Assembly (NCBI RefSeq): GCF_053078305.1 | Contig: NZ_CP166879.1 | Length of the DNA: 64,000 bases | Reading direction: 5' to 3' (one strand) | Part shown: in pieces, positions 1-64,000 of the stretch | Layout of the letters: every line of letters starts with the position of its first letter | Numbering within the stretch: the first letter of the stretch is position 1 | Notes under the pieces: generated by a model | What the model was told of the DNA's origin: nothing | Database searches by the model: none | What the model saw: only the letters and a program-made list of their open reading frames with translations | Program-made: the position numbers and the translations under genes

Positions 1-403
1 GGAGTCTTGCCCTGACGGCCTCCAGGTTATTCACCCGGGCTTCACTTTCCCTCAGCATGGCAGAGCTCCGGGTATCATCCAGTGTCAGCAGTACCTGACC
101 TTTCTCAACAATATCGCCTTCCCTGACCTCAAGTGATTTCAGTATACCCGGGTCAAGGGTCTGTATAACCTGCTCCCTGCTGCCGGGAATAATACTCCCC
201 TGACCTCGGGTCACTTCATCCAGAGGACTGTTCCATGCCCAGATAACAAACGTCACTACCAGTACCAGCAGAAAAATCACCATCAGGAAAAGGGCATGAT
301 GCTTTTCCTGCTGAAGAGCTGCCTGTACATCTGTCAACAGCGCCAGGTCTGACTGCCTGACCACCTCTGACGACGCTTTATTCCGTTCCGTTTTTTCTGT
401 CAT
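1..403 (-). CDS. Type I secretion membrane fusion protein (HlyD family), N-terminal part; gene runs off the window start
   Basis: Minus-strand ATG at 403 (plus cat 401-403); translation MTEKTERNKASSEVVRQSDLALL... followed by a single TM segment (LFLMVIFLLVLVVTFVIWAW) and the start of a periplasmic domain, typical of HlyD-type adaptors; lies directly downstream of the ABC transporter gene. Confidence 0.7.
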   Translation of the reverse strand, partial: MTEKTERNKASSEVVRQSDLALLTDVQAALQQEKHHALFLMVIFLLVLVVTFVIWAWNSPLDEVTRGQGSIIPGSREQVIQTLDPGILKSLEVREGDIVEKGQVLLTLDDTRSSAMLRESEARVNNLEAVRARL

Positions 404-462
404 ATCCCTGCGGTCCACAAACTGTTAAACATATCTGCTCTTTTTTCTTATCCGGTTGACGT

Positions 463-2610
463 TCAGGAAGCTGCCGGTCTGCTCTCTTCACTCTGCTGTT
501 TCCCTGACAGTCTTTTCAGTATTTCATCACGGGGACCGTCCATCATTACCCGCCCTTCATTCATCACGACAATACGGTCAACAATATTCAGAACCTGCAG
601 ACGATGTGTCACCACCACCATTGTGCGTCCCCGGCTCCAGTGGCTCAGACCTTTCAGAACAACAGACTCAGTCTGCAGGTCCAGACCTGTCGTGGGCTCA
701 TCAAGCAGTACCACCCGGGGAGACCCCAGTACCATTCTCGTCAGGGCAACCATCTGCCTCTGTCCTCCTGACAGCCCCTGACCGCCTTCCCCTGTCTGCA
801 TATCAAGTCCGCGGGGATGATGCCGGATAAAACGGTCAAACCCGAAACGTCCGGCTGCATTAATCATATCCACATCCGACAGGCTTCCCGGCAGACGCGA
901 AAGCTGCAGATTTTCACGCAGAGTTCCCAGAAAAAGCCGGGGATTCTGTTCCAGAAGAAACACTTTATCCCGGACAAAACAGGGGTCCAGTTGCTGCATC
1001 GCAACCCCGTCAAGAGTAATTTGTCCCCTGTTCTGACGGTACAGCCCCACCATCATTTTCAGCAGCGTCGATTTACCACAACCTATTGAGCCAATAATAC
1101 CCACCCGCTCTCCGGGCCGGATACAGAGCGACAAACCGCACAATGCGTCGGGTAATCCGGGCTTATAAGAAAAGGAGACATCACTGAAACGAAACTCTCC
1201 CTGGATATCCTTCACTGTCAGATAATGTGTCTGACTTTCCCGCTCCACCGGACGGCGGACAATGTCATTCACCCCCTGCATGGCCAGGCGGGCCTGCTGA
1301 AAACGGGTGGCCAGTGATGCTATCTGACCAAGCGGTGCCAGCGCACGACCGGAAAGAATAACTGCGGCAATCAGTGCCCCCATGGTGATTCGGTTATGTG
1401 GGTCATCACTGTGAATAAGGTACGTCCCCAGAATGACCAGCAGAACAGTATTCAGTTGCTGAACTGCTGTGGAAAAGCAGATTATGACATTACTGGTATT
1501 TTTTACCCGTATGGACGAGCGGGCGACACTGGCTGTATATCCATCCCAGCGGCGCTGGACCCAGTTAACTGCATTATTCAGCTTCAGGGTTTCTATTCCG
1601 TCCAGTGCCTCCACAAGTAATCCCTGGCGCTGCGATGATTCCCGCATGGAGGCATTAATATGACGCGAAAGCGGTCGCTGCAGTAATATTCCTGCCAGAA
1701 TCACCAGCGGAACCAGTGTAAGAGGAACAACAGCAAGCCAGCCCCCCACAAGCCCGATGACACCAATGAAAAGCAGGATAAACGGCAAATCCACAAAAGC
1801 CAGCAGCGTGGCGCTGGTCATAAACTCCCTGACAGACTCATATTCCCGCAAATTGCTGGCGTATGAACCGGAAGACGCCGGCCTGTCCGACATTTTCACT
1901 GCCATCACCCGCCTTAACAGTGCTGAGCTGATAATCAGGTCTGCCTTCTTACCCGCAATATCCGTCAGATAGCTCCGGATTAACTTTGCAGCACACTCAA
2001 ACAGAACGGCTGCAATCACCCCGATACTCAGCATCCATAACGTTTCCCAGGAGCGATTGGGTATGACCCGGTCATAAACGTTCATGACATACAGGGAACT
2101 GACCAGCGCAAGAAAGTTAATGATAAAACTCGCAAGAATGACCTGTCCGTAATATGGCCTGAACCGCCACAGTACCCGCCAGAACCATGCCCCGGTCATG
2201 TCATACTCCGGCAGTTCCGAACGGCGATCCTGTGTTGCCTGTGGCTGAACAAACCAGCAGTAACCTGAATAAACAGCCATTAATTCATCGTGAGAAAGTG
2301 TCTTACGGAGTCCCCCGGGCTGGAGTACATGATACTGCCGGGCCAGGCCGGCACCCTCAATACGCACCACCACAATGGCTTCCTGTGCATTCAGTAAAAG
2401 AAGCACAGGAACCGCAAGTGAAGGAATATCTTCCGGAGCCCGCCGGGAAAGATGATTATCGAACCCTTCACTGCGAAGAAACTCGCCAACAGAACGAAAA
2501 TCAATCCCGGAGACATCTGTCCGGACTGTACCGGCAGCCAGCGTCTCAGCAGATACAGGTGTACCCAGTAATGCCGTTACCTGTGATAATCCTTCAAAAA
2601 TACTCTTCAC
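463..2610 (-). CDS. Type I secretion ABC transporter (permease/ATPase) with N-terminal C39-like domain lacking the catalytic cysteine
   Basis: 715 aa; Walker A GSIGCGKST, ABC signature LSGGQRQ, Walker B VLLDEPT; six-TM core; no Cys in the first ~120 residues; apparent GTG start with AAGGA upstream. Confidence 0.9.
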   Translation of the reverse strand: MKSIFEGLSQVTALLGTPVSAETLAAGTVRTDVSGIDFRSVGEFLRSEGFDNHLSRRAPEDIPSLAVPVLLLLNAQEAIVVVRIEGAGLARQYHVLQPGGLRKTLSHDELMAVYSGYCWFVQPQATQDRRSELPEYDMTGAWFWRVLWRFRPYYGQVILASFIINFLALVSSLYVMNVYDRVIPNRSWETLWMLSIGVIAAVLFECAAKLIRSYLTDIAGKKADLIISSALLRRVMAVKMSDRPASSGSYASNLREYESVREFMTSATLLAFVDLPFILLFIGVIGLVGGWLAVVPLTLVPLVILAGILLQRPLSRHINASMRESSQRQGLLVEALDGIETLKLNNAVNWVQRRWDGYTASVARSSIRVKNTSNVIICFSTAVQQLNTVLLVILGTYLIHSDDPHNRITMGALIAAVILSGRALAPLGQIASLATRFQQARLAMQGVNDIVRRPVERESQTHYLTVKDIQGEFRFSDVSFSYKPGLPDALCGLSLCIRPGERVGIIGSIGCGKSTLLKMMVGLYRQNRGQITLDGVAMQQLDPCFVRDKVFLLEQNPRLFLGTLRENLQLSRLPGSLSDVDMINAAGRFGFDRFIRHHPRGLDMQTGEGGQGLSGGQRQMVALTRMVLGSPRVVLLDEPTTGLDLQTESVVLKGLSHWSRGRTMVVVTHRLQVLNIVDRIVVMNEGRVMMDGPRDEILKRLSGKQQSEESRPAAS

Positions 2611-2614
2611 TTAT

Positions 2615-3883
2615 TTATCTGTCCTTCTGCCCTGTTACTTTTTCTTCTGCACCAGAAAGATTCACTCCGCTCCATTTCAGGAGCATTCCCTGGGAATACA
2701 GATAATCCAGCATTCCGTGGAGCATCTGATCCTCTGTCTGAACCCGGGAAAGCCCGACGCTGTACAGTTCGTTTTCTGCATTCAGTAATTCAATCAGTGT
2801 TTTTCTTGCCACCCGGAACTGAAGACGATAAAAGTCCACAACTCTGGCAGAGGCCTGCTCCTGACGTCTGAGCGTTTCCATTTCCATCCGACTTTGTCTG
2901 ACCGTTATCAGCGATAATCGTCCGGTTTCATCAATCATTCGGGCAACAGAGTCCAGTCGTCCGGTAGCTGCAGCTATCTGCGCGGCCTTTTCACTGACAC
3001 CATAACTGGCATTACGGTTGAACAGGTCCCAGGACAGACTGACACCTATCTGCCTGTCATCCCGGGTCACTGATCCCGTTAAATCCACCCGGGGATACCG
3101 GGCAAGCTCCTGCGCTTTCAGCGCCGCTTTTTTACTCTCTACATCAGCCTGACTGGCAAGCCACGACGGATTCCCTTTCTGAGGCGTCTGCGTAAAATCA
3201 GTTAACAATCTGGACTCTGTCATCCGGGAAAAAGGATTTTCAAGATCGGCTTCGGTTACCGGATTTGTGGTCCAGGTCGAAAGTTTTCCCAGCGTGGTTT
3301 TGAGCACTCGGGTGCGGGTATTTATCTGCTGCCGGACCATCAGCCTGCGGGCTTCGGCCTGAACAAATTCAGATTCCCGCCCGGTATCGTGAATACTGAT
3401 GGTGTTAAGATCATTAAGAATTGCGTTATGCCGGGAGAGACTCTGTTCAAGTACCGCAATGGATTGCTTTTCCCTTAGCGCATCAAGATATAATGAAACA
3501 AAGGAGCGAATTGTTTCCTCGCCAGCCTCATCAACTTTATAACGGTAATACTCGGCTTCCGACTCACTCCGGCTGACATCCGCCTCAATAGCTCCCGAAG
3601 CGAATATATTCATTTCACCGCGGATACCGGGCAAAATATCTTCAGAGTCGTAGTCATAGTCGTAGCGGTGACTCTGGGAAAGGAGTTTACTGCCTGTTGC
3701 TGTGACGACCGGCCAGTGTGCTGAACGAGCCTGCTCCACACGGGAACGGGCAGAGGTGGCTTCTGCCCTTGCCTCCATCACTGATGGATCATGAATGAGA
3801 GCATCCCTCAGGAGGGCCGGCAGTGGAGAAGCGAACACGTTGTGGACAGAGAAAAGAAAACAGAAAGATAATATTCTCTTCAC
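2615..3883 (-). CDS. TolC-family outer membrane factor of the type I secretion system
   Basis: 422 aa with N-terminal signal peptide; encoded immediately upstream of, and tightly coupled to, the ABC transporter gene; GTG start preceded by GGAGG. Confidence 0.75.
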   Translation of the reverse strand: MKRILSFCFLFSVHNVFASPLPALLRDALIHDPSVMEARAEATSARSRVEQARSAHWPVVTATGSKLLSQSHRYDYDYDSEDILPGIRGEMNIFASGAIEADVSRSESEAEYYRYKVDEAGEETIRSFVSLYLDALREKQSIAVLEQSLSRHNAILNDLNTISIHDTGRESEFVQAEARRLMVRQQINTRTRVLKTTLGKLSTWTTNPVTEADLENPFSRMTESRLLTDFTQTPQKGNPSWLASQADVESKKAALKAQELARYPRVDLTGSVTRDDRQIGVSLSWDLFNRNASYGVSEKAAQIAAATGRLDSVARMIDETGRLSLITVRQSRMEMETLRRQEQASARVVDFYRLQFRVARKTLIELLNAENELYSVGLSRVQTEDQMLHGMLDYLYSQGMLLKWSGVNLSGAEEKVTGQKDR

Positions 3884-4564
3884 CCGAACCTCCGGGACAC
3901 GCGGGAAATATAATCAGGCATCATGATGCAACCGGGTAAAATATTGAGTAAAATTGAAATGCAGAGACACCGGAATTGATCCAAGCTACCGCCATTATCT
4001 TCCGCGCTGACAGAAGATAATAAAAATGTGAGATACTTCAATTTTATTGAAAACCTGAAAAACCCTTACAATCCTTGCAGTTTATGAAGAAAATTTTCAC
4101 AAAGTAAATTTAAAAATAAACAAATTAAATGTAATATAATCGGGGGAGGATTAACCATCGATGATTGCCGGAACAAAAAACAATATAAACCAACAAGATA
4201 GAAAATCATCACAACAAAGGGAAAGGTCTGTAGATAAAGAGTGGGATGGACTTCTTACTTCATATCACATAATTGATATTTTTTATCCTGCAAACTCCAA
4301 CGGCATTATGTATGACTTAGCCTCAGGCAATTATCACAGGCAAAAAAACAATATATTGTAAGCTTCATAGAATTTGGAACTTTATATAATAAATAATTCT
4401 GAGTTTTTTATCACCATTATATTAACAAAATTAATGTATTCCAGAGATTTCACATTAGTCTCCAATTTTTCAGAAGAATCTATTTACCTGGCAGGAAAAG
4501 TCATCTGGTGTTTCGCCGGAGTGAGGGGTACAGGCAATAGCGGACATAACCATTTGTTCTTTTT

Positions 4565-5300
4565 CTAAGCAGCCATCTGATAATATTTTATCCTGAAGGC
4601 TGTCGGGGAGATATTCCCCAGACGAGAGTGACGACGCTGACGATTGTAGAAAATCTCAATGTATTCCCGTATTACTGAGATGGCCTCATCCCGGCTTTTA
4701 AAACGATAGTGGCTCAGACTTTCATTTTTCAGCGTTCCCCAGAAGCTTTCCATCGGAGCATTGTCGTAACAGTTAACTTTACGCGACATTGATATTTTCA
4801 GACCAAACTGCTCCTGTATGGCCCTGTAATCGTATGCGCAGTACTGTGAACCACGATCGGAGTGGTGGATTAGCCCGGTAGGTGAGCGCTGGTTCCTGAG
4901 CGCCATAAACAGGGCTTTACCTGTCAGCTCTTTTGTCATGCGCTCTCCCATGGCGTAGCCGACAATTTCGCACGTATAAACATCTTTGACGCCAGCGATA
5001 TACAGCCATCCTTCCGGGGGGCAACATACGTTATATCTGCAACCAAGACCTGATTAGGTGCTGTAGGCGTAAAGTTCTGATTCAGGAGATTCGGCGCAAC
5101 CGGCAGATTGTGACCAGAGTTCGTGTTCGCCCTGAACTTGCGTTTCAGCTTACAGTGCAGCCTCAGCTCCTTACGAAGACGTGCCAGTCTGTCACGACCG
5201 ACGATAATTCCGTTATCTGCCAGCTCCGTCTGGAGCAGCTAGGTTCCATATGTTTCGCGTGTGCGGATATGTGCCACCTTAATCTCCAGTTTTAGCCGCT
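4565..5300 (-). mobile_element. IS3-family insertion sequence remnant (transposase OrfB C-terminal fragment, upstream frame broken)
   Basis: ORF 4565..4951 encodes an integrase-core C-terminus (HHSDRGSQY...CYDNAPMESFWGTLK...FYNRQRRHSRLG); no intact orfA or continuous orfB upstream; right boundary approximate. Confidence 0.6.
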
Positions 5301-5503
5301 CATCACTTTGTTTTCTGTCTGAGGGTCATGCTGTACTCAGTCGTAATAACCGATCCTGTATACACCAAGTACCCGACACATCGCTTCAATACATAATCGC
5401 ATCTGAATCGTTCACCGATTCGCGGCATTTTTCAAGGTAGTTGTCGCCATTGTTCGACTAACTGATCGACATTACAGCCTAGAGCCTAGCTGGGGGCTGT
5501 GCA

Positions 5504-5530
5504 CAAAAAAGCCCCGGACATTCCGGGGCT
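5504..5530 (-). terminator. Rho-independent terminator downstream of the lipoprotein gene
   Basis: Minus-strand hairpin AGCCCCGG-AATG-CCGGGGCT followed by TTTTTTG, just 3' of the stop at 5541. Confidence 0.6.
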
Positions 5531-5540
5531 ACACTGCATA

Positions 5541-6314
5541 TTAACGAACGCTCTGTCCGGTTATTTCAACCCTGCGGTTGGGGCGCAGACATTCCTTCAG
5601 TGCTTCGCCCTCCACATCCGGGCAGAACACCACTGGTGCATCATATCCACGGCCCGTTGCATGTATCCTTTCAGCCCTGAATCCCCGGGCAATAAACCAC
5701 CCCCTGACTGATTCCGCCCGTTTCTCTGACAGGAGCCGGTTATACGCCTGCCCGCCAAGATGGTCCGTAAATCCTTCTATCTTCACCCCGACAACATGAC
5801 CCGCCTGAAACTTCTCTGCCACACGGGAAAGTGCATCACGCCCCCTCTCTGTCAGAGTCCATGAATCAAAATCAAATAATATATCACCGGGGACTGACTC
5901 CCTGTATTCTGCTGTCTCTGCCTCCGGCAGACAGTTTTCCGGCTTCCAGTAGAAAGAGCGGGCATCCATGTTCCGGTCAAACAGTATCTTGTACTGGCAG
6001 GTATAATCCCCCTCCGGTCCGGTAAAGTTGAACAGGTAATCCCATTCCCTTACACCAGACATCCCTTCAGCAAAGTGTGGTCTCCCCGCCAGCTGATAAA
6101 TCTGGTCCTTATTCATACCCGCCTTTATCTGACGTAACTTTTCTGGCAGTGGCCACGAACCTTTCTGTGTTCCGTCATGATTAAACTTCACCTTCTCCGG
6201 AGAAGGCCATACCACTTCTTCCGTCGTTCCTTCATCCGTGACATGACTCAGATTTCCACATCCTGCAAGCATCAGGGACAGCACACCCGTCATCATCATT
6301 CGACTAAATAACAT
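5541..6314 (-). CDS. Outer membrane lipoprotein with BamE/SmpA-like N-terminal domain and OmpA-type peptidoglycan-binding C-terminal domain
   Basis: Lipobox LMLAGC; OmpA-like motifs (GFTDHLGGQAYNRLLSEKRAESV, NRRVEI); AAGGAG RBS; sits 25 bp downstream of the adhesin gene on the same strand. Confidence 0.8.
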   Translation of the reverse strand: MLFSRMMMTGVLSLMLAGCGNLSHVTDEGTTEEVVWPSPEKVKFNHDGTQKGSWPLPEKLRQIKAGMNKDQIYQLAGRPHFAEGMSGVREWDYLFNFTGPEGDYTCQYKILFDRNMDARSFYWKPENCLPEAETAEYRESVPGDILFDFDSWTLTERGRDALSRVAEKFQAGHVVGVKIEGFTDHLGGQAYNRLLSEKRAESVRGWFIARGFRAERIHATGRGYDAPVVFCPDVEGEALKECLRPNRRVEITGQSVR

Positions 6315-6338
6315 TACATTTCTCCTTGCTTTTCCCTG

Positions 6339-9300
6339 TTACCACTGCCAGCCCACACCGGCACCGACGGAGAAATTACCCCGGGTGTTCTGACCTGCAT
6401 TCAGTTTCATTATCATCTTACCGTTATCGGAGATTCGGGACACACCTATTGCAATGGCGCTTTCACCACCATATCCACCGACACCCAGCCCCATCAGACT
6501 TTTACCCGGCAGATAGGCCTGAGGTATCCCGCTCATGGCCGCAGCCGATGCGCCAACACCACGGATATCCCGGTTAAGCTCTTCCACCCGGTAGCTCAGC
6601 TGACTGAATTTATTCCCGAGAGTGTTTATCGCCTGTGTATTTCCGGCAACCTGACGGTTAGTTGCATGCAACTGACTGCCATTGACGGCATCCGTTGAAT
6701 TCGCAGACAACACACCCGGTGCCACTGACTGCAGCTGACGCTCCTGTCCCGGCTGACCAAAAGAAACCACCGCAGTATCACTTCCGGTACGTCCCGCAAC
6801 AGCCTGACCGTTCAGGGCATAAGTCCCGGTATTCGCGCGGCCAGCACGGGCATGGCTGCCAACTGCAACAGAGCCGGCAGCAGCCTGACGCGTGACTTCA
6901 GCACCATTACCCATGGCAATGCTGTTTTGTCCCCGGGAAACGGCTCCCTGTCCGACAGCAATGCTGTCACGTCCTTCCGCTTTTGCTGCCTGACCGGAAG
7001 AGGCTGCTTTAAAATACTTCGTGCCTTCACGGTTCAGCATATTCACTGCATCAGCCACATTATCCGGTGTTTTATGTACACCACCATTCACCGTTGTCTT
7101 ACCGCCACCTGCAGTTGTCAGCTCACTGAAGGTGTCAGGAGCCAGCGCTGCTTTTCCGTCTTTCCAGACAACATTATCACCGCCAGCAATTCTGGCTGCA
7201 GATGCCAGCTGGCTCCCGTTAACCGCATCCGTGGATACCGGTGACACATTTCCGGCCGCCACATTTGTCAGAACAAGAGGCTGCTCACTGCTTATTCTGA
7301 CACGGGCCGGCTCAGCCGGCGTCATTGTCAGTTTCCCGGTCGCAGCATCTTCGGTCTGTGTGTAAAAACGACCTCCAATATTGACAAGCGGGTTCCCCTG
7401 GCTGTCGGTGTACTCCACCGGAATCCCCGTCACATCAATCTCATAGCTGTAATTTCCCTTGTCATCCTTACTGATGGCTGAAACCCGGGTATTCTGTCCG
7501 TGGCGGACTTCAACTGTCTGGGAAGAAACAGCAACAGCCTCATCACCGGATTCAGTCTTCAGTGCCCAGGTCGTTGCTGCCGTTGCCTGACTGATTTCAC
7601 GGTTCAGTTGTGAAACGTTAACGGCGTCCTGGTCATTCACCCCGTCTTTCACGCCGGAAATAACCCGGCCAGCCGCATCAATACCGTTCACAGTCACTGA
7701 CGGGCCATCCTTGATGGTCAGCCCGTTTTTATCCATCCGGGTTCCGCCGACAGAAACGCTGCCGTCATCTCCCAGGCGAATGTTATCAGCGAGTCTGACC
7801 GTCAGGCTCCCGTTCTGAACAGTCGTGCTGATATTCTGCCCGTCACCACCAACCGTGATATGCTTCCCGAGAGACGTGTTCACCTTGCTTCCGTCATCCG
7901 CCTGCAGACCAAAGCCGGTATTCACCAGTGCCGCACTGCTGTCACGGAGAGCATTTTTCAGGTCACCGATATTGGCCGCATTATTCAGAACATCTCCACC
8001 GGCGTCAGCAAGCGCAGTGCCGTTCAGACCACTGGCCACACTGGTTATCTGATTTCCACCGTTATTCAGGCCGGAGCCGGTAAGGGAAACCGTATTCCCC
8101 TGACCACCGCCCGCAGCAGGTGTTGTGATTGTGATGCCTTTATCATTAACTGTTGTTATCTGCCCACCTGTACCAAAAACCGCGCTGGCCAAATCACGGA
8201 GGTTTCTGGTCATCCTCACCAGAAGCCCGCCATTATCATTATCAACCCGGATATTGCCGTCAGTCACTTCAGCATTCTTCTCTGCACCACCTTTGATGGT
8301 CAGTTTTTCATTCAGTTTTTTATGAATAACCTTTCCGTCATCACCCTCAAAAGAAAGACCGTCATTCATGGTCGCCAGCTCTTCTGCCGGTGATTTTCCA
8401 TCCGGGGTATAAGTCAGACGTGTCTTCGTGGTACCGGCAGCATCTGTTAATCCACCTTTGCCTGCATTAACAGCAATGGTTGCTGACGCAGACTTTCCAC
8501 CCGCAGCAGGCGAGGATGTCAGTTTAATCGTGCCATCCTGACCATTCAGACTCACAGCCTCCTTACCATCAGCCCCGTTAACTTTGATGCTGCCGGGAGT
8601 ATTATTGCTCCCAACGCTCAGGTCATTATTCAGGGATATTTTTAACCCCTTATCCCCATTGGTGATGGCTGTGGTGGTGATATTGCTGTCCCCGGATACT
8701 TTAATCGCCTGCCCAAGAGACTGTTTCACTTCCTTATCATCAGAGTCTTTCAGTGCGAAACCTGCACCCTGCATACTGGAGGACACACCATCAATTGCCG
8801 TTTTCAGGTCTGCAACACTGGCGGCATTTTTCATCTCTTTATCAGTATTCGTTAACGTCGAAAGTTCCTTACCTTCCAGTCCACTTGCCACACCACTGAT
8901 AACAACACCATTTTGTCCGGCACCATTACCGCCTGACAATGTCAGCTTATTACCTTCGGATGAGAGCGTTACACTTCCGTTATTTCCTTTTCCATTCAGC
9001 TGAACACTGCTGAATGACGGAGTATCAATAACAGAGAATGTAAAATCACCACCACTTTGTTTCACGCTGAGATTTTTACCGGCTTTCAGCGTAACCATAT
9101 CACCGGGTTTTATCAGTGTTTCTGTTCCCTGACCATTTCCCTCGATAACACCACCGGTATCTTTATCCGCTTTAATTTTCCAGCCAGACTGGTTTATGGC
9201 ATCAGCAATGTTTTTCGCAGTAACAAGTTTATCGCCATCACCATTGTTTACTGTAATCTTCCCGTTACCACCATTTACAGGCAACGAAGCTGTCTCTGCT

Positions 9301-10670
9301 GAAATCTCCAGTTTATCTCCAGCCACCTGGGTTTTTATTGGGCCTTTGCCAGTGATTTCGACATTGTCACCAAGACTCTTCGTCAGCGTCTTACCATCTC
9401 CACCTTTAATTTTGATGGCATCATTTTTTATTTCATTTTTCAGCGTTGTTCCGTCAATCGTCATTCCTTTATCATTAACAGTAACTGCAATATCTCCATC
9501 ACCTTTAACAGTTAAAGTGTTACCATTCTTATTATCCTTCCCACCATTAATAGTCGCAGAACCTCCCTTATCATCCTTTAGCGTCCACGTCGGATTAATG
9601 GCATCAAGGTCATCTTTCAGTGTCTTCGCTATCGCATATAACTGACTACCGTTAATGGCATCTGTACTTGTGTCAGAAATCGCACCCGCCCCCACGTTAA
9701 CAATCTGACGCTCTTTACCCGCATCACCAACAGATACTACTGATGCTGCGTTATTTCCGGCAAAGCCACTATATGTGACTTCCGCGCCTCTTTTAGTTCT
9801 GACCTTAGCCTCTGTTACTTTTTGTGCCTGCTTATCCCTGGAGTCAGCGCCGATGGACACGTTCCCCTTTGCGACAGTAACGGTTGCTCCATGCCCCAGG
9901 GCAACCGTTTCATTCTGAGCGGCATTTGCCTCTGAACCAACAGCAAGAGCATCGTTTTTATTTGCAGAGGACTGACTACCAACGGCCAGAGCATTACCGG
10001 CATTAGCCAGCGCATTAAAACCAACCGCAGTCGCCATATCCCCTTTAGCTTCCGCCGTGGCTCCAATTGCATTCGAGGCCATCCCCTCAGCAGAACTCAC
10101 CGAACCAAGCGATACTGACAATTCGCCTTTAGCAAAAGTTCTGCTGCCCAGCGCAATACTGCCATCCCCCTGCGCTTCCGATGCAAGATAGCCATTCTCT
10201 ATTTTTTCCCGACCATAAGTCTTACCATGCAAAGGAGTTAAATCATCCCCACCAATAACAATAGCCCCCCATCCGGTAGCTTTGGTATCGCCACCTATTG
10301 CAATTGACTGTTCTTTAGTTGCTTTCGTTTTCGCTCCTATCGCAATAGACTCGCCTGTGTACAAACCTTCCTTCGTGCTAATGTCACCTCCAGCCTCTGC
10401 ACTGGTACCAATCGCGATAGAGTTACGTCCTTCAGCCACCGGTGATTTATGGTCGAAATTAATTCCCTTTGATTCATCTTTTGCTGTAAATTTCGTTGTA
10501 CCTATTTCAATGCTCTTCCAGTCATCGCCATAGACATCATGGCCAAGGCTGGTTTCATCAACTTCAACAGTTAACTTATTTGTATCTGCCTGAGCACTGA
10601 CCTGTGATATGGATGCCGGATTAAGAACAAGTGATATGGCTATACAGATATGTTTTTTTCTGAGGTTCAT
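6339..10670 (-). CDS. Trimeric autotransporter adhesin (type Vc, YadA-like anchor)
   Basis: 1443 aa from ATG at 10670 (AAGGAG RBS); repeated neck/head motifs (DAINGSQL, DAVNGSQL, NVSQLN); C-terminal anchor ending GNFSVGAGVGWQW. Confidence 0.9.
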   Translation of the reverse strand: MNLRKKHICIAISLVLNPASISQVSAQADTNKLTVEVDETSLGHDVYGDDWKSIEIGTTKFTAKDESKGINFDHKSPVAEGRNSIAIGTSAEAGGDISTKEGLYTGESIAIGAKTKATKEQSIAIGGDTKATGWGAIVIGGDDLTPLHGKTYGREKIENGYLASEAQGDGSIALGSRTFAKGELSVSLGSVSSAEGMASNAIGATAEAKGDMATAVGFNALANAGNALAVGSQSSANKNDALAVGSEANAAQNETVALGHGATVTVAKGNVSIGADSRDKQAQKVTEAKVRTKRGAEVTYSGFAGNNAASVVSVGDAGKERQIVNVGAGAISDTSTDAINGSQLYAIAKTLKDDLDAINPTWTLKDDKGGSATINGGKDNKNGNTLTVKGDGDIAVTVNDKGMTIDGTTLKNEIKNDAIKIKGGDGKTLTKSLGDNVEITGKGPIKTQVAGDKLEISAETASLPVNGGNGKITVNNGDGDKLVTAKNIADAINQSGWKIKADKDTGGVIEGNGQGTETLIKPGDMVTLKAGKNLSVKQSGGDFTFSVIDTPSFSSVQLNGKGNNGSVTLSSEGNKLTLSGGNGAGQNGVVISGVASGLEGKELSTLTNTDKEMKNAASVADLKTAIDGVSSSMQGAGFALKDSDDKEVKQSLGQAIKVSGDSNITTTAITNGDKGLKISLNNDLSVGSNNTPGSIKVNGADGKEAVSLNGQDGTIKLTSSPAAGGKSASATIAVNAGKGGLTDAAGTTKTRLTYTPDGKSPAEELATMNDGLSFEGDDGKVIHKKLNEKLTIKGGAEKNAEVTDGNIRVDNDNGGLLVRMTRNLRDLASAVFGTGGQITTVNDKGITITTPAAGGGQGNTVSLTGSGLNNGGNQITSVASGLNGTALADAGGDVLNNAANIGDLKNALRDSSAALVNTGFGLQADDGSKVNTSLGKHITVGGDGQNISTTVQNGSLTVRLADNIRLGDDGSVSVGGTRMDKNGLTIKDGPSVTVNGIDAAGRVISGVKDGVNDQDAVNVSQLNREISQATAATTWALKTESGDEAVAVSSQTVEVRHGQNTRVSAISKDDKGNYSYEIDVTGIPVEYTDSQGNPLVNIGGRFYTQTEDAATGKLTMTPAEPARVRISSEQPLVLTNVAAGNVSPVSTDAVNGSQLASAARIAGGDNVVWKDGKAALAPDTFSELTTAGGGKTTVNGGVHKTPDNVADAVNMLNREGTKYFKAASSGQAAKAEGRDSIAVGQGAVSRGQNSIAMGNGAEVTRQAAAGSVAVGSHARAGRANTGTYALNGQAVAGRTGSDTAVVSFGQPGQERQLQSVAPGVLSANSTDAVNGSQLHATNRQVAGNTQAINTLGNKFSQLSYRVEELNRDIRGVGASAAAMSGIPQAYLPGKSLMGLGVGGYGGESAIAIGVSRISDNGKMIMKLNAGQNTRGNFSVGAGVGWQW

Positions 10671-11307
10671 ATATACCCTCTTTTCTCCTTTATTTTCTTC
10701 CACTCAGTCGGAATAGCATAAAAATCATGCATGAATATTATGTAAGGTGGACTACCTTCATTTCTTCAGCATCCATTTTTTATAAAGCCAGAAGTGAACA
10801 AAACGGGAACCATTAAAAAGCAGACAAAAGGCAATAAAGTGATTTATAATAATGCAAACATAAAACATATTAAGTTTAAGTAAACTACCCGACATTACGC
10901 GTTACAGCAGAATGCAGGTACACTACCTGCCATTGCCTGACGCACTGGCGAAGGCAGTAAAAATGAGATACATTTCACTTCGCAGCAAAAAAAACGAAAT
11001 CCTGCAATTTTTCTGATTTTACTGACAGAAAAGCCCGAGAGTTAAATTTAAATAACTTAAAAGATTCTGTGGTATAATCAGGTTCATACAGGCCTGATTG
11101 TTTCACAGGAAATTAAATCTTTTAAATCAACAGGCTATGGAGGTGTAATGGTGATGAATTGTGTAAAGATAGAGTGTGAGTATAACTGGAGTAATAAAAC
11201 CAAATTAAAATTATCAATATTTAACAAATGTAATTTATTAAGTTTATTTTTATCAAAATTAAAAGCATTACAACCTGGAAGCTGACGTTACTGATTACTA
11301 TACTGGT

Positions 11308-11330
11308 ACCTGAGGCGCACGGCCTCAGGT
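11308..11330 (-). terminator. Possible stem-loop terminator downstream of the TonB-dependent receptor gene
   Basis: Inverted repeat ACCTGAGGC-GCACG-GCCTCAGGT immediately 3' of the stop at 11344; weak U-tract on the minus strand. Confidence 0.35.
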
Positions 11331-11343
11331 TATCTATATTCTC

Positions 11344-13392
11344 TCAGAAGGATATTCTTACATTAGCCCAGTAACGACGTCCTTCATCGACCTGCCAGTT
11401 ACCATCAATGGTATCGATATCTTCGCTCTTTCTGTCTGTGACGTTAAGTACGGCAAAATTAATCAGCGTGCCTGGCAGGAACTGGTAATTCATACCAATA
11501 TCCATAGAAGTGAATCCATTACGAACACGGGGAACCTTGGCACCATTTCTTTGTGCTGCCCAGATTTGTTTTCCTGTATAATTCAGAGATGAATAAAATG
11601 TAATATCCTGAGTGTAATCCCATTCCAGTTTTGCATTGGCTGCATGTCTGGGAGTTCTTTCCAGAGGTTCCCCTTTCAGCGACTTGCCATTGAGACTTTC
11701 GTCATCGCTTTCTCGACGGGAGTCAGTGAATGTATAGTTTGCAGATACACGCCATTTATCATACACAGGAATCTGAGTTGCAAGCTCCACACCTCTGATA
11801 TTTGCCTCACCCACATTATCATAAATAAAAGTGTTTAGCCCAGTGACTGGATCTTTTGTGCCTATATCGTAACTGGTCAGCTTATTTTTAAAATCTGTAT
11901 TAAACAGAGTCGCGCTTGCTGAAAAACCACTGTCATTATTATAAATAATACCGATCTCTTCGGTTACACTGGTCTCCGGTTTCAGGTCCCTGTTTCCATA
12001 CATAATAGAGGCACCACCCTGCGTCAGTGTTCCAAATCCAGGACTGACCTCACGAATCGAAGGGGCCCGAAATGCTTTTGCGATCCCTCCTTTGAGAGTG
12101 AGATTATCGGTCAGGTTATAAACAGCATACAATCTTGGATTCCAGTAACTGCCATAGATTTCATGGTTATCGAGGCGCAACCCTCCAGTCAGGGCGAGAG
12201 AATCCGTTGCAGCATATTCATTTTCTATAAAAACAGCTTTCTGTTTAACTGAAACAGACTGTGTTTCTGTCGTTTTTTTACCTGTGGCTGAGTCATCACG
12301 GAGTTCTGCATGCTGAAATTGACCTCCGATGGTCAGCACATTTTCCGGCAGAAATGCCGTCACTTTTGCATCTATGATCGTGTTGGTTATTTCCGGTTTT
12401 CTTGACTCGTAATTAAGATCCCAATGATTATATTTATCTTTTTTACCAGATTTAACCTCACGAATAACTTTCTCCTGATAAACAGCAATTTCAGGATGCA
12501 GTATTTCGCCCTGGGCATTCCATGCTGCTACCCAGTGACTACGTGAGTTATGTGTTTCTCTTTTACTGTTTGGTTGTTTAAGATTTCCCCGCATAGTCCA
12601 GGCATCAAGAGAATCACCAGGTGTTAATGTATGTTCCTGGTTATTTTTTCCGTATTCAAAAACAAACTTCTGGCTTTCAGTCGGAGTAAACTGGAGTGTT
12701 GCCGTTATATTCTTATTATCTTTTGCTGGTGTTCCCTGAGAGATACTATCTTCCTTGCGATAGTTCATTCCTCCATATAACTGAAGACCAAGTTTATCCT
12801 TAACCAATGGGCCTGACAGGTAGAAGTCATTCGTGGTTGAGTTACCAAATTTCCCATGTTCCTGAATAATTCCCCCAAGCCCAAGTACGCCATCCCATGT
12901 CTGGTTATTAACAGGTTTGGTTATGATATTAATAACTCCTCCGATAGCATCGGAACCATACAGGGAAGACATAGGGCCACGTATAACTTCAATACGCTCA
13001 ATTGCTTCCACAGGAGGGATAAATCCGGCTTCAAAACCGCCGCTGCCGTTTGGTCTGGATTCCCGACCACTCTGACGTCGTCCATCGACCAGAATCAATG
13101 TATAATCGCCACTTAACCCACGTATACTGATATCCGGTTTTTCATTCCCACCGGTGATACTAATCCCTTCAACATCTTTTACCGCATCGACCAGGTCTGA
13201 AACCGGTTTTTTTTGCAGTTGCTCTGAAGTAATGACTGAAACACTGGCCGGTGCATTTCTGAGTTGCTGAGTGAAGCCGGAGGCAGTAACAACAAGCGTA
13301 TCTTCTTTTTTATCAGAACTGGCATAACCTGATGATATGACTGCAGAACATATCACGGCAATGCCCGGAGCAATGATATATTTGTTCTTCAT
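11344..13392 (-). CDS. ireA: TonB-dependent outer membrane siderophore receptor, IreA-like
   Basis: 682 aa from ATG at 13392 (RBS AAGGGA); signal peptide, plug and beta-barrel features, C-terminal aromatic residue; N-terminus matches my recollection of E. coli IreA; Fur box upstream. Confidence 0.8.
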   Translation of the reverse strand: MKNKYIIAPGIAVICSAVISSGYASSDKKEDTLVVTASGFTQQLRNAPASVSVITSEQLQKKPVSDLVDAVKDVEGISITGGNEKPDISIRGLSGDYTLILVDGRRQSGRESRPNGSGGFEAGFIPPVEAIERIEVIRGPMSSLYGSDAIGGVINIITKPVNNQTWDGVLGLGGIIQEHGKFGNSTTNDFYLSGPLVKDKLGLQLYGGMNYRKEDSISQGTPAKDNKNITATLQFTPTESQKFVFEYGKNNQEHTLTPGDSLDAWTMRGNLKQPNSKRETHNSRSHWVAAWNAQGEILHPEIAVYQEKVIREVKSGKKDKYNHWDLNYESRKPEITNTIIDAKVTAFLPENVLTIGGQFQHAELRDDSATGKKTTETQSVSVKQKAVFIENEYAATDSLALTGGLRLDNHEIYGSYWNPRLYAVYNLTDNLTLKGGIAKAFRAPSIREVSPGFGTLTQGGASIMYGNRDLKPETSVTEEIGIIYNNDSGFSASATLFNTDFKNKLTSYDIGTKDPVTGLNTFIYDNVGEANIRGVELATQIPVYDKWRVSANYTFTDSRRESDDESLNGKSLKGEPLERTPRHAANAKLEWDYTQDITFYSSLNYTGKQIWAAQRNGAKVPRVRNGFTSMDIGMNYQFLPGTLINFAVLNVTDRKSEDIDTIDGNWQVDEGRRYWANVRISF

Positions 13393-13413
13393 AAATTTCC
13401 CTTTTCTAAAATC

Positions 13414-13432
13414 GTAATGATAATGATTTGCG
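13414..13432 (-). promoter_or_regulatory. Fur box upstream of the ireA-like gene
   Basis: AATGATAATGATT core matches 12 of 13 positions of the Fur consensus core AATGATAATCATT, 22-40 bp upstream of the start codon. Confidence 0.5.
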
Positions 13433-14158
13433 TTAGCAAGAAAAAATTTACAATGAACAGAAAGGAAGGTAAATAACATTTAGCTCATTCAGGTAACACT
13501 TTGAACCTGTCCGACTTGATGAGAATCAGCCCCTTTCTACGAGGGACTCCTTACTGTATAATTTATAGTCCTGTCGAAGAGGTAAAATCTTTCAACCGGA
13601 TATCTCCATAAACAGCATTCCAGTAAATCAAGCAAGAGTGAACAGGAGACTGGTGCTGTTTATTACGGTATGCTTGTCCGATGTGGTGGAAAATAAAAAT
13701 GGGCGACTGACCAGATATGGGAGTCTCCGGTCAGTCATTCGCTTGTAGATGCAGGACATAAGCGAACCAAGGCCCACTGCTTCTGCGCAAAAGCAAGGGG
13801 GAGTTTACCCTGGTAGATTGAGTTTCGCGTCACTGACCAGTCAGAGCTTCAGACTCATCTTACACCACTAACCCCCTTACCACTCCTGAATCTTCCCTCG
13901 GCAACAGCCAAGACAGTATCGTACTGTTCACCACCATCTTTTCCCGTGAATGACAGTAAGTGCAAAGCCCCAATATAAATCAGTACTTCCGATGACAGAC
14001 AGTGAAGGCGTAAGGTGAAATATGCACGTAAGGCAGTATGACTTTCCGTGAGACAGATGCTGTCCAACGTGGGATATTTAATGCGGGTTAACATCGTTGT
14101 CAGAGCCGCATGGGTGAGCTGTTGCTACCCCCCTGGAATTTCCACCACGGAGGCCAGC

Positions 14159-15245
14159 ATGAACAACAATAACATGTTGTACGTCGAATTAGATGTTCAC
14201 AAAGAATCGATTACTGTCTCCTATGCTATCAATTCAGAACCTGTTGAACTGATGGGTAAAATTAGCACATCACCTACTGACATTCATAATCTTTATCAAC
14301 GTATCAGGTCAAAGTCATCGCAGGTCAGTATCGTTTATAAAGCGGGACCCTGTGGTTATGGACTTTATCGTCGGCTGGTGAAATCCGGTTTTGACTGCAT
14401 GGTCTGCGCCCCCTCACTTATCCCGAAAAAACCGGGGGAGCGGGGTAAAACCGACACCGTGATGCCATCAGACTTGTGCGTTCACTGCGTGCAGGAGATC
14501 TTTCTGCTGTCTACGTATCCGGCGTTGAAGATGAGGCATTCCGGGATTTGGCCCGGGCATGGGCATCTGCCCGCGATGATTTACGGCATGCAAGGCAACG
14601 TCTGAAATCGTTTCTTCTGGTTCATGGGGTCCATTATGTCGGGCGAGCAGATTGGGGCCCTGCACACCGACACTGGCTCAGCAAATACTCATTCGAAAGT
14701 CCCTGGCGACAATTAGCTTTTGACGAACACCGTTGTACAATAGAAGACCGGCAGGCACAATGTGAACGGCTGGAATCCGCCCGAAGGAGGCCGTTACCGA
14801 ATGGAGGCTGTATCCGGTAGTAGAGGCGCAGCAAGCCATGCGAGGGATTCAGTTTATTACTGCGGTTGGATTAATTTCTGAACTGGGTGATCTGACCCGT
14901 TTTGAACATCCACGACAACTGATGTCATGGTTTGGTATCACGCCATCAGAATATTCATCGGGTGGAAGCAGACATCAGGGCAGCATTACCAAAGCCGGAA
15001 ACAGCTATGCCAGAAAGCTATTGGTTGAGGCAGCGTGGAGTTACCGGCATCCGACACGCATCAGTCCGGCAATACAAAAAATCAGGAAAATTTACCCCGC
15101 CCCGTCATTGACAGAGCATGGGATGCTCAACTCAGGCTTTGCAAGAGGTCTCGAAAACTTCAGGCCAAAGGAAAGAATGTCAATATTACAATTGTCGCTG
15201 TCGCACGTGAGCAGGTGGTTTTATCTGGGATATGGGGCGGGATAG
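14159..15245 (+). pseudogene. IS110-family transposase pseudogene (at least two frameshifts)
   Basis: Transposase-like translation is split over three frames (ORFs 14048..14605, 14476..14820, 14838..15245) with consecutive segments MLYVELDVHKESITV..., ...AVYVSGVEDEAFRDLARAWA..., ...FITAVGLISELGDLTRFEHPRQLMSWFGITPSEYSSGG... Confidence 0.7.
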
Positions 15246-15368
15246 CCACGTTTGTCGCACAATAACCACAATGTCACAAATAAAGAATGAGGATAACCAG
15301 TTCCCTGAAGGTGACGTAGCTCAGAACAAGAGTAACTCATGTTAGCTGTCTGGCGATGGCTGAAGTGG

Positions 15369-15686
<318 letters not shown>

Positions 15687-15693
15687 CTAAGAG

Positions 15694-16371
15694 TCAAGAC
15701 GTTATCGGGATGCAGTTAACATGCCTGTTTTGATTTCGTAGTAATGTATAAACTTCGCGTGAGATATAGCGCTTCAGACAGCGTATTGCTTCCATTTTTG
15801 TATGTCCTTCGGCTACTCGCCTGGAGACATATTCCTTTGTTTTATCGTCAGTTTGTAAACATCCTATAGTGATGATGTAAAGTGCACTATTTGCAACACG
15901 CTCCCCACCCCGATTAAGTCGGTAATGGTTCGTTTTTCCAGAAGATAGGGGAAACTGGCTGACACCGCACAACGCCGCAAAACCTGATTCGGTTCTTAAC
16001 CGTTAGGGATTGTCTCCGGCAGAGATCAACAACTGCAAAGCGCTTTCGTATCCAACAGCATTACGTTTAATCAGTTCAGGTGCCAGTTCATCAACAATTG
16101 CCGCAATCATGACATCCAAGTTGGTGATTTCATCATGAAACTCGAAATAGCGTCGAACAAGGGATTTCAATGTAATGCGATAAACGTTGGTAACATTACT
16201 GTATTCACTGGCATCAGGCCTCCAGGATCCCAGAGTCCTGATAAGTTGCATATGTGTCATATTTCTGAGTTGTTCGAGTAATTCATCCGGTGCAGAGATA
16301 ATATAGGAATGGATAATCTGGAGAGCGCCTCTGCGGGCTGATATTGCGGTTTTGCGGCAAATTTTTAGCAC
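15694..16371 (-). pseudogene. Second transposase remnant in two fragments (IS110-family-like C-terminus)
   Basis: ORFs 16003..16371 and 15694..15972; the latter ends ...ANSALYIITIGCLQTDDKTKEYVSRRVAEGHTKMEAIRCLKRYISREVY, a pattern typical of IS110-family C-termini; broken frame. Confidence 0.45.
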
Positions 16372-16422
16372 CCGCTACTACGCCAAATACCTGAAGTAGA
16401 AATGGATGTGTCACGAACGGTA

Positions 16423-16456
<34 letters not shown>

Positions 16457-16576
16457 AACTTTTCATCCGTCGTTGACAGGATGCGTTAGCAGCACACATC
16501 CGGCTCTGCGCGGGGAATAGCCGGAAACGGCTATCCCTACCACAATAGCTAACTTTGCAATAATCCCCTTTTGAGC

Positions 16577-17608
16577 TCATGTACTCTGACGTAATTCTAT
16601 CTGGTAGTTGAATTGCACGATACGCGACTCTTCTGATTCATCATGATTATTATTCAATAGTCCAATCAGCAGCTTACCCGTCTCTGTCCCCATTTTTTTG
16701 TAGTCAATACGGATGGATGTCAAGGTTGGGTGTGTTTGATCGCAACTGTCTGAACCGTCAAGACAAGCTACAGCGATATTTCCAGGGATTTTTAACAAAC
16801 GCCGCTGGCACTCAAACATGATACCCAGCGCAATCTCTTCGTGGCTGCAAATCACAGCATCCAGCTCTGGTTGTCGCAGTAATATCTCGTTTAATGCGTA
16901 ACGCCCCAATTGCAAACTTGCGGCACCCGGCATGGTGATAACAAGATCAGAGTTCTGGTAATAGCTCAGCATTGCTTTATGCCAGCCGTTCAGTTGCTGA
17001 CGTTGCAGGCGGTTGTCCATATGCGCACCGATAAATCCGATATTCTTATAACCCTGTTCCAGCATATGTTCGGTCAGTTTATGTGATGCTTCAAAAAATG
17101 CTGTTTCGATGGTAATTTGAGCCGGACTGAAAGGGGAACCGACAACGTTAATGGTAGGTATATTTGTTTTCTCGAGTATCTGGTGAGTTTTATCAGCCAA
17201 CTGAGAACCAAAAATAACTAACGCCGCCGGGTTACCTTGAAGAAGCGTCATCAGGATTTCAGCTTCTTTGAGCTGATTATACTCATGACACCCAAGCAGT
17301 AGCTGGAATTCATTTTTATTAAGCACCTGCTGCAACGACTGCATAAAGCGGGAGCTGGTTTTATCTGTCAGGGAAGGAACCAGTACGGCGACTGTATGAC
17401 TGTGACCAGATGCAAGGGCGCCAGCAGTTCTGTTGGGAATATAACCCAACTCTTCTACGGCCTGTTCTATCTTTTCCCTCAGCTTGTCAGAAACCTGTTC
17501 CGGTGTTCTCAGCGCGCGGGAAACGGTCATGGTTCCGACACCTGCAAAGTTAGCGACCTCCTGCAGCGTCACCCGTCCGGTACCACGGCGCTTACGTGTT
17601 TTTCCCAT
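16577..17608 (-). CDS. LacI/GalR-family transcriptional regulator
   Basis: 343 aa; N-terminal HTH (VTLQEVANFAGVGTMTVSRAL) plus periplasmic-binding-protein-like sugar-binding core; divergent from the PTS operon. Confidence 0.9.
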   Translation of the reverse strand: MGKTRKRRGTGRVTLQEVANFAGVGTMTVSRALRTPEQVSDKLREKIEQAVEELGYIPNRTAGALASGHSHTVAVLVPSLTDKTSSRFMQSLQQVLNKNEFQLLLGCHEYNQLKEAEILMTLLQGNPAALVIFGSQLADKTHQILEKTNIPTINVVGSPFSPAQITIETAFFEASHKLTEHMLEQGYKNIGFIGAHMDNRLQRQQLNGWHKAMLSYYQNSDLVITMPGAASLQLGRYALNEILLRQPELDAVICSHEEIALGIMFECQRRLLKIPGNIAVACLDGSDSCDQTHPTLTSIRIDYKKMGTETGKLLIGLLNNNHDESEESRIVQFNYQIELRQST

Positions 17609-17753
17609 TTCGACTCCATGGATAATTACAACCAGCTGTTTTCATTACTTTTATTTTACCATTACTCTTTCCAGTTTTTGCCCACGGTAGCAAATATCCT
17701 GTTGCATTGTATATGCAGGAACCGAATATAGCCAAAGCATGGCGGCAGAGAAA

Positions 17754-17801
17754 TGATAGCGCTATCACAAAGATCGGTAGCGTTATCAGATAGCGCTATC
17801 A
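17754..17801. promoter_or_regulatory. Three tandem LacI-type palindromic operator sites in the divergent promoter region
   Basis: TGATAGCGCTATCA (17754-17767, perfect 14-bp palindrome), CGGTAGCGTTATCA (17775-17788), GATAGCGCTATCA (17789-17801), between the regulator gene and the PTS EIIA gene. Confidence 0.55.
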
Positions 17802-17878
17802 AATGCGACAATCATCACATTAATTAATGCGTAAAATATCTACTCTCCTGTTAATTATCATCGGGAGTTATCAGTCGC

Positions 17879-18322
17879 ATGTTAAAAAATCTATTAAATA
17901 CAAAGGTCGTTCAGGTCGTGGAACAGGTCAAAGACTGGCGGGAAGCCGTGGCGATTTCATGCCGACCGTTGATTGAAAACGGTTCTATCGAACCACGTTA
18001 TGTTGATGCGATCTATCACTCTCACGACACTATCGGTCCGTACTATGTGGTTGGCCCTGGTATTGCGATGCCTCATGCGCGCCCGGAAGAGGGGGCTAAC
18101 AAGCTGTCATTAGCACTGACCCTGATCCCTTCAGGTGTGAATTTTGATGCCGATGAAAACGATCCAGTGAAATTACTGATTGTGCTGGCTGCAACCGACA
18201 GTACCAGCCACATTGAAGCGATTTCTCAACTCGCCAAGTTATTCGATAACGAAAAAGACATACAGGCTATTTTGACGGCCAAAACGACGCAGGACATTTT
18301 GTCTGTTATTGCGCGCTATTAA
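17879..18322 (+). CDS. PTS enzyme IIA component (ascorbate/mannitol-fructose type)
   Basis: 147 aa; phosphorylatable His region (GPGIAMPHARPEEG); first gene of a IIA-IIB-IIC operon. Confidence 0.85.
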   Translation: MLKNLLNTKVVQVVEQVKDWREAVAISCRPLIENGSIEPRYVDAIYHSHDTIGPYYVVGPGIAMPHARPEEGANKLSLALTLIPSGVNFDADENDPVKLLIVLAATDSTSHIEAISQLAKLFDNEKDIQAILTAKTTQDILSVIARY

Positions 18323-18337
18323 TCCTGAGGAACATTT

Positions 18338-18625
18338 ATGAAAATTACAGTGGTTTGCGGTAACGGCTTAGGCACCAGCCTGATGATGGAAATGAGCATT
18401 AAAAGCATTTTGAAGGATTTGTCCGTCAGCGCTGATGTTGATCATGTCGACCTGGGCTCCGCGAAAGGGACGCCGAGTGATATCTATGTCGGCACCAAAG
18501 ACATTGCCGAGCAGTTAGTCGCGCAGTCTGTCGCAGGCAAAATCGTCGCACTGGAAAATATGATTGATAAGAAAGCCATGAGAGAACGTTTATCCGTGGC
18601 ATTAACCGAATTAGGCGCACTGTAA
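18338..18625 (+). CDS. PTS enzyme IIB component (ascorbate family)
   Basis: 95 aa; N-terminal active-site Cys motif KITVVCGNGLGTS; RBS TGAGG. Confidence 0.85.
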   Translation: MKITVVCGNGLGTSLMMEMSIKSILKDLSVSADVDHVDLGSAKGTPSDIYVGTKDIAEQLVAQSVAGKIVALENMIDKKAMRERLSVALTELGAL

Positions 18626-18637
18626 GCTGGGGGCGAT

Positions 18638-19894
18638 ATGGATTTCTTTCGTTTTTTGATGAGCGATGTACTTTCCGAACCCGCAGTGCTGGTCGGTTTA
18701 ATCGCCCTGATTGGCCTGATTGCACAGAAAAAACCGGTAACCGAATGCATTAAAGGTACCGTCAAGACCATTATGGGGTTTGTGATTTTAGGCGCAGGGG
18801 CGGGTTTAGTTGTGTCGTCACTGAGTGACTTCGCAAACATTTTCCAGTATGCCTTTGGTATTCAGGGTGTAGTGCCGAACAATGAAGCCATTGTTTCCGT
18901 AGCGCAGAAAAGCTTCGGGAAAGAAATGGCGATGATTATGTTCTTTGCGATGGTTATCAACATTATGATTGCCCGTTTCACACCGTGGAAATTTATCTTC
19001 CTGACCGGTCATCACACGTTGTTTATGTCGATGATGGTAGCGGTAATTCTGGCAACAGCAGGCATGACCGGCATTACGCTTATAGCCGTTGGCTCTTTGG
19101 TTGTTGGCGTGGCAATGGTCTTTTTCCCGGCTATTGCGCATCCGTACATGAAGAAAGTGACCGGTTCTGATGACGTTGCCATCGGCCACTTCTCAACATT
19201 ATCTTATGTATTGGCCGGTTTCATCGGCAGCAAGTTTGGTAATAAAGAGCACTCGACTGAAGACATGAATGTGCCGAAAAGTCTGCTGTTCTTGCGCGAC
19301 ACGCCGGTTGCTATCTCTTTTACCATGAGCATAATTTTCCTGGTGACGTGCCTGTTTGCGGGTGCAGATGCGGTGAAAGAGCTTAGCGGTGGTAAAAACT
19401 GGTTCATGTTCTCTATCATGCAATCCATTACCTTCGCAGCTGGCGTGTACATCATTCTGCAGGGTGTGCGCATGGTGATTGCGGAGATTGTCCCGGCATT
19501 CAAAGGTATTTCAGACAAGCTGGTTCCGAATGCCAGACCTGCTCTCGATTGCCCGGTCGTCTTCCCTTACGCACCTAACGCTGTACTGGTTGGTTTCCTG
19601 AGTAGCTTTGCTGCAGGTTTAATCGGTATGTTCACGTTGTATTTGCTGAACATGATCGTGATTATTCCTGGTGTGGTGCCGCACTTCTTCGTAGGTGCAG
19701 CTGCAGGGGTATTCGGTAATGCAACGGGTGGACGTCGTGGTGCGATTTTGGGTGCCTTCGCTCAGGGCTTGCTTATTACCTTCCTGCCAGTATTCTTATT
19801 GCCTGTGCTGGGTAACATTGGTTTTGCTAACACCACCTTCAGTGATGCTGACTTTGGCGCACTGGGTATTTTGTTAGGGATTATCGTTCGCTAA
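18638..19894 (+). CDS. PTS enzyme IIC permease (UlaA/SgaT family)
   Basis: 418 aa polytopic membrane protein immediately after IIB. Confidence 0.9.
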   Translation: MDFFRFLMSDVLSEPAVLVGLIALIGLIAQKKPVTECIKGTVKTIMGFVILGAGAGLVVSSLSDFANIFQYAFGIQGVVPNNEAIVSVAQKSFGKEMAMIMFFAMVINIMIARFTPWKFIFLTGHHTLFMSMMVAVILATAGMTGITLIAVGSLVVGVAMVFFPAIAHPYMKKVTGSDDVAIGHFSTLSYVLAGFIGSKFGNKEHSTEDMNVPKSLLFLRDTPVAISFTMSIIFLVTCLFAGADAVKELSGGKNWFMFSIMQSITFAAGVYIILQGVRMVIAEIVPAFKGISDKLVPNARPALDCPVVFPYAPNAVLVGFLSSFAAGLIGMFTLYLLNMIVIIPGVVPHFFVGAAAGVFGNATGGRRGAILGAFAQGLLITFLPVFLLPVLGNIGFANTTFSDADFGALGILLGIIVR

Positions 19895-19907
19895 TATTTT
19901 GATGACA

Positions 19908-19960
19908 TTAATATCCTCCAGGATTTCAGGAACGTGGAGGATATTAATTCCTCTTATTTT
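19908..19960 (+). terminator. Rho-independent terminator after the PTS operon
   Basis: Perfect 13-bp inverted repeat TTAATATCCTCCA...TGGAGGATATTAA followed by a T-rich tract. Confidence 0.7.
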
Positions 19961-20260
19961 CTCCATTTTTCTTTCTTCCAGTCAGGACTGCATCTGATTA
20001 ATCGTAAGCGCTCCGGGAAGTACGTCGCGTAAGGATTATTTTACAGCTGAGAAGTTTCAGTGCAGCAGTTCATGCACACGGTTCGACGGCTAGTCATTGA
20101 TCTTCATAATTACCTCGCGTAAAAAACGGGGTAAGGCCGCTCATCCAGCGTCATCTCCACAGGTAATAATTCAACGCCAATGCCAGAAGAGTTCCTTACC
20201 GGAAGACGCCGTGATATACGCCCTTTGATCGTAAGCGTCAACGGAGCACCGTATTGACGC

Positions 20261-21853
20261 TTATTTATTGGTGAGTACTACGTTCCATGGCAAGAGTTCA
20301 TCAACTCGGTTGGAAGGCCATTCCGGCAGTACGCTCAGGATATGGCGCAGATACGCTTCCGGATCGATACCGTTCAGACGGCAGGTGCCGATCAGCCCGT
20401 ACAACAGTGCTCCACGCTCGCCGCCGTGATCGCTGCCAAAGAACATAAAGTTTTTCTTTCCGAGACAGACTGCACGAAGCGCTCTTTCCGCAGCATTATT
20501 ATCCGCCTCCGCCAGACCGTCATCACTGTAATAACAGAGGGCATCCCACTGATTCAGTACATAGCTGAACGCTTCGCCCAGTCTGGATTTTTTCGACAGC
20601 GTACCATTCTTCTCCACCATCCATTCATGCAGCGACGTCAGTAACACTTTGCTTCGCTGCTGCCTGACGGAAAGACGCTCTGACTCCGGTAATCCCCGTA
20701 TTTCATCCTCGATGGCGTACAGTTCACTGATTCGCTTCAGGGCTTCTTCTGCCTTCGCACTTTTGCTGCTGATGTATACATCGTGGATTTTTCGCCGGGC
20801 ATGGGCCCAGCACGCAACTTCTGTCAGTGCACCACCTTCACGTTCTGCACTGAACAACCTGTCGTAACCTGTGAACGCATCCGCCTGCAGGATACCCCGG
20901 AAGGGGCGGAGGTGTTGCTCCGGGTGTTTCCCCTGCCGGTTCGGCGAGTACGCGAACCAGACCGCTGGAGGAGATGACGAACCCACATTGCGATCATCCC
21001 GGACATACGTCCAGATACGCCCTGTTTTCGCCTTTTTCTGACCCGGTGCCAGTACCTTTACCGGTGTGTCATCAGTGTGAACCTTGCGGGTGTTCATTAC
21101 ATAACGGTACAGGGCATCATTCACCGGTGTCATTAACTGGCAGCACGCGTCAACCCAGTTGGAGAGTAAGGCCCGGCTCAGTTCGACACCCTTGCGGGCA
21201 AAGATTTCACTCTGACGATACAGTGGCAGATGTTCGCAGTATTTTCCCGTTAACACGCGGGCAAGTAATCCGGGGCCCGCGATACCACGCTCTATCGGGC
21301 GGGACGGCGCCGGTGCTTCAACGATGCAGTCACATTTTGTACAGGCTTTTTTTACCCGTTCTGTGCGGATCACTTTCAGGGCGCTGCTCACCAGTTCCAG
21401 TTGTTCTGCACTGACTTCCCCCAGATAATCCAGCTCACCGCCACACTCCGGGCAACAGCTTTCTTCAGACTCCAGACGGTGTATTTCACGGGGAAGGTGT
21501 GCCGGTAACGGACGACGATGGCGCGACTGTCGCAACTGGCGGGGAACCTGTGGATCGTCTTCCCGCCCACTGTAACGATCGCTGTCCTGTTCGCGTTGTT
21601 TCAGCAGGGCCTCAGCCTGTTCAACTTCACGACGCAGTTTTTCAGAACGGGTACCGAACAGCATCCGGCGCAGTTTTTCTATCTGAGCCCGCAGATGTTC
21701 TATTTCCCGTTCATCTTCTTCGATCTTTTCTTCGGCACGTGCCAGTGCAGAGCGCAGGAAGGCCTCCGTCTCTTCAACCAGACTCAGTTGCTGGTCTTTC
21801 TGACGGAGCTGGCTTTCCAGTTCTGCAATGCGAATGAGGTATTTCTGACTCAT
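20261..21853 (-). CDS. IS66-family transposase (TnpC / Orf3)
   Basis: 530 aa; N-terminal coiled-coil/leucine zipper and zinc-finger-like CxxC pairs (CPECG, CTKCDC) typical of IS66 transposases. Confidence 0.9.
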   Translation of the reverse strand: MSQKYLIRIAELESQLRQKDQQLSLVEETEAFLRSALARAEEKIEEDEREIEHLRAQIEKLRRMLFGTRSEKLRREVEQAEALLKQREQDSDRYSGREDDPQVPRQLRQSRHRRPLPAHLPREIHRLESEESCCPECGGELDYLGEVSAEQLELVSSALKVIRTERVKKACTKCDCIVEAPAPSRPIERGIAGPGLLARVLTGKYCEHLPLYRQSEIFARKGVELSRALLSNWVDACCQLMTPVNDALYRYVMNTRKVHTDDTPVKVLAPGQKKAKTGRIWTYVRDDRNVGSSSPPAVWFAYSPNRQGKHPEQHLRPFRGILQADAFTGYDRLFSAEREGGALTEVACWAHARRKIHDVYISSKSAKAEEALKRISELYAIEDEIRGLPESERLSVRQQRSKVLLTSLHEWMVEKNGTLSKKSRLGEAFSYVLNQWDALCYYSDDGLAEADNNAAERALRAVCLGKKNFMFFGSDHGGERGALLYGLIGTCRLNGIDPEAYLRHILSVLPEWPSNRVDELLPWNVVLTNK

Positions 21854-21883
21854 GACCGTTTTTATAATGCGGTCAGGATTTTT

Positions 21884-22234
21884 TTACAACATTGTCAGTG
21901 AGTTACGGCGGGATGTTTTTGGCTGACGCCAGTCCAGCTTATCGAGGAGCATTGCCAGTTGCGAGCGGGTAATGGATACCTTGCCGTCACGTACCGCAGG
22001 CCAGATAAACTGGCCTTCCTCCAGGCGTTTAGTGAACAGGCACAGACCATCAGCATCAGCCCAAAGAATTTTAACGGTGTCACCCCGTCGGCCACGGAAG
22101 ATAAACAGGTGACCGGAGAAGGGATTATCATTCAGCACATGTTGTACCTGTTCTCCCAGTCCGTTGAAGGATTTACGCATATCGGTAACGCCGGCAACGA
22201 GCCAGATACGGGTACCTGATGGGAGTGAGATCAT
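21884..22234 (-). CDS. IS66-family Orf2 (TnpB) accessory protein
   Basis: 116 aa, MISLPSGTRIWLVAGVTDMRKSFNGL...; overlaps orf1 by 4 nt. Confidence 0.9.
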   Translation of the reverse strand: MISLPSGTRIWLVAGVTDMRKSFNGLGEQVQHVLNDNPFSGHLFIFRGRRGDTVKILWADADGLCLFTKRLEEGQFIWPAVRDGKVSITRSQLAMLLDKLDWRQPKTSRRNSLTML

Positions 22235-22656
22235 CTTCCCCTCCCGGTCAGTTCACGGATCAACACCGTGAGCAGCTCTGGCGATGGATTTTCCAGCGTC
22301 ATGTTACCGTGACGGAATTCCACCTTGCAGGAGCTGGCACTGACTCTGGTCTGAGAGGTAGTGGATAAAGATGGCGCAATGGCCACCACAGGTTCTTTCT
22401 GCTCATCCGGCGTTATTTCTACAGGTAATAATTCAACGCCAGTGTCAGAAGAGGTCGTTACCGGAAGACGCCGCGAAACACGCCCTTCGTTCTGCCAGAG
22501 CCTGAGCCATTTGAACAGGAGGTTATCATTGATATCGTGTTCCCGGGCGATACGGGCAACAGAGGCTCCTGGTTGCAAAGCCAGTTTAACCATTTGAAGT
22601 TTAAAATTATTTGAAAATGATCTGCGGGGTTCTGCGGATAATGTTTTTTGCTCCAT
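22231..22656 (-). CDS. IS66-family Orf1 (TnpA) accessory protein
   Basis: 141 aa, MEQKTLSAEPRRSFSNNFKLQMVKLALQPGASVARIAREHDINDNLLFKW... Confidence 0.85.
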   Translation of the reverse strand: MEQKTLSAEPRRSFSNNFKLQMVKLALQPGASVARIAREHDINDNLLFKWLRLWQNEGRVSRRLPVTTSSDTGVELLPVEITPDEQKEPVVAIAPSLSTTSQTRVSASSCKVEFRHGNMTLENPSPELLTVLIRELTGRGR

Positions 22657-22708
22657 AACAGGCGTCCACTAGTTTGAAAAGGTGGGCACCTACGTTACCA
22701 ATACTGGC

Positions 22709-23003
22709 TTAATGGCTACATACGGCAGTCGGTTTACGCTTACCTTTGATCAGCCAGAGCCTGAGCCATTTGAACAGAAGATTATCATTGATATCATGCT
22801 CCCGGGCAATACGGGCAACAAAAACCCTTGGTTGTAAAGCCAGTTTAACCATTTGAAGTTTAAACTCATTTGAAAATGACCTGCGGGGTTCTGCGGATAA
22901 TGTTTTTTGTTCCATAACAGGCATCCACTAGTTTGAAAAGGTGGGCACCTACGTTACCAATACTGGCTTAATGGCTACATACGACGGTCGGTTTACGCTT
23001 ACC
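22709..23003 (-). mobile_element. Partial tandem duplicate of the IS66 end (5' part of orf1 plus terminal repeat)
   Basis: Sequence 22925-23003 nearly repeats 22657-22745; ORF 22709..22924 encodes a truncated Orf1 copy (MPVMEQKTLSAEPRRSFSNEFKLQMVKLALQP...). Confidence 0.7.
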
Positions 23004-23045
23004 AGAAAACTAATAGTGCTATATGCAATTTTTAATATTCAGACT

Positions 23046-25727
23046 TTAGCCTGACAGGCCTGACAAAAACGCGCCCAACTTCCCTTCTATATCACTGTCT
23101 ATAGTACGTAATCTTAGCAATGGCAGACCACATTTCTTCAGTATACTGTTTTTAAGTTCATCACGTTCAGCCTGGACACTGGTCAGATGATAGCCTCCAT
23201 CCACTTCAATAACCCCTAATGGAGTCTTCCCGACCTTATAGTAAACAACAAAGTCACAACTGGCCCGATTACGCATGAATAACAGTTCACGGTGAGTAAA
23301 ATCTCCCCGCTCCAGCAACACCAACTGATTCAGCGCTATTTGTGAATGAAACATCATGCTCCGATAACTATCCTGCGACAGGATATCCCGCAACAGGCAG
23401 GCCACAATCTGTTCTGACTTAAAGCGTGAATCATCTGAATTCAATCTACTATTCAGTCGTTCCAGTGATTTGTCATACTCACTGTACAGCAAATCAAATG
23501 CTGATATCACCGGGCTCTCGAAAATCTCTCCGTCATCAGCGTAGTATCTGATGTAACGAATCAGTGCCGCAATATGTCCAGCGTGGCGTTCAAATACATC
23601 ATTACCAGTCACCAACGTAAATTTGTTTCGGGCCCTTGAAACAGCGACATTCACCAGTTCAGGATTATCAACAAACGCGATATTCCGACTTTGCTGGCTG
23701 CTGCGTTTCTTATCCAGCACAGTGGAAAACACAATTTCATCGCACTCCCGTCCCTGAAATTTATGCACCGTCGATTTCACAAAATCAGCGGGCAGCACTG
23801 TTTCAGCCAGATTAACCTGTGCATTATATGGGGCGATATATCCCCTGCTACTTTCCTCATCCCAGTAATGTCCTTCCAGAGATTCAAGCTCCCTGAGATT
23901 TGAAAAATTACGGGTATGGTTTCCTTTTGCCGTGATGATCAGAGATAATGAGGCTTCACCTGAATCAAGCGTTAGCGGTATCAGAGCATTATCATAAAAC
24001 TGCTTATTACAAAATTGAATGATTTTAGGATGACAGCGATAATGCTCTTTAAGAAGAGTTACTGGCACCATATTCCTGAACGACATACAAACCGAATCAA
24101 GTAGACTATATTTCTCACAATTATAGTATTCTGCCGGTGGAGATGGGCTGTTCGGGAGTAATACAGGAACATGTGGAAGTTGCTTTCGATCCCCTACAAC
24201 GATTACATTACGGGCACATCCTAGTCCCAGAATGCCCGGAACAATATCCTGCTGTGAGGCTTCATCAATAATCACATAATCAAGAAGAGCCCCCTTACCG
24301 ATAGAGTTAATAATAGAATGCGTGCTGCTACCAATAACCGGAAAACGCTTTATAAAACGGTTAAATTCATCCCTGTATGTCTCTGCCGAGAATGAATTTC
24401 TTGTTGAAATATTTCTTCGCAGATGTTGTTTTAAATAAAGCACAGACCATGATGTCAGGCGCTCCAGTAAAATTTTAAAATCAGATTCCTTTAATACTTT
24501 CTCATATTCATTCAAAGAAATTTGTTTTTCCCGGATGGATTTTTCATAATAAGAAAGCTGAAGAGAAGTAAATAGTGCCAGCCTTCTCTCCGGAATCACC
24601 AATGGTTTGACTTTCAGTATCCTGAAGTTTAACAACAAATCAATTCTGTTTCTGAATCCAATCCGCCTGTCAGAAAGGTAATGAATATAAGCCATCAGGT
24701 CAGTTGTTTTTCGTGAGGAAAGTCGGTATTTGTGAGAAAAAAGCTCCTCCGGTCGAAGATTCTGACTCTGCCATTGCTGCAGGTATTTATACTCAACACT
24801 CAGTTCATTAATTTCTGCTTTTAACGAAGCAACCTGGTTGATAGCATTCAGGTGTTTTTTCACTTGTTGAAGTACATCATCAATCATATTTGCAGACGGT
24901 GAGTCAGGTAAGACTTCCTCAGAACGCGAAATCGACGTTGAAAAAAACTGTTGTCTGTTCTCCGTACTTCCCAGTCGTGCCACCACATATCCCAGTCGTT
25001 GTTTGTCCATTTTTTCATAAACATTACTGACAGCTGAGTTATTATTGGACAAAATTGCCACTGTTTTATTCTGAATTAATATATTGGCAACAATATTGAG
25101 AATAGTCTGTGTTTTACCTGTCCCAGGTGGTCCTTCAATAACTGAAATCTGTGAGGAAAATGCCCGTTCAACCGCCATTAACTGACTCTCATTCAGGCCA
25201 AACGGAAAAATCAACCCCCATGGCGAATCACGTTTTTTACTCTGTCCTGAACAGTATGCATGCAAGGCGGTATCCGGATGAGGAACTATTTTCTTTATCT
25301 GTCTGAGGATATTCTCATCGATATTTTTATTATTACCTCGAGCATAAAAAACACGTTCGTCAGCCACCCTGCACAAGTAATTAAACACGGCATGCTCTGT
25401 AAATGCTGAACACTGTTGAAAGTCAAGTCCGGTCGTTTTCATGATGTAGGGTCGTTCGCTCTCACGGTAATAAACAGCAGCATATTTATCACCATAGATA
25501 ATAACCCGTTCAGCCCGGGATGTTACAGCGTTCCCTTTCCTTTCGAGGAAAACATTTCGCAAAATTACAGTTGGCGTTATCTGACATACAGAAAGCGGAC
25601 GAGTATATTTTTTCCCGCTGCGAAAATGACAGGTCAGCATAACCTCTCCGTCATCATTTCCAGCCCACAGAGTCCAGTCGGTAATTTTATGAGTCTTATT
25701 TTCACCGTCAACACAAATCGTGACCAT
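23046..25727 (-). CDS. Superfamily-1 helicase fused to a C-terminal PD-(D/E)xK (DUF2726-like) nuclease domain; candidate defence protein
   Basis: 893 aa; Walker A GPPGTGKTQT, Walker B/motif II VIIDEASQ, further SF1 Upf1/DNA2-like motifs (VGDRKQLPHV, HYRCHPKIIQF, STVHKFQGRECD, VAVSRARNKF); C-terminal VIEVDGGYH...ERDELK...GLPLLRL; N-terminal ~180 aa unassigned. Confidence 0.75.
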   Translation of the reverse strand: MVTICVDGENKTHKITDWTLWAGNDDGEVMLTCHFRSGKKYTRPLSVCQITPTVILRNVFLERKGNAVTSRAERVIIYGDKYAAVYYRESERPYIMKTTGLDFQQCSAFTEHAVFNYLCRVADERVFYARGNNKNIDENILRQIKKIVPHPDTALHAYCSGQSKKRDSPWGLIFPFGLNESQLMAVERAFSSQISVIEGPPGTGKTQTILNIVANILIQNKTVAILSNNNSAVSNVYEKMDKQRLGYVVARLGSTENRQQFFSTSISRSEEVLPDSPSANMIDDVLQQVKKHLNAINQVASLKAEINELSVEYKYLQQWQSQNLRPEELFSHKYRLSSRKTTDLMAYIHYLSDRRIGFRNRIDLLLNFRILKVKPLVIPERRLALFTSLQLSYYEKSIREKQISLNEYEKVLKESDFKILLERLTSWSVLYLKQHLRRNISTRNSFSAETYRDEFNRFIKRFPVIGSSTHSIINSIGKGALLDYVIIDEASQQDIVPGILGLGCARNVIVVGDRKQLPHVPVLLPNSPSPPAEYYNCEKYSLLDSVCMSFRNMVPVTLLKEHYRCHPKIIQFCNKQFYDNALIPLTLDSGEASLSLIITAKGNHTRNFSNLRELESLEGHYWDEESSRGYIAPYNAQVNLAETVLPADFVKSTVHKFQGRECDEIVFSTVLDKKRSSQQSRNIAFVDNPELVNVAVSRARNKFTLVTGNDVFERHAGHIAALIRYIRYYADDGEIFESPVISAFDLLYSEYDKSLERLNSRLNSDDSRFKSEQIVACLLRDILSQDSYRSMMFHSQIALNQLVLLERGDFTHRELLFMRNRASCDFVVYYKVGKTPLGVIEVDGGYHLTSVQAERDELKNSILKKCGLPLLRLRTIDSDIEGKLGAFLSGLSG

Positions 25728-26235
25728 ATTCTCACTCAGTAATTATCATTTAACTTACGGAAAATTGTTATGAAACTCCCGATATTTACCCGGTAAAATA
25801 CTTGTCATTGTTTGAAGCCCTCCCTAAAAAATGACCAGGCATTTGATAACCCGGTGTATTTCTCCCGATATGAGCTCCGGAGGATTTTCCACAACTCCGG
25901 GTGTGTTAACATATTCCCGCCGGCCATATATACATTGAGTTCAGTCATAACAGTCAATACCAGGATTACAGGAACGCGATGCTGATACGCTGGTTATTGA
26001 ATACTGGTAGCCCCTAACTACTAATTCATCACGATACTCTGTACTTACTGTTTTTTACAACCATTCCCCCAGGTAAAAGAGTCCATTTATCATGCCCCTC
26101 TTTAACGCCTGCCAGCATAATTTAAGAATGGATACCGTGGGTGGAATTAACAATACCTGCTCAGGCCAATGCCATGTAACCGCCTCACTGAAAAAGCCAG
26201 ATCATCTAACCAGGTACAGACCAACATCGCAAAAA

Positions 26236-26385
26236 TTACCATGTAGCACGAACTGCTGTCATATTTCTGTTCAGGTATGCCGCTATTTCGCGGGTTTTCT
26301 TCACGCCATAATGCGTTTCAAGGTAGCGAACATCTTCGATTGTCCATGGTGTGCGCGCTCTTCCGGGGGTATTTTCCATTTCCAT
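26236..26385 (-). CDS. Small hypothetical protein (49 aa), possible DNA-binding protein; below the ORF-track length cutoff
   Basis: Own translation of the minus strand: MEMENTPGRARTPWTIEDVRYLETHYGVKKTREIAAYLNRNMTAVRATW; starts 15 nt downstream of the vasL-like stop; no homology support. Confidence 0.3.
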   Translation of the reverse strand: MEMENTPGRARTPWTIEDVRYLETHYGVKKTREIAAYLNRNMTAVRATW

Positions 26386-26400
26386 GTTTTATCTCAGCCA

Positions 26401-27765
26401 TTATGGCTGCCTCTCCTGATTGCCTGTGTGTTCCATCTGATAACGATTAATCAGCTGATTCAGTGCCATTTCAGCCTGTTTTTGCTGCTGTTCACTGCCA
26501 TTCTGATTACGGGCTTCATCATAGCGACGTAACTGCTCTTCTGCCGGGATATGCCGGTTAAAAGCCTGCATGATGCCAAACACCTCCGTTTTCAGTTCAC
26601 TGACCGTCATGTATTTTCCCCGCTGTTCATCCAGACGGTTCAGGCGCTCAGCCAGCTGCTGTAAGCGGGTCATGCCTTCGTTCCAGCCCGTCATCGCCTC
26701 TTCCGGAAGCGCTCGGCTCCTTACGCTCTTCTGCCAGTTATCCACCATTTCCTGAACACGGGGATTGTCGGGGAAAAGTCCCCTCAGTTGCTGCAGCAGC
26801 TGCGCACTGCGTTGCAGGTTGTATGCCGGCGGTAGTTCTGTCAGTCGCGTTATCTGCTGACCGGAAAGGGTTATCCACTCTGACGCATGATTTAACAGTG
26901 AGGGTGTTCTGCTGAGTTGCGCCATCTGGTCTGCTGAAAGCACATCCGGTAGTGGTGCCAGCAGCGCCCTGAGTTGCTGCTCCGCCGATGATGGCTGTGT
27001 CAGAAACTGCCATCCCGGAATGACCACGCTGACAGTCAGCAATGCCGCACAGACACCAGCCACAAACGGTTTCAGAAACGTGGGCGGGGATTTCTGAAGG
27101 GAGGGTGTGGGTTCTGCTTTTGTTTCAGAAACAACATACACCAGACGGGAGTACGGCAGGGGCTGATGTTCCTGTACATCCGGAGCATCAGACCGGAGTG
27201 CCTGAGCCGGAAGGGTTACCGGCGACGATACTTCACCCTGCACAGGCTGATTCTCCAGACGGGTGATATATCCCTTCACCATGGCTTCCGGTAAAGCCAC
27301 TTTACTGCTCTGTTTAAGTTCATGCCGGGCCAGTATGTCACTCAGCGTTTTCAGGCATGTTTCTGTCTGATACAGCAGGGGCAGATTGTCACGCTCATCC
27401 GGTGGCATGGCCCGGAGCGTTTTTTGCAGACGACTGAACAGACCGGTAATAATTTCCAGCCGGGCGTGGGTATTCAGCGGCCACATCACTGACCAGTGAT
27501 GCCGGGTCAGCGCCACAATCAGAGCCAGCCCTTCATTCAGACCACTTAACCCTGCTGTATGCATCCGGGCGATGGTGTACCAGGATACCGTCTGTAATTC
27601 CACGCCATTGTGTTCATACAGACGCAGGCAGAGCGTCTCCACATAACGCCAGTCCACATCCGGACGTGCCGGGTGAGTCAGCTTGCTGATTTCATCGCGC
27701 AGGGCAGCATAATCCGGTAATGACCGGGGGTCATTACCTGTTTTCAGTTTTACTTCAGAAGTCAT
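26401..27765 (-). CDS. T6SS-associated ImpA_N-domain membrane protein (VasL-like)
   Basis: 454 aa; N-terminal domain resembles the TssA N-terminus (DYAALRDEISKL...VSWYTIARMH versus TssA ...ATWYIWARL...) followed by one TM segment and a periplasmic region. Confidence 0.65.
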   Translation of the reverse strand: MTSEVKLKTGNDPRSLPDYAALRDEISKLTHPARPDVDWRYVETLCLRLYEHNGVELQTVSWYTIARMHTAGLSGLNEGLALIVALTRHHWSVMWPLNTHARLEIITGLFSRLQKTLRAMPPDERDNLPLLYQTETCLKTLSDILARHELKQSSKVALPEAMVKGYITRLENQPVQGEVSSPVTLPAQALRSDAPDVQEHQPLPYSRLVYVVSETKAEPTPSLQKSPPTFLKPFVAGVCAALLTVSVVIPGWQFLTQPSSAEQQLRALLAPLPDVLSADQMAQLSRTPSLLNHASEWITLSGQQITRLTELPPAYNLQRSAQLLQQLRGLFPDNPRVQEMVDNWQKSVRSRALPEEAMTGWNEGMTRLQQLAERLNRLDEQRGKYMTVSELKTEVFGIMQAFNRHIPAEEQLRRYDEARNQNGSEQQQKQAEMALNQLINRYQMEHTGNQERQP

Positions 27766-27819
27766 CGGCAGATTCAGTGTTGCTGTATCAAATCATAATT
27801 AATATTCCCGGAAAGAGCG

Positions 27820-28128
27820 TCAGTGTAATACCGGTACCCGGGAAAGGTATTCCACCGCACGGATGATTGCCGGTGTCACATCCCACCGCCGCTTCAGAAC
27901 CGCCAATAACTCACTGAGTGTTCTGATATAACGTTCAGTGAACAGTCGCTGCCCGTCCCTGGTTAAATGAAAACCGGACTGATTACAGGTAATGGTAATA
28001 TGGCAGGCATCATTACCAATATATACGGCTTCCTGTGGCCTGAATCTGACATTCCAGTGCCAGGAATACGGAGCATGATTCAGATAAAAAAGGCGCATCT
28101 GGATGTCATTAAATAACGGGTTCATCAT
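27820..28128 (-). CDS. Hypothetical protein within the T6SS operon (102 aa)
   Basis: ATG start; between tssE and the vasL-like gene; no recognisable motif. Confidence 0.5.
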   Translation of the reverse strand: MMNPLFNDIQMRLFYLNHAPYSWHWNVRFRPQEAVYIGNDACHITITCNQSGFHLTRDGQRLFTERYIRTLSELLAVLKRRWDVTPAIIRAVEYLSRVPVLH

Positions 28129-28177
28129 TCAGCCCTCGTTTATGTCTGTTAAGCACACGGATAAGGGGAACCATAAA

Positions 28178-28627
28178 TCACCCCCTGAAAGTCATCACAT
28201 TATCCACAAACTGCTGTTGCTTCAGATATCGCAGTAACACCCTGCCCTCCGGCATAAAAGTTGTTCCGTAACGAACCAGTCCTGCATCTTTAAGTTCTGC
28301 ATCAATGACATAATGCAACTCACCAGGCTGAGTCTGTTCCTGCATCGTCACCCCGACACGCTTAATACGTGGCTCATACTTCAGCAGAACATCTGAAAGC
28401 ACACACATCAGTTGATGCGCCGTTCCCGGCATTCCCTGCAGAATGCTTGTCATATCCGGCAGACCATAATCCGGAAGATGTTTAAGGCTTCCGGCCCGGG
28501 TATTCAGAATACGCTGCATGTTATCGAGCACCGAAAGAATAACCTGCTCTTCCTCACTGACCTGGTTTAACTCCAGCCCGCCAGCGAAATTGCCATAGAG
28601 AATTTCATAAAGGGAAGGACGCGGCAT
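28178..28627 (-). CDS. tssE: T6SS baseplate component TssE (gp25-like)
   Basis: 149 aa from the internal ATG (ORF-track start is an upstream GTG); conserved SVLDNMQRILNTR...DYGLPD region. Confidence 0.8.
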   Translation of the reverse strand: MPRPSLYEILYGNFAGGLELNQVSEEEQVILSVLDNMQRILNTRAGSLKHLPDYGLPDMTSILQGMPGTAHQLMCVLSDVLLKYEPRIKRVGVTMQEQTQPGELHYVIDAELKDAGLVRYGTTFMPEGRVLLRYLKQQQFVDNVMTFRG

Positions 28628-28629
28628 CA

Positions 28630-29166
28630 CTATTTATCCTTCACCGGTAACAGCGTCAGGGTGTTACCGGATACTTCAATAAGACGGGGCGTGTCCGGCT
28701 CAAGCTCATCCCGGCTCAGCACCACCCGCCAGGTATTTTTCTTCCGGTCAGGCTCCAGAAACATTGCTGCCACACCGGTAAATTTCGCCGCATCATCCAG
28801 AGGCATATCCACGGCCACTGAACCACCTGGCTGCAGCCATACATCTTTCTGTGCAATGATATCGCCTGCCAGAATTTCACTGTCCCCCGTAAAAAGCGCC
28901 TGATAATCCGCGCTGTCAAAATTCCGGTTGTCTTTAAGCTGATAAATCCGCACCACAACCGACAGGGGAATACCGGCAGCACTGGTGTTAATGGCCTCCC
29001 TGGCACGAATATCAAGGTGAAGTGTTTTTATCTGTCGGTAAAACAGGGATTTCGTGGCAGATACCGTACCGTCTGCCACTCTTTGCGTCAGGCCACACCC
29101 TGATAACGACAGGGAAAACAACGCAATAATCAGACCGTAACCAGTCTTACCAGCGATAATCGCCAT
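28630..29166 (-). CDS. tssJ: T6SS outer membrane lipoprotein TssJ
   Basis: 178 aa; lipobox LSLSGC; size and operon position typical. Confidence 0.8.
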   Translation of the reverse strand: MAIIAGKTGYGLIIALFSLSLSGCGLTQRVADGTVSATKSLFYRQIKTLHLDIRAREAINTSAAGIPLSVVVRIYQLKDNRNFDSADYQALFTGDSEILAGDIIAQKDVWLQPGGSVAVDMPLDDAAKFTGVAAMFLEPDRKKNTWRVVLSRDELEPDTPRLIEVSGNTLTLLPVKDK

Positions 29167-30247
29167 TTTCCTGAGCCTCCTTACGTTGATAATGTTCCTG
29201 AACCCGCTGATAACGCCCCAGACTGATGGTCATTACGCGTGCCGCTGAAGTCGTTATCTTTGCCTGTGTTCTCATTACAGCCGTGCGCCCCAGTTGCGGA
29301 CTACCGGCTGCCGGTCGGCAACTGAGCCGGACATCCGGCAACAGTGAACGCTTAACACAAAGTTGCAGACGTACATCCAGACGGCTTCCCGGATAAACGT
29401 GCAACAACGCCAGCAAATCAGAATACAGCTGCCCGCCCGGTAACCAGCCCTGTACCTCGCTGCCCGTCTGTGTTGAAAGCTGTAATAACACCTGTCCGTT
29501 CACATCCGTAGCATGATCGCCCATCACCGGGTGACTCTTCAGACTGACCGGGTGATGAACACGCATGGTCAGCGGCGCTTTCAGCGGGATCCGTCGTCGG
29601 TCATGATGCCAGACACGGGCCTGTGTTCCGGGAGCCAGCAGCGTTACCAGTGATGTCAGCCCTTCAGCTGTTCTTCCGGGTAATAACATCAGGGGCAATA
29701 ACGCCAGAAAACGCGATACCGGCGTGGCAATATTCTGTGCACATCCGGGGATCCCCAGTCTGGCCAGGCCAAGCAGATACTGAGACGTTTTATCCTGCCC
29801 TCCCGGCTCAAAGGTGGCCGGGTACGAATACTTACGCCAGATACGGTAATACTGGGTGATCAGACGATGACTGAATATATCGAGAAAATCCGCTGCGGCC
29901 TCATGGCCTTCCCGCTGCTGTGCAATATCACTGATATAGTGTGCCGGCAGCGGAGACGTGACCCCGTAAAGTCCCATAAACGTCACCTGTACAGTGGGTT
30001 GCAGATGGGATTCTTCAGGAATTACAGCGTCTTTTATTTCACTCGCAGGAAACCCCATTCCCGGGTATGGACAAAAGAGGACCGCTTCCTGACGGGCCTG
30101 CCAGCCACTGCCAATGGGAGGCTGGTCTGGCTGGATTTGCTCCAGCAACTGACAGAAGCGATAAAAATTAATATACGGAAGCTGTTTCCGGTAACGGGTA
30201 ATTAACCGGGCAGGCGCGGATTGTGATTTTCTTTCCACCGGATGCAT
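29147..30247 (-). CDS. tssG: T6SS baseplate component TssG
   Basis: 366 aa; overlaps the tssF 3' end; position and length typical. Confidence 0.75.
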   Translation of the reverse strand: MHPVERKSQSAPARLITRYRKQLPYINFYRFCQLLEQIQPDQPPIGSGWQARQEAVLFCPYPGMGFPASEIKDAVIPEESHLQPTVQVTFMGLYGVTSPLPAHYISDIAQQREGHEAAADFLDIFSHRLITQYYRIWRKYSYPATFEPGGQDKTSQYLLGLARLGIPGCAQNIATPVSRFLALLPLMLLPGRTAEGLTSLVTLLAPGTQARVWHHDRRRIPLKAPLTMRVHHPVSLKSHPVMGDHATDVNGQVLLQLSTQTGSEVQGWLPGGQLYSDLLALLHVYPGSRLDVRLQLCVKRSLLPDVRLSCRPAAGSPQLGRTAVMRTQAKITTSAARVMTISLGRYQRVQEHYQRKEAQENGDYRW

Positions 30248-39793: not shown

Positions 39794-41476
39794 TTAAACA
39801 CCAGACATCATAACTTTAGTATTTTTTACTGCGTTATCATTCAATCGCTGCTGATCATCCATGTACCATACAGAACGAATCCAGCGATCATTTGGTTTAT
39901 TCGGAAAAACGAACGCCTTATTACCTTTAGGACCAAAGCGATGGATAAAAATCTCTCCCGTTGTAGGATCCACCCATAAATTACCATCAGACTCAATATT
40001 CCAGTTGGCAGAACAATGGGTGTATTTTCCGATAATATACAACTCTTCCTCAGTAAAAGCCTGAGGCTCTTGCCCCAAACGTACCGCTTTTCCCTGAGCA
40101 ATGGCTTTATCAACAAAAGGAATTAATTCAGGAGATAAATTCATATCTGGATTTTTGGGGTCAATTGGAGCAAACAATACCCCTGCTTCCTGAGCAGCAT
40201 CCAGCATCACACGCAGGCAAACATTAGCCCAGTCATTAGGTACTGCCATACGCTCAAAAAATACTGCGGCTCCCACCTGCTTTTGTATCACGCCAGCCCG
40301 ACGTTGATTGCTGTTGTTCACACCTACGGAACGAATTTTGGTGGTTAGTTTTCCATGAGGCAAAATATGTTTTAAGGCTGGCAGAGTCATCAACATTTTT
40401 CTGGCTTGCTCTGCATTACGGTATACTCGCGTATCTGTTTCTCTGGTATCGTCACTGACAATTTCAAATGCCGGGCAACTCAGAAACAGACTTTCATTTT
40501 CCTGCAGAGGTGAACCTACCGGATTGTAACCACCTCCAATATCTGAATGCGCCCCTGGTAAAGCCAGTTCGGGCCACATACCTTTAATACTGTTCAGGCT
40601 GAAATTATATCGGTATTCATTCATTGCAGTAATCTGGAAAACTTTCTTCGCGATGGAAGGACGCAATTCCAGCTTTACTCCCGGGTTGCTACGTCCATTA
40701 ATATCGAAGAAATTACTGATTCCACCAATAGCTGCGACAGTATCAAAAAGCCCCAGAAAACGGACTTCACCCGAAGGTTTACCATCATAAAAATCGCCTC
40801 TGAGCCCTTTAGCAATAGCTCTGGCTATAGCAGGATCCTGTTCCATAACCCGATTAGCAAAGTGCCTTGCCGCCGCTGCTCCCCGGCTAAAACCAAAAAC
40901 ATCAAACTGGATTTTTGCGATACAAAAATCAGGATTTAAATTGAACCCCATAAATTCTGATAACGCTTGGGTGATTCGTTCCATTGCCTCGTCGGTTTTC
41001 GTCACCACACCTTCAAATATATCCAGAATACTGGTGCCTAATCCCATGCCAATGACTGAATCTGCTTCACCAGCCGCAGTCCCTATCCCGGAAATGTAAG
41101 TCTGAATTTGTGCTTCAACCTGACTTTCCAACAAAGTCTGATCTGCTACGTAAAGTGAATTTAGCCAGTGGATATTGGAATAATATCCACGATAACTGCC
41201 ATTCGAGATACTGTTCTTGTTAATTTCTTCAAGAAAGTCCTCACAGCTTTGTGCATCTTTTTGATTTACCCCCTGTCTGGCTGCACTACACTCATTAAAT
41301 TTCATCAGACGAGATGCTGTATTCTCCCGATTGTTTCCGGTACCATCGAAAAATATACCAATGGTTAAAGTCACACCCCGCGCCGGTTTTTTCTTTGCAA
41401 CAACAACTTTCCAGTCATTATGAATACTGGTTTTATGGGTGGCATCTGTTACATCATATCCCTGATATTTTGTCAT
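39794..41476 (-). CDS. T6SS phospholipase effector, Tle1 family (DUF2235 alpha/beta hydrolase)
   Basis: 560 aa; hallmark motifs GIFFDGTGNN and GFSRGAAAARHF (GxSxG); start overlaps the vgrG stop (ATGA). Confidence 0.85.
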   Translation of the reverse strand: MTKYQGYDVTDATHKTSIHNDWKVVVAKKKPARGVTLTIGIFFDGTGNNRENTASRLMKFNECSAARQGVNQKDAQSCEDFLEEINKNSISNGSYRGYYSNIHWLNSLYVADQTLLESQVEAQIQTYISGIGTAAGEADSVIGMGLGTSILDIFEGVVTKTDEAMERITQALSEFMGFNLNPDFCIAKIQFDVFGFSRGAAAARHFANRVMEQDPAIARAIAKGLRGDFYDGKPSGEVRFLGLFDTVAAIGGISNFFDINGRSNPGVKLELRPSIAKKVFQITAMNEYRYNFSLNSIKGMWPELALPGAHSDIGGGYNPVGSPLQENESLFLSCPAFEIVSDDTRETDTRVYRNAEQARKMLMTLPALKHILPHGKLTTKIRSVGVNNSNQRRAGVIQKQVGAAVFFERMAVPNDWANVCLRVMLDAAQEAGVLFAPIDPKNPDMNLSPELIPFVDKAIAQGKAVRLGQEPQAFTEEELYIIGKYTHCSANWNIESDGNLWVDPTTGEIFIHRFGPKGNKAFVFPNKPNDRWIRSVWYMDDQQRLNDNAVKNTKVMMSGV

Positions 41477-43992
41477 TCTGTTTCTCCATGAATTTTTACC
41501 TTCCCAAACTCAACTTTTACTACTGACGGAATGGAGGTGTTGACTGGCGCTGTTTTACCATTTTCATCGGTGATCCCCTGTAGAATATCACCTTCAGCCG
41601 TTGTTAATCGATAAGGCGTCGAAGGTTGCGGCACTCCCGCTTCATCGGTAAGAATAAAACCGCCACCAAACCCTCGCGGCATTTCAACAGACGCAATATC
41701 AAGACTTGTTGGTCCCATCTTCTGCATATTCGTGCTTTTTAACAGGATCTGTCCCGGGCATCCCAGCTCAATATTTCCACCGCTTAGTTTGATATAAGCT
41801 CCACCACATGCCAGTATCAGTTCCTGATTAGCAGAAACAGTCACTTTGCCCTCAGAACTTTGAATATCAAGATTCTGTTGGGAACTCATTGACAAATCGT
41901 CACTTTGAGCCTGAATATTTACCCGCCCTTTTGCTGCTAACAGTTGCATCCCCTGGTTTCTGCTCAACAGGCTAACAGCACCTTCTGCTACAACTGTAAA
42001 TGACTGCCCGGCACTAATATCAGTGTTATCTCCCGACATTATGCCCACGCTTTCACTACCCGAAGCAATTCGTAACGCCCGTGCACTAACCATGCCAATC
42101 CCATCAGGAGCATGCAACAGCATTCCCGGCGCAGTGAGATCTGTTAGCGATGAATTCAACCGTTGCTGACAACTTATATCTCCCTGAGTAGCATTTGCAG
42201 CAGTTGCGGCCTTCGCCATACTTCGGGCCAGAGATAATGCCAGCTCCAGTTGGCGGATAGCTTCATTCATATCCAGCATCTTTCCTTGTGCCTGAGGCTG
42301 CATATCTGCACTGATAAATATTCCTTTTCCTCCCCGGATACTTATCCAGTCATCAGTCCTCAGCTCAGCGCCTTCTCCCCTGAGTTTCCGGGAGGCATTA
42401 ACGTTATGACCAAGATTAAGTTGTGTCTTACCGCCAAACTCGGTACTGATCTTGATATGCTCCTCACCGCGTTTGTCCTCCATCCGCAACTTGTTATTTG
42501 CCGGCGTACGGATAACATTGCGCGTACCGTTCTTATCGGTAACGTGATCAACATGACGTGAATCATGCAGGGCATGCGCGATATAGGGGCGATCCGGATC
42601 ACCTTCCTCAAAGGCAATGGCCACTTCCGTTCCCTGAATCAGCGGAAAATGAAAACCATAAGCATCACCACTGTAGGGTTTGGCCAGACGTACCGGCATG
42701 CTTTCCTGTCCCGGATTTTTATCATCACGGTCAGCATCAAATTTCACCCGGTACATACCTGATGCATCCTGCCAGGCGTAGATATCCCCTTCTTTTGCAC
42801 TGGTCACACGGGCCGTCATGGTACCGGTAACTTTCGGACGCGGCAGTAAAGGAGGACGCCAGCAGATAACTTCACTGTAAGGAACGCCCTTCAGTACAAC
42901 CTGCAGGGCATCCTTGCGACTTGCAGAAAAACCGACACAGGTAAGCAACACCGGATTGCGCAGCAGCGCAGGCAACGTCGGCGGAAGACTGTCGGTGATA
43001 GTCAGAACCTGAGCAGGTGCCAGCGTGGCGTCTGTACTGTTGCCGGTTATCCGCACCTGCTCCGCCAGATAACGTTCATGACCAAGGCGGGCATAAAAAT
43101 TGGCCGTCTCCGGCACCGGGTCGATTTTATCCCCCCGTTCCAGATGACGGAAATGGTAGTGGTACACCTCACCATAGTTAATTCCGTCACCATCACCATG
43201 CGTCATGTCTGCCGGGGCGGACTGCAACAGATATTGTGCTTCACGATGGTTATAAGCCTTTGTGGTGACACTGGCCTCTGCCACATTGTGCGTCACATTC
43301 AGCCCCCACACTGAATCCGCTCTGTTATCATTCATTCCGGACGGACTGTTTATCGCCAGCGTCTTATCAAACGTCAGCGCAGCCTGGCTGTCACCAAAAT
43401 GCACTACTTCCGTCTGCGTGTCCGGTTGCAGGGTGAAAAAATAAAAAATCCCCACTTCAGCCAGCAAACGCTGAATAAATTGCAGGTCACTTTCCTGATA
43501 CTGGTTAATTTGTTCACGCTTCGGATACGTTTTTTTGAGACGGAACTCAAACTCCCAGCCTTTCAGGCCGTGCTCCTGGAGAACCTCTGTCACCACCTCC
43601 GGCACCGATTTGTTAACGAAAAATCGGTGAGAACGATGCTGCCTGTCCAGTAGTTTAATAAATGGTTCCAGTATCACCTGGTATTTTGCCTGGTCGGCGG
43701 AGCCCGATATACGACGAAAATCTGTAATGACACCATGTACTACTTTCTGGCTCACCTGCTCCTTAAGCCCTCCCGTACCCATTGTAAATGTGGCTGATTT
43801 ACGCAGCAGCAGCCCGGCATCCAGGTCGTTGTCAGTACTGGTAAAATTGATGATGTAATAATAGGTCTGACTCATCTCCTCCCTGCCGCTGAAATGCTCA
43901 ACATCCAGTGGTGACGGGCAGGAGGGAATAATTAAATGGTAACGATTCAGGGAAGCAGAGATAGTTTTTGAAAGTGTATCTGTCAGACTCAT
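41473..43992 (-). CDS. vgrG: T6SS spike protein VgrG with C-terminal extension
   Basis: 839 aa; GGAG RBS; longer than the ~650-aa core, consistent with a C-terminal effector-binding extension. Confidence 0.9.
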   Translation of the reverse strand: MSLTDTLSKTISASLNRYHLIIPSCPSPLDVEHFSGREEMSQTYYYIINFTSTDNDLDAGLLLRKSATFTMGTGGLKEQVSQKVVHGVITDFRRISGSADQAKYQVILEPFIKLLDRQHRSHRFFVNKSVPEVVTEVLQEHGLKGWEFEFRLKKTYPKREQINQYQESDLQFIQRLLAEVGIFYFFTLQPDTQTEVVHFGDSQAALTFDKTLAINSPSGMNDNRADSVWGLNVTHNVAEASVTTKAYNHREAQYLLQSAPADMTHGDGDGINYGEVYHYHFRHLERGDKIDPVPETANFYARLGHERYLAEQVRITGNSTDATLAPAQVLTITDSLPPTLPALLRNPVLLTCVGFSASRKDALQVVLKGVPYSEVICWRPPLLPRPKVTGTMTARVTSAKEGDIYAWQDASGMYRVKFDADRDDKNPGQESMPVRLAKPYSGDAYGFHFPLIQGTEVAIAFEEGDPDRPYIAHALHDSRHVDHVTDKNGTRNVIRTPANNKLRMEDKRGEEHIKISTEFGGKTQLNLGHNVNASRKLRGEGAELRTDDWISIRGGKGIFISADMQPQAQGKMLDMNEAIRQLELALSLARSMAKAATAANATQGDISCQQRLNSSLTDLTAPGMLLHAPDGIGMVSARALRIASGSESVGIMSGDNTDISAGQSFTVVAEGAVSLLSRNQGMQLLAAKGRVNIQAQSDDLSMSSQQNLDIQSSEGKVTVSANQELILACGGAYIKLSGGNIELGCPGQILLKSTNMQKMGPTSLDIASVEMPRGFGGGFILTDEAGVPQPSTPYRLTTAEGDILQGITDENGKTAPVNTSIPSVVKVEFGKVKIHGETE

Positions 43993-44070
43993 ATTGTTAA
44001 CTCCATGTCTGTACCGGTATTGAACTGCAATTATATAATGATGACCGTTAAGCTTTATTTTCAGAGAGAA

Positions 44071-44298
44071 TTACTGATAATCATCCCATTCATCGTAAAT
44101 ATATGCATATGCAAATCGATACATCAGATAACCGACAAAAAATAACGCAACAGAGAGCCCTCCCCACAGATATTTAAATTCAGCAGATGAGAGAAAAAAG
44201 AACCAGACTGTAAATACAATACCCGACGCACCTAACCCCATACCTGCGCCACGGATAAATCGGGAAAGCATTATAAGTAATGTTCTTTTTATCTTCAT
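44071..44298 (-). CDS. Small two-TM membrane protein (75 aa), unknown; possible immunity protein
   Basis: Internal ATG at 44298 overlaps the stop of the upstream gene (ATGA); hydrophobic (GMGLGASGIVFTVWFFFL, LSVALFFVGYLMYRF); AT-rich. Confidence 0.5.
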   Translation of the reverse strand: MKIKRTLLIMLSRFIRGAGMGLGASGIVFTVWFFFLSSAEFKYLWGGLSVALFFVGYLMYRFAYAYIYDEWDDYQ

Positions 44299-44936
44299 AA
44301 ACCACCGAAAAAATATTCGCATATCCGGTCAAACTCAGCCGAATTTCGGTCTGCGACAATACAGGCTCGTTCAAACGGGCGCACAATATCTTCAACAAGA
44401 AAGTACAAAAGATCCAAATCCCCCTGAGCTTTCAGCTTATCATGCAACACCGGATTTCTGTCTTTCAGAAAACGGGATGTGTAAATCGCACGCGATGTCT
44501 CTGCGCCAACAGATAATAACAACCCGGCAAAACTCCCTGCAAAAAAAGCAGCCAGCCCTCTGGATACCAGAACCTCTCCCAGTTTAACCCCGGTCAATTC
44601 AGCAAATGCCATTCTACCTGCCAGATCTCCTGAAACGTTCTTCACAATGGAGCCTGTTTTTTCCATATTGATCCGGGATACAAAGTCTTCAAGACAAATA
44701 CTGATAATTTTCCCAATAATATCACGGCTGAAAATGCCTTTTTCTACCAGTCTGGCCATTCTGAATTTGTCATTCTGGTTTTCCCGCCTATGCCCGGTAT
44801 CTATAAAATCATATCCCATATAACCGAGACTGACTGGCAAAGATATGAGTCCCTTCCCGACGGCCCCCAGAAACCCATCCCCATTAATATTTACGGCCTC
44901 CAGCATATCCCGGGCAATTTCTTTAGCACTGTCCAT
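44295..44936 (-). CDS. Hypothetical protein (213 aa) between clpV and vgrG, unknown function
   Basis: ATG at 44936 chosen just downstream of the clpV stop; AT-rich; no recognised domain. Confidence 0.5.
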   Translation of the reverse strand: MDSAKEIARDMLEAVNINGDGFLGAVGKGLISLPVSLGYMGYDFIDTGHRRENQNDKFRMARLVEKGIFSRDIIGKIISICLEDFVSRINMEKTGSIVKNVSGDLAGRMAFAELTGVKLGEVLVSRGLAAFFAGSFAGLLLSVGAETSRAIYTSRFLKDRNPVLHDKLKAQGDLDLLYFLVEDIVRPFERACIVADRNSAEFDRICEYFFGGL

Positions 44937-47610
44937 ATATGCTTTCCTGCGGATAATCGCTATTGATTCCATCAAACGCTATCACAATACCATCCTCATC
45001 ATTCCACGTCAGAGACAGGTACGTCGGATGCTGTCTGGCAGCAAGATAGCTGAGCAACTGCCGGCTCAGTACCGGCAGCAGTTGCTGGTTCAGCAGACTC
45101 TCCACATTCCGGGCGCCCGTATCCGGCAGCAGGCAGGCGGATGTCAGGGCATCGTACACACGTTCATCAACCGATGTGCTCAGCCCATAATGGCAGTGCA
45201 GGCGTTCGCAGACCTGTGCAAGCTTCATCTCCACAATGGTGCGCATGGCAGACTGCGTCAGCGGACGGTAAATCACGGTCCGGAAACGGGCAAGCAGTGC
45301 TGGCTGGAAGTGGTCGCGCAGCAGTGGACGGATAAGCTCATGCAGCTCCGATTCCGTTGTCTCCGGCTTTTCGCTAAGTTGCTGCATCAGAAGGTCACTG
45401 CCCAGATTGGAGGTCATCAGAATGACCGTATTACGGAAGTCAATTTCACGCCCCTCACCGTCGCGCATAAAGCCCCGGTCAAACACCTGGTAGAACAGAT
45501 TCAGCACATCCCGGTGGGCCTTTTCCACTTCATCCAGCAGCACCACGCTGTAAGGGCGTTTACGCACAGCCTCCGTCAGAATACCGCCCTGACCGTATCC
45601 CACGTACCCGGGCGGTGACCCCTTAAGCTGGGAAACCGTATGGGGCTCCTGGTATTCCGACAGATTGATGGTAATCAGTGATTTTTCGCCGCCGTACATC
45701 ACGTCTGCCAGCGCCAGTGCCGTTTCGGTTTTTCCCACACCACTGGGACCGACCAGCAGGAACACCCCCTGGGGGCCGTTACCGGATGTCAGACCCGTTT
45801 TCGCCGCACGCAGACGCTGCGCAATGGATTCCAGTGCCACGTCCTGTCCGACCACCCGTCTGCCGATATCCTTTTCCAGATGCAGCAGTTCCGTCTGTTC
45901 GTCCTTCATCAGGGAAGATAACGGCACCCCGGTCCGGTCCGCGACCACACCGGCAACGGTGCGTACGTCAACATCCACACTGAGCAGGGGCTGATTCTGC
46001 TGAATGTCGTGCAGTGCCTGCTGCAGGTGATGTGTCTCACTCTGGCGGGAAATATCGCTGCGGCTTTCAAGTAACTCACCGGTGAGTTCGCACTCCCGGG
46101 CGTACTGCTGCTCCAGGTCATCACGTGCTGTCATCAGCTCGTTCTCTTCCTGCTCAATGGCAGACAGACGTTCGCCGTGATTCTGATGACCAACGGCAAT
46201 ATCTTCCAGCAGTGCCTGTTTTTCCATACCGAGGGAAGCGAGCTGTGAACGGATACGGGTCAGCTGTTCCGGCACCGTGTCGAGGCTCATACGCACACGG
46301 GCAGCAGCAGTATCGAGCAGGTCAACAGCCTTGTCCGGTAACTGGCGTTCTGTCAGATAACGGCGCGACAGCGTGACGGCAGCACGTACCGCCTCATCGG
46401 TGATATGCACGTTATGATGTTCCGCATAACGGGATTTCAGGGAGCGCAGCATCAGACAGGCCGTCTCATCATCCGGCTCGTCCACTCTGACCATCTGAAA
46501 ACGCCGCTCCAGAGCCGCGTCACGTTCCAGGTATTGTTTGTACTCAGACCAGGTGGTGGCGGCAATGGTACGCAGTTCACCCCGCGCCAGCGCAGGCTTC
46601 AGCAGGTTGGCCGCATCCGCGCCGCCGGCCTGATTACCGGCCCCGATAAGGGTATGGGCTTCATCTATAAACAACAGTACAGGAGCCGGTGACTGCTGCA
46701 CGGCATCAATCACGTTTTTCAGGCGCTGTTCAAATTCACCCTTCACGCCGGCACCGGCCTGCAGCAGGCCGAGGTCAAGGGTGCGCAGGGTGACGGGTCT
46801 GAGTGATTCCGGTACGTTACCTTCCGCAATACGCAGGGCGAGCCCTTCCACCAGAGCCGTTTTCCCCACACCAGGGTCCCCCACCAGAATCGGGTTGTTC
46901 TTGCGGCGGCGGGAGAGAATATCCACCATCTGACGGATTTCCGTATCGCGTCCCGATACCGGGTCAATTTTCCCCTCTCTCGCGCTGGCCGTGATGTCCC
47001 GGGTGAATTTATCCAGAGCACTCTGTAACACAGGCGGCAGGTCACCTGACGGTATACCCGCCGTATCCGCACCGACGGGACGCCCGATAAAGGTCACATT
47101 GTCTCCCTGAGGCAGCACAGGCTCTGCATCCTGTAATCTCTCCGGACACTCATCAGACTGCGCATCCAGCAGCGGGGACAGACGCTGCAACTGGCTATGA
47201 CTCAGTGTCAGCAGCGGCCACAGCCCGTCACAGCGAACCAGGTGCGGATTTTCCGTCAGGGCACCCAGCAGATGCACGCTGCGGATATGTTCTTCTCCCT
47301 GTAATGAGGCCACCATCCAGGCCTGTTTCAGCAGGGCATTCAGGGACGGCGCAAGCTGCGGGCAGCTGCGTACGCTACGGGGCTGGTTATCCAGCCAGCC
47401 GAGCAGCGACTGCCATATCGCGTCCATATCCCAGTCATAACGCCGGCCCAGCACGGTAAGGTCTCCTTCGCCCTGCTCCAGCAGTTTCAGTAACCAGTGC
47501 TCCGGGGTGATTTCCGCATGGGCCCGGGTCTGGCAAAGGGAGGCTGCGCCTTCCAGTGCACGGGCACAGTAATGATTAAGACGGCGTAACAGAGCTGCCG
47601 GATTTTCCAT
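44923..47610 (-). CDS. clpV: T6SS AAA+ ATPase ClpV (TssH)
   Basis: About 895 aa from the internal ATG (ORF-track start is GTG at 47619); two AAA+ modules with Walker A motifs GDPGVGKT and GPSGVGKT. Confidence 0.9.
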
Positions 47611-47730
47611 GTTATTCACTCACTGTCAGAAGACCTTCAGACACGCTACCGCCCTTCGCCATAACCCGGGCGCATCAGGTCTGTGTTCAGGACTGAGAAT
47701 TCTTTCTTCAGCACCCGCCAGCAGATACTG

Positions 47731-47770
47731 AAGAAAAAAGAAAAATGACGGACAGGATACCCTGCCCGTC
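47731..47770 (-). terminator. Stem-loop with U-tract between hcp and clpV (terminator or attenuator)
   Basis: Minus-strand GACGGGCAGG-GTAT-CCTGTCCGTC (one mismatch) followed by ATTTTTCTTTTTTCTT, directly after the hcp stop. Confidence 0.5.
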
Positions 47771-47778
47771 CGGGAGAA

Positions 47779-48270
47779 TTACGCAGTGGTACGTTCATTC
47801 CACGCGTCAGAATGAATGATGTTACCGTCCTTATAAGTCCAGGTGATTTTCTCGTAGCGCAGCTCCACCTGCTCAAGGTGGTTATGCTTCTCGTAGGCGG
47901 GATTCTTGATGTCGTGCATGACCGGGTTAACCTTCACCACCTTCACGTTCTCAAGCTTCGTATTGAAATACTCCACTTCCTGACCGGCATCATTGATTCT
48001 GTACCACTTAAACTCAGCAGACTTCAGGGTCTGCCCCGTGGTCACCGCCTTGTAAAGGTAGGGGCTGGAAGAATCAATTTCCTTGGTAAACAGGAACGGC
48101 GTGTGAATACGGGTACCGGTCAGCTTACCGGTATTGTTATCCGTCGGAATGTAAAGGCAGTGCTCCTGAGCCACCACTTCAATACTGCCCTCACGGTCCT
48201 TCACATCCACGGAGCCTTTAATATCCGCTCCGCCATCATCCTGCAGCCACAGATAAACAGGAATTGCCAT
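47779..48270 (-). CDS. hcp: T6SS tube protein Hcp
   Basis: 163 aa from ATG at 48270 (RBS GAGGGAG); MAIPVYLWLQDDGGADIKGSVDV... typical Hcp; the ORF-track 5' extension was rejected. Confidence 0.9.
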   Translation of the reverse strand: MAIPVYLWLQDDGGADIKGSVDVKDREGSIEVVAQEHCLYIPTDNNTGKLTGTRIHTPFLFTKEIDSSSPYLYKAVTTGQTLKSAEFKWYRINDAGQEVEYFNTKLENVKVVKVNPVMHDIKNPAYEKHNHLEQVELRYEKITWTYKDGNIIHSDAWNERTTA

Positions 48271-48304
48271 AAAGTTACTCCCTCTCGTTGTCTTACGCGC
48301 CCTG

Positions 48305-50005
48305 TTACGGCGCCCGGGTGATGTCCGGCAGACGACAGGCATCGGCCTGCGGTACCAGACTGATTTCAACACGGCGGTTACGCGCTCGCCCTTCCGCCGT
48401 CTCATTCGGAGCCACGGGACGACTCTCACCATATCCCTGTACGGCAAAACAGCTTTGAGGGATATCGCCCGTATCCCGCATCCAGTCGCGAACGGCCTCT
48501 GCGCGCTTCAGTGACAGGGCCTGGTTGCGCTGCGGGTCACCCGTATTGTCCGTGTGACCACTGACCACAATCAGCCAGCCCGCTTTTGCCTTAATATCCA
48601 CCAGGGCATTCACCAGCCATTTTGTGGCGCCCGGTTTCAGCGTCCATTTACCGGCATCAAACAGCGCCAGGCTGTTAAGGCGAACCGTTTTCGGCGTCTG
48701 AGTAACTTTCTGTATCACCGGACGGGGAGGCAGTGGTGCAACCCACTCACCAGTCGCTCGCTCAACCGGCGGTATCAGCCACATTCCCTGATACAATCCC
48801 AGTCCGTAACGCTGCGGCACACCATGTTGCTGCCAGTCGTTCAGTAACTGGCTGTCAGCCTGAAGACGTTGCAGTGCAGTTTTTTTCGATTCAGATGAAT
48901 ATCCGCGCATCCGGTGCCAGGCCGTCAGGTGTTCCCCCACACTGCGAACCAGTCGCTGGTTATTCATAAAAGACGCCAGCATAGCCAGCAGAAGAAAAAC
49001 ACCGACAATCAACCCCGTCTGGCGACAAAGTCTGTGCCAGTGACTGAGTCCTCGATGACGGGGGATACCGGACAGCAGAATATCCGGCAACGGCAGTACC
49101 TGTGATGACACGCCGGCAGACGGTGGCAGTGCAGTGAGGGACGTCAGTTGTTGTTGCCAGATATTACCGGGTCGGGCAGCAACCGACGTCAGACAGAATC
49201 CGACGGCAACCGGCCGGAAATAAAGGTGCTCCTGCCGGCAAATATCTGTCAGGGCATCAGTAACCCGGTTGTACCAGGACAACATGGCATTCAGCCATAA
49301 CAGTTCACTGACGCACCGGAGCCTGGACGCTGCATCACACGCCAGCAGCCATTCCTCTGCCGGAATGGCTCCGGCTTCCGTCAGGCGTATGTGCATTCCC
49401 GACAGGTCCGGTGTCAGTGAAAACCAGTGTGCAGAGTGCTTATTTAAGGATGTGTTTTGTGGTGACGGCCCTGAAACCATCAATGTCACCAGCACCGGCG
49501 GCATGGTATTCAGCCACTGCCGGCACTGCATGACTGCACGCTGCCAGTTCCGCAACCACGACAGGAAAGCTTCATCTGAGGTATGCTGCTCCGGTAAAAG
49601 TCCCAGCATGACCACGACCTGGCCACACAGGGCCGGACGGCTGTACGACAACCGCTCTGCCAGTATTCTCATCTGCTCCGGCGTATCCACACGAAGATAC
49701 CATCCCGATGCTGTTTCCCGGTATGCCTGACCGGGTTCGAACCACGCATCTGAGTTTCCGGCAACAAGCAGCACATGCCCCTGAAAATACTCAGGCGGCA
49801 GACCGTCATCGCCGGCATTCTCCGGGATATCACGACGGGAAGACAGACAACGCCACTGATACCACAGCACAAGCCCCGCCACCACGACTGAAACCAGGGT
49901 CAGTATTATCTGGTTTACTGCAGACAGTGGCAGGAATCCCGAAATCAGCCACAGTGTCAGGAACAGACTCAGTATTGTCAGCCAGAGACGGGAACGTACG
50001 TGCAT
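48305..50005 (-). CDS. tagL: T6SS accessory inner membrane protein with C-terminal OmpA/MotB-type peptidoglycan-binding domain (TagL-like)
   Basis: 566 aa from ATG at 50005; N-terminal TM segments; C-terminal OmpA-like motifs (VSGHTDNTGDPQRNQALSLKRAEAV, NRRVEISL). Confidence 0.7.
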   Translation of the reverse strand: MHVRSRLWLTILSLFLTLWLISGFLPLSAVNQIILTLVSVVVAGLVLWYQWRCLSSRRDIPENAGDDGLPPEYFQGHVLLVAGNSDAWFEPGQAYRETASGWYLRVDTPEQMRILAERLSYSRPALCGQVVVMLGLLPEQHTSDEAFLSWLRNWQRAVMQCRQWLNTMPPVLVTLMVSGPSPQNTSLNKHSAHWFSLTPDLSGMHIRLTEAGAIPAEEWLLACDAASRLRCVSELLWLNAMLSWYNRVTDALTDICRQEHLYFRPVAVGFCLTSVAARPGNIWQQQLTSLTALPPSAGVSSQVLPLPDILLSGIPRHRGLSHWHRLCRQTGLIVGVFLLLAMLASFMNNQRLVRSVGEHLTAWHRMRGYSSESKKTALQRLQADSQLLNDWQQHGVPQRYGLGLYQGMWLIPPVERATGEWVAPLPPRPVIQKVTQTPKTVRLNSLALFDAGKWTLKPGATKWLVNALVDIKAKAGWLIVVSGHTDNTGDPQRNQALSLKRAEAVRDWMRDTGDIPQSCFAVQGYGESRPVAPNETAEGRARNRRVEISLVPQADACRLPDITRAP

Positions 50006-50007
50006 GG

Positions 50008-50661
50008 TTATCCCTGCCCGGTAAGCCGTGCCACCTGGTCTGCGAGCACAGAAGAAAGCACACACCAGAGACCAGCCAGCGTCATAATACCCGCCACCCA
50101 TGACAACCAGTACATCGTTCTGCCAGCACGGTACCCCGGTGCACGCACCACCACCGGCGCATCCTGTGCGAAAGTAAATGCAGGAACACGCGCTGTCAGT
50201 GCGCGTATTACATCTTCGCGACGCTCATCATCCTGCGACCGGTACTGACCGGTAAAACCGAGCTGAAGCGTACGGCAGAGGCATGTCAGTACCGCCACAT
50301 CCGGCGCTGGTAATTTCAGTTGCTCACGAATACGCTCCCAGAGCTCTTCACCGGCATTGAGCGTACCAAAAAAATGAGCCTGCAGCGGGTCCTGCTGCCA
50401 GGTGTGCCAGCCATCGTCTGTTTTTTCGCGGTTCAGCACACTCTCGTCCAGCAGGGCACAGAAGGCATACAACATGGTGTCACTGTTTTCCTGACTGAAT
50501 CCTGCTTCGGCCAGCTCTTCACGCGCCTGCGTCACCAGCTGACAGGCACGGCGATACAGGGCCTTACCATCCTCAACCGGTTGTCCGCTGCGCAGCTGGC
50601 AGACCATCAGCCAGCCGGGATAAAAAATCTGTTCAGCCCGGGAAATAACTGGTTTATTCAT
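50008..50661 (-). CDS. tssL: T6SS membrane complex protein TssL (DotU-like)
   Basis: 217 aa from ATG at 50661, overlapping the tssK stop (ATGA); C-terminal TM anchor. Confidence 0.85.
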   Translation of the reverse strand: MNKPVISRAEQIFYPGWLMVCQLRSGQPVEDGKALYRRACQLVTQAREELAEAGFSQENSDTMLYAFCALLDESVLNREKTDDGWHTWQQDPLQAHFFGTLNAGEELWERIREQLKLPAPDVAVLTCLCRTLQLGFTGQYRSQDDERREDVIRALTARVPAFTFAQDAPVVVRAPGYRAGRTMYWLSWVAGIMTLAGLWCVLSSVLADQVARLTGQG

Positions 50662-51995
50662 GTCCGCAGCACCGCAAAAAGTTCCAGTTTCACATCTCCC
50701 AGCGATGCCGGGGTGTAGAAAGTACAACGCCCCGCGTCCAGCATCGCCCGGGCCGCATCCGTACTTAAATCCAGCGCGAAATACTGGTTTTCCAGCCGGA
50801 GCGGAATGGCCGCCGGTACATGCGTAACCGGACGGATAATGACCCCGCTCAGCGCCACATTCACCACCTCAGACACATCATCGGGGCTCCCGGCTTTGCA
50901 TAGCTGCGGAAACTTCGTCTGCAGTTCATGCCCGGGCATGGAAGAGCGCACTGAAAGCCAGAAATCCGCTCCTTCGCGCAGGCGCGCATCGTGTAATGCC
51001 CCCTCCCACATCACACCTTTTTGTTTCAGTTCAATGAAGACCACACGGGAAGGCAGGCTTGCCTCCAGCAGCTGGTTCAGCAAAGAAAGCAAGGGTGGAA
51101 ACACATTTTCAGGTGTTTCATGACGGTATGCCGGAACCGCATCCACATTATGCTCAAGCGAGAATGTGAGCAGGGAGCCTGCCAGCCGGGCAAGCTCCCT
51201 GTACAACAGTTCCGGGTGGCGGTAAGGCATGTCAAGCAACTCTTTCAGAACAGGCTCCGCACTGTTCAGGGCATTCAGCAACCAGAACAACGACACGTCC
51301 GCCACTGCAAAATCCGCAAGACGGGCATTGTTCTCCCGACGCATGGACATCAGTCGCTGGCGACGCGCCTGCAGGTGATGAAGCAACTCCGCAAGCTCAG
51401 TCATCAGCGAAGGACTGGCAGACAGCGTCAGCAGAGGGGGAATAAAACGCGGGTCCCTGCACCACTGTCCCTGTGCATCACGAACAAGACGGGTAACGGG
51501 ACAGGTCAGCCAGGCAGCATTTTCCTGATGAGCCATGCGCAGAGTCAGGTTATGCCGCAATACCGCCACTTCGCTTTGCTCATGCCCGGCCAGCTCCTGC
51601 ACATTCACCCTTTCTGATTTCCAGCGACGCGGACGCCCGCTCTCACGGCCATCATCAAGGTTGCCACCGTTAGCATTCAGTAACGGTAGCGCCAGCACAA
51701 TATCCACCAGGGAACGATCAGAAACCGTCGATAAATCACAGACCGGAGGCAGATTATCCGCACGTTCCGTATCAATAAGCGTTCCGTCCGGGAAACGAAC
51801 AATCAGACGGGTGGCATTCAACCGTGAAAGCGGTAACAGAGAGTCATCAAACTCTGCAGCCACCACGCCCCAGGGATGCGCCAGCCCCATTCGGGCAACG
51901 CTGTCTGCCAGATGAACATCCCAGGCAGCCTGCTGCTGAAACTGCTGGGGCATCAGAAAAGCCCCGTCTTCCCACAGTGGACGATAAATCTTCAT
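50658..51995 (-). CDS. tssK: T6SS baseplate protein TssK
   Basis: 445 aa; position between tssC and tssL. Confidence 0.85.
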   Translation of the reverse strand: MKIYRPLWEDGAFLMPQQFQQQAAWDVHLADSVARMGLAHPWGVVAAEFDDSLLPLSRLNATRLIVRFPDGTLIDTERADNLPPVCDLSTVSDRSLVDIVLALPLLNANGGNLDDGRESGRPRRWKSERVNVQELAGHEQSEVAVLRHNLTLRMAHQENAAWLTCPVTRLVRDAQGQWCRDPRFIPPLLTLSASPSLMTELAELLHHLQARRQRLMSMRRENNARLADFAVADVSLFWLLNALNSAEPVLKELLDMPYRHPELLYRELARLAGSLLTFSLEHNVDAVPAYRHETPENVFPPLLSLLNQLLEASLPSRVVFIELKQKGVMWEGALHDARLREGADFWLSVRSSMPGHELQTKFPQLCKAGSPDDVSEVVNVALSGVIIRPVTHVPAAIPLRLENQYFALDLSTDAARAMLDAGRCTFYTPASLGDVKLELFAVLRT

Positions 51996-52010
51996 TTCCC
52001 GACGCCTGCC

Positions 52011-53549
52011 TTACGCTTTTGCCTTTGGCATCTGCGAAACCAGTGACAGACTGACGTCCATACCTTCCACCTGGAAATGTGGTACAGCATAGAGTTTCAC
52101 GCGGAAAAATCCCGGGTTGTCTTCGATGTCTTCCACCACCACTTTTCCGTCACGCAGCGGATGCGAGGCCTGCAGTTCATCACCCGGATCGGTCATCTCC
52201 GTCACCAGACCCCGGATCCAGTTATTCAGCTCCAGCTCAAGCAGACGGCGATCTTTGGTGGTACCGATATTTTCCCGCTGAATCATCTTCAGGTAATGCG
52301 CAATGCGGGACAGCAGGAAGATATAGGGAAGACGGGCATTAATACGGCTGTTCGCCGTTGCATCCGGCGTATCGTACAGTGCCGGTTTCTGGGTGGAGTT
52401 AGCGGAGAAGAAGCAGGCATAATCCCGGTTCTTGTAGTAAGAGAGCGGAATAAAGCCCAGATTAGCGAATTCAAACTCCCGAGTTTCCGGAATCATCACC
52501 TCTGACGGAATTTTGACCTGATTACCGGTTCCCAGATCATACAGATGGATCGGCAAATCCTGCACCGCACCACCGGCCTGAGGACCGCGGATCTGAACAC
52601 ACCAGCCGTTGGTGACAAAACTGCGCACCATATTGGCCGCAAAAGCAAAAGACGCATTTGTCCAGAGATACTTATGATGATCCGGACCTTTCACCTCTTC
52701 AACATAGTTAAAGCTGCGGACAGGTACGGTATCAGGACCATACGGCAGGCGTCCCAGAACACGTGGCATCACCAGACCAATATAGCGGGCATCATCCGTT
52801 TCACGGAAAGCGTTCCACTTGATGTACTCGGCACGCTCAAAGTGATTGCCAATATCCTTAATGGCGGCCACCTCTTCCATCGTATCCTTCCGGAAGAAAG
52901 CCGGGCCAACTGAACCAATAAATGGCATATGCGCGGACGCAGCCACCCGGGAAATATTTTTCAGCAGCGCCACATCCTGCGCAGACGCATCAAACTCCCA
53001 GGCAGAAATCAGGGCTGCAATGGGCTCACCACCCGGCGTATCGTACTCCGCCACATAAGTCTGCAGATAAAGACCACTCTGAATAATTTCCGGCGCATCC
53101 TCAAAATCCTGGCGCAGATCGTCTTTGGACAGATCCAGCAGCTCAATTTTCACATTACGGCGGAAGTCCGTTTTATCCACCAGAGACTTCACGCCCCGCC
53201 ACAGGGATTCCACTTTCTGAAATTCCGGATGATGAAGCACGGCATCCAGCTGACGGCTGATCTGATAATCAAGCTCTGCAATATGATGGTCAATCAGCGC
53301 CTTATCGAGTTTCTCCACCGGTGCTCCCGCTTTCGCCAGGCATTCCATAAACACCTGCATCCCTGCGGTCAGACGTTCATCTGCTGATGCCTCTGACATG
53401 GCCTGCGGATCCTGCCAGATATCCAGCGCACTCAGGGCTGATACCGGATTCAGATTAATTTTTTCAAACAGGGAAGCATATACGCTGTCGCCGGAATGCG
53501 TTTCAGAAACCGCATTTCCCGCCACATTATTTTCTTTTTGTACAGACAT
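52011..53549 (-). CDS. tssC: T6SS sheath large subunit TssC (VipB)
   Basis: About 512 aa from ATG at 53549 (alternative ATG at 53555; the ORF-track GTG at 53579 overlaps tssB). Confidence 0.9.
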   Translation of the reverse strand: MSVQKENNVAGNAVSETHSGDSVYASLFEKINLNPVSALSALDIWQDPQAMSEASADERLTAGMQVFMECLAKAGAPVEKLDKALIDHHIAELDYQISRQLDAVLHHPEFQKVESLWRGVKSLVDKTDFRRNVKIELLDLSKDDLRQDFEDAPEIIQSGLYLQTYVAEYDTPGGEPIAALISAWEFDASAQDVALLKNISRVAASAHMPFIGSVGPAFFRKDTMEEVAAIKDIGNHFERAEYIKWNAFRETDDARYIGLVMPRVLGRLPYGPDTVPVRSFNYVEEVKGPDHHKYLWTNASFAFAANMVRSFVTNGWCVQIRGPQAGGAVQDLPIHLYDLGTGNQVKIPSEVMIPETREFEFANLGFIPLSYYKNRDYACFFSANSTQKPALYDTPDATANSRINARLPYIFLLSRIAHYLKMIQRENIGTTKDRRLLELELNNWIRGLVTEMTDPGDELQASHPLRDGKVVVEDIEDNPGFFRVKLYAVPHFQVEGMDVSLSLVSQMPKAKA

Positions 53550-53575
53550 CAGCATGCTCTCTCTTAATCCGTTAA

Positions 53576-54073
53576 TCACACCTGTTCCGGCACCAGTGCA
53601 CTCAGTTCGTCACGTAAGGCCTGACTCAGTTCGGGATCCCGCAGAATTTTTTCCAGTTCTTTACGGAAAGTGGCGTTATCCAGCAGATTCGCCTTCAGAT
53701 CCCGCAGAAGGCTGCGCATGGCCAGCATGGCTTTAAGACGGGGAATTTGTCGGGCGATCTGCTCTGGCGTGAAGTCGTTCATATTGCGGAAAGTCAGGCT
53801 GATGCTTTCTTCAGAGCCATCACCGGCAAGCGTGTTCTCCACATTCAGGCGTACTGACGGCGAGATATCAGCCAGAACAGCATTAAAGTTATTTTTATTA
53901 ACATCCATTTTTATGCGCTCTGACAGCGGGCGCTCTTCCTGTCCGTTACTGAAATCACCGGCAACCAGCAGTTTGAGCGGAAGCTCCACTTTCTTCTGCC
54001 CACCACCTGTATGTAGGTCTAATTTCAGATTCACCCTTGCCTTCGGGATCTCATTCTGAAACGAACTGCTCAT
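53576..54073 (-). CDS. tssB: T6SS sheath small subunit TssB (VipA)
   Basis: 165 aa from ATG at 54073 with AGGAG RBS; the ORF-track start at 54097 has no RBS. Confidence 0.9.
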   Translation of the reverse strand: MSSSFQNEIPKARVNLKLDLHTGGGQKKVELPLKLLVAGDFSNGQEERPLSERIKMDVNKNNFNAVLADISPSVRLNVENTLAGDGSEESISLTFRNMNDFTPEQIARQIPRLKAMLAMRSLLRDLKANLLDNATFRKELEKILRDPELSQALRDELSALVPEQV

Positions 54074-54167
54074 GACGTTCTCCTGTGAAACCTGCATCCC
54101 AGGGAGCCCATCGCCACAGAAGGCCTCCCCTTGTGCACTGATTTAATTTCACCCATTATAGGACGAA

Positions 54168-54226
54168 GATCTGCAAATTCTCAATATGACAGACATATCG
54201 ATCGTTTTAATGCCAATAACCAGATC
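54168..54226. promoter_or_regulatory. Cluster of three GATC (Dam) sites in the AT-rich region upstream of tssB, candidate T6SS promoter control region
   Basis: GATC at 54168, 54200 and 54223 within 60 bp, about 100-150 bp upstream of the tssB start. Confidence 0.35.
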
Positions 54227-54571
54227 TTTATTCTGATACATATCACAAAATCAGCATTTATCAAAACTTATATCCAGGAGTAATACAAAAATGCAGAAAA
54301 TTATTCCGGTTAGTGCTTTTGATACAGATGGTTATACCGAATGATTACCAGCAATGACATTCACGAGGAGTGATGATTCGGCAGCATTTAAGGGCATATC
54401 AGAAAAAGAGAAGGACATGAAAGAGGAGAGCAATAAAAGACACGGAAAATAAAGAAGAGAGAGAAAATATTTTTTAAAAACAGAAAATTAACAACGCACA
54501 TCAGGAAACGTCGTCTCCTGATTCAGTGATACCACATGAAAATTTAGTGAACGGTTACCGTTCTGAAGTCT

Positions 54572-54781
54572 ATGTCAGAAGATATTCCATTACCAAAAAT
54601 CAATCAGCGATACAGAGACGATCATGGCGCGCTTGTCACCGTGACCAGTGTTGAGGAAACCCGGGTGGTGTTTATGCGGGACGGCTATCCGCATCCCTGC
54701 ATGCGGCCGATGTACAACTTCCTGGGAAAATTCAAACCCGAACCCCGGAAAGAACCCCCTGCCGGCAATCACACTGCCTGA
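54572..54781 (+). CDS. Small hypothetical protein (69 aa)
   Basis: ORF only; no motif recognised. Confidence 0.4.
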   Translation: MSEDIPLPKINQRYRDDHGALVTVTSVEETRVVFMRDGYPHPCMRPMYNFLGKFKPEPRKEPPAGNHTA

Positions 54782-54800
54782 TGGCAGCATAATCCACTTA

Positions 54801-55034
54801 TTAATTCTCATCCCCGGAGACAAGCCCAGAAAACCACTCCGGGTGTTCACTGTATGCCGTGTTCAGCGCATCCCAGGAAACGTTGATATAAAAGCTGTCC
54901 TGCAATTTGCGGGTAACAATTTCTGCCACCCGGTTACGGTTATCCGCCTGTCCGGCATAACCTCTCTCTGCCAGCCACTCATTCAGTTCATGTTCCGGAG
55001 ACAGATTGATAATATCGTAATCGGACCTTGCCAT
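54801..55034 (-). CDS. Small hypothetical protein (77 aa)
   Basis: ORF only; acidic, no motif recognised. Confidence 0.4.
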   Translation of the reverse strand: MARSDYDIINLSPEHELNEWLAERGYAGQADNRNRVAEIVTRKLQDSFYINVSWDALNTAYSEHPEWFSGLVSGDEN

Positions 55035-55122
55035 TCCCGTTTCCTTAGCACATGTTTTCAGGCTCGGGGATAAAGAATGTCGTACTGCTGCTGCCAGAGC
55101 AATATTCCCCCTGATGGTCGAA

Positions 55123-55782
55123 TCAGAGATAGTAGGCCGGTACTTTGCGGGTTGTTCCCGTCAGATTATCATGCACCTCCGCGGTCGTTGTCACCACCGG
55201 CATTCCGCTCTTTCTCAACCTCAGGACATCAGCCGCAATACGCTGACTGCCGAACCAGAACAGGCCGTCCAGTGCAGTCACCAGCAACCCCGCCTCCAGC
55301 GCATGCTTCAGCCGTTCACGGGGCGCTTTCACTTCCCGGGCAATCTGCTGGTATGGCGATGATGTGTTATCATTCCCAATCACCCGGCGAATACGATGAG
55401 ACAGATGATACCGGTATGTATCCGGCACACCGGAAAGGCTGGCCTTCAGGCTGTACACGCAGCCAAAGCGTTTATCGTTGAACACCACATTTTTCTGGCT
55501 GATATCCCATTCTTCACGCAGCGCGGCAATCAGTTGTGGTGTCCGGGTAAGCAACAAGCGAAAAGGCAGTTCAAAACTGGTGACGTAATCCACATTCAGC
55601 AGTGCAATACGCAGCCGTTCTTCCGGCCCGGCCTCTGTCTGCCGGCACTCCTCCAGAACATCCTGCCACTGCTGGTGAAGGCGTGGAAGTTCATTCAGTT
55701 CAGTAAAACTGTATTTATCCGCAAGATAGTCAATTCGTGTACGCATACTGAAAAGAATTCCGTATAAAGATTCAGCTGGCAA
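55123..55782 (-). CDS. Hypothetical protein
   Basis: ORF-track start is TTG; the first ATG (MRTRIDYL...) is at about 55746; no motif recognised. Confidence 0.4.
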   Translation of the reverse strand: MPAESLYGILFSMRTRIDYLADKYSFTELNELPRLHQQWQDVLEECRQTEAGPEERLRIALLNVDYVTSFELPFRLLLTRTPQLIAALREEWDISQKNVVFNDKRFGCVYSLKASLSGVPDTYRYHLSHRIRRVIGNDNTSSPYQQIAREVKAPRERLKHALEAGLLVTALDGLFWFGSQRIAADVLRLRKSGMPVVTTTAEVHDNLTGTTRKVPAYYL

Positions 55783-55834
55783 AACTTTATCAGTCTGTAA
55801 AAACTAACGGAAGAGTCGATATTTCTCCCGTCCA

Positions 55835-56344
55835 TCACCGGATGATTGTTGCAATACCCCGTGGCATCAGAGACTGAACAGCCGTTTTTAACGCCACGTA
55901 TTGCCCTGATGAACCAGGCCGGGCAACCCGAAAACATCTTTCCACCCGGCATTGTCCGCCAGCACTTATCACCGACCAGGTCTGTTGCAGTAAATCCACC
56001 AGTTGCGCACATTCTTCATCAGCCATGACGCCGACTCGCGGATGGCAAATACTCGTCTGGCTGAGCAGCAACAGACATCGTATCTGTGCTCCTTCATGTT
56101 GTTCCCGCAACCAGCGTAATACCACCGGCGCTGATGGGCTGACCGTGTGATTATGCTCCGTAATACGTTCGTGTACCCGTCGGTGAAAGGAACTACAAAA
56201 TGTCTGAATCTGTTGACCATAGATTCCTTCTGCCGAATAGAGCGTGAAGTGAAATGCCAACAGATTTGGCCAGTGGTCCACCGCCTGCTGAACAAAACGC
56301 CGGATTTCCCCCGGCTCTGAAATTAAGGCTTCGGTTATTTGCAC
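55835..56344 (-). CDS. Hypothetical protein (169 aa)
   Basis: ORF only; no motif recognised. Confidence 0.4.
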   Translation of the reverse strand: MQITEALISEPGEIRRFVQQAVDHWPNLLAFHFTLYSAEGIYGQQIQTFCSSFHRRVHERITEHNHTVSPSAPVVLRWLREQHEGAQIRCLLLLSQTSICHPRVGVMADEECAQLVDLLQQTWSVISAGGQCRVERCFRVARPGSSGQYVALKTAVQSLMPRGIATIIR

Positions 56345-56789
56345 GAAATGTTCCTTTTCAACCCCTGTTGAATTTTGTCAAGCCGGTGCAGACACAGTAA
56401 AGCGCGCATCAACACCTGAAAGGTACGATACAAACACAAGTTACAAACAATAAGAACGGAAGGACAATTAATCAGTGAGGAATAATAACTAAATTAACCA
56501 AAAGAATGTTACTGACAATACTACCAATACTTAAATAGCAATATATTAATTAATGTAAGAACAGATGCCCGGTAAGACATATACACAATACATCCACAAA
56601 CACACTCTTTTCATTAAATCAATCACCTGATTAAACCATGAAAGTGTGATGTAAGTCAAAATTACTGACACTATCAATTGATAATGATTATCTCTATCAT
56701 TATCGTGAAATTCGAGAATGAAAGGAGAAGTAGTCATTATAAGCCTTTTATAAATCGTCATCATCATAGTAAAGTAGAACACTTTTTAT

Positions 56790-57260
56790 ATGAGTTACTA
56801 TATGAAAATATACTGGACAAGAAAACGCATTCCTGAACTTTCAGCACTTCCACCTTCATTAAGAAAGAAAAATTTTACTGACGCATATAATGCAGCATCT
56901 TCTCATATCGAATACTGGATAGGTGCTGGCGTCTCATTTATCTCGATGATGATTTTATCCAGAGTATATGACTTTCTTTTACCCGCCCAAGATACTTTCC
57001 CGGGTGATATCATCAGAAGTTTATGTGTTGTGTGTCCATCCATATTAATCTGGTTTCAGTTTTCGGTATATGTCATGAGGAAATATTACAGACATATTCT
57101 GGTGCGAGGAAAAGAAACCGAAACCATTTCAGAAAGGTTGATACGTGAGGCTGATACACGAGAATATGAACTATGGCGTCCGGTCCGTCGCTTTTTCTCC
57201 ATTATTTTTCTCATTATTCTATTAGTTTGCATTCATTCACTGATAACAACTATAAAATAA
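56790..57260 (+). CDS. Integral membrane protein of unknown function in the microcin locus (156 aa)
   Basis: Predicted TM segments (VSFISMMILSRVY, LCVVCPSILIWFQFSVYV, FFSIIFLIILLVCIHSLI); AT-rich. Confidence 0.5.
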   Translation: MSYYMKIYWTRKRIPELSALPPSLRKKNFTDAYNAASSHIEYWIGAGVSFISMMILSRVYDFLLPAQDTFPGDIIRSLCVVCPSILIWFQFSVYVMRKYYRHILVRGKETETISERLIREADTREYELWRPVRRFFSIIFLIILLVCIHSLITTIK

Positions 57261-57357
57261 AAGTTATGGCTGTTCTGATACAGGAAAATAAACGTTCATT
57301 CTATGGTTACCTCTTCCTATTATAGAAGAATTTTAAACGACAAGTAAGGGAATATAA

Positions 57358-58044
57358 ATGGAAATAACAAAAAATAAAAATGCAACTATAAAAAAACAGT
57401 CATCAGTCGGCTGCTTTTCAATGTTTACCTTATCATTTTCTATTACCTTTATTCCTGTATTCCTTACAAACAGGCAGGAACTTATATCCAGGGGACTTCT
57501 TGTTCCAGCATTATTTCTTGCTGAATTTCTAATTCTTGTTCCACTGTATTTTATTTTCTTCCGAAAAAGAGAAGGATTAGGAAGAGGCTCTTTTCGACTG
57601 GATGTTTTTTTTACTCTTTTCTCTTTAATAATGATTATTCAGTTATTTGTCCCTTATCTGCTGGCAGTGAGGAAAACGGAAGAATGGATGATCTCGCAAA
57701 TGTCTTTTTCCGGGGCCATTTTATGGATTAATATATTTTCTTCCGTACTTCTTGTTCCTGTATATGAAGAGATTGTATTTCGAGGGTGTCTTTTTAACTC
57801 TTTTAAATTCTGGTTTAATGACAATATTTACATCTCTGCTATTGTAACATCAGTCATATTTTCTGCATTACATCTACAATATACTGACTTTCGTACATTT
57901 TTGATGCTCTTTCTGATATCGTTAGTTCTTATCAGTGCAAAAATAAAGTCGAATGGCCTGTTAATGCCCATATTACTTCACATGGCGATGAATGCAGTCA
58001 TAACAGGAATACAATATACGTTACAATATCACATAACAGTCTGA
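57358..58044 (+). CDS. CPBP-family (CAAX protease / Abi) intramembrane metalloprotease, MceF/McmM-like microcin accessory protein
   Basis: 228 aa; the three CPBP motifs are present (YEEIVFRG, FSALHLQY, LHMAMNAV); polytopic. Confidence 0.8.
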   Translation: MEITKNKNATIKKQSSVGCFSMFTLSFSITFIPVFLTNRQELISRGLLVPALFLAEFLILVPLYFIFFRKREGLGRGSFRLDVFFTLFSLIMIIQLFVPYLLAVRKTEEWMISQMSFSGAILWINIFSSVLLVPVYEEIVFRGCLFNSFKFWFNDNIYISAIVTSVIFSALHLQYTDFRTFLMLFLISLVLISAKIKSNGLLMPILLHMAMNAVITGIQYTLQYHITV

Positions 58045-58489
58045 AATTGTTATTATGAGATATCTATAACACCTGAAGTTGGAAAAAGAAGCAAATAATT
58101 CCTTATAAGGGATCGTTTACTAATATATTTAGATAATCTCATATTTGTTTATGATATACATCTGATTAAGATATAATGGATTATAAATTACTCAAAGATG
58201 AACAAATATCTTCGCCTTTTCTCGTAGAAAGAGACTTGAAACTTATAACACATCTATATAAATGTGATTTAAATCACGGTTTGCAGTAAAAGCAATTGGT
58301 ATAATTCATTGGTATTCCTATTATTTTATCTATTGCGCGAACTATTTTACAACAATAAAAAAGATATACAAACAGCAAGAAGTAAAAATATTCGGATAAA
58401 TAAAAACTTTTGCTACCTTGGTTTCTATAGTCTTTATTTCTAAGTTTTTCATAAGCACTCAAAGACTCATGTATAGGGATGGTTTAATA

Positions 58490-58654
58490 ATGAAACTATT
58501 TTTTTATTTCTCGTTGTTCTTTATAATACAACTTATAAATTCAGACTTAGACACATTAACCCTTTATCTTTTCATAAAGAAAATAATTCTTTCGTTACTT
58601 GCGAGTGTACTGTTTTTATTTGTTTTATCTTTCTTTAATAAAAAGAGGAAATAA
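58490..58654 (+). CDS. Candidate microcin immunity protein (54-aa two-TM peptide)
   Basis: MKLFFYFSLFFIIQLINSDLDTLTLYLFIKKIILSLLASVLFLFVLSFFNKKRK; stop is 1 nt before the microcin precursor ATG; the ORF-track TTG extension was rejected. Confidence 0.55.
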   Translation: MKLFFYFSLFFIIQLINSDLDTLTLYLFIKKIILSLLASVLFLFVLSFFNKKRK

Positions 58655-58655
58655 C

Positions 58656-58979
58656 ATGAGAAATATAACAACCGATGAACTTGCTTTAATACATGGTGCA
58701 GGATTAGATAAAGATGCATCCGTTGCAATAGGTACTGCGGCTGGTAGTTTTTTAGGTAAAGCAACAAAAATCCCTGGTGCGGATATAGCAGGAAGTGCAA
58801 TTGGAGGATATATTGGAGGAGTTATTGCTGATGGTTCAAATAGGACAATAACAATACCATCAAACGGTATTAACTATAATCCGGGTATAGGACTTGGAAG
58901 TTTTAATCCAAACTACAATGGAGGTTTATTAAACTCAGGATTTAACTCATCAACATCCTCTTCTAGTAGTGGAAGTTGA
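58656..58979 (+). CDS. Class IIb (siderophore-type) microcin precursor with double-glycine-type leader
   Basis: 107 aa from ATG at 58656 (RBS AGAGGA, 6-nt spacer); leader MRNITTDELALIHGA-G; Gly/Ala/Ser-rich, Cys-free core; C-terminus NSSTSSSSSGS; export and modification genes adjacent. Confidence 0.8.
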   Translation: MRNITTDELALIHGAGLDKDASVAIGTAAGSFLGKATKIPGADIAGSAIGGYIGGVIADGSNRTITIPSNGINYNPGIGLGSFNPNYNGGLLNSGFNSSTSSSSSGS

Positions 58980-58988
58980 TTAATTTCT

Positions 58989-59025
58989 AAAGCAGCATAG
59001 CTTATTATGCAGCAATGCTGCTTTT
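58989..59025 (+). terminator. Hairpin terminator between the convergent microcin precursor and exporter genes
   Basis: AAAGCAGCAT...ATGCTGCTTT 10-bp stem ending in a T-tract. Confidence 0.45.
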
Positions 59026-59039
59026 AGTGATATATTATC

Positions 59040-61142
59040 CTAATTTGTAATTCTAAAAATCCGATCAACTGTTCTTAAAGTTGTCTCTCTATGTGCAATA
59101 ATCACCCGGGTGATATTCATCTTTTTTATAGCAGCATTCACGAAACGTTCACTTTCTGTATCAAGAGAACTTGTAGCCTCATCCATAAATAATATTCCAG
59201 GTTTCCGGTATAAAGCTCGGGCAATGAATATACGCTGTTTTTGACCGCCGGAAAGACCTTCCCCCAGTTCACCTATTAACGTTTCATACCCCATTGGCAT
59301 TTTCATTATCACATCATGAATATGACTTGCTTTGGCACATTCTGTCATCCATTCGTCGTCTGTTTCTTCTGCAAACCCACAGATATTTTCACGAATTGAT
59401 CCTGAAAATAGCCGGTCGTCCTGCATAACACAGGCTATCATACGGTGATAATTATTTATTCCAAGTTGACGTATATCCGTGCCATTAACCAGTACTTTTC
59501 CACTATCTGGTTCAAACAGTCCACATAATACTTTCATTAATGTGGTTTTTCCGGCACCGGAGGCACCAGTTATAGCCACACTTTCTCCCGGAGCCACAGA
59601 CAAATTCAGACCACTGAATACCTGTGCTGACTGGCTGTCATACCGGTAGCTTAAATCAGTGGTTTCCAGTGAAACCGGGCTCATGTCAGCAACGATTTCA
59701 ATTTCCGGTTTCTTTTCTTCCTTTTCATGTAGTGCAATATCTGCAATGCGCTCATTATGCAGACTCATTATTCTCAGTTGAAGAAGAAAACTGGTCAGCG
59801 AAGCAACCCGATCCGAAAACTGCCCACGAAAAGAACCAAATGCCACAAACATCCCTATTGTCATCTGATTATCGATCACAAGGCTTGCACCCAGCCATAA
59901 AATCGCCACCTGATCACAGGCGGCAACAAAAGTATTTATCCCCCCGAAGAGCAAATCCATCCTGGTTAACTTAATACCTGAATTGATCGCATCTATTTTC
60001 AGGTTAAGCCAGTGTGTTCCCCGAATCCCAGCCATACCCTGGATTTTTACCGTGGCAATACCATACAGGCTTTCCATAAAATAGGAGCTGGCCCGGGCCC
60101 CCCTGACAAGAGTTTCTTCCGATATTTGCCGGTAATAGCCGTATGTCACCAGACGAATAAGAACGTAAACCATGGTAAAACCGAGCACTATCCAGGTAAG
60201 ATATCCTCCATATAACAGCATCATCACAAAAACACCCACAACCATAATACTGTCCATGATTGCCCCAACAACACAGGTAGTAAAGGTGGCCCTCAAAGTG
60301 TCAAGGGAGCCAAAACGCGACTGGATATCACCTAATTTACGGCGTTCAAAAAACGCCAGCGGCAGTCTGAGAAGATGGTTAAACAGACCCGACTGCCACT
60401 GTATATTGATGAGCGTGCTCATAACCAGTGAGGACCATGCACGCAGCATACTCACCGCGGCCCTGAGCAATATAAAGAACATCAGGCCAGCAGAAATAAG
60501 CGTCAGCAGCCCTCTGTCCCCCGCCGGAATCGCATGATCCATAACCAGCTGAGTTCCCACCGGCATTACCAGATTGATTGCTTCAATTACAACTGACAGA
60601 CAGAAAATTTTCGCCAGTGTTCTTTTAATACCGTAAATACTGTTAATCAGTGAACGGAGACTTATGCGGGTCTGCTGGGTTTCCGCCAGGAATTCACTTC
60701 CGGGCCAGACCTCAAGTGCAATGCCCGTAAAATACCGGCTCATTTCCTCCCGACCGAGATATCTTCTGCCTCTGGCCGGATCATGCAGTACATAACGGTT
60801 ACGCTTTACGCTGACCAGCACGACGAAGTGACTGAAATCCCAGTGGAGAATACACGGCATTTTGAGGGCACCAAGTTCATCCAGCTCCAGTGAAAGAGCC
60901 CGGGTGACCATCCCCAGCTGCTCCGCTATTCCATTGATTCCTGCAAGGTTTGCTCCACGGGCCGAGAGATTAAACTTCCGGCGAAGAGATATCAGGTCAA
61001 TATTCTTACCAAAATGACCGCATATCATTGCCAGGCAGGCCAGTCCACATTCAGCGGTCTCCGTCTGATGAATAACCGGAACACGACGTCGCCAGCGCAT
61101 ATCAAGCTGATTTATAATTTGTCTGAAATTCCCGTTAGTCAT
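59040..61142 (-). CDS. Microcin ABC exporter with catalytic C39 peptidase domain (CvaB/MchF-like)
   Basis: About 700 aa from ATG at 61142 ([11 protein letters not shown]...); C39 active-site region [16 protein letters not shown] retains Cys; Walker [10 protein letters not shown], signature LSGGQKQR; closely resembles CvaB from memory. Confidence 0.9.

Positions 61143-64000: not shown

Follow-up and report, generated by a model that had tools for sequence, protein, structure and literature searches.

The first 3883 positions of the 64,000-nt stretch of DNA analysed here (the window; contig NZ_CP166879.1 of assembly GCF_053078305.1) carry the genes of a type I secretion apparatus with no passenger gene at their side. 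This raises the question of what the apparatus exports, and of whether the peptidase-like domain at the N-terminus of its ABC protein cleaves that cargo or only handles it. A first-pass annotation of the window had proposed a LapEBC-type operon for a large substrate encoded elsewhere. Our analysis confirmed the observation and supported its interpretation, and it added two elements, orthology with the tos operon and a LapB-like N-terminal domain. The tos operon has been characterised in uropathogenic Escherichia coli, where TosR is both an activator and a repressor. We consider it highly probable that positions 1-3883 belong to a tos-type type I secretion operon, of which they are the half coding for the secretion apparatus; this apparatus would export a giant adhesin encoded downstream.

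Gene content and order

Three co-oriented ORFs lie on the minus strand of this segment (Table 1), encoding a TolC-family outer-membrane factor, an ABC exporter and a truncated HlyD-family adaptor. The order outer-membrane factor, ABC protein, adaptor, which had been claimed earlier, is real, since the family assignments of the three products agree with it (OEP; ABC_membrane, ABC_tran and TIGR03375; TIGR01843). The outer-membrane factor belongs to the TolC family by its OEP match (98 bits, in two stretches) and its predicted signal peptide, its TIGR01844 score (110 bits) being under the curated cutoff of 225, and it shares 99.8% identity with the protein that RefSeq calls 'TolC family protein' in the E. 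coli genome L001. The adaptor fragment (134 aa) matches TIGR01843 type_I_hlyD (E 4e-27) as well as Pfam Biotin_lipoyl_2 and is 100% identical to the 415-aa adaptor of L001, which at full length carries HlyD_3 and HlyD_D23.

Table 1. Features of positions 1-4458 of the window and proteins encoded next to the adaptor gene in close relatives
Feature	Position	Strand	Details
TosC-like TolC-family outer-membrane factor	2615..3883	-	422 aa, GTG start; ORF and Pfam OEP
Predicted signal peptide, residues 1-18 of the TosC-like protein	3830-3883	-	
TosB-like ABC exporter (permease/ATPase), LssB/LapB family	463..2610	-	715 aa, GTG start
Degenerate, non-catalytic peptidase-C39-like N-terminal domain, residues 1-125 of the ABC protein	2236..2610	-	
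TosD-like HlyD-family periplasmic adaptor, 5' part	1..403	-	134 codons, ATG at 403; cut by the window start
AT-rich upstream region, presumed promoter/regulatory, no tosR	3884..4458	-	Composition and conservation in relatives
Cargo in L001 (99.3% identical DNA)			3401 aa, 28 GA-like repeats
Cargo in L006			4433 aa
Cargo in L003			2394 aa
Cargo in L004			3291 aa, Ig-like repeats

Both Pfam ABC_membrane and Pfam ABC_tran match the ABC protein. It has the make-up of a type I secretion exporter, being half-size, with a transmembrane domain (residues ~157-415), a nucleotide-binding domain (residues ~492-641) and intact ATPase motifs (Walker A at residue 507, LSGGQ at 613, Walker B at 633 and the H-loop at 668), and a gene for an HlyD-family periplasmic adaptor adjoins its own. 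The match to TIGR03375 (type_I_sec_LssB) is nearly full length (residues 4-704 on profile positions 3-695 of 696) and scores 891 bits against a curated cutoff of 693, whereas the HlyB model TIGR01846 gives 380 bits, under its cutoff of 725. Among solved type I secretion ABC exporters the closest is HlyB (7sgr, 8dck; E 1e-77), which ranked behind eukaryotic ABCB transporters. The LapEBC-type arrangement suggested at first was upheld: the ABC protein falls in the LssB/LapB family, and the gene order is that of LapEBC and exactly that of tosCBD.

The GTG starts proposed for the ABC and TolC-like genes recur in the RefSeq annotation of proteins that are 99.3-99.8% identical. That of the outer-membrane factor is also backed by the signal peptide MKRILSFCFLFSVHNVFA, and that of the ABC protein by homologues beginning at the same residue. 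Good ribosome-binding sites had been claimed for both genes; this holds for the outer-membrane factor, with GGAGG 4 nt upstream of the GTG, but not for the ABC gene, whose AAGGA at 11 nt is only moderate. As the ABC GTG sits 4 nt past the upstream stop codon, this gene is likely to be translationally coupled to the one before it. An Rfam search of positions 1-6400 gave no match at E 0.1 or better.

The ABC protein's N-terminal domain

An AlphaFold2 model of residues 1-150 of the ABC protein (mean pLDDT 83) has the C39 fold, in keeping with the C39-like domain proposed before. Foldseek ranked 3b79, a 'peptidase C39 like domain', first (E 4.6e-9, target-normalised TM-score 0.80, residues 3-125, 22% identity), ahead of LahT, PCAT1, ComA and the C39-like domain of HlyB, 3zua; the E values for 3b79, 6mpz, PCAT1 and 3zua range from 5e-9 to 1e-6. 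A profile built from 18 homologues of the domain matched 3b79 at E 8.5e-10 but 3zua only at E 0.56. The alignments used for modelling were shallow (18 and 7 sequences), because word-indexed protein searches gave mostly short fragments.

Pfam Peptidase_C39 (PF03412) scores 14.5 bits on this domain (E 0.033), under its gathering cutoff of 22, and the match begins at profile position 25, which is residue 15 of the ABC protein. The residues of an active C39 peptidase, catalytic Cys, His and Asp and the oxyanion Gln, are all missing. Extrapolated from the Pfam alignment, the Cys position at the N-terminus of helix 1 falls at Ser3, and the oxyanion Gln is absent because the protein begins two residues before this Cys position; the His position corresponds to Glu77 or Ala78 and the Asp position to Gln97. 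None of the catalytic columns holds a conserved Cys, His or Asp across the 18 homologues. A proper alignment thus yields no Cys/His pair, the finding that would have spoken against the first-pass annotation. The claim that the first ~120 residues contain no Cys did not survive as worded, given C118 (GYCWF), the one early Cys, in the last beta-strand of the domain, but it stands for the catalytic position. The exporter gene at 59040-61142, said to retain its Cys, does encode a true C39 domain, which scores 136 bits and bears Cys32. An hhalign comparison of the N-terminal domain family with this microcin-exporter C39 domain covered 32 columns at a probability of 1.2% and helped to place the His only; it is no evidence of homology, for which the fold search was needed.

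HlyB Trp77 and His83 align to Leu72 and Ala78, respectively. According to a published report (bioRxiv 10.1101/198937), LapB-like and LssB transporters have neither the C39 Cys nor the CLD Trp, and their cargo is large adhesins. With Ser3 and Leu72 at these two positions, the domain described here is of the LapB-like kind and not an HlyB-type C39-like domain.

Cargo genes in close relatives

No type I secretion cargo gene was found in or beside positions 1-3883 within the window, in agreement with the earlier reading. We therefore turn to close relatives, the E. coli genomes L001, L003, L004 and L006, which are 96.6-99.3% identical over positions 1-4600. The best genome match to the window reaches 99.3% over 4.6 kb and 96-97% over 23 kb, and none in the collection is identical. 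The substrate had been placed beyond the window start, and plausible cargo does adjoin the adaptor gene in every close relative examined, in the form of a repeat protein of 2394-4433 aa. Residues 1-128 of the L001 cargo are 86% identical to TosA. At the C-terminus the similarity to TosA is a weak beta-roll one (34% over 115 aa, E 7e-6), with six degenerate GxGxD/N beta-roll-like motifs near the end of the L001 protein, and the passenger repeats differ. The relatives' cargo opens with a folded N-terminal beta domain that gives way to a disordered Gly-rich linker; the N-terminus of this cargo matched no retention-module model or solved structure. Further downstream, relatives encode a family I.3 lipase homologue (622 aa, RTX repeats) and a YadA-like adhesin, and then LuxR regulators, of which L001 and L003 have two and L006 one; these share no more than 38-42% identity with TosE and TosF. 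By extrapolation from relatives that are 99.3%, not 100%, identical, the giant adhesin gene of the source strain probably lies just beyond the window edge.

Within the window, a 1454-aa ORF at 6339-10703 was considered as cargo and rejected: its counterpart in the near-identical L001 is annotated as YadA-like, so that the ORF is a type V trimeric autotransporter.

The upstream region

The AT-rich region upstream of the operon (about 30% G+C over positions 4001-4500) travels with this operon variant, being matched up to position 4458 even in relatives with different neighbouring IS elements; its promoter or regulatory role is presumed. A sigma-70 promoter scan of positions 1-4700 returned 4 sites against 5.3 expected by chance, so no promoter was assigned. 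The PapB-family gene tosR is not found directly upstream of the tosC orthologue, and tblastn with TosR gave no hit below E 2 in either the window or L001. An IS3 remnant lies 680 bp upstream, at 4565-5390. Taking the absence of tosR together with this remnant, expression of the operon may be altered or silenced.

Mode of export and alternative explanations

From these genes and their order we infer secretion by a tripartite route. The TosC-like channel, the TosB-like exporter and the TosD-like adaptor would assemble into an envelope-spanning channel, through which the giant repeat adhesin encoded directly downstream of tosD would leave the cell C-terminus first and without leader cleavage. The RTX-repeat family I.3 lipase homologue, whose gene follows that of the adhesin, may leave by the same channel. 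We likewise presume that the operon is expressed in this strain and that the adhesin stays at the cell surface. On the model of HlyB and LapB, the N-terminal domain would be a module for cargo docking or chaperoning and not a protease; the C39-like domain of HlyB is thought to dock unfolded cargo (PMC8277102).

An exporter of HlyB type, whose C39-like domain binds the RTX repeats of a released pore-forming toxin, would account for HlyB being the closest solved type I ABC protein, for the fold match to 3zua and for the RTX-repeat protein encoded downstream in relatives. We regard it as very unlikely, given that the ABC protein passes the LssB cutoff and falls far short of the HlyB one, that the profile match to 3zua is poor and that the HlyB Trp and His are replaced. 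Moreover, the adjacent cargo in relatives is a repeat adhesin of several thousand residues and not a toxin of ~110 kDa, and no hlyC-like acyltransferase gene is annotated there. The C39 fold, and the presence of a genuine microcin-type exporter in the same window, could also point to a bacteriocin or microcin exporter that cleaves a double-glycine leader, like that at 59040-61142. This is for practical purposes refuted by the sub-threshold C39 score, against 136 bits for the true microcin exporter, and by the loss of all the catalytic residues; in addition, the annotation of relatives shows no gene for a small peptide in the operon.

The remaining alternative leaves the tos-type assignment in place and holds that, with its apparatus genes still intact, the locus has fallen silent or is decaying in this lineage. 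H-NS and Lrp repress the characterised tos operon, in which TosR is required to counter them (PMC5956150), and here a TosR homologue is absent, an IS3 remnant lies nearby, the upstream region has an H-NS-prone composition and promoter sites do not exceed chance. We nevertheless judge silence or decay to be unlikely, if less so than the HlyB-type toxin exporter. All three ORFs are full length with their motifs intact, at least 47 genomes retain the locus at 95% identity or more, and the cargo gene is still open despite 7-13 kb of repeats, which argues for purifying selection.

A broader reading, which joins three ideas, is tentative and in our view doubtful: that tosCBD is a cargo-swappable cassette of E. 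coli, that it also exports a lipase, and that it retains its adhesin in the manner of LapA without LapG or LapD. Under it, the same three proteins (at least 92% identical) would serve passengers with GA-like, Ig-like or TosA-type repeats, all fused to one conserved 128-residue N-terminal beta domain and an invariant ALAAGGG linker. In the variant without tosR the apparatus would serve the co-encoded family I.3 lipase as well, and the conserved N-terminal module would be a LapA-style plug holding the adhesin in the TosC channel. If true, this would amount to a subclass of two-step type I secretion in which retention is constitutive.

The finding matters little beyond annotation. The generic RefSeq names ('type I secretion system permease/ATPase', 'GA-like domain-containing protein') mask an orthologue of a uropathogenic virulence system, and our assignment places tos-type adhesin secretion in a STEC-associated island with ireA, a YadA-like adhesin and a microcin exporter. 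Cargo diversity behind a conserved apparatus, together with the loss of tosR, is a mildly useful lead that could guide work on adhesion in LEE-negative STEC.

Comparison with known systems

The best match to the N-terminal domain in both structure and sequence, 3b79, comes from a toxin-secretion ABC protein of Vibrio parahaemolyticus; it is an isolated structural-genomics domain whose function is uncharacterised. With the HlyB-HlyD-TolC haemolysin exporter the locus shares the tripartite architecture and an ABC protein with a non-catalytic C39-like N-terminal domain. It differs in that the tos-type operon encodes its own outer-membrane factor, that its ABC protein stays under the TIGR01846 cutoff and that the Trp77/His83 pair is absent.

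The likeness to the LapEBC/LssB-type systems of Pseudomonas fluorescens and Legionella pneumophila, which handle LapA-like giant adhesins, extends to the order of outer-membrane factor, ABC protein and adaptor, to membership of the same NCBIfam family (TIGR03375), to an N-terminal domain likewise devoid of the C39 Cys and the HlyB Trp and, in relatives, to a cargo in which a folded beta domain at the N-terminus precedes the Gly-rich linker. In contrast to LapA systems, no LapG protease or LapD c-di-GMP receptor is annotated within 20 kb of the locus in L001, L003, L004 and L006, and the relatives' cargo lacks the strict LapG motif [T/A/P]AAG, the sequence there reading ALAAGGG.

The closest system is tos, in which the operon reads tosRCBDAEF and TosCBD mediates export of the surface adhesin TosA (PMC5956150; PMC7545054). 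Orthologues of tosC, tosB and tosD occur here in the same order, and the succession C-B-D-cargo-LuxR pair of E. coli CFT073 and Nissle 1917 is shared, its cargo and LuxR part being read in relatives. Relative to Nissle 1917, identity is 92% for TosC over residues 30-415, 94.5% for TosB and 99.3% for residues 1-134 of TosD, and about 90% at the nucleotide level. The similarity to Nissle DNA stops at about position 3808, beyond which neither the 5' end of tosC nor its leader is related; in Nissle 1917 the genes flanking the tos locus are one of the PapB family and two for helix-turn-helix regulators. Where TosA has its own repeats, the passenger in relatives consists of 28-37 GA-like helical repeats or, in one genome, of Ig-like repeats, and the genes for the lipase homologue and the YadA-like adhesin are inserted between the cargo and LuxR genes. 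Whereas tos resides in PAI-aspV, this variant sits in the ireA/PTS island of STEC-type strains. Of 5426 complete E. coli genomes, 333 carry the locus. Judged by gene order and protein identity, it is orthologous to the tos system that has been characterised in E. coli, and represents a variant without tosR.

Orthology of the secretion genes with tosCBD

In this study, we found that the locus at 1–3883 carries three minus-strand open reading frames set close together, which encode an outer-membrane factor, an ABC protein and the first part of an adaptor (see the table). The ABC protein scored 891 bits against the NCBIfam model TIGR03375 (type_I_sec_LssB; curated cutoff 693) and did not reach the HlyB model TIGR01846 (380 bits versus a cutoff of 725); its Walker A, LSGGQ signature, Walker B and H-loop motifs are intact. 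The first-pass annotation had given the outer-membrane factor and ABC genes GTG starts with good ribosome-binding sites. Both starts are supported, since a typical signal peptide (MKRILSFCFLFSVHNVFA) begins at the former and the ABC homologues share the same first residue (MKS...) at the latter. The outer-membrane factor gene has GGAGG 4 nt upstream of its GTG, but the ABC GTG, 4 nt past the preceding stop codon, has AAGGA 11 nt upstream; this site is only moderate, and translation of the ABC gene is therefore likely to be coupled to that of the outer-membrane factor gene upstream.

The stretch 1–4600 is present in 333 of 5426 complete E. coli genomes, with matches at 90–95% identity in 288 and at 95% or above in 47, and 56 of the matching places are plasmid-borne. 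The 90% class takes in Nissle 1917 and ATCC 25922. The Nissle locus adjoins pic and starts with a PapB/FocB-family regulator gene; genes follow, in this order, for a TolC family protein, a type I secretion ABC protein, an HlyD adaptor, a large protein of beta-strand repeats and a pair of helix-turn-helix regulators. It corresponds to the operon known from uropathogenic E. coli as tosRCBDAEF. In those bacteria, TosA is the surface adhesin exported by TosCBD, the PapB-family dual regulator TosR opposes H-NS and Lrp, and two further regulators, TosE and TosF, are of the LuxR type (PMC5956150, PMC7545054, PMC3088117). Given identities to the Nissle proteins of 92% (TosC, residues 30–415), 94.5% (TosB, full length) and 99.3% (TosD, residues 1–134), the genes in the window are orthologous to tosCBD, which makes the system, judged by sequence, closely orthologous to an E. 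coli type I secretion system already characterised. RefSeq apparently starts Nissle tosC (TosC of 386 aa) 29 codons late; beginning instead at an upstream ATG in the same frame gives MKRKHLLLLLLFSFSTNSA, the expected outer-membrane-protein signal peptide, equivalent to the N-terminus in the window.

Features of the secretion locus, its surroundings and related loci
Feature	Sequence	Coordinates	Strand	Remarks
HlyD-family adaptor	window	ATG at 403, runs off window start	minus	134 codons; TIGR01843, E 4e-27 (fragment)
Type I secretion ABC permease/ATPase	window	463–2610	minus	715 aa, GTG start
TolC-family outer-membrane factor	window	2615–3883	minus	422 aa, GTG start; Pfam OEP, 98 bits
Leader upstream of tosC	window	3884–4458		~575 bp, ~30% G+C
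IS3-family transposase remnant	window	4565–5390		degenerate
OmpA-family gene	window	5541–6314	minus	just upstream of IS3 remnant; named from near-identical L001 annotation
YadA-like trimeric autotransporter adhesin	window	6339–10703	minus	1454 aa; upstream of IS3 remnant; L001 annotation
ireA	window	about 11344–13479		follows the autotransporter gene
Microcin exporter (ABC protein)	window	59040–61160	minus	second ABC export pair
424-aa ORF	window	61135–62409	minus	same pair; precedes and overlaps exporter gene, in position of microcin-type adaptor
Cargo	FHI_NMBU_11 (L001)	8665–18870		3401 aa; 'GA-like domain-containing protein', directly after adaptor gene
Cargo	2013C-3181 (L006)	6052–19353		4433 aa; 37 GA_3 repeats
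Cargo	SCU-171 (L003)	7685–14869		2394 aa; GA-like repeats
Cargo	SI-NP020 (L004)	2995–12870		3291 aa; Ig-like Big_13 repeats
Cargo	plasmid copy (L005)	232–12930		4232 aa; GA-like protein
Family I.3 lipase homologue	FHI_NMBU_11 (L001)	6738–8606	minus	622 aa; 'hypothetical protein'
subA and subB	SCU-171 (L003)	21384–22866		subtilase cytotoxin
tosC	Nissle 1917 (L002)	16636–17935

The C39-like domain of the ABC protein

The ABC protein had been described as having a C39-like domain with no Cys in its first ~120 residues. This was slightly off, as residues 1–205 hold a lone Cys, C118, within GYCWF, although the catalytic Cys is indeed absent. The Pfam Peptidase_C39 profile matched weakly (14.5 bits versus a cutoff of 22; residues 15–125 to profile positions 25–132), whereas the microcin exporter in the same window, our internal positive control, scored 136 bits (residues 21–149 to profile positions 2–132) and has a genuine peptidase domain with the catalytic Cys, noted earlier as kept, at residue 32. 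In the register extrapolated from the Pfam match, Cys32 corresponds to Ser3; the ABC protein begins only two residues before Ser3, and the oxyanion Gln therefore cannot exist. The catalytic His falls on Glu77 when the domain is aligned to the microcin exporter by hhalign, or on Ala78 in the alignment to the HlyB C39-like domain 3zua, and the catalytic Asp on Gln97 by sequence inspection. No conserved Cys, His or Asp was found in the equivalent columns across 18 homologues, in agreement with the expectation that alignment would yield no catalytic Cys/His pair.

An AlphaFold2 model of the domain, built from the alignment of 18 homologues (mean pLDDT 83), gave as top Foldseek match 3b79 (E 4.6e-9, target-normalised TM-score 0.80), a 'peptidase C39 like domain' from a toxin-secretion ABC protein of Vibrio. 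The next matches were LahT, PCAT1, ComA and 3zua. Taking these matches together with the unconserved catalytic columns, the domain as modelled has a C39 fold and is non-catalytic. A HlyB-type C39-like domain was considered and rejected: the family profile matched 3b79 with E 8.5e-10 versus E 0.56 for 3zua, and HlyB Trp77 and His83 align with Leu72 and Ala78. A third class, the LapB-like transporters including LssB, is without Cys and Trp and serves retained giant adhesins (bioRxiv 10.1101/198937). The domain studied here agrees with this class in being without both residues, and transporters of the LapB/LssB class are described as normally having a Cys-less N-terminal domain. Non-catalytic C39-like domains are generally viewed as docking and chaperoning unfolded cargo (PMC8277102).

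Cargo and its possible retention

Because the adaptor gene runs off the window, we examined the closest genomes for cargo. FHI_NMBU_11 is 99.3% identical over 1–4600, its three apparatus proteins being 99.3–100% identical to those of the window, and 2013C-3181 matches best when 23 kb are compared. The giant adhesin anticipated just past position 1 was present in every relative examined and is predicted for the source strain, where ~281 further adaptor codons would be followed by a multi-kilobase open reading frame starting MKMIFTGKVSGEK... and ending in GxGxD/N repeats. The FHI_NMBU_11 cargo has 28 GA_3 repeats, is 22% Ala with a further 31% Glu, Asp and Lys, contains only two Cys, and carries six degenerate GxGxD/N motifs within its last 250 residues. 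Its residues 1–128 are 86% identical to TosA, and its C-terminal region is weakly similar to TosA (34% over 115 aa, E 7e-6). Behind near-identical tosCBD genes, the cargo genes vary widely in length and repeats, with the first ~128 residues conserved with TosA.

Homology suggests a tripartite conduit of TosB-like dimers, TosD-like adaptors and a dedicated TosC-like channel. The C-terminal signal and beta-roll of the cargo would engage the ABC protein, with the C39-like domain as a docking module, and the unfolded polypeptide would be threaded out C-terminus first, without cleavage of any leader.

TosA stays on the cell surface (PMC7545054). In a model of the relative's cargo N-terminus, a 105-residue all-beta domain (pLDDT 75–91) precedes about 45 disordered Gly/Ala-rich residues (residues 107–151 of the FHI_NMBU_11 protein), with an ALAAGGG motif that is unchanged across seven homologues, the most distant of them 37% identical. 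The arrangement is reminiscent of LapA, where a retention module is joined to a di-alanine/poly-Gly linker, and we hypothesize that the adhesin is retained by plugging. However, ALAAGGG departs from the strict LapG motif, the cargo N-terminus matched neither retention-module families nor structures, and the annotation around the locus in the relatives shows no lapG or lapD gene.

Downstream of the cargo gene, most relatives (FHI_NMBU_11, SCU-171 and 2013C-3181) carry the 622-aa lipase homologue, a YadA-like trimeric autotransporter and either one or two regulators of the LuxR type; FHI_NMBU_11 has two, which are 38–42% identical to TosE and TosF. The lipase homologue is related over its full length to family I.3 lipases secreted by type I systems: it matches Pseudomonas MIS38 lipase (2z8x, E 3e-64) and also Serratia LipA (2qua), and scores 334 bits against NCBIfam PueAB, under the family cutoff. 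Its nucleophile motif is GYSLGG and its C-terminus bears RTX repeats. It is likely a second cargo of the tosCBD-type apparatus.

The upstream leader and the loss of tosR

Similarity to the Nissle DNA breaks off near window position 3808, still within the 5′ part of tosC. The leader beyond it is without tosR, and tblastn with TosR found nothing in the window variant; the plasmid copy retains a tosR-like gene. The leader is conserved with the operon variant up to 4458, whichever IS element comes next: in other genomes this boundary abuts an IS110 fragment instead of the IS3 remnant. With the OmpA-family, YadA-like and ireA genes beyond that remnant, the island stacks several adhesin systems. No promoter-like site scored above chance in a scan of 1–4700, and Rfam gave no match in 1–6400 at E 0.1 or better. 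In SCU-171, subA and subB lie ~1.5 kb upstream of the tosR-less tosC leader, tying this form of the operon to islands that carry subAB.

In summary, the first-pass observation is real and its reading holds in every essential point: the locus encodes a close orthologue of TosCBD whose ABC protein has an N-terminal domain of the LapB/LssB class. What interest remains lies wholly outside the window: the loss of tosR, a possible lipase co-cargo, and possible exchange of cargo while the apparatus and the N-terminal module stay conserved.

Follow-up and report, generated by a model that had tools for sequence, protein, structure and literature searches.

A Sab-type trimeric autotransporter adhesin and a TpgA-family lipoprotein form a probable two-gene operon beside ireA in Escherichia coli

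The window analyzed here is a stretch of 64,000 nucleotides from contig NZ_CP166879.1 (assembly GCF_053078305.1). Its minus strand carries, in this order, an AT-rich intergenic region that follows ireA, a long adhesin gene, a short spacer, a lipoprotein gene and an intrinsic terminator. The adhesin ORF spans 6339..10703 if counted from an in-frame GTG. We place the start at the ATG at 10670, which has GAGG just before it and gives a protein of 1443 aa, and near-identical RefSeq records give the adhesin the same length. The features of the locus are as follows.

10671..11343, minus strand: AT-rich intergenic region from the ireA stop codon to the adhesin ATG, presumed promoter/regulatory region (GC content)
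6339..10670, minus strand: trimeric autotransporter adhesin, 1443 aa, classed as a mosaic Sab allele, stop codon 6339-6341 (Pfam; comparison with Sab)
6342..6524, minus strand: predicted YadA-type membrane anchor, residues 1383-1443 of the adhesin (Pfam; alignment to 9vnj_A and Hia)
6501-6503, minus strand: codon of adhesin K1390, equivalent of AtaA K3576, which contacts TpgA
6426-6428, minus strand: codon of adhesin D1415, equivalent of AtaA D3601, which contacts TpgA
6315..6338, minus strand: spacer with the AAGGAG ribosome-binding site of the lipoprotein gene (sequence)
5541..6314, minus strand: TpgA-family lipoprotein, 257 aa, stop codon 5541-5543 (Pfam BamE and OmpA; NCBIfam TpgA)
6258-6269, minus strand: lipobox L-A-G-C19
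5931..6155, minus strand: predicted TpgA-N-like (BamE-fold) domain, residues 54-128 (phmmer and Foldseek against 9vnj_B)
5547..5915, minus strand: predicted OmpA_C-like peptidoglycan-binding domain, residues 134-256 (Foldseek against 4rha; alignment of OmpA C-domains)
5503..5530, minus strand: intrinsic terminator, hairpin AGCCCCGGA-AUG-UCCGGGGCU followed by U6 (folding)

A preliminary description of this DNA had called the first product a 1443-aa trimeric autotransporter adhesin (TAA), and both the length and the class hold. Pfam matches cover the head (YadA_head, 4.3e-17, three stretches), the stalk (YadA_stalk, 4.2e-30, four stretches) and the C-terminus (YadA_anchor, 5.9e-19), and a further match of the anchor, at about 1e-18, is to the Hia translocator (2gr7/3emo). 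By these matches the protein is classed as a type Vc autotransporter with YadA-like head repeats, a coiled stalk and a YadA-type anchor, a type that supplies four strands to a 12-stranded barrel. Aligned with reference-type Sab, it is 81% identical overall. Over the C-terminal ~480 aa the two are almost the same, and the final 500 aa hold only 4 mismatches. The near-identity does not run along the whole length: divergence is strong over the first ~560 residues. The adhesin is most fittingly called a mosaic allele, or variant, of Sab, the STEC adhesin of pO113. Herold, Paton and Paton are said to have reported in 2009 that Sab, an STEC autotransporter of pO113, mediates biofilm formation. Near-identical copies of the allele found here adjoin ehxCABD on STEC plasmids.

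The lipoprotein gene lies closely downstream, as had been described, although the spacer measures 24 nt (CAGGGAAAAGCAAGGAGAAATGTA) and not 25 bp; it includes the Shine-Dalgarno sequence of the second gene. RNA structure across the junction was not significant (z 0.10). The strong terminator noticed earlier is also borne out by folding: starting 10 nt past the lipoprotein stop codon, at 5530..5510, it has a 9-bp stem with 7 G-C pairs and a T6 run, and it folds better (z-score -3.88) than any of 200 shuffles. Because of the 24-nt gap, the unstructured junction and the single downstream terminator, we infer that the adhesin and the lipoprotein share one transcript, which would start in the AT-rich region.

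Between the adhesin ATG and the stop codon of ireA, this upstream region measures 673 bp; counting from the GTG instead recovers the 640 bp given previously. Its GC content is 33.7%, against 48.3% in the window as a whole, and among all stretches of 673 bp it falls in the lowest 2.7%. Ten sigma-70-like matches were found there against 8.1 +/- 2.3 expected, not above chance, and an H-NS proxy motif (TCGATAAATT, allowing up to 2 mismatches) matched twice against a mean of 1.15 in windows of similar AT content, showing no enrichment. The H-NS-silenced promoter suggested before may exist, but only the AT-richness speaks for it. The region holds no GATC site, which makes a Dam-dependent switch like those of pap and agn43 improbable. 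It showed neither a small ORF of note nor a remnant of the PapB-like regulator present upstream of other sab alleles, and an Rfam scan of 5300-11400, with E up to 0.1, returned no match. Taken together, the adhesin, the lipoprotein, the spacer, the terminator and the AT-rich upstream region are not a chance pattern.

The 257-aa lipoprotein combines the two domains expected from the preliminary description, a BamE-like one (Pfam BamE, 2.7e-14, residues 54-115) and an OmpA-like one (Pfam OmpA, 1.9e-16, residues 146-228), and the AlphaFold model of the full protein has a pLDDT of 91.7. Its best NCBIfam match is TpgA and spans the full length; however, the score against the TpgA equivalog NF047726 (119.9 bits) is well under the cutoff of 350. 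Judged from its sequence, the protein is a distant relative within the TpgA family and not an equivalog of Acinetobacter TpgA. The N-domain is about 27% identical to TpgA-N. With phmmer it matches TpgA-N (9vnj_B) at E 1.5e-11, against 0.011 to 0.9 for solved BamE chains. Foldseek with the whole-protein model returned OmpA-domain matches only, and the fold comparison used a separate model of the N-domain alone; here the best PDB match is again 9vnj_B (TM 0.82, rmsd 2.5 A), with BamE structures at 0.62-0.69. By sequence and predicted fold, the N-domain groups with TpgA-N and not with BamE. The C-domain model superposes on the OmpA C-domain 4rha (TM 0.90, rmsd 1.3 A), its putative peptidoglycan-binding residues D184 and R199 do not vary across 70 homologues, and it also has a C231-C242 pair. 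The OmpA domain is missing from 64 of 150 family representatives, so peptidoglycan tethering cannot be the only role of the family.

In Acinetobacter, TpgA attaches to the AtaA barrel from the periplasmic side, and the two form a 3:3 complex, seen in crystal structure 9vnj (PMC12523085). Alignment to 9vnj_B shows that its K64-D65 are conserved as K69-D70 in our lipoprotein, and alignment to 9vnj_A and Hia shows that AtaA K3576 and D3601 are conserved as K1390 and D1415 in our adhesin. Among TAAs encoded upstream of a lipoprotein homologue, the contact aspartate is kept in 29/29 and the lysine in 28/29. Hia also has the aspartate, which alone is therefore not specific. The hydrophobic tip is less well kept: TpgA L80-F81 corresponds to M85-S86 here (S86 codon TCT, 6057-6059), and the aromatic contact residue is absent. 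An aromatic occupies this position in 115 of the 118 motif-bearing sequences among the 120 nearest homologues and is missing from about 15% of diverse family members. On the adhesin side, a loop reads M-I-M where AtaA reads W-S-I, which probably corresponds to the published 'WI' contact of AtaA.

The pairing of the two genes recurs in other genomes, as the preliminary description had proposed checking. Both are present in 56 of 60 sampled E. coli records, and every intact lipoprotein allele examined in E. coli lies 19-40 nt 3' of a TAA, a range that holds for all seven distinct adhesin-lipoprotein allele pairings. In 80 related loci we found 28 anchor ORFs, all directly upstream of the lipoprotein gene on the same strand and none elsewhere in the loci. 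The other nearest species-level homologues (52/80, a few of them at contig ends and uninformative) have no TAA within 7 kb and are mostly PlpD/Plp4 of Pasteurellaceae, so the lipoprotein fold can exist without a linked adhesin. In the Neisseria clade all informative homologues are TAA-linked, and in Alcaligenaceae, the sister clade of the E. coli proteins, linkage holds at every locus having upstream sequence.

The module moves as a unit between chromosomes and plasmids, with IS remnants at its bounds. Identity to the plasmid copies begins at 11142 upstream and has its downstream edge at 5505, at the terminator, and the stretch 10671 to 11142 accompanies the operon onto ehx plasmids. Within the module, the anchor together with the lipoprotein N-domain makes up a single block with 94-100% identity to canonical Sab; divergence is seen in the head, the OmpA domain and the promoter. 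We count this apparent co-inheritance of anchor and N-domain in support of a functional pair.

Our best explanation, to which we give a probability of roughly 0.8 from sequence, models and analogy, is a two-gene operon in which a Sab-type trimeric autotransporter adhesin is tied to the cell wall by a TpgA-type partner lipoprotein. The lipoprotein would be exported, lipidated at Cys19 and, having Gly at +2, sorted to the inner leaflet of the outer membrane. Its N-terminal BamE-fold domain would dock on the adhesin's 12-stranded barrel at its periplasmic loops, each adhesin chain receiving one lipoprotein (3:3), mainly through K69 with D1415 and D70 with K1390. The OmpA-like C-domain would hold peptidoglycan non-covalently via D184 and R199. 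Docking at one end and peptidoglycan binding at the other would tie the adhesin to the cell wall, giving more surface display and making the adhesin harder to pull from the membrane under shear. The complex, the peptidoglycan binding and the effect on display were shown for AtaA-TpgA in Acinetobacter only (PMC12523085, PMC13082670), and by this analogy we infer that the E. coli lipoprotein binds its adhesin. The idea of a dedicated assembly or anchoring helper put forward earlier is supported by the match to AtaA-TpgA, by N-domain sequence and fold, by the conserved residues and by linkage. It is right, but the biology was already known: the taa-tpgA cassette has been published in work since 2016, with Escherichia among the listed hosts (PMC12523085).

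Could the lipoprotein instead be a BamE paralogue that acts transiently with the BAM machinery while the adhesin barrel is inserted and is then released? Pfam does call the N-domain BamE, RefSeq sometimes names the protein 'outer membrane protein assembly factor BamE', the fold is common to both, and the first role reported for TpgA was to aid AtaA biogenesis (PMC12523085). However, solved BamE chains are marginal matches next to TpgA-N, a BAM subunit would not need an added peptidoglycan-binding domain, and TpgA-N itself differs from BamE at the BamA- and BamD-binding regions and did not co-isolate with other barrel proteins (PMC12523085). We consider this reading very unlikely. Equally small is the probability that we give to a general OmpA-family envelope tether such as PlpD/Plp4, which would have nothing specific to do with the adhesin and would neighbor it only through a common mobile module. 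The 52 homologues that adjoin no TAA and the transfer of the module as a unit, bounded by IS remnants, fit such a tether. Against it, the intact E. coli alleles keep their 19-40 nt spacing despite differing heads, promoters and flanks, copies with upstream sequence are all linked outside the Pasteurellaceae/Pelistega clade, all linked anchors keep the adhesin residues that face the partner, and in Acinetobacter taa and tpgA were gained and lost together (PMC6363060).

The missing aromatic raises a different doubt, namely that this TpgA homologue has had its stable binding weakened or abolished by F86S and is a decaying or only transient partner. The canonical Sab-linked lipoprotein has the tip M-F and so keeps F86, in an N-domain with 126 of 128 residues equal to this allele, and S86 replaces an aromatic whose mutation reduced binding in Tol 5. 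Yet the single change F81A in Tol 5 TpgA weakened the pull-down and did not abolish binding (PMC12523085), the K-D electrostatic pairs are intact here, and other family members lack the aromatic as well. Moreover, the S86 allele (WP_000899430.1) is intact and widespread on chromosomes and plasmids, its cluster counting 572 member sequences, which argues for a maintained function. Loss of binding through F86S is therefore improbable in our view, and the tethered Sab-type pair is the reading that we keep.

A more speculative extension concerns the block shared with the canonical Sab pair, in which just 6 of about 630 residues differ. Two of these are S86 of the lipoprotein (F in Sab) and M1419 of the adhesin (V in Sab), and both positions align with the contact between TpgA F81 and the AtaA tryptophan. 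Across about six lineages, the tip-loop pairing is F-V three times in E. coli, S-M and A-L, though F-M also occurs once. Stalk, anchor and lipoprotein N-domain might be a co-evolving mobile 'anchor cassette' that takes different heads, peptidoglycan-binding domains and promoters, with the hydrophobic contact re-tuned here into a natural compensatory variant relying mainly on the two salt bridges. We hold this idea doubtful.

At least one review places Sab among the classical (type Va) autotransporters. Sab serves as a virulence marker of LEE-negative STEC. What is recognized here is that Sab-type adhesins are trimeric autotransporters, always accompanied by a putative TpgA-type cell-wall tether. 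None of the papers searched connects TpgA with Shiga-toxigenic E. coli or Sab. Given the constant pairing, experiments that clone or delete sab by itself may misestimate what it adds to adherence and biofilm formation, and the partner lipoprotein could be a target for loosening the adhesin. Otherwise the finding adds one more host to the published taa-tpgA biology, which it confirms, and raises no new question.

Among known systems, AtaA-TpgA of Acinetobacter sp. Tol 5 and Ata-TpgA of A. baumannii have the same gene order, TAA then partner. TpgA and our lipoprotein share the two-domain build (BamE-fold N-domain and OmpA_C-like domain), and the K-D of the partner together with the K and D of the anchor loops are common to AtaA-TpgA and the E. 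coli pair. The tip is M-S here and L-F in TpgA, the lipobox of the E. coli protein is clear while the literature describes TpgA as periplasmic, and the adhesin has 1443 aa compared to 3630 aa for AtaA. SadA-SadB of Salmonella, and the UpaG/EhaG loci of E. coli, are lipoprotein-TAA operons too, where the lipoprotein promotes surface display. According to the literature, SadB is an inner-membrane lipoprotein that forms trimers and acts transiently (PMC12523085). Our lipoprotein, with BamE-fold and OmpA-like domains and a predicted outer-membrane sorting signal, has another architecture and belongs to another family; a SadB-type helper is ruled out by this difference in domain architecture.

BamE shares the alpha-alpha-beta-beta-beta fold and is likewise a lipoprotein, and our protein passes the Pfam BamE gathering score (53.1 vs 23.2) but resembles the solved BamE chains only marginally in sequence. 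Unlike BamE, which is housekeeping, it has an extra peptidoglycan-binding domain and a gene linked to an adhesin. The closest relatives outside E. coli, PlpD/Plp4 of Pasteurellaceae (46-50% identity), also have both domains and a lipobox, with the tip L-Y or L-F. Most are stand-alone chromosomal genes, unlike the gene studied here, and a minority are TAA-linked, such as the one 3' of an EmaA-like adhesin in Aggregatibacter segnis. A further close system is Sab itself. The two loci hardly differ in stalk, anchor and lipoprotein N-domain, and the operon layout is equal. By contrast, the heads are 50-70% identical, the lipoprotein OmpA domains show 52-80% DNA identity and a 12-aa linker difference, and the region upstream is unrelated to that of canonical sab and lacks the PapB-family regulator gene preceding it. 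Sab lies on pO113, while the copy described here is chromosomal and adjoins ireA.

The arrangement given in the preliminary description, a trimeric autotransporter adhesin (TAA) gene, a lipoprotein gene with BamE- and OmpA-like domains, a terminator and an AT-rich upstream region, is present in the sequence, on the minus strand:

6339..10703, minus strand, adhesin ORF: long frame, with an in-frame GTG start
5541..6314, minus strand, lipoprotein ORF: 257 aa

The adhesin has the 1443 aa claimed for it when read from the ATG at 10670, which is preceded by GAGG, and near-identical RefSeq copies are annotated with the same length. Its Pfam domains are YadA_head, YadA_stalk and a C-terminal YadA_anchor (residues 1383-1443). 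The lipoprotein gene does lie close 3' of the adhesin gene, but the spacer, described as 25 bp, counts 24 nt; it holds an AAGGAG ribosome-binding site, and the junction shows no significant RNA structure (z 0.10). The lipoprotein carries a lipobox (LAG-C19) and the two domains proposed, Pfam BamE at residues 54-115 and Pfam OmpA at residues 146-228. Ten nt past its stop codon stands the strong terminator, a 9-bp G+C-rich hairpin and six U (folding z-score -3.88; 0 of 200 shuffles fold as well).

Homology, fold, contact residues and linkage all point to an operon of the taa-tpgA type (probability about 0.8), in which the two E. coli proteins would bind each other and their genes would be co-transcribed. 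The lipoprotein belongs to the TpgA family. Its best NCBIfam match, NF047726 ('trimeric autotransporter adhesin/peptidoglycan-associated protein TpgA'), is full length at 119.9 bits, under the equivalog cutoff of 350. Among solved structures, the N-domain matches TpgA-N in 9vnj, the AtaA-TM/TpgA-N crystal structure of Acinetobacter sp. Tol 5, with an E of 1.5e-11, and the best BamE chain with only 0.011. The whole-protein AlphaFold model, built from 70 homologues (pLDDT 91.7), has two domains, and its predicted C-domain superposes on the OmpA C-domain with a TM of 0.90 and an rmsd of 1.3 Å. Modelled alone (pLDDT 88.7), the N-domain finds chain 9vnj_B as top PDB match (TM 0.82, rmsd 2.5 Å), ahead of BamE structures (TM 0.62-0.69). 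Across 70 full-length homologues the peptidoglycan-binding Asp/Arg (D184, R199) are invariant, and conservation is 90% or higher for the lipobox Cys, K69 and two Cys pairs.

Judged by its sequence, the adhesin is a mosaic Sab allele; Sab, the STEC adhesin of pO113, was reportedly described in 2009. It is 81% identical to pO113-type Sab, with the first ~560 residues strongly diverged and only four differences in the last 500; lipoprotein residues 1-128 differ at two positions between the pairs. The profile of identity to the canonical sab operon runs as follows:

Upstream region: unrelated, at about 30%
Adhesin head: 50-70%
8143 down to 5944, stalk, anchor and lipoprotein N-domain: 94-100%
OmpA domain: 52-80%

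In Tol 5, pull-down of AtaA depends on TpgA K64 and F81, and TpgA K64 pairs with AtaA D3601 and TpgA D65 with AtaA K3576 (PMC12523085). We transferred these contact residues to the E. coli pair through the 9vnj alignments. TpgA K64-D65 correspond to K69-D70 of the lipoprotein, and AtaA K3576 and D3601 to K1390 and D1415 of the adhesin, all conserved; adhesin anchors upstream of a homologue (n=29) carry the Asp in 29/29 cases and the Lys in 28/29. TpgA L80-F81 become M85-S86, where the aromatic residue is missing. A hydrophobic plus aromatic tip is found in 115 of the 118 motif-bearing members among the 120 nearest homologues, and the aromatic residue is absent in about 15% of 150 diverse family representatives. 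The 267-aa lipoprotein allele beside canonical Sab retains Phe at the tip. Relative to that pair, M1419V (6414-6416) and S86F (6057-6059) align with the hydrophobic contact between an AtaA Trp and TpgA F81, and other alleles combine tip and loop as F/V, F/M and A/L. At most, this hints at compensation between lipoprotein residue 86 and adhesin residue 1419.

Co-occurrence of the two genes in other genomes, proposed earlier as a check on the pairing, was borne out within E. coli. A query of the adhesin 3' end plus the lipoprotein gene matched 98 genomes. Of 60 records drawn from all parts of the ranking, 56 have both genes under the match; the exceptions are three transposase-cut fragments and one anchor-only match. 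The seven distinct allele pairings examined have gaps of 19-40 nt. Beyond E. coli the co-occurrence held in part. We scanned with the N-domain profile, one genome per species, and took the 80 best loci: in 28 a YadA-type anchor ORF on the same strand stops 75-260 nt before the gene, whereas 52 have no TAA within 7 kb, and no anchors were found elsewhere in the 80 loci. The unlinked loci are nearly all Pasteurellaceae PlpD/Plp4-type lipoprotein genes, and a few of the 52 are uninformative because they lie at contig ends; an Avibacterium homologue lies downstream of a sohB-like gene, not of a TAA. Linkage is below the 91% published for 'cluster I' (PMC12523085), probably because Pasteurellaceae dominate our sample. 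In a rough neighbour-joining tree the E. coli alleles sit beside TAA-linked Alcaligenaceae copies, the Neisseria clade is wholly linked, and informative orphans are confined to the Pasteurellaceae/Pelistega clade. TAA linkage is the rule in the lineage of this gene, not universal in the family.

Three other readings of the lipoprotein can be set against a TpgA-type partner. Were it a transient assembly factor associated with BAM, a closer likeness to BamE than the marginal one seen would be expected, and we regard this as very unlikely. Much the same holds for a general envelope lipoprotein merely hitch-hiking beside the adhesin, since linkage is strict across E. coli alleles even though these differ in head, promoter and flanks. 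A partner weakened by F86S is slightly less improbable, though still doubtful: the S86 allele is intact and widespread, and is not private to the window, for S86 occurs in the 257-aa allele WP_000899430.1 on ehx plasmids and ireA-linked chromosomal islands.

The N-domain family comprises 523 clusters at 50% identity; the best 150 representatives include 64 short forms without the OmpA domain and 81 of two-domain length. All Neisseria-clade homologues are short (about 157-176 aa, no OmpA domain) and lie about 120 nt 3' of a TAA anchor ORF (Neisseria/Uruburuella loci L015-L017, L021, L022, L024, L026, L027, L030, L032, L035, L036, L047, L056). As these short forms are all TAA-linked, the N-domain seems to have a function independent of peptidoglycan binding. 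Most Pasteurellaceae homologues (loci L014-L093; e.g. L018, L023, L045 Avibacterium; L082 Haemophilus aegyptius; L003/L004), PlpD/Plp4-type with the same two domains and an L-Y or L-F tip, stand alone and lack a TAA within 7 kb. The genomes of Rodentibacter myodis (L085/L043) and Pasteurellaceae 15-036681 (L070/L080) carry both kinds, orphan and TAA-linked. Because Hia retains the TpgA-contacting Asp, orphans might serve unlinked adhesins in trans.

The region's DNA is E. coli. Among 5,426 complete genomes 86 have a match to it, the majority of them from Shiga-toxigenic strains, more commonly on plasmids (74 places) than chromosomes (22 places). The chromosomal order, as in the window, is ireA, adhesin, lipoprotein, IS3 remnant, TolC/type I secretion cluster; on plasmids the pair lies directly 5' of ehxCABD, the enterohaemolysin operon. 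Plasmids of the pO113 type carry an adhesin gene that is annotated sab and has 99.8% identity to the AMRFinder reference; the gene of an 'OmpA family' lipoprotein comes 27 nt after it, with ehxCABD next. The window and an ehx-plasmid copy are essentially identical from 11142 down to 5505, which makes this ~5.6-kb stretch a mobile unit. Directly past the terminator lies a degraded IS3-family transposase (4565-5390, with a 128-aa ORF fragment at 4565-4951), annotated in matching genomes as a frameshifted pseudogene; taken with the IS66 and IS110 remnants that related genomes have beyond ireA, it marks the module edge at about 5505. The TonB-dependent siderophore receptor gene ireA (11344-13479) is directly upstream on the same strand, and a strong hairpin without a U-run (z -4.09) stands 3' of it at 11308-11330.

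From the adhesin ATG to the ireA stop codon there are 673 bp (640 bp from the GTG), and the proximal 470 bp move together with the operon. This region is AT-rich, as first described (GC 33.7% vs 48.3% for the window; lowest 2.7% of same-size windows). For the H-NS silencing suggested with it, AT-richness is the one point in favour: the high-affinity H-NS motif is matched no more often here than in the window's other AT-rich stretches. Sigma-70-like matches are at chance level, and the region holds no Rfam match, GATC site or small ORF of note. A PapB-family gene ('adhesin biosynthesis transcription regulatory family protein') lies just 5' of canonical sab and one other allele (L009 4570-4854; L095 1330-1644) and has no trace in the unrelated sequence upstream of the window's allele, so that regulation here probably differs from that of canonical sab.

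Elsewhere in the window, 463-3883 holds a type I secretion ABC permease/ATPase gene (463-2610) and a gene of the TolC family (2615-3883); in matching genomes these are followed by an HlyD adaptor gene and one for a 'beta strand repeat-containing protein' of very large size, suggesting that the island encodes a second giant adhesin or RTX-like system. A type VI secretion cluster spans about 26400-54100 (TssM/IcmF-like 34265-37654, VgrG 41473-43992, ClpV 44923-47619). An 893-aa protein (23046-25727) with AAA_11/AAA_12 superfamily-1 helicase domains and a C-terminal DUF2726 adjoins an IS66 transposase (20261-21853) and may be a defence-type gene. A second low-GC stretch (<37% GC, about 56.1-59.3 kb; window 56100-61200) adjoins a C39-peptidase ABC exporter gene (59040-61160), as is typical of loci for bacteriocin or microcin export.

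A lipoprotein with Gly at +2 goes, by the Lol sorting rule, to the inner leaflet of the outer membrane. By homology, the E. coli lipoprotein, with Gly at +2, would sit there, bound through its N-domain to the periplasmic loops of the Sab-type barrel and through its OmpA-like domain to peptidoglycan. For the Acinetobacter pair, tpgA and ataA form one operon and TpgA was isolated with peptidoglycan and AtaA (PMC12523085); TpgA-N binds the AtaA barrel as an A3B3 complex (9vnj), and simulations suggest that with TpgA bound about twice as much force is needed to pull the anchor out of the membrane (PMC13082670). The genes ata and tpgA are gained and lost together (PMC6363060). The taa-tpgA cassette is already published (Ishikawa 2016, as relayed by papers citing it; PMC12523085), a 2026 survey counts 644 TpgA homologues adjoining TAAs, and the genera in the TpgA cluster include Escherichia (PMC12523085). 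Sab and the window's allele carry a YadA-type anchor (6342-6524) and so are type Vc; a 2013 review puts Sab among classical (type Va) autotransporters (PMC3796261). Given this listing, and as we found no paper tying Sab or STEC to TpgA in the literature searched, the trimeric nature of Sab-type adhesins and their pairing with a TpgA-type tether may be under-appreciated. This point is an application of known biology, and the operon itself is an uncharacterised member of a known cassette type.

Follow-up and report, generated by a model that had tools for sequence, protein, structure and literature searches.

Fur operator next to the start codon of ireA in an Escherichia coli genome and a candidate promoter layout around it

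The window analysed here (64,000 nucleotides of contig NZ_CP166879.1, RefSeq assembly GCF_053078305.1) carries on its minus strand a gene that an initial annotation, made from the sequence alone, had described as encoding an IreA-like receptor. The gene is ireA itself: its product scores 1513.8 bits against the NCBIfam equivalog profile NF010011 (IreA family TonB-dependent siderophore receptor; cut-off 1197), the alignment runs end to end (protein residues 1-682 on profile positions 1-682), and RefSeq applies the name ireA, with the same start codon, to a locus 99.7% identical to this one. The protein shares 99% amino acid identity with the ExPEC allele (547 residues compared). Read from the translation, residues 1-24 form a signal-peptide-like N-terminus and are followed by DTLVVTA, which we take to be the TonB box from the known consensus for such boxes (Table 1). 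IreA is a virulence-associated siderophore receptor of ExPEC, APEC and STEC and a vaccine candidate, and its control by iron therefore matters for the timing of antigen display. Russo et al. 2001 is said to be the original paper on the gene.

Downstream of ireA lies a gene for a 1454-aa YadA-like trimeric autotransporter (6339-10703, minus strand), and the region upstream (13500-15300) holds remnants of IS110 and IS66 elements; in both respects, the neighbourhood is unlike that of ireA in strain CFT073. When a 20-kb stretch was used as a query, the best complete-genome matches had ~96% identity over 79-90% of its length, and no full-length match of high identity was found among the complete E. 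coli genomes in the collection. The best-matching genomes come mostly from human clinical isolates, with one from food.

The ATG chosen in the initial annotation (13392) is correct. RefSeq places the start at the equivalent position in all loci opened (IBS28, EV36, 20Ec-P-124 and CFT073; PGAP start), and the Shine-Dalgarno-like block before it is aligned, as AGGGA or AGGG, in most of the 14 upstream sequences compared below (alignment A2), with one G column invariant and a second conserved in at least 90%. An open in-frame ATG is also present at 13479, and had translation begun there, the protein would have 711 residues and the apparent Fur box would be coding sequence. In CFT073, however, a TGA directly follows that ATG and a 1-nt indel breaks the frame, so the longer reading frame is not conserved; the family profile begins at M1 (13392), and the N-terminus read from 13392 is a typical signal peptide with the TonB box after it. 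The upstream ATG also lies ahead of the predicted transcription start. We assign a miscalled start a negligible probability.

Table 1 Features of the ireA locus in window coordinates
Feature	Position	Strand	Basis or remark
ireA coding sequence, 682 aa + stop	11344-13392	-	ORF and translation, NCBIfam profile, RefSeq
TonB box DTLVVTA (presumed), residues 31-37	13282-13302	-	Read from translation
ireA start codon ATG	13390-13392	-	RefSeq annotation; Providencia orthologues start at the aligned position
Shine-Dalgarno-like AGGGA (GGG/AGGGA), 5-6 nt before ATG	13398-13402	-	Read from sequence
19-bp Fur box GCTAACGCAAATCATTATC	13437-13419	-	Best register, 15/19 to GATAATGATAATCATTATC; -45 to -27 from ATG
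Second Fur-box register CGTAATGATAATGATTTGC	13413-13431	+	14/19, 14.7 bits; shifted 6 bp, opposite strand
Predicted transcription start G13437 +/-1	13436-13438	-	From position of predicted -10; leader ~45 nt
Predicted -10: TG (13452-13451), then TAAATT (13450-13445)	13445-13452	-	Sigma-70 matrix, alignment
Predicted -35 TTTACC, 17 bp from TAAATT	13468-13473	-	Sigma-70 matrix; overlaps invariant ATTTA
Alternative candidate promoter TTGCTA (13439-13434), 17 bp, TACGAT (13416-13411)	13411-13439	-	Sigma-70 matrix; this allele only
Upstream in-frame ATG of mechanical 711-aa ORF (13479-11344)	13477-13479	-	Not the real start

The Fur motif that had been noted near the ireA start is real. The 13-mer AATGATAATGATT has one exact match in the 64-kb window (13416-13428, plus strand) and spans -36 to -24 relative to the A of the ireA ATG, the gene lying on the minus strand; the motif had been placed 22-40 bp upstream of the ATG, and its upstream location holds, with 24-36 bp as the measured distance for the 13-mer. 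We took as a Fur box any sequence that matches the 19-bp GATAATGATAATCATTATC or contains at least three adjacent NATWAT hexamers. At ireA, the hexamers CATTAT, CATTAC and GATTTT stand in a row, and the array lies directly downstream of, or within, every plausible promoter of this iron-homeostasis gene. The description of the motif as near-consensus suits its core and is generous for the 19-bp box as a whole, which departs from GATAATGATAATCATTATC at four positions. Fur operators usually show overlapping registers 6 bp apart (described by the hexamer and 7-1-7 models), and two such registers can be read here.

Sequence statistics alone make this box suggestive, not decisive. Matches to AATGATAATGATT with at most one mismatch were expected 0.24 times per shuffled window and observed twice, the second being a Fur box at 56677. 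We derived a weight matrix from the Fur sites of CFT073 genes other than ireA (12 independent, non-redundant sites); it gave the ireA box 14.4 bits in the GCTAACGCAAATCATTATC register and 14.7 bits in the CGTAATGATAATGATTTGC register. First-order Markov sequences of 64 kb contain on average ~0.9 positions with such a score (~0.001 per given 100 bp); the real window has seven, at four loci. An AT-rich match arising by chance and having no regulatory role would be in keeping with this random expectation of nearly one position per window, and with a comparable match (14279-14297) inside an IS110 pseudogene that is probably such a chance occurrence. Against it stand the two overlapping registers and the evidence from position, conservation and published ChIP-seq described below, which settles what the sequence statistics leave doubtful.

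The other high-scoring loci of the window can be described briefly. The strongest Fur box, GATAGAGATAATCATTATC (56674-56704), matches at 17 of 19 positions, scores 19.9 bits and has overlapping registers; it lies ~90 bp upstream of an ORF for a 156-aa membrane protein (56790-57260), after which comes a gene for a CPBP-family intramembrane endopeptidase (57358-58044). In E. coli, a locus with 99.8% identity continues with mchF and a HlyD-family gene, both for microcin export, and carries type VI secretion genes on the opposite side; the region may be an iron-regulated unit for microcin immunity or maturation. In strain JNEC-KY174, ~850 kb separate the microcin/type VI secretion locus from that of ireA; in the window, both fall within 45 kb. 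A second Fur-like sequence, GACATTCATAATCTTTATC (14279-14297; 15/19, 14.8 bits), stands ~900 bp upstream of ireA inside a frameshifted transposase pseudogene of the IS110 family and is probably a chance match. A third, TCAAATCATAATTAATATT (27788-27806; 14.9 bits), occupies the short gap between two minus-strand ORFs, of 454 aa (26401-27765) and 102 aa (27820-28128), in a cluster that looks like type VI secretion when the ORF translations are read by inspection.

Fur occupancy has been measured in CFT073 on a sequence identical to the box described here. In the Fur ChIP-seq peak at ireA (c5174) of that strain, the motif found with FIMO is GCTAACGCAAATCATTATC, letter for letter as in the window, at positions 157-175 of NC_004431.1:4935789-4936098 (Banerjee et al., mBio 2020, PMC7157518, Table S5B). 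We verified these coordinates on the fetched sequence: the motif occupies 4935945-4935963 and the ireA ATG is at 4935990, which puts the box at -45 to -27, as in the window, and the reported summit (4935947) within it. The peak has a height of 1485 at that summit, and ireA was classed as a direct Fur target (PMC7157518). The same authors found 39-fold more ireA RNA after loss of fur and 45-fold more in a strain lacking both fur and ryhB, against no change when ryhB alone was missing, and IreA protein increased 185-fold in the strain without fur (PMC7157518). In APEC strain DE205B, ireA was 6.5-fold up in iron-depleted medium.

These data rule against the chance-match reading, which we regard as very improbable and effectively refuted: the summit of a Fur ChIP-seq peak falls on the identical sequence, the gene is derepressed 39-fold when fur is lost, and the box is invariant among diverged ireA alleles and found at the same position in Providencia. 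The box at 13437-13419 is almost certainly a functional Fur operator of ireA. The iron repression that had been predicted from the motif is supported, since the same 19-mer lies beneath the CFT073 peak and deletion of fur derepresses the gene. Given the published ChIP-seq, RNA and protein data, repression by iron through the identical operator is already known, and neither the operator nor the iron control of ireA is new. Our analysis adds that this allele has kept the operator intact and that its start codon was called correctly, and it proposes a layout of promoter and transcription start that can be tested and appears to be shared by Providencia and E. coli.

Conservation of the box was examined over 651 bp around the start; of 5426 complete E. 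coli genomes, 341 have an ireA locus matching this stretch. Three upstream contexts were found. The type present in the window (at least 99% identical) occurs in 19 genomes, and the ExPEC-type context is ~85% identical to it over 650 bp. In the third (147 of the 341 genomes), homology to the window does not reach upstream of 13492, which lies 100 bp ahead of the ATG; in both genomes of this type that were opened, IS2 abuts that position, with its transposase gene reading away from ireA. Within the 100 bp before the ATG, about ten positions and an indel differ among the three contexts, and more differences lie beyond, but the 27 nt TTGCTAACGCAAATCATTATCATTACG are invariant across all three. The IS2 insertion leaves the block comprising the predicted -35, the predicted -10 and the Fur box attached to ireA and replaces everything further upstream.

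The CFT073 operator belongs to the same gene, consists of the same 19-mer within the same 27 nt and has the same distance to the ATG (-45 to -27). The two alleles differ by four substitutions (13412, 13411, 13407 and 13405) clustered in the 8 bp that follow the box and by an upstream run that is one base shorter in the window. The interval from the Fur box to the ribosome-binding site includes positions 13405-13412, which read ATTTTAGA here and CCTTTGGC in CFT073, EV36 and 20Ec-P-124. The former adds a fourth hexamer-like element, GATTTT, and creates a -10-like TACGAT; the latter forms a tiny inverted repeat, GCC-TTT-GGC.

Promoter candidates were scored with a simple sigma-70 matrix, with hexamer frequencies that we supplied, and the 120 bp upstream of the ATG from two E. 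coli alleles and 12 Providencia loci were aligned with MAFFT (alignment A2). The pair TTTACC-17-TAAATT, upstream of the Fur box, has the top score in both E. coli alleles (10.07 in the window). With TTTATT-18-TAnTAT as its Providencia equivalent, it alone among the candidates recurs in all 14 sequences. Besides the core of the Fur box, the alignment has as invariant positions the block ATTTA (13474-13470), T13452, G13451, A13448 and T13444, and the last four would correspond to the TG, A-11 and T-7 of an extended -10 element. The -10 can alternatively be read as TGt followed by AAATTT (13449-13444): the spacing of an extended -10 element fits TGtAAATTT (13452-13444), in which A-11 and T-7 are present and T-12 is absent, and the TG is directly adjacent if the hexamer is TAAATT. 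TAAATT and TTTACC have only four matches in six each. The IS2 junction at 13492 corresponds to about -55 from the predicted start and leaves the TTTACC/TAAATT block joined to ireA.

With this layout, the box would be located at the transcription start or immediately beyond it, and with a leader of ~45 nt the seeming difficulty of a very short one would disappear. The initial annotation had read the closeness of the motif to the ATG as a sign either of such a leader or of a start or promoter layout other than the one it had called; the start codon stands unchanged, and it is the promoter layout that most likely differs, with a conserved candidate upstream of the box. A literature search found no mapped ireA transcription start, and the layout (TTTACC-17-TAAATT, start at about G13437) is therefore a prediction, which we favour with moderate confidence. 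A consensus scan for promoters and terminators over 13300-13900 gave an intragenic candidate only and none upstream of the ATG at the thresholds used, a result without bearing on a promoter that is weak and regulated by iron. Hexamers resembling a -10 (TATCAT, CATTAT) also occur within the AT-rich Fur box; these were set aside, as they come without a usable -35 in E. coli.

The first promoter considered was a different one, TTGCTA-17-TACGAT, in which the same Fur operator would form the spacer, transcription would start at about A13404 and the leader would be ~12 nt long, the very short leader envisaged in the initial annotation. A Fur box that overlaps the -35 and -10 hexamers or lies between them is a classic arrangement, and in the window, this pair scores 9.71 against 10.07 for the upstream candidate. 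It was demoted because its -10 reads TACGCC in CFT073, EV36 and 20Ec-P-124 and thus lacks the essential T at -7; since the CFT073 fur mutant expresses ireA strongly despite TACGCC, the pair cannot be the shared promoter. Neither hexamer is conserved in Providencia, and it would be unusual for a leader to have only 12 nt, with the ribosome-binding site beginning at +4. We consider it unlikely that ireA is transcribed from this pair, and equally doubtful that this allele has gained it as a second, Fur-embedded promoter through two changes that CFT073-type alleles lack. If it has, the mRNA made from it would have a ~12-nt leader, and expression or derepression might differ from that of ExPEC alleles.

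Returning to the upstream pair TTTACC-17-TAAATT, the following mechanism can be proposed. When iron is sufficient, Fe2+-Fur dimers would bind the NATWAT-like hexamers arrayed over 13437-13411 in two overlapping 19-bp registers; with this array sitting on the ireA promoter, RNA polymerase would be kept from forming a productive complex. When iron is scarce, Fur would leave and ireA would be transcribed. Transcription would start at about G13437, placing the operator at about +1 to +27, within the region that RNA polymerase has to occupy. The mRNA would carry an ordinary, unstructured leader of ~45 nt, with the ribosome-binding site at 13402-13398 and the ATG at 13392. We infer the steric mechanism, the exact promoter hexamers and the transcription start; taken as a whole, a Fur operator of ireA is very likely the explanation of the motif, and this layout its most likely promoter arrangement.

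Other forms of control were considered for the same region. The predicted 45-nt leader, folded together with the first codons, has a free energy of -3.7 kcal/mol (z = +0.7) and hence no significant structure, which rules against an attenuator or riboswitch-like element in it. Scanning 13200-14300 against Rfam gave nothing beyond two sub-threshold eukaryotic families, both chance matches. A divergent upstream gene sharing the operator was also rejected, as only IS110/IS66 remnants lie upstream here; in ExPEC, an 'inovirus Gp2 family' gene on the same strand is found upstream of ireA.

The closest relatives of IreA outside E. coli are in Providencia (58-61% amino acid identity), followed by Budvicia, Leminorella and Limnobaculum (57-58%) and Pasteurellaceae (44-52%); matches in Citrobacter, Raoultella and Enterobacter are only 37-40% identical. 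The nearest relatives are found in Providencia, Budvicia, Leminorella and Limnobaculum and not among close relatives of Escherichia, and the promoter region too aligns with that of Providencia, a pattern consistent with horizontal acquisition of ireA together with its promoter. The 120 bp ahead of the IreA-family genes of P. alcalifaciens, P. rettgeri, P. rustigianii and other Providencia align with those of E. coli and share their order: ATTTA block, TG with a -10-like hexamer, Fur box, AGGGA, ATG. Most Providencia IreA-family genes have their Fur box at -42 to -24, with up to 17 of 19 matches (GATAATGATAATCATAATG). Unlike in E. coli, the Providencia boxes are closer to consensus and the -10 is a canonical extended element, TGnTAnTAT. 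Relatives more distant than Providencia have weaker Fur-like matches (12-15/19), located further upstream.

Within CFT073, the ireA box can be compared with the operators of other iron-uptake genes. Like ireA, chuT, hma, iucA, sitA, iroN and chuA are preceded by 19-bp boxes that match GATAATGATAATCATTATC. In Table S5B, the ireA box ranks with the weaker matches: its left half, GCTAACGCA, is degenerate, and its FIMO q-value is 0.00057, compared with 3.7e-5 for chuA, iucA and sitA (PMC7157518). When the published motif coordinates were set against the RefSeq start codons, the nearest edge of the box fell at -24 for chuT, -27 for ireA, -36 for hma and -43 for iucA, and at -77 for sitA, -94 for iroN and -291 for chuA. 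The closeness of the ireA box to its ATG is therefore not unusual, since the boxes of chuT (-42 to -24), hma (-54 to -36) and iucA (-61 to -43) lie comparably close to their start codons.

Follow-up and report, generated by a model that had tools for sequence, protein, structure and literature searches.

The vpe locus of extraintestinal pathogenic E. coli was reportedly described by Martinez-Jehanne et al. (2012, Infect Immun 80:2655). The literature ties it to colonisation of kidney and gut, to sepsis and to capsule production; vpe mutants have a reduced capsule (PMC5382810), and the permease is said to be one that 'transports an unknown carbohydrate' (bioRxiv 10.1101/2020.08.12.249037). The original sequence is that of PAI-I AL862 (GenBank GQ497943, an accession named in PMC3326304). 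In the LAC island, vpe is preceded by OI#138-like genes and consists of four ORFs (ORFs 34-37), followed by one ORF and the four ORFs of deoK (PMC6455142), while in NCTC 86 vpe lies together with deoK on ROD 40 (valS-fecE), labelled 'Vpe - pts system' in the supplement (PMC5382810). With vpe already described as a fitness/virulence factor of pathogenic E. coli, what matters now is the substrate of the permease.

Two other E. coli systems serve for comparison. UlaABC (SgaTBA, TC 4.A.7) likewise consists of three separate IIC, IIB and IIA proteins, which belong to the same families as those of Vpe, share their phosphorylation motifs, elevator hinge glycines and Arg288, and are 27-38% identical to them across the three components. 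The two systems differ in gene order (A-B-C in vpe, C-B-A in ula) and in regulator (LacI-type for Vpe, the DeoR-type UlaR for Ula), and ula has lactonase, decarboxylase and epimerase genes, whereas vpe does not. The sgc operon of E. coli K-12 (SgcA, SgcB and SgcC; a galactitol-type PTS) encodes, like vpe, an orphan PTS of unknown substrate, and SgcA is 38.7% identical to VpeA; unlike vpe, it carries the epimerase SgcE, SgcQ, SgcX and a DeoR-type regulator.

Gene content and identity of the locus

In the 64-kb stretch of DNA analysed here (the window), the following features were assigned:

16577-17608, minus strand: vpeR, LacI-family regulator, 343 aa (Pfam LacI HTH and Peripla_BP_3/1)
17609-17878: divergent control region, 270 bp, between vpeR and vpeA
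17879-18322, plus strand: vpeA, PTS EIIA, 147 aa (PTS_EIIA_2, E 3.7e-36)
18338-18625, plus strand: vpeB, PTS EIIB, 95 aa (PTS_IIB, E 1.6e-12)
18638-19894, plus strand: vpeC, PTS EIIC, 418 aa (EIIC-GAT, PF03611, E 4.8e-149)
19901-19953, plus strand: terminator-like hairpin with a U-rich tract behind it, reaching about 19975
14048-16371: left boundary, decayed IS elements (ORF list and annotation of a near-identical stretch)
20004-23002, minus strand: right boundary, IS66-derived remnant with an inserted IS66 (synteny break, direct repeat, domains)

All four ORFs are full-length and intact in the ORF list of the window, and the EIIA, EIIB and EIIC genes with their divergent LacI-type regulator lie where a preliminary description of this DNA had placed them. 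That description had also reported the absence of a kinase, epimerase or decarboxylase gene, and indeed no gene for any of these, or for a lactonase, was found between the flanking IS elements.

The preliminary description had likened the locus to vpe, and the match proved closer than it claimed. The four genes share 98.5% DNA identity (97-99% protein identity) with the LacI-IIABC locus of ROD 40 in NCTC 86 and 99.6% DNA identity with annotated loci in complete E. coli genomes, and the layout is the published one. The order in ROD 40 is LacI-IIA-IIB-IIC, one transposase ORF and four deoK-operon genes; ROD 40 also holds a second PTS pair, a MurR/RpiR regulator and a maltose/glucose-type IIC. 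The name vpe was given to the LacI-IIABC locus because it fits the description as four ORFs located one ORF from deoK, and because of the gene names vpeA, vpeB and vpeC, which we take to be those of this locus. The locus in the window is therefore very probably the published vpe locus rather than a mere look-alike, an identity reached through the later papers that name it. The order and orientation of the genes are those of the vpe locus as described, which is known from PAI-I of AL862/AL511, the LAC island of LEE-negative STEC and ROD 40. The locus is thus already described, and another copy adds little. Taken as a unit, the four genes in all likelihood specify a self-contained inducible PTS enzyme II complex of the ascorbate (SgaT/UlaA) family with its own LacI-type repressor, which is the vpe system of pathogenic E. 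coli.

Permease family, binding pocket and control

VpeA, which matches the solved chain 3oxp with 239 bits, is 37-39% identical to UlaC and SgcA, and its AMPHARPEEG aligns with AMPHGRPEEG of UlaC, giving His66 as the predicted phospho-histidine. VpeB is 27% identical to UlaB, and its VVCGNGLGTS aligns with AVCGNGQGSS of UlaB, giving Cys7 as the predicted phospho-cysteine. Phosphorylation at these His and Cys positions is established for UlaC and UlaB. VpeC passes the model NF006919, 'PTS ascorbate transporter subunit IIC' (627 bits, cut-off 380), is 30.7% identical to UlaA (E 6.5e-50), and matches only 4rp8 and 5zov among solved structures, whereas neither SgcC nor GatC gave a match at E < 0.01. 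Together with the EIIC-GAT domain, these comparisons bear out the ascorbate-family PTS proposed earlier. By sequence, VpeABC belongs to the PTS L-ascorbate (SgaT/UlaA) family, TC 4.A.7, with a cognate EIIA of the mannitol/fructose-type fold and a cognate EIIB.

Membership of this family raises the question of whether Vpe might bring in L-ascorbate alongside UlaABC and pass it to the core Ula pathway (UlaG, UlaD, UlaE and UlaF), as the database name of its EIIC and the presence of the ula regulon elsewhere in E. coli might suggest. In UlaA, 11 residues contact vitamin C, the hinge residues Gly58 and Gly286 as well as Arg288 have assigned roles, and Ala or Ser at those contact positions that are replaced in VpeC (see below) cripples binding (PMC6048161). 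VpeC shares the family fold and conserves Gly58, Gly286 and Arg288, but of the 11 contacts only 4 are identical (His135, His194, Asp314 and Phe362) and 1 is conservative, while 6 are replaced (T86N, Y87E, I136H, Q139F, Q195F and M410F/I/L). All Vpe orthologs checked share five of the six replacements, and the one variable site is the Met410 position. In addition, VpeC scores 590 against the E. coli UlaA equivalog model NF009549, below its cut-off of 890, and the regulator is not of the DeoR type. No ulaG, ulaDEF or UlaR gene was found at the window locus or the orthologous loci. Since VpeC is only 31% identical to UlaA and has 6 of the 11 contacts replaced, L-ascorbate is probably not the substrate of Vpe, and a second ascorbate transporter feeding Ula appears most improbable.

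The regulator VpeR is a LacI-family member. Its best NCBIfam models are GntR (P. aeruginosa type; 275 bits, cut-off 400), IdnR (208, cut-off 500) and E. coli GntR (173, cut-off 433), it is 28% identical to E. coli IdnR, and its second-best match among solved structures is 3h5o, named 'GntR'. As all three matches fall below the curated equivalog cut-offs and identity to IdnR is so low, the similarity appears too distant for transfer of an effector. The same matches could nevertheless hint at a sugar acid or its lactone (such as gluconate, gluconolactone or a keto-gluconate) as the substrate of Vpe, with a product such as 6-phosphogluconate; such a product is a central metabolite, so that dedicated enzymes would be needless, consistent with the stand-alone cassette in all genera sampled. 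Ascorbate, the prototype substrate of the family, is itself a sugar-acid lactone. However, compared with UlaA, VpeC has an additional Glu (Y87E) and three more Phe in its pocket, which would hardly speak for an anionic ligand, and the sole accessory gene seen (see below) encodes an aldolase for ketose phosphates. With the regulator matches far under their cut-offs, import of a sugar acid seems unlikely.

The divergent control region contains the following predicted sites:

17754-17767: operator O1, TGATAGCGCTATCA, a perfect palindrome
17775-17788: operator O2, CGGTAGCGTTATCA
17788-17801: operator O3, AGATAGCGCTATCA
17735-17706, minus strand: vpeR promoter-like site (promoter scan)

Eight spacers were aligned, two from E. 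coli copies and six from other genera. The 18-mer AATGATAGCGCTATCACA, which contains O1, is invariant in all eight while the flanking sequence is divergent; O3 is nearly invariant and O2 is present in six. Within the window the operator motif is unique to the control region, and 20 genera have a VpeR homolog together with the EIIABC genes. These data suggest that VpeR binds the predicted operators and represses vpeABC. Downstream of vpeC, the hairpin has an RNA fold of -21.3 kcal/mol (z = -3.46, with 0 of 200 shuffles as stable) and a terminator scan match at 19936-19954. The U-rich tail behind it is interrupted. The hairpin makes a credible intrinsic terminator, but the 'strong' of the preliminary description was an overstatement.

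A working model can be drawn from these features. Without inducer, VpeR would occupy its palindromic operators (TGATAGCGCTATCA) and keep vpeABC repressed; with inducer, the operon would be transcribed as far as the hairpin behind vpeC. Phosphate would then pass from PEP through EI/HPr to His66 of VpeA, on to Cys7 of VpeB and from there to the carbohydrate bound in the VpeC core domain; VpeC would carry this carbohydrate across the membrane by an elevator mechanism, as described for UlaA. Because dedicated catabolic genes are never part of the cassette, the phosphorylated product is presumably processed by enzymes encoded elsewhere in the genome.

Autonomy of the cassette and the substrate

Among complete E. 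coli genomes, 935 carry vpe, and in 906 of these (about 97%) the deoK operon lies directly downstream, with the vpeC-remnant-deoX junction present. This deoxyribose operon is distinct from vpe, having a permease and a DeoR regulator of its own, and it was absent beside vpe in every other genus sampled. For these reasons its adjacency does not overturn the earlier view of a permease locus free of catabolic enzymes; deoK is typical of the vpe neighbourhood but does not define the locus. About 20 genera of Enterobacterales, Vibrionaceae and Aeromonas carry the R-A-B-C cassette as a stand-alone unit, in chromosomal contexts that vary among Yersinia, Brenneria, Buttiauxella, Dryocola, Photorhabdus, Proteus, Vibrio, Photobacterium, Edwardsiella and Erwinia, and the four Vpe proteins are the only ones common to more than four genera among the clustered species loci. 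The absence of catabolic genes is thus an ancestral trait of the cassette; their loss through an IS-mediated deletion was considered and rejected, since the cassette is stand-alone across genera. VpeC is 84-98% identical across about 22 genera sampled from Enterobacterales, Vibrionaceae and Aeromonas, and comparison of vpeC with the Yersinia, Proteus and Vibrio copies gave saturated synonymous sites and a dN of 0.03-0.09, which points to strong purifying selection and not to recent transfer. The vpe cassette is an ancient, autonomous four-gene unit.

A permease that no genus accompanies with catabolic genes, whose EIIC keeps this identity across three orders at saturated dS and whose mutants have a reduced capsule (PMC5382810), might serve mainly as a sensor and not as a supplier of carbon, its phosphorylation state tuning the expression of capsule and virulence genes. 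We regard this as quite improbable: the architecture is that of an ordinary inducible catabolic transporter with repressor and operators, the transport residues are all kept, an aldolase gene attached in two genera points to carbon flow, and loss of a precursor sugar phosphate could equally cause the capsule defect.

That aldolase gene offers a new, modest lead on the substrate. In Pectobacterium versatile and Winslowiella iniecta, fsa (fructose-6-phosphate aldolase) lies directly 3' of vpeC on the same strand, with gaps of 54 and 18 bp, respectively, while the genes flanking vpe-fsa differ between the two species. Both products score above the FSA cut-offs of NCBIfam and share 57-63% identity with E. 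coli FsaA/FsaB, and at the pocket positions checked Pectobacterium VpeC equals E. coli VpeC except at the Met410 position, where it has Leu in place of Phe. What FsaA/FsaB do in vivo has been called 'enigmatic' (PMC7767278), and E. coli has a route in which a PTS yields an anhydrohexitol-6-P that YbiW/PflD converts to 1-deoxyfructose-6-P (PMC12441222). In E. coli, fsaA adjoins ybiWY and fsaB adjoins frw-pflDC. The E. coli clusters frw-pflDC-ptsA-fsaB-gldA and ybiWY-fsaA (anaerobic 1,5-anhydromannitol and 1,5-anhydroglucitol) combine a PTS with an FSA-type aldolase, as do the vpe loci of Pectobacterium and Winslowiella; they differ in that Frw is of the fructose type and Vpe of the ascorbate type, in that they contain a glycyl-radical enzyme and the vpe cassette does not, and in that vpe of E. 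coli is not near fsaA or fsaB.

As a tentative refinement of the main explanation, Vpe may import a ketose-type or an anhydro/deoxy sugar whose 6-phosphate is, directly or after one step, an FSA substrate, the 'missing' enzymes of E. coli being the core FsaA/FsaB, possibly with the YbiW/PflD pathway. Against this, fsa was found within 7 kb of vpeC in none of the 80 species loci of the clustered set and was absent in Erwinia, so that the link is confined to one sub-clade and has two genera behind it, and VpeR resembles regulators of sugar acids, not of ketoses. A glycyl-radical enzyme encoded near the Pectobacterium locus gives little help: at 32-34% identity to YbiW/PflD and with three unrelated genes between, it is probably unrelated to vpe.

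Relatives of 1-deoxy- and 1,5-anhydro-hexoses occur in blood and urine. More speculatively still, Vpe might import a neutral ketose, deoxy or anhydro sugar of this kind, derived from host or diet, with cleavage of the 6-phosphate by FsaA/FsaB. If so, both a virulence permease of unknown substrate and the 'enigmatic' FSA enzymes would gain a physiological role, and the strong purifying selection on a cassette free of catabolic genes in about 20 genera would be explained. The autonomy of the cassette, its EIIC conservation, the six-position pocket change and fsa as sole accessory gene narrow the search for the substrate and can guide identification of a host-derived nutrient used in infection.

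Flanking IS elements and rearrangement

The flanks contain the following elements, those on the left labelled from the ORF list and the RefSeq annotation of a 96.7% identical stretch in E. coli 2013C-3181:

14048-15245: IS110-family transposase, frameshifted
15369-15638: IS3-type integrase-core fragment
15694-16371: IS110-type fragments
20004-20230 and 22744-23002: IS66-derived remnant, both ends of the GTAAGCG type, with an orfA fragment
20231-22743: intact IS66-family element interrupting the remnant (orfA/orfB/transposase; Pfam DDE_Tnp_IS66)

The transposase remnants on one side and IS66 on the other that had been noted before are thus IS110/IS3 debris to the left and, to the right, a remnant plus an intact element. 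The latter is bracketed by an 8-bp target duplication, CTTTGATC, at 20223-20230 and 22744-22751, and synteny with a near-identical locus breaks exactly at 20230/22743. Vpe loci elsewhere share the remnant 3' of vpeC, which, where uninterrupted in other genomes, is annotated as a 94-aa 'transposase'; the window copy differs from the usual loci in the extra intact IS66 inside it and in lacking deoK downstream, the operon being absent from the whole window. With deoK gone and an IS-rich region around it, the copy is rearranged, and this rearrangement may have polar or regulatory effects on the locus. Downstream, the copy adjoins an AAA-helicase gene and a type VI secretion cluster, a junction that occurs in only 2 of 5426 genomes. 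The island context, with IS remnants and ireA, is kept.

Identity of the locus

The locus consists of a LacI-family regulator gene, referred to here as vpeR, and three divergent PTS genes, together making up the LacI-IIABC set for which we take vpeA, vpeB and vpeC to be the established names. ORF and Pfam assignments placed the four genes at the positions proposed in the preliminary description:

16577–17608, minus strand: vpeR, LacI-family regulator (Pfam LacI and Peripla_BP_3/1)
17879–18322, plus strand, divergent from the regulator: vpeA, EIIA (Pfam PTS_EIIA_2)
18338–18625, plus strand: vpeB, EIIB (Pfam PTS_IIB)
18638–19894, plus strand: vpeC, EIIC (Pfam EIIC-GAT, E 4.8e-149)

A hairpin at 19901–19953 (folding energy -21.3 kcal/mol, z = -3.5), followed by an interrupted U-tract, lies downstream of vpeC. 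The catalytic motifs of VpeA (AMPH66ARPEEG) and VpeB (VVC7GNGLGTS) align with those of UlaC and UlaB, respectively.

VpeC shares 30.7% identity with UlaA (E 6.5e-50) but gives no match to SgcC or GatC. In NCBIfam, it passes the model NF006919, 'PTS ascorbate transporter subunit IIC' (627 bits, cut-off 380), and falls under the cut-off of the equivalog model for E. coli UlaA (590 against 890). VpeA is about 38% identical to each of UlaC and SgcA, and VpeB is 27% identical to UlaB. UlaR and SgcR are DeoR-type regulators, whereas VpeR is of the LacI type and shares 28% identity with IdnR. Given the UlaA match and the lack of one to SgcC or GatC, the original assignment to the ascorbate family was right, and nothing pointed to another PTS family.

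In E. coli NCTC 86, vpe lies together with the deoxyribose operon deoK on the genomic island ROD 40, between valS and fecE (PMC5382810). The gene order on ROD 40 is LacI-IIA-IIB-IIC, one transposase ORF, and then the deoK aldose-epimerase, permease, kinase and DeoR genes; the four-gene locus is 98.5% identical to that of the window at the DNA level and 97–99% at the protein level. Since ROD 40 holds one further, unrelated single-gene PTS, the naming rests on the four-ORF description, the place one ORF from deoK and the gene names vpeA, vpeB and vpeC. On this basis the window locus is vpe itself, so that the suspected likeness to vpe is borne out by both DNA identity and published layout. A second paper (PMC6455142) gives vpe as four ORFs, with one ORF between it and the four of deoK and OI#138-like genes ahead of it; this last feature, as fatty-acid/aryl-polyene genes directly upstream, was found in E. 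coli 04-00955. A literature search with the names vpeA, vpeB, vpeC and vpeR yielded nothing but abbreviations of other things, and the source names of the exact proteins are generic PTS or ascorbate names that do not include the label 'Vpe'. Of 5426 complete E. coli genomes, 935 carry the four-gene module (at least 80% query coverage); the best matches are 99.6% identical. The vpe locus has thus already been described and the window copy is not new; what remains of value is the comparative constraints on the Vpe substrate.

A stand-alone cassette under strong constraint

The vpe locus contains no gene for a kinase, epimerase, lactonase or decarboxylase. Two explanations for a missing catabolic partner were considered. 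One is that deoK fills this role, as a vpeC-remnant-deoX junction occurs in 906 complete E. coli genomes (about 97% of the vpe carriers); this was rejected, since deoK comes with a permease and a regulator of its own and adjoins vpe in none of the other genera sampled. The other, loss of catabolic genes through IS-mediated deletion, was rejected on the ground that about 20 further genera have a cassette just as bare. The regulator-EIIA-EIIB-EIIC cassette is flanked by pta and modC in Yersinia and by pta and a NUDIX gene in Brenneria; Buttiauxella and Dryocola have it between yieH and phoU, and it occupies still other sites in Photorhabdus, Proteus, Vibrio, Photobacterium, Edwardsiella and Erwinia. 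A scan with one genome per species gave 131 relatives, of which the best 80 loci were analysed; a VpeR homolog was found beside the permease genes in 72 of these 80. When all adjoining ORFs of the best 80 of the 131 loci and three further loci were clustered, only the four Vpe proteins were common to more than four genera, the next most widespread being the core genes ackA and pta. As the same cassette occurs in unrelated contexts without a widely common neighbour, its bare state is an ancestral property and not an IS artefact. Both the reported lack of catabolic genes in the cassette and, with good support, the view that enzymes from other parts of the genome metabolise the substrate are therefore upheld.

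VpeC is 84–98% identical across Enterobacterales, Vibrionaceae and Aeromonas, while VpeR drops to about 45% over the same span. Between the E. coli copy and those of Yersinia, Proteus and Vibrio, synonymous sites are saturated and the dN of vpeC is 0.03–0.09. These values indicate that the copies separated long ago and that the permease has been very strongly constrained; they do not fit a recent transfer. The divergent spacer was aligned for eight sequences (those of the window, of NCTC 86 and of six further genera), and an 18-mer, AATGATAGCGCTATCACA, at 17752–17769 of the window was invariant in all eight. A second box (17788–17801) is near-invariant and a third (17775–17788) is present in 6 of the 8, with the DNA around the boxes diverging freely. 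The 14-bp palindrome TGATAGCGCTATCA has the form of a typical LacI-family operator and is a candidate VpeR site; it is not repeated elsewhere in the 64-kb window.

Several loci depart from this arrangement. In Yersinia pestis NCTC5923 (locus L047, ~4000–7000), the gene order of Y. similis is lost 68 bp before vpeC, at an IS256-family-like transposase; this separates vpeC from vpeR, vpeA and vpeB and has probably inactivated the cassette of this strain. Six Xenorhabdus loci (L091, L093, L094, L098, L099 and L102) and that of Candidatus Fukatsuia symbiotica (L095) keep vpeA, vpeB and vpeC, with EIIC identities of 84–86%, and the 7 kb upstream of them contains no VpeR homolog, suggesting that the regulator was lost or replaced in these insect-associated lineages. 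Regulators of about 396 aa are encoded in Pectobacterium versatile (L020, 8001–9191), Erwinia (L104, 6001–7191) and Winslowiella iniecta (L105, 6001–7188); in Pectobacterium this length is due to a tandem duplication of the N-terminal LacI helix-turn-helix region, which is unusual for the LacI family.

Comparative clues to the substrate

In the UlaA structure, 11 residues contact vitamin C (PMC6048161). VpeC keeps His135, His194, Asp314 and Phe362 and has Val instead of Ile358, but six contacts are replaced (T86N, Y87E, I136H, Q139F, Q195F and M410F/I/L). Five of these six replacements are identical in all Vpe orthologs checked, the Met410 position being Phe, Ile or Leu. As the hinge glycines of the UlaA elevator and Arg288 are retained while six contacts have changed, we infer from the alignment that VpeC would be a working transporter with a ligand other than ascorbate. 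The best curated NCBIfam matches of VpeR are the LacI-type GntR and IdnR, all far under the cut-offs, which weakly hints that the substrate may be a sugar acid.

Another lead was reached through homologs of VpeR. A 220-aa gene lies directly after vpeC on the same strand in P. versatile (gap of 54 bp) and W. iniecta (18 bp), and the genes flanking vpe-fsa differ between the two. Both proteins score above the NCBIfam cut-offs for fructose-6-phosphate aldolase (FSA) and are 57–63% identical to E. coli FsaA/FsaB, whose physiological roles have been called enigmatic (PMC7767278). The E. coli genes fsaA and fsaB adjoin those of the glycyl-radical enzymes YbiW and PflD, which convert PTS-derived anhydrohexitol 6-phosphates to 1-deoxyfructose 6-phosphate (reviewed in PMC12441222). 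No fsa gene was found in Erwinia or in any of the 80 species loci (the best 80 of 131). A functional connection between Vpe and FSA is offered as a hypothesis, not a result, and we consider it unlikely.

The vpe-fsa locus of Pectobacterium has, at a distance of about 2.4 kb (L020, 11592–17030), genes for an 831-aa glycyl-radical enzyme and its activase, together with those for a short-chain dehydrogenase and a DUF386 protein. As this enzyme is only 32–34% identical to YbiW/PflD, its functional link to Vpe is unproven; given this identity, three unrelated intervening genes and occurrence at one locus only, the idea that the enzyme and activase complete a YbiW/PflD-type pathway was rejected as unsupported.

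Flanks and neighbouring genes

Both flanks were correctly described at the outset, with transposase remnants on one side and IS66 on the other:

14048–16371: left boundary, decayed IS110- and IS3-type genes (from ORFs and annotation of the E. coli 2013C-3181 counterpart, 96.7% identical)
20004–23002: right boundary, older IS66-derived remnant of 485 bp with a GTAAGCG-type end at 20004
20231–22743: intact IS66-family element of 2513 bp (orfA, orfB, transposase) inside the remnant

The 8-bp direct repeat CTTTGATC borders the intact element as target duplications at 20223–20230 and 22744–22751, and the element is a clean, fresh insertion into the remnant, which is uninterrupted in other genomes and annotated there as a 94-aa 'transposase'. 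The deoK operon is missing from the window (19895–23100 compared with 15496–16500 of L001, the near-identical locus of 2013C-3181). The window junction of vpeC, IS remnant and AAA-helicase gene occurs in 2 of 5426 complete E. coli genomes (04-00955 and VG38-53E1), and the left flank, on the ireA side, matches other strains than those sharing this right-hand junction. Since the flanks match different sets of strains, the region looks like the product of recombination at IS copies. With deoK missing and a fresh IS66 present, the surroundings of vpe are rearranged in a way rarely seen. The window has no tRNA gene and hence no island integration site of that kind.

An Rfam scan of the vpe locus and flanks detected no riboswitch or leader, only two weak AfaR matches at 22664–22753 and 22898–23093 on the plus strand (35.8 and 29.3 bits; gathering score 100). 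AfaR is a small RNA of PAI-I AL862; both matches overlie IS66-type ends and most likely reflect common IS66-derived sequence, not an AfaR gene.

Virulence-type genes lie upstream of vpe (5541–13479, minus strand):

5541–6314, minus strand: OmpA/BamE-domain protein
6339–10703, minus strand: YadA-like trimeric autotransporter adhesin, 1454 aa
11344–13479, minus strand: ireA, siderophore receptor gene

On the other side, a large type VI secretion cluster (~26000–56000, minus strand; tssE, tssJ, tssG, tssF, tssA, an ImcF-type gene and others) was recognised solely from the way its counterpart in 04-00955 is annotated. Between it and the IS66 remnant, an 893-aa protein (23046–25727, minus strand) carries the superfamily-1 helicase domains AAA_11 and AAA_12 and a C-terminal DUF2726, an architecture reminiscent of anti-phage defence helicase-nucleases.

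Follow-up and report, generated by a model that had tools for sequence, protein, structure and literature searches.

The vpe locus

In the 64-kb stretch of DNA that was analysed (the window), a 270-bp gap at positions 17609–17878 separates a regulator gene on the minus strand from a divergent operon on the plus strand (17879–19894). The regulator gene, vpeR (16577–17608, minus strand), encodes a LacI-family protein of 343 residues, in which Pfam finds the PF00356 HTH at residues 14–59 and a sugar-binding core of periplasmic-binding-protein-like domains. The operon consists of vpeA (17879–18322, plus strand; PTS EIIA, 147 residues, Pfam PTS_EIIA_2), vpeB (18338–18625, plus strand; PTS EIIB, 95 residues, Pfam PTS_IIB), and vpeC (18638–19894, plus strand; 418 residues). 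The last gene encodes a PTS EIIC of the ascorbate/galactitol superfamily that matches Pfam EIIC-GAT and scores above the cut-off of NCBIfam NF006919. The open reading frames and the Pfam matches bear out the initial annotation, which had described a divergent region between a LacI-family regulator and a PTS operon.

Their sequences identify the four genes as the vpe locus (vpeR/vpeABC) that has been published for pathogenic E. coli islands. Supplementary file 17 of Montero et al. 2019 (PMC6455142), from which the names vpeR, vpeA, and vpeB are taken, lists a LacI-family VpeR of 343 residues, VpeA of 147, VpeB of 95, and VpeC of 418, followed by the deoK operon. The lengths of the open reading frames in the window (343/147/95/418) agree with that table, and the VpeR sequence printed in the supplement is near-identical to VpeR of the window. 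The VpeC accession given there, WP_000345347.1, is also the one carried by L087, one of the related loci compared below. The vpe locus has been placed in pheV-type islands, adjoining the deoK operon (PMC6455142), and deoM-deoP-deoK-deoQ lie downstream of vpe in L087 as well as in L001 and L086. In the window, an IS66 element is found downstream of vpeC in place of the deoK operon. The window is E. coli accessory DNA and contains ireA, a gene for a YadA-like adhesin, and IS remnants. Such remnants flank the vpe locus.

In papers citing Martinez-Jehanne et al. 2012, vpe is credited with a part in urovirulence, sepsis, gut colonisation, and capsule amount, and the published vpe work, as cited in them, deals with the in vivo role of the transporter. 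Of 5426 complete E. coli genomes, 941 (~17%) carry the vpe intergenic region, with 95–100% identity. The original vpe study, by Martinez-Jehanne and colleagues (Infect Immun 80:2655), is said to give the VpeABC substrate as unknown, and none is named in the literature searched, which comprised work other than that 2012 paper.

The structures closest to VpeR are those of LacI-family regulators. The nearest NCBIfam models are GntR/IdnR, at 275 bits against a cut-off of 400, and VpeR falls below the cut-off of every model. Homologues have been identified in Buttiauxella, Yersinia, Brenneria, Photorhabdus, Providencia, Proteus, Edwardsiella, Pectobacterium, Erwinia, Photobacterium, and Vibrio. When clustered at 50%, the VpeR clade forms three clusters (573, 457, and 353 bits), after which the score drops sharply to 244 bits; the nearest outgroup clusters are from Motilimonas, Gilliamella, and Pantoea. 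In the alignment of VpeR with its relatives, the HTH, the recognition helix, the GxMTVSRALR segment, and the hinge leucine L65 are all invariant. A hinge leucine is the type of residue that inserts at the central CpG of the operator.

Sequence and geometry of the probable operator sites

Three copies of a 14-bp palindrome are packed within 48 bp of the intergenic region. The site proximal to vpeR, S1 (17754–17767, centre 17760.5), is the perfect palindrome TGATAGCGCTATCA. The middle site, S2 (17775–17788, centre 17781.5), is degenerate and reads CGGTAGCGTTATCA, with three mismatches, while the distal site, S3 (17788–17801, centre 17794.5), lies beside a CRP-like site and reads AGATAGCGCTATCA, with one mismatch. 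The perfect palindrome and the two near-copies that had been annotated can therefore be read directly from the DNA, with 0, 3, and 1 mismatches. Their spacing had been given as about 21 and 35 bp. The first value is correct, whereas S3 starts 34 bp, not 35 bp, from S1. The start-to-start distances are 21 bp for S1–S2 and 13 bp for S2–S3, and S2 and S3 share the single base 17788. The vpeA ATG lies downstream of the site centres, at a distance of 84.5 bp from S3, 97.5 bp from S2, and 118.5 bp from S1. The motif joins the half-sites TGATAGC and GCTATCA into an even palindrome with a central CG, which agrees with the LacI/GalR operator form that had been assigned to it.

S2 is the most decayed copy in the window, with three mismatches compared to 0–1 in Buttiauxella and Yersinia. 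In other E. coli lineages, S2 reads TGGTAGCGTTATCA; the T>C change at 17775 is specific to the lineage of the window and weakens S2 further.

Single sites of this kind are not rare in the window, which has eight perfect 14-bp palindromes. Six matches to the motif with up to three mismatches are found, compared to a shuffle mean of 2.5, so their number is not above that in the shuffles. The three matches outside the array, at 23970, 31254, and 51825, have three mismatches each and are scattered. What distinguishes the array is its clustering. In 5000 mononucleotide shuffles, three matches inside 60 bp were never obtained and two were obtained in 34, and the clustering of the three sites is far beyond chance.

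The abundance of perfect palindromes and the IS remnants around the locus could still suggest that the repeats arose by chance, are left over from a mobile element, or belong to a structured RNA. Several observations speak against these readings. Such clustering is absent from the shuffles, and the same array is present in core-chromosome copies of the module without nearby IS. An Rfam search of 17400–18100 assigned no family, its best hit having an E of 0.51 and 21 bits where the gathering score is 90, and the idea of an RNA element was dropped. The array would also be located upstream of both predicted transcription starts. Conservation across genera, described below, effectively refutes all of these readings, and their probability is negligible.

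Conservation across related loci

The array was compared across 82 loci, comprising 80 genome loci, one Vibrio locus, and one Pectobacterium locus, with a total of 896 kb from 15+ genera. The divergent module of the regulator and IIA (147 residues), IIB (95), and IIC (418–419) is kept in all 82, and VpeC is 84–98% identical in all related loci. The neighbourhoods of the module are unrelated: it adjoins pta-ackA in Yersinia and Proteus and is located elsewhere in Vibrio. No gene for a catabolic enzyme is consistently linked to the module among the 82 loci. In the Pectobacterium locus only, a gene of the transaldolase/FSA family follows IIC.

Four layouts of the sites can be distinguished. In group A (Buttiauxella, Dryocola, Yersinia, Brenneria, Citrobacter sp., Vibrio, and E. 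coli), the order is S3, S2 at 13 bp, and S1 at a further 21 bp. Group B (Photorhabdus, Providencia, Proteus, Moellerella, and Edwardsiella) has S3 and S1 only, at exactly 34 bp from each other, with unconserved DNA between them. Group C, made up of loci L024, L025, and L032, has three sites spaced by 22 and 22 bp, with a full operator at the position equivalent to S1. In group D, which has 396-residue regulators, the sites are diverged. Diverged sites are what is seen in the lineage in which the regulator gained a second HTH.

In groups A and B and in Vibrio (66 loci), the copy at the position of S1 is perfect or has a single mismatch; a two-site locus of Brenneria roseae (L031) has an S1 with two mismatches. 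S2 is perfect or has one mismatch in most group A relatives and is absent in Photorhabdus, Proteus, Providencia, and Edwardsiella. The consensus of S3 in the orientation of the regulator is TGrTAGCGCTAyCT. The central CG is present in 35 of 35 distinct sequences of the distal site and in 22 of 22 of the middle site, and it is near-invariant in the proximal site (20/22 and 19/22). S1 also has a conserved asymmetric flank of its own, and 17 of 22 distinct sequences carry a G at −1. When the group A intergenic regions are anchored on S1, few conserved blocks are seen besides the operators. In 66 loci, S1 and S3 are exactly 34 bp apart, including those in which the intervening DNA is unconserved.

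Across the 82 loci, 112 matches have no more than one mismatch, and every one of them lies upstream of the regulator gene at a distance of up to 400 bp; no such copy occurs elsewhere in the 896 kb, and no further strong site was found in the 64-kb window or in the 896-kb flanks of the related loci. The array is a strong phylogenetic footprint, as read from these alignments. The invariant 34-bp spacing, together with the change of the sites where the DNA-binding region of the regulator changes, ties the array to VpeR. The assignment of the sites as an operator array of the adjacent regulator is well supported, since they recur upstream of the orthologous genes in more than 15 genera and the DNA around them drifts. 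A pattern of this kind is the usual comparative evidence for a cognate operator. Based on these observations, the three palindromes are very probably VpeR operators, and it is likely that they serve as such to control the divergent vpeR/vpeABC pair.

Another protein, either a LacI-family paralogue or an unrelated factor, could bind the palindromes instead, with VpeR reading a different site. The motif agrees with the optimal CcpA cre at 12 of 14 bases and with the symmetric lac operator at 10 of 14, and this likeness makes cross-recognition by a paralogue conceivable. On the other hand, the array moves with vpeR through unrelated contexts and hosts (Vibrio, Yersinia, Proteus, and E. coli islands), it is altered when the DNA-binding region of the regulator is altered, and no copy with up to one mismatch is found elsewhere in the 896 kb of flanks. 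We consider binding by another protein very unlikely. No paper with the exact 14-mer was found in a literature search, and no experimental description of these operators was found in the literature searched, which comprised work other than the 2012 vpe paper.

CRP-like sites and predicted promoters

A CRP-like site, AAATGCGAcaatcaTCACATTA, is located beside the operators at 17801–17822 (centre 17811.5), and its core at 17804–17819 matches 9 of 10 positions. This conserved neighbour of S3 had not been mentioned in the initial annotation. Taken by itself, the site is not significant in the window, where four hits are found and 2.4 are expected. In the related loci, a core with at least 8 of 10 positions is found at a fixed 2-nt gap from S3 in 48 of 72 loci, compared to 0.06% of background 16-mers. 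At that register, no recognisable site is present in Proteus, Providencia, Moellerella, and Edwardsiella.

A second CRP-like site, TGATAgcgctaTCACA, may overlap S1 at 17754–17769 (centre 17761.5), 50 bp from the first, with 8 of 10 core positions. This site is tentative, and 6 of the 10 matches are contributed by the operator itself. In its favour, the asymmetric flank specific to S1 is conserved, and TGTGA is kept at this position in the lineage with 396-residue regulators, in which the operator core is lost.

For vpeABC, the predicted −10 element is TACTCT (17841–17846, plus strand), within a conserved block that reads GAGaGTAGa on the reverse complement, which would place the transcription start near 17853. 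Of the 48 loci in which the CRP-like site is good, 33 have a TAnnnT hexamer at a distance of exactly 21 nt from its core. In these 33 loci, the hexamer is TACTCT in 23, TACCCT in four, TACGCT in three, TATCCT in two, and TAAAGT in one. A second candidate, TAAAAT (17832–17837), is nearer to the consensus but is unconserved, whereas TACTCT is conserved, and TAAAAT was rejected as the vpeA −10. With TACTCT as the −10, the CRP-like site would be centred at −41.5, and the vpeABC promoter is, on balance, probably a CRP-dependent class II promoter.

For vpeR, the promoter scan gives TTGGCT-18-TACAAT, which is one of just two promoter-like hits in the region. The predicted −35 TTGGCT (17730–17735, minus strand) falls in the conserved block cTTTggCtaT, and the predicted −10 TACAAT (17706–17711, minus strand) would place the start near 17699. 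The −10 block, caTATAcAaTgc, is conserved in Buttiauxella, Yersinia, Citrobacter sp., and Enterobacter sp.

From these conserved hexamers, we infer that the operators are located upstream of the starts of both predicted promoters. Relative to the predicted vpeA start, S3, S2, and S1 would be centred at about −58.5, −71.5, and −92.5, respectively; relative to the predicted vpeR start, these positions would be about −95.5, −82.5, and −61.5. If the true starts differ from the predicted ones, the sites could overlap a promoter.

Such an overlap would correspond to the main rival reading, in which the VpeR operators act by plain steric occlusion and the true promoters overlap the array. Most characterised LacI-family repressors bind sites that overlap the promoter, and candidate −10 hexamers do exist within the array. 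Towards vpeR, the right half of S1 and the T that flanks it form a conserved TATCAT, which matches TATAAT at 5 of 6 positions, and the right flank of S1, TCATTT, is conserved in every group. Towards vpeA, S3 contains TATCAA. Neither hexamer was reported by the promoter scan, however, and no acceptable −35 is found 16–18 bp upstream of them, the best being CTATCA with 3 of 6 matches. In addition, conserved blocks with good promoter character are located outside the array on both sides. Repression by simple occlusion is regarded as unlikely.

Proposed mode of regulation

Repression by VpeR is assumed here from the behaviour of the LacI family. Given this assumption, we tentatively favour a mechanism in which VpeR blocks CRP-dependent activation (anti-activation) over simple promoter occlusion, because the operators would be located upstream of both predicted promoters and S3 abuts the CRP-like site. 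Without inducer, VpeR dimers would occupy the strong outer sites S1 and S3, 34 bp apart. In the clade of the window, VpeR could also occupy S2, which at 21 bp from S1 shares its helical phase but overlaps S3 by one base. Together with the CRP-like site, the operators would make up a control region common to vpeR and vpeABC. Transcription of vpeABC would start from a class II CRP promoter that lacks a −35 and has a weak −10, TACTCT, with the CRP-like site centred at −41.5. S3 would cover about −52 to −65, the stretch on which the alpha C-terminal domain of RNA polymerase would dock, so that VpeR at S3 would stop activation instead of covering the promoter. With S1 some 61 bp upstream of the predicted vpeR start, the array could also control vpeR. 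The inducer, probably a phosphorylated sugar imported by VpeABC, would free VpeR from the DNA. Since the CRP-like site is missing in some genera, anti-activation of CRP would not be universal.

Cooperative binding and autoregulation, both of which had been proposed for the regulator, are plausible by analogy with other members of the family. The 21-bp spacing of S1 and S2 corresponds to two helical turns and would fit cooperative binding. On the other hand, the one-base overlap of S2 and S3, which are 13 bp apart, makes simultaneous cooperative occupancy by three dimers doubtful.

The same positions could also be used for activation. VpeR could be an activator or a dual regulator that acts on vpeR or vpeA from about −60 in the manner of class I activators, and typical activator positions would be taken up by S1 (about −61.5 of the predicted vpeR promoter) and S3 (about −58.5 of the one predicted for vpeA). 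A precedent may be PagR, a LacI-family protein of Salmonella that is described as an activator of SPI-2 genes. The orthology of PagR to VpeR is unsupported, however: no Salmonella protein is found among the VpeR homologues down to 44% identity, and there is a large score gap. Moreover, local sugar-responsive regulators of the LacI family are overwhelmingly repressors (PMC4052901). Activation by VpeR from these sites is accordingly improbable.

A more elaborate arrangement may also be considered, although we regard it as rather unlikely. Here, the array would not be three independent operators but a composite CRP–VpeR switch with two CRP sites 50 bp apart. The CRP sites might be located at −41.5 and about −91.5 of vpeA, the latter overlapping S1 and corresponding to about −62.5 of vpeR, and they might perhaps bracket the VpeR sites or compete with them. 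VpeR could conceivably bind in one of two mutually exclusive registers, either S1 with S2 in phase or S1 with S3 at 34 bp. By this means, one repressor might set the two divergent promoters differently. In this reading, the complex would exist in a hard-wired version with four heads in the lineage with the duplicated HTH.

Implications

VpeABC, a PTS transporter encoded on pathogenicity islands, is associated with fitness and virulence, and the arrangement described here is of the textbook kind for a local repressor and its operators. To a specialist, it is a small surprise, and it is useful chiefly for the access that it gives to the transporter. The operator motif and the promoter model can be turned into a de-repression reporter for finding the inducing sugar. 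The motif can also serve as a search pattern for other VpeR targets, for example, the genes possibly behind the capsule phenotype. The geometry of 13 + 21 bp beside a CRP site is highly conserved from Vibrio to Escherichia and suits a test of the occupancy of overlapping operators. If the composite switch were true, the locus would be a tractable natural system for the question raised by Ravcheev et al. 2014 on overlapping sites 13 bp apart.

Comparison with known systems

In a survey of 1303 LacI-family regulons, even palindromes with a central CG were the rule (Ravcheev et al. 2014, PMC4052901). In the same survey, the inter-site distance peaks at 13, 22, and 32 bp, 116 operons have triple sites, and 72% of LacI-TFs are autoregulated; the sites are mostly located 30–140 bp upstream of the regulated start codon. 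The vpe array agrees with these family features in its even palindromes with a central CG, its spacings of 13 and 21 bp, and its position.

Among the named LacI-family clades, GntR/IdnR of E. coli is the closest to VpeR, yet VpeR falls below all of their cut-offs. GntR and IdnR control gluconate genes, whereas the target of VpeR would be a PTS transporter. The half-sites also differ, that of GntR being of the TGTTAC type compared to TGATAGC in the VpeR sites. Overlapping operator pairs 13 bp apart are typical of GntR, are functional at gntKU, and are conserved in more than half of the GntR-regulated operons; the dimers are expected to clash on such pairs, and their binding mode is unexplained (PMC4052901).

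A second group for comparison is RegPrecise regulog 5355, a LacI-family regulog of Enterobacteriales named SgaR, with STM2345 as an example and with 9 regulons and 34 sites (PMC4052901). SgaR is predicted to control sgaTBA-like PTS genes of the ascorbate family and is also listed for Vibrionales, Aeromonadales, and Pasteurellales (PMC4052901). These taxa overlap with those carrying the vpeR module, and SgaR has many sites per regulon. STM2345 is PagR of Salmonella, which is described as an SPI-2 activator that responds to low Mg2+ and low phosphate. Neither a Salmonella member nor a very large unnamed cluster is found among 120 VpeR homologues down to 44% identity. A Salmonella member is also absent from the 50%-representative search, from the names of the nearest outgroup clusters, and from the list of IIC homologues, which are mostly E. 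coli variants. If VpeR belongs to the SgaR group, its motif is already catalogued in silico.

For the geometry of the sites, GalR and CytR offer the nearest parallels. GalR binds gal OE at −60.5, beside CRP at −41.5, and CytR binds between CRP sites that are ~50–53 bp apart. At vpe, S3 would be centred at about −58.5 beside a CRP-like site at −41.5, and the possible second CRP-like site is 50 bp away. No downstream operator that could support looping was found at vpe. The operators of CytR are poor and dependent on CRP, whereas the vpe operators are near-perfect palindromes. By analogy, and with the start sites placed as predicted, the geometry would fit anti-activation of the CytR/GalR type. 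Overall, the vpe array is a typical example of LacI-family architecture and is ordinary for this family of regulators.

Conservation and loss of the transporter genes

Compared with all related loci, the EIIC encoded by vpeC (window 18638-19894) is 84-98% identical from Pectobacterium and Erwinia to E. coli, while the LacI-family regulator VpeR (52-89% identity) and EIIA (56-93%) have drifted considerably faster. Judged by these identities, the constraint on EIIC is apparently unusually strong for a transporter. In the Yersinia pestis locus (L021), no EIIC has been detected, EIIB is truncated, and the intergenic region is ~100 bp longer on the regulator side. Here, the transporter looks pseudogenised, with the predicted operators and the regulator retained.

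No catabolic genes accompany the vpe module (loci cited: L082, L083, L084, and L085), with the exception of Pectobacterium, in which a transaldolase/fructose-6-phosphate-aldolase-family gene follows EIIC (L085 4936-5601). This gene is a faint hint that the product may enter the non-oxidative pentose-phosphate pathway. In the window, a complete IS66-type element (tnpA, tnpB, and tnpC, all on the minus strand; 20261-22656) is located ~370 bp past vpeC, and beyond it lies an 893-aa SF1-helicase/DUF2726 ORF (23046-25727). The same place in other strains is occupied by the deoK (deoxyribose) operon.

Variation of the operator array

The middle predicted operator, S2 (17775-17788), is more decayed in every E. 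coli copy examined (the window and two other lineages) than in Buttiauxella and Yersinia, where it is perfect or nearly so. In the lineage of the window, its first base (17775) carries a T>C change relative to the other E. coli lineages (TGGTAGCGTTATCA). S2 looks like an operator whose erosion is still in progress in the E. coli island copy.

In an Enterobacteriaceae MAG (L024), Cedecea sp. (L025), and ‘Klebsiella sp. BIGb0407’ (L032), the array takes another form, with three sites, each perfect or nearly so, spaced 22 + 22 bp. These arrays lack S3 (17788-17801 in the window) and have an additional site nearer the regulator, while the spacing of the CRP-like site to the S2 position is unchanged. 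By its spacing, this is an array apparently shifted to a new register with helical phasing retained.

In Proteus (L062), two copies of the operator motif with three mismatches each (TGATAACGCTATAT at 5975 and AGATACCGTTATCA at 5993) lie 18 bp apart within the 3′ end of the regulator gene, adjoining a convergent NUDIX gene; other Proteus loci have them at matching positions. The pair could reflect chance, coding conservation, or an additional operator pair. A near-perfect CRP-type palindrome, TGTGATTTAAATCACG, occurs elsewhere in the window, at 58263-58278, and contains the perfect 14-mer GTGATTTAAATCAC.

Regulators with a duplicated HTH

In the 396-aa VpeR homologues, the complete LacI HTH and hinge are duplicated in tandem throughout the lineage (L064, L065, L068, L070-L081, and L085; regulator at ~5001 or 8001; proteins P0037-P0073), which comprises Pectobacterium, Erwinia, Samsonia, Brenneria izbisi, and Winslowiella. 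The recognition helices of both HTH copies are near-identical. Given the tandem HTH and hinge, a dimer would therefore carry four DNA-reading heads. The intergenic arrays of this lineage have diverged to AGGTAGCGCTAACT, TGATATnnCTATCA (in which the central CG is gone), and, at the S1 position, TGTGAccnGCTTAgCA.

A putative second CRP site

Unlike S2 and S3, S1 carries an asymmetric flank that is conserved (GTG-ATAGCGCTATCA-TT; window 17754-17769 and the S1 position of all loci). Together, S1 and its flank form a CRP-like TGTGA-N6-TATCA (8/10 match), whose centre is 50 bp away from that of the main CRP-like site (17801-17822). In the 396-aa lineage, the operator core is gone at the S1 position but TGTGA is still kept. 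This pattern suggests CRP-like sites in tandem at the vpe control region. The putative S1-overlapping site and the main CRP-like site would resemble the tandem CRP sites of CytR-regulated promoters.

Follow-up and report, generated by a model that had tools for sequence, protein, structure and literature searches.

Canonical insertion sequences (ISs) of the IS66 family, such as IS66 and IS679, are about 2.5 kb long and carry three genes in the order tnpA-tnpB-tnpC, with an ATGA overlap. TnpC is a DDE transposase with zinc-finger and leucine-zipper regions, the inverted repeats start with GTAAGCG, and the target-site duplication (TSD) is 8 bp long. The insertion biology of the family has reportedly been described by Han et al. 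(2001, J Bacteriol 183:4296) and Gourbeyre et al. (2010, Res Microbiol 161:136). Nested IS insertions, or IS "graveyards", occur at the borders of variable regions in E. coli and Shigella.

The locus described here, part of a 64-kb window (the whole stretch of DNA that was analysed), shares with such graveyards both an IS lying within the remnant of another and a position bordering a variable region. It differs in that guest and host are both IS66-family members and the gene hit is the homologous one, which creates a pseudo-tandem repeat. We put the probability at about 95% that the structure is a complete ISEc23-type element nested in the tnpA gene (tnpA′) of an older IS66-family remnant. The structure as a whole is an ordinary nested transposon insertion and so belongs to already known biology; what is corrected here is only the earlier reading of it as a tandem duplicate. 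On one side the locus is bordered by a PTS operon with a ulaA-like IIC gene, and on the other by a gene for an 893-residue helicase, with T6SS genes beyond.

The inner element

The inner element has the following features, all on the minus strand.

20231-22743, minus: complete ISEc23-type IS66-family element, IRL to IRR, 2513 bp
22720-22743, minus: IRL, GTAAGCGTAAACCGACTGCCGTAT..., identical to that of the ISEc23 reference copy
22231-22656, minus: tnpA, accessory HTH protein of 141 residues; Pfam HTH_Tnp_1 (PF01527), 7.7e-15
21884-22234, minus: tnpB, 116 residues; Pfam TnpB_IS66 (PF05717), 1.1e-36; NCBIfam IS66_TnpB, 121 bits
20261-21853, minus: tnpC, DDE transposase of 530 residues; Pfam LZ_Tnp_IS66, zf-IS66, DDE_Tnp_IS66 and DDE_Tnp_IS66_C
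20231-20254, minus: IRR, ending ...CGTTGACGCTTAC, from sequence comparison
22744-22751, minus: left copy of the 8-bp TSD, GATCAAAG in minus-strand reading (CTTTGATC on the plus strand)
20223-20230, minus: right copy of the 8-bp TSD, again GATCAAAG in minus-strand reading (CTTTGATC on the plus strand)

The three open reading frames are intact and all have full-length IS66-family matches in Pfam and NCBIfam, which bears out the earlier note's description of an intact three-ORF IS66-family element. TnpA scored 86 bits against NCBIfam IS66_ISRel24_TnpA (cut-off 74), and for the accessory genes tnpA and tnpB the models NF033819 and NF047595 both scored above their own cut-offs. TnpC matches DDE_Tnp_IS66 (PF03050) at 3e-97 over profile positions 1-283 of 284, and NCBIfam transpos_IS66 (NF033517) at 448 bits against a cut-off of 180. 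The 4-nt overlap between tnpA and tnpB, at 22231-22234, reads ATGA. Both inverted repeats begin with GTAAGCGT and agree at 19 of their first 24 positions, making them imperfect repeats with the GTAAGCG start, and GATCAAAG stands directly outside both termini as a perfect 8-bp duplication. The inverted repeats and TSD, which the earlier note had left to be defined, thus place the termini at 20231 and 22743. The element proper is accordingly shorter than the extent of 20150-23003 first given for it, within which the repeats are nevertheless real. Judged by its sequence, the element has the defining features of the three-ORF group of the IS66 family (DDE TnpC, tnpA and tnpB with ATGA, GTAAGCG inverted repeats and 8-bp TSD), and it is a typical member, with no difference of substance from IS66 and IS679.

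Its relatives are abundant: megablast found thousands of copies, with tnpA and tnpB, among 5,426 complete E. coli genomes, carrying the PGAP label "IS66-like element ISEc23 family transposase", and the exact 141-residue TnpA protein is known in E. coli from 186 contigs. As reference we used the PGAP-annotated ISEc23 copy on plasmid JML285_P3 (positions 301-2834, 2534 bp; L002), which aligns with 22743-20231 of the window at 98.3% nucleotide identity from end to end, with 24 mismatches and one 21-nt in-frame indel. The two share IRL, IRR, the three ORFs and the 8-bp TSD. They differ in length (2513 against 2534 bp) and in TnpC, which has 530 rather than 537 residues as a result of the 21-nt difference near codons 14-20, close to the 5′ end of tnpC. 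On this comparison the inner element is an ISEc23 isoform, a name that rests on PGAP labels and not on the ISfinder type sequence.

The same 2513-bp variant occurs at five other loci, with 0-1 mismatch in 2513 positions at each. All five copies are flanked by perfect 8-bp TSDs (GTATATAA, TTTGTTTC, CAGTATCA, CAGCCAGT and TTCCGTAC), so both termini of the element are fixed independently; no target consensus was seen across these five sites. Since the identical variant occupies six distinct sites, and an empty site corresponding to the present one exists (see below), the form with the 530-residue TnpC is probably active and able to transpose. We considered whether the shorter tnpC might be a disabling lesion and rejected this: the difference is in frame, it lies upstream of all the Pfam domains, and the variant is present at six sites. 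An apparently active copy of this kind constitutes 2.5 kb of portable homology, which may recombine with plasmid-borne copies. A promoter and terminator scan of 19800-23200 gave counts no better than those from shuffled sequence.

The divided remnant and its empty site

A repeat search and self-BLAST identified two direct repeats at the locus, both far beyond what chance can account for. The first, 22484-22742 against 22743-23001, is 259-261 nt long and aligns without gaps at 92% identity, with 21 mismatches; the second, 20139-20230 against 22401-22492, covers 92 nt at 86% identity. Self-BLAST found no further IS66 copies elsewhere in the 64-kb window. Two similarities reported in the earlier note fall inside these repeats, namely that of 22925-23003 to 22657-22745 in the longer one and an orf1-like fragment at about 20155-20225 in the shorter. 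The same note described about 260 bp, following the element, that repeat its end and the first 55 or so codons of orf1. This repeat is real, but in the element's orientation the partial copy lies upstream of the left end; it comprises an IRL, an 87-nt leader and 57 tnpA codons. The sequences outside the inner element were assigned as follows.

22752-23002, minus: left half of the outer remnant, with IRL from 23002, the 87-nt leader, the tnpA′ ATG at 22915 and codons up to the insertion site
20139-20222, minus: continuation of the outer tnpA′ past the insertion site, ISEc23 positions 257-343
20004-20138, minus: right-hand tail of the older remnant, with some 15 nt of unassigned sequence, then the final ~116 nt of an IS66-family tnpC and an IRR, ...GGAGCGCTTAC, at 20004
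22709-22924, minus: chimeric ORF that begins in the outer tnpA′, crosses the junction and enters the inner IRL, 71 residues, or 68 from the ATG at 22915

In BLAST comparisons, 23002-22743 corresponds to ISEc23 positions 1-260 (91.9% identity) and 20225-20139 to positions 257-343 (87.4%). The pieces flanking the inner IRL and IRR thus match consecutive positions of ISEc23, which identifies them as two halves of one tnpA 5′ region. When 23002-22752 and 20230-20139 are rejoined, with the insert and one copy of the TSD taken out, they match ISEc23 1-343 at 312 of 345 positions with no indel, and an ORF of 94 residues is restored which is the same as the one labelled "transposase" in L003 and L028. 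The whole remnant, from 23002 to 20004 with the insert removed, is 478 bp long, and over the 343 nt on its left it resembles ISEc23 with about 90% identity.

The uninterrupted site exists in other E. coli. A reconstructed empty site of 2481 nt has a one-piece match at 99.5% in E. coli 04-00955 (NZ_CP035498), and a 1183-nt empty-site query matched two complete genomes, VG38-53E1 among them, at 99.0% identity and 100% coverage. The empty sites in 04-00955 and VG38-53E1 have the same PTS IIC and 893-residue helicase genes as flanks. The 478-bp remnant itself is present at the empty site at 98.5% identity with zero gaps, and its 94-residue ORF is annotated as "transposase".

From the sequence comparisons we infer that the remnant came first and ISEc23 later. 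The 478-bp IS66-family remnant would already have lain between the PTS operon and the neighbouring DNA, and would have consisted of an ISEc23-like left end with about 85 genuine tnpA codons, fused to a ~116-nt end and IRR of another IS66-family element. A complete ISEc23-type element would then have transposed into codon ~57 of the remnant tnpA′, TnpC, with TnpA and TnpB, making a staggered 8-bp cut in the target, as is characteristic of the family, whose repair would have duplicated GATCAAAG. The inner IRL, leader and tnpA 5′ end would thereby have come to lie immediately behind the stretch of the remnant that is homologous to them, mimicking a 259-bp tandem repeat, with the remainder of the remnant tnpA′ reappearing beyond the inner IRR. 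The pseudo-tandem repeat would be a consequence of the target having been a homologous tnpA of 90% similarity.

The filled site was followed by means of the 68-residue junction product, which is specific to it and whose exact sequence occurs on 414 public contigs. Eight places carrying this product were retrieved. The order helicase, relic, ISEc23 is found in all eight, and the upstream T6SS genes and downstream PTS IIC gene in seven, L013 differing on both flanks. A 4.47-Mb contig (GCA_900536625.1; L009) agrees with the window at 100% over 12.2 kb, as does another contig (L015) over 9.3 kb; the support from long contigs is thus from draft or other assemblies, outside the complete RefSeq set. 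The filled junction is absent from all 5,426 complete RefSeq E. coli genomes, and it therefore marks a lineage outside that set. With 414 contigs against 0 of 5,426 complete genomes, the insertion can serve as a marker of a single lineage.

These observations bear on two other accounts of the repeat. According to the first, the "partial tandem duplicate of its own end" of the earlier note, about 260 bp of the left end were duplicated in tandem, whether through slippage, unequal crossing-over or an aberrant transposition. Two 259-nt units with 92% identity, adjacent and head to tail, speak for such an event. Against it, 21 of the 260 positions in the outer copy (8%) depart from the inner element, compared with 0-1 of 2513 in the sister copies at other loci. 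The boundary of the unit is moreover an exact IS terminus with an 8-bp TSD, the supposed duplicate resumes across the element at 20230-20139, and the outer unit stands alone and uninterrupted in other genomes. Tandem duplication calls for near-identical copies of which the extra one never occurs independently, and the opposite was found on both counts. We regard it as very improbable, and as already refuted, on the sequence comparisons, by the empty-site alleles and the colinear outer halves.

A mis-joined or expanded repeat in the assembly is less credible still. Beyond the general risk that repeats carry, nothing speaks for it, whereas the 8% difference between the copies precludes confusion of reads, and the identical structure is present in many independent assemblies, including Mb-scale contigs. 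The concern about an assembly artefact raised with the original observation proved unfounded, given the junction on 414 contigs and the 100% match on the 4.47-Mb contig. The locus is best annotated as a split IS66-family pseudogene or remnant with one complete ISEc23 within it, not as a duplicated IS, and the "transposase" ORF of 68 or 71 residues is a junction artefact.

Age and origin of the outer remnant

The remnant is both old and widespread, lying beside the PTS operon in about 2000 E. coli records. Most of these cease to match the window exactly at 23002, beyond which come aldose 1-epimerase, fucP and rbsK. These genes replace the helicase and T6SS genes in those records. The remnant ORF is frameshifted in L001, L004, L005 and L026 and has lost its start codon in L027. 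Because it is broken in several strains, it is best described as a pseudogene, and the remnant is presumably non-functional. We rejected the possibility that the ORF is a domesticated, conserved HTH regulator on account of these same frameshifts and the lost start; the intact alleles are four substitutions apart (two synonymous, two non-synonymous), too few to show selection.

The two ends of the remnant appear to have different sources. From about 20122 to 20004 the tail is 87% identical to an IS66-family right end on pF16EC0617-1 (L006) and 83.5% identical to the right ends of ISSfl3 and ISSfl4, compared with only about 70% for the right end of ISEc23. The ends of the remnant form poor inverted repeats, agreeing at 12 of 24 positions compared with 19 of 24 in the inner element, and its flanks, GTTTTCTG and GATTAATC, contain no TSD. 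Because the tail is closer to other IS66-family elements than to ISEc23, the agreement of the repeats is poor and there is no TSD, we favour an origin in which ends from two different IS66-family elements became fused. The remnant could instead be a single IS66-family element with one internal deletion, reaching from tnpA codon ~85 almost to the end of tnpC, an origin that we consider possible and somewhat less probable than not. It would account for the common orientation of the two parts, for the GTAAGCG termini at both bounds, and for the same internal junction being kept in chromosomal, IS26-bounded plasmid and pAA plasmid copies. It fits poorly with a left part about 90% identical to ISEc23 beside a right part at only ~70%, and with the fact that the IS66-family element matching the right part at 87% has a left part that does not match; the weak agreement of the outer IRL and IRR and the lack of a TSD also count against it. 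Fusion of two different ends thus remains our preferred origin.

We also considered the remnant as a mobile, MITE-like mini-IS66. This was rejected: the plasmid copies in L004 and L005 are IS26-bounded captured fragments of the chromosome that include the adjacent 3′ end of the PTS IIC gene, and did not insert independently. The copy on the pAA plasmid is truncated, which likewise counts against mobility.

Rearrangement and target choice

The earlier note saw in the partial copies a sign of repeated insertion or recombination. Repeated insertion is indeed what they record. The further suggestion, that they could mediate rearrangement of the flanking PTS and helicase genes, is plausible, and although the window itself does not show such a rearrangement, the flanks on other contigs weakly favour it. 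In L018, from assembly GCA_000752455.1, F-type tra genes lie to the left of an identical ISEc23 and the relic and PTS side to its right, with unmatched flanks (GGATATTC and GATCAAAG). L013 and L023, from assembly GCA_016773715.1, have the helicase and relic to the left and genes of an IncI-type T4SS to the right, and in L025 the DNA beyond the outer IRL is different; the tip of this IRL (23002) is a synteny breakpoint. Such flanks are the expected product of homologous recombination between IS copies, to which they point weakly; they could also have arisen by chimeric assembly where draft contigs traverse a repeat. If recombination is the cause, a chromosomal ISEc23 copy may act as a recombination site for conjugative plasmids, as suggested by L018 and L013. 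The inner 2.5-kb element would offer homology to plasmid-borne ISEc23 copies, and the 259-bp repeats, within which identical runs reach about 59 nt, could themselves recombine.

The 478-bp remnant has been involved in at least three independent IS66-family events. In the present case ISEc23 lies at remnant position ~259, in pAA plasmids another IS66-family right end adjoins remnant position 127, and in pINF102.6 an ISEc22 with an 8-bp duplication lies about 200 bp away, in the 3′ end of the PTS IIC gene. These events might suggest that IS66-family elements favour landing in or next to resident IS66-family ends, in a manner resembling homing. We consider this improbable, and self-targeting by IS66 is not supported, the five other insertions of the identical variant being outside IS66 DNA and having no target consensus. 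Remnants in dispensable DNA gather insertions simply through tolerance, which also counts against homing. At this spot or close to it, other strains have IS2, IS3, ISEc43, IS100, IS150 or IS110-family elements.

Synteny breakpoint and the neighbouring helicase-like gene

Comparison with E. coli genomes places an exact synteny breakpoint at window 23002/23003, which is the tip of the outer left inverted repeat of the older IS66-family remnant. Homology to the window stops at 23002 in most E. coli genomes, where it is followed by genes for aldose 1-epimerase, fucP and rbsK; in the window and in two complete genomes, the sequence beyond 23002 carries helicase and T6SS genes. No target-site duplication was found around the remnant. 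The lack of such a duplication would fit a past rearrangement mediated by an IS end.

The gene adjoining the remnant on this side is:

23046–25727, minus strand: SF1 helicase-like protein of 893 amino acids, with AAA_11, AAA_12 and a C-terminal DUF2726

At 41.7%, its G+C content is low compared with the 48.3% of the window, and just two of the 5,426 complete E. coli genomes have it next to the remnant. PADLOC matches of the protein, to MkoA, MkoC, PDC-S37 and Hhe, are all partial. One possible reading is a defence-type gene that stands alone.

We note that in one strain (L013, GCA_016773715.1) contig positions 1–782 contain the right-hand terminus of another IS66-family element (...CTGTACGCTTAC), which abuts the equivalent of window ~26057. 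This terminus is found immediately upstream of the helicase gene and is oriented like ISEc23, the complete element inserted in the remnant, so that IS66-family elements flank the helicase on both sides and may form a composite transposon with it. The contig runs out within this second element.

Remnant and ISEc23 copies in other contexts

Plasmids from Klebsiella pneumoniae, Citrobacter portucalensis and E. coli also carry the remnant on IS26-flanked segments (L004, 2666–3352 and 5807–6156; L005, 2666–3245), along with the 3′ terminal part of the PTS IIC gene of the chromosome. Within the PTS fragment of pINF102.6 there is a copy of ISEc22 (IS66 family), whose 8-bp duplication corresponds to window 19794–19801. 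Part of the remnant (positions 127–423, 96.6% identical) is found in pAA-EA11 (L007, 3012–3409) and related EAEC pAA plasmids, close to the aat dispersin-export genes. This copy retains the internal tnpA′/tnpC′ junction, and at remnant position 127 it is adjoined by the right-hand terminus of a further IS66-family element.

Identical copies of ISEc23 whose flanks do not match are present on public contigs L018 (GCA_000752455.1, 3414–5926), L013 (4097–6609, the same as L023) and L025 (3155). F-type tra genes border the L018 copy at one end, and the remnant and PTS border it at the other; the copy in L013/L023 lies between helicase plus remnant and IncI-type T4SS genes. These contigs represent either IS-mediated recombination between plasmid and chromosome or chimeric draft assemblies.

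In the window, the stop codon of the PTS IIC gene at 19894 is closely followed by a perfect 14-bp inverted repeat (ATTAATATCCTCCA / TGGAGGATATTAAT, 19907–19948) with a 14-nt loop, and then by a T-rich tract; this structure probably serves as the terminator of the PTS operon.

Variation within ISEc23

ISEc23 alleles at the same site encode a TnpC of either 537 residues (L008, L014) or 530 residues (the window, L009, L015). Comparison of window 21150–21853 with L008 7063–7760 gave a 21-nt indel and approximately 21 substitutions, which are concentrated within the first ~700 nt of tnpC. The pattern points to gene conversion among variants of ISEc23 more than to a simple deletion.

Some strains that share the nested structure (L010, L011 and L012) carry a 1431-bp IS110-family insertion (DEDD transposase, ~8502–9932) inside ISEc23 tnpC, at window ~20437–20450, which is a third level of nesting.
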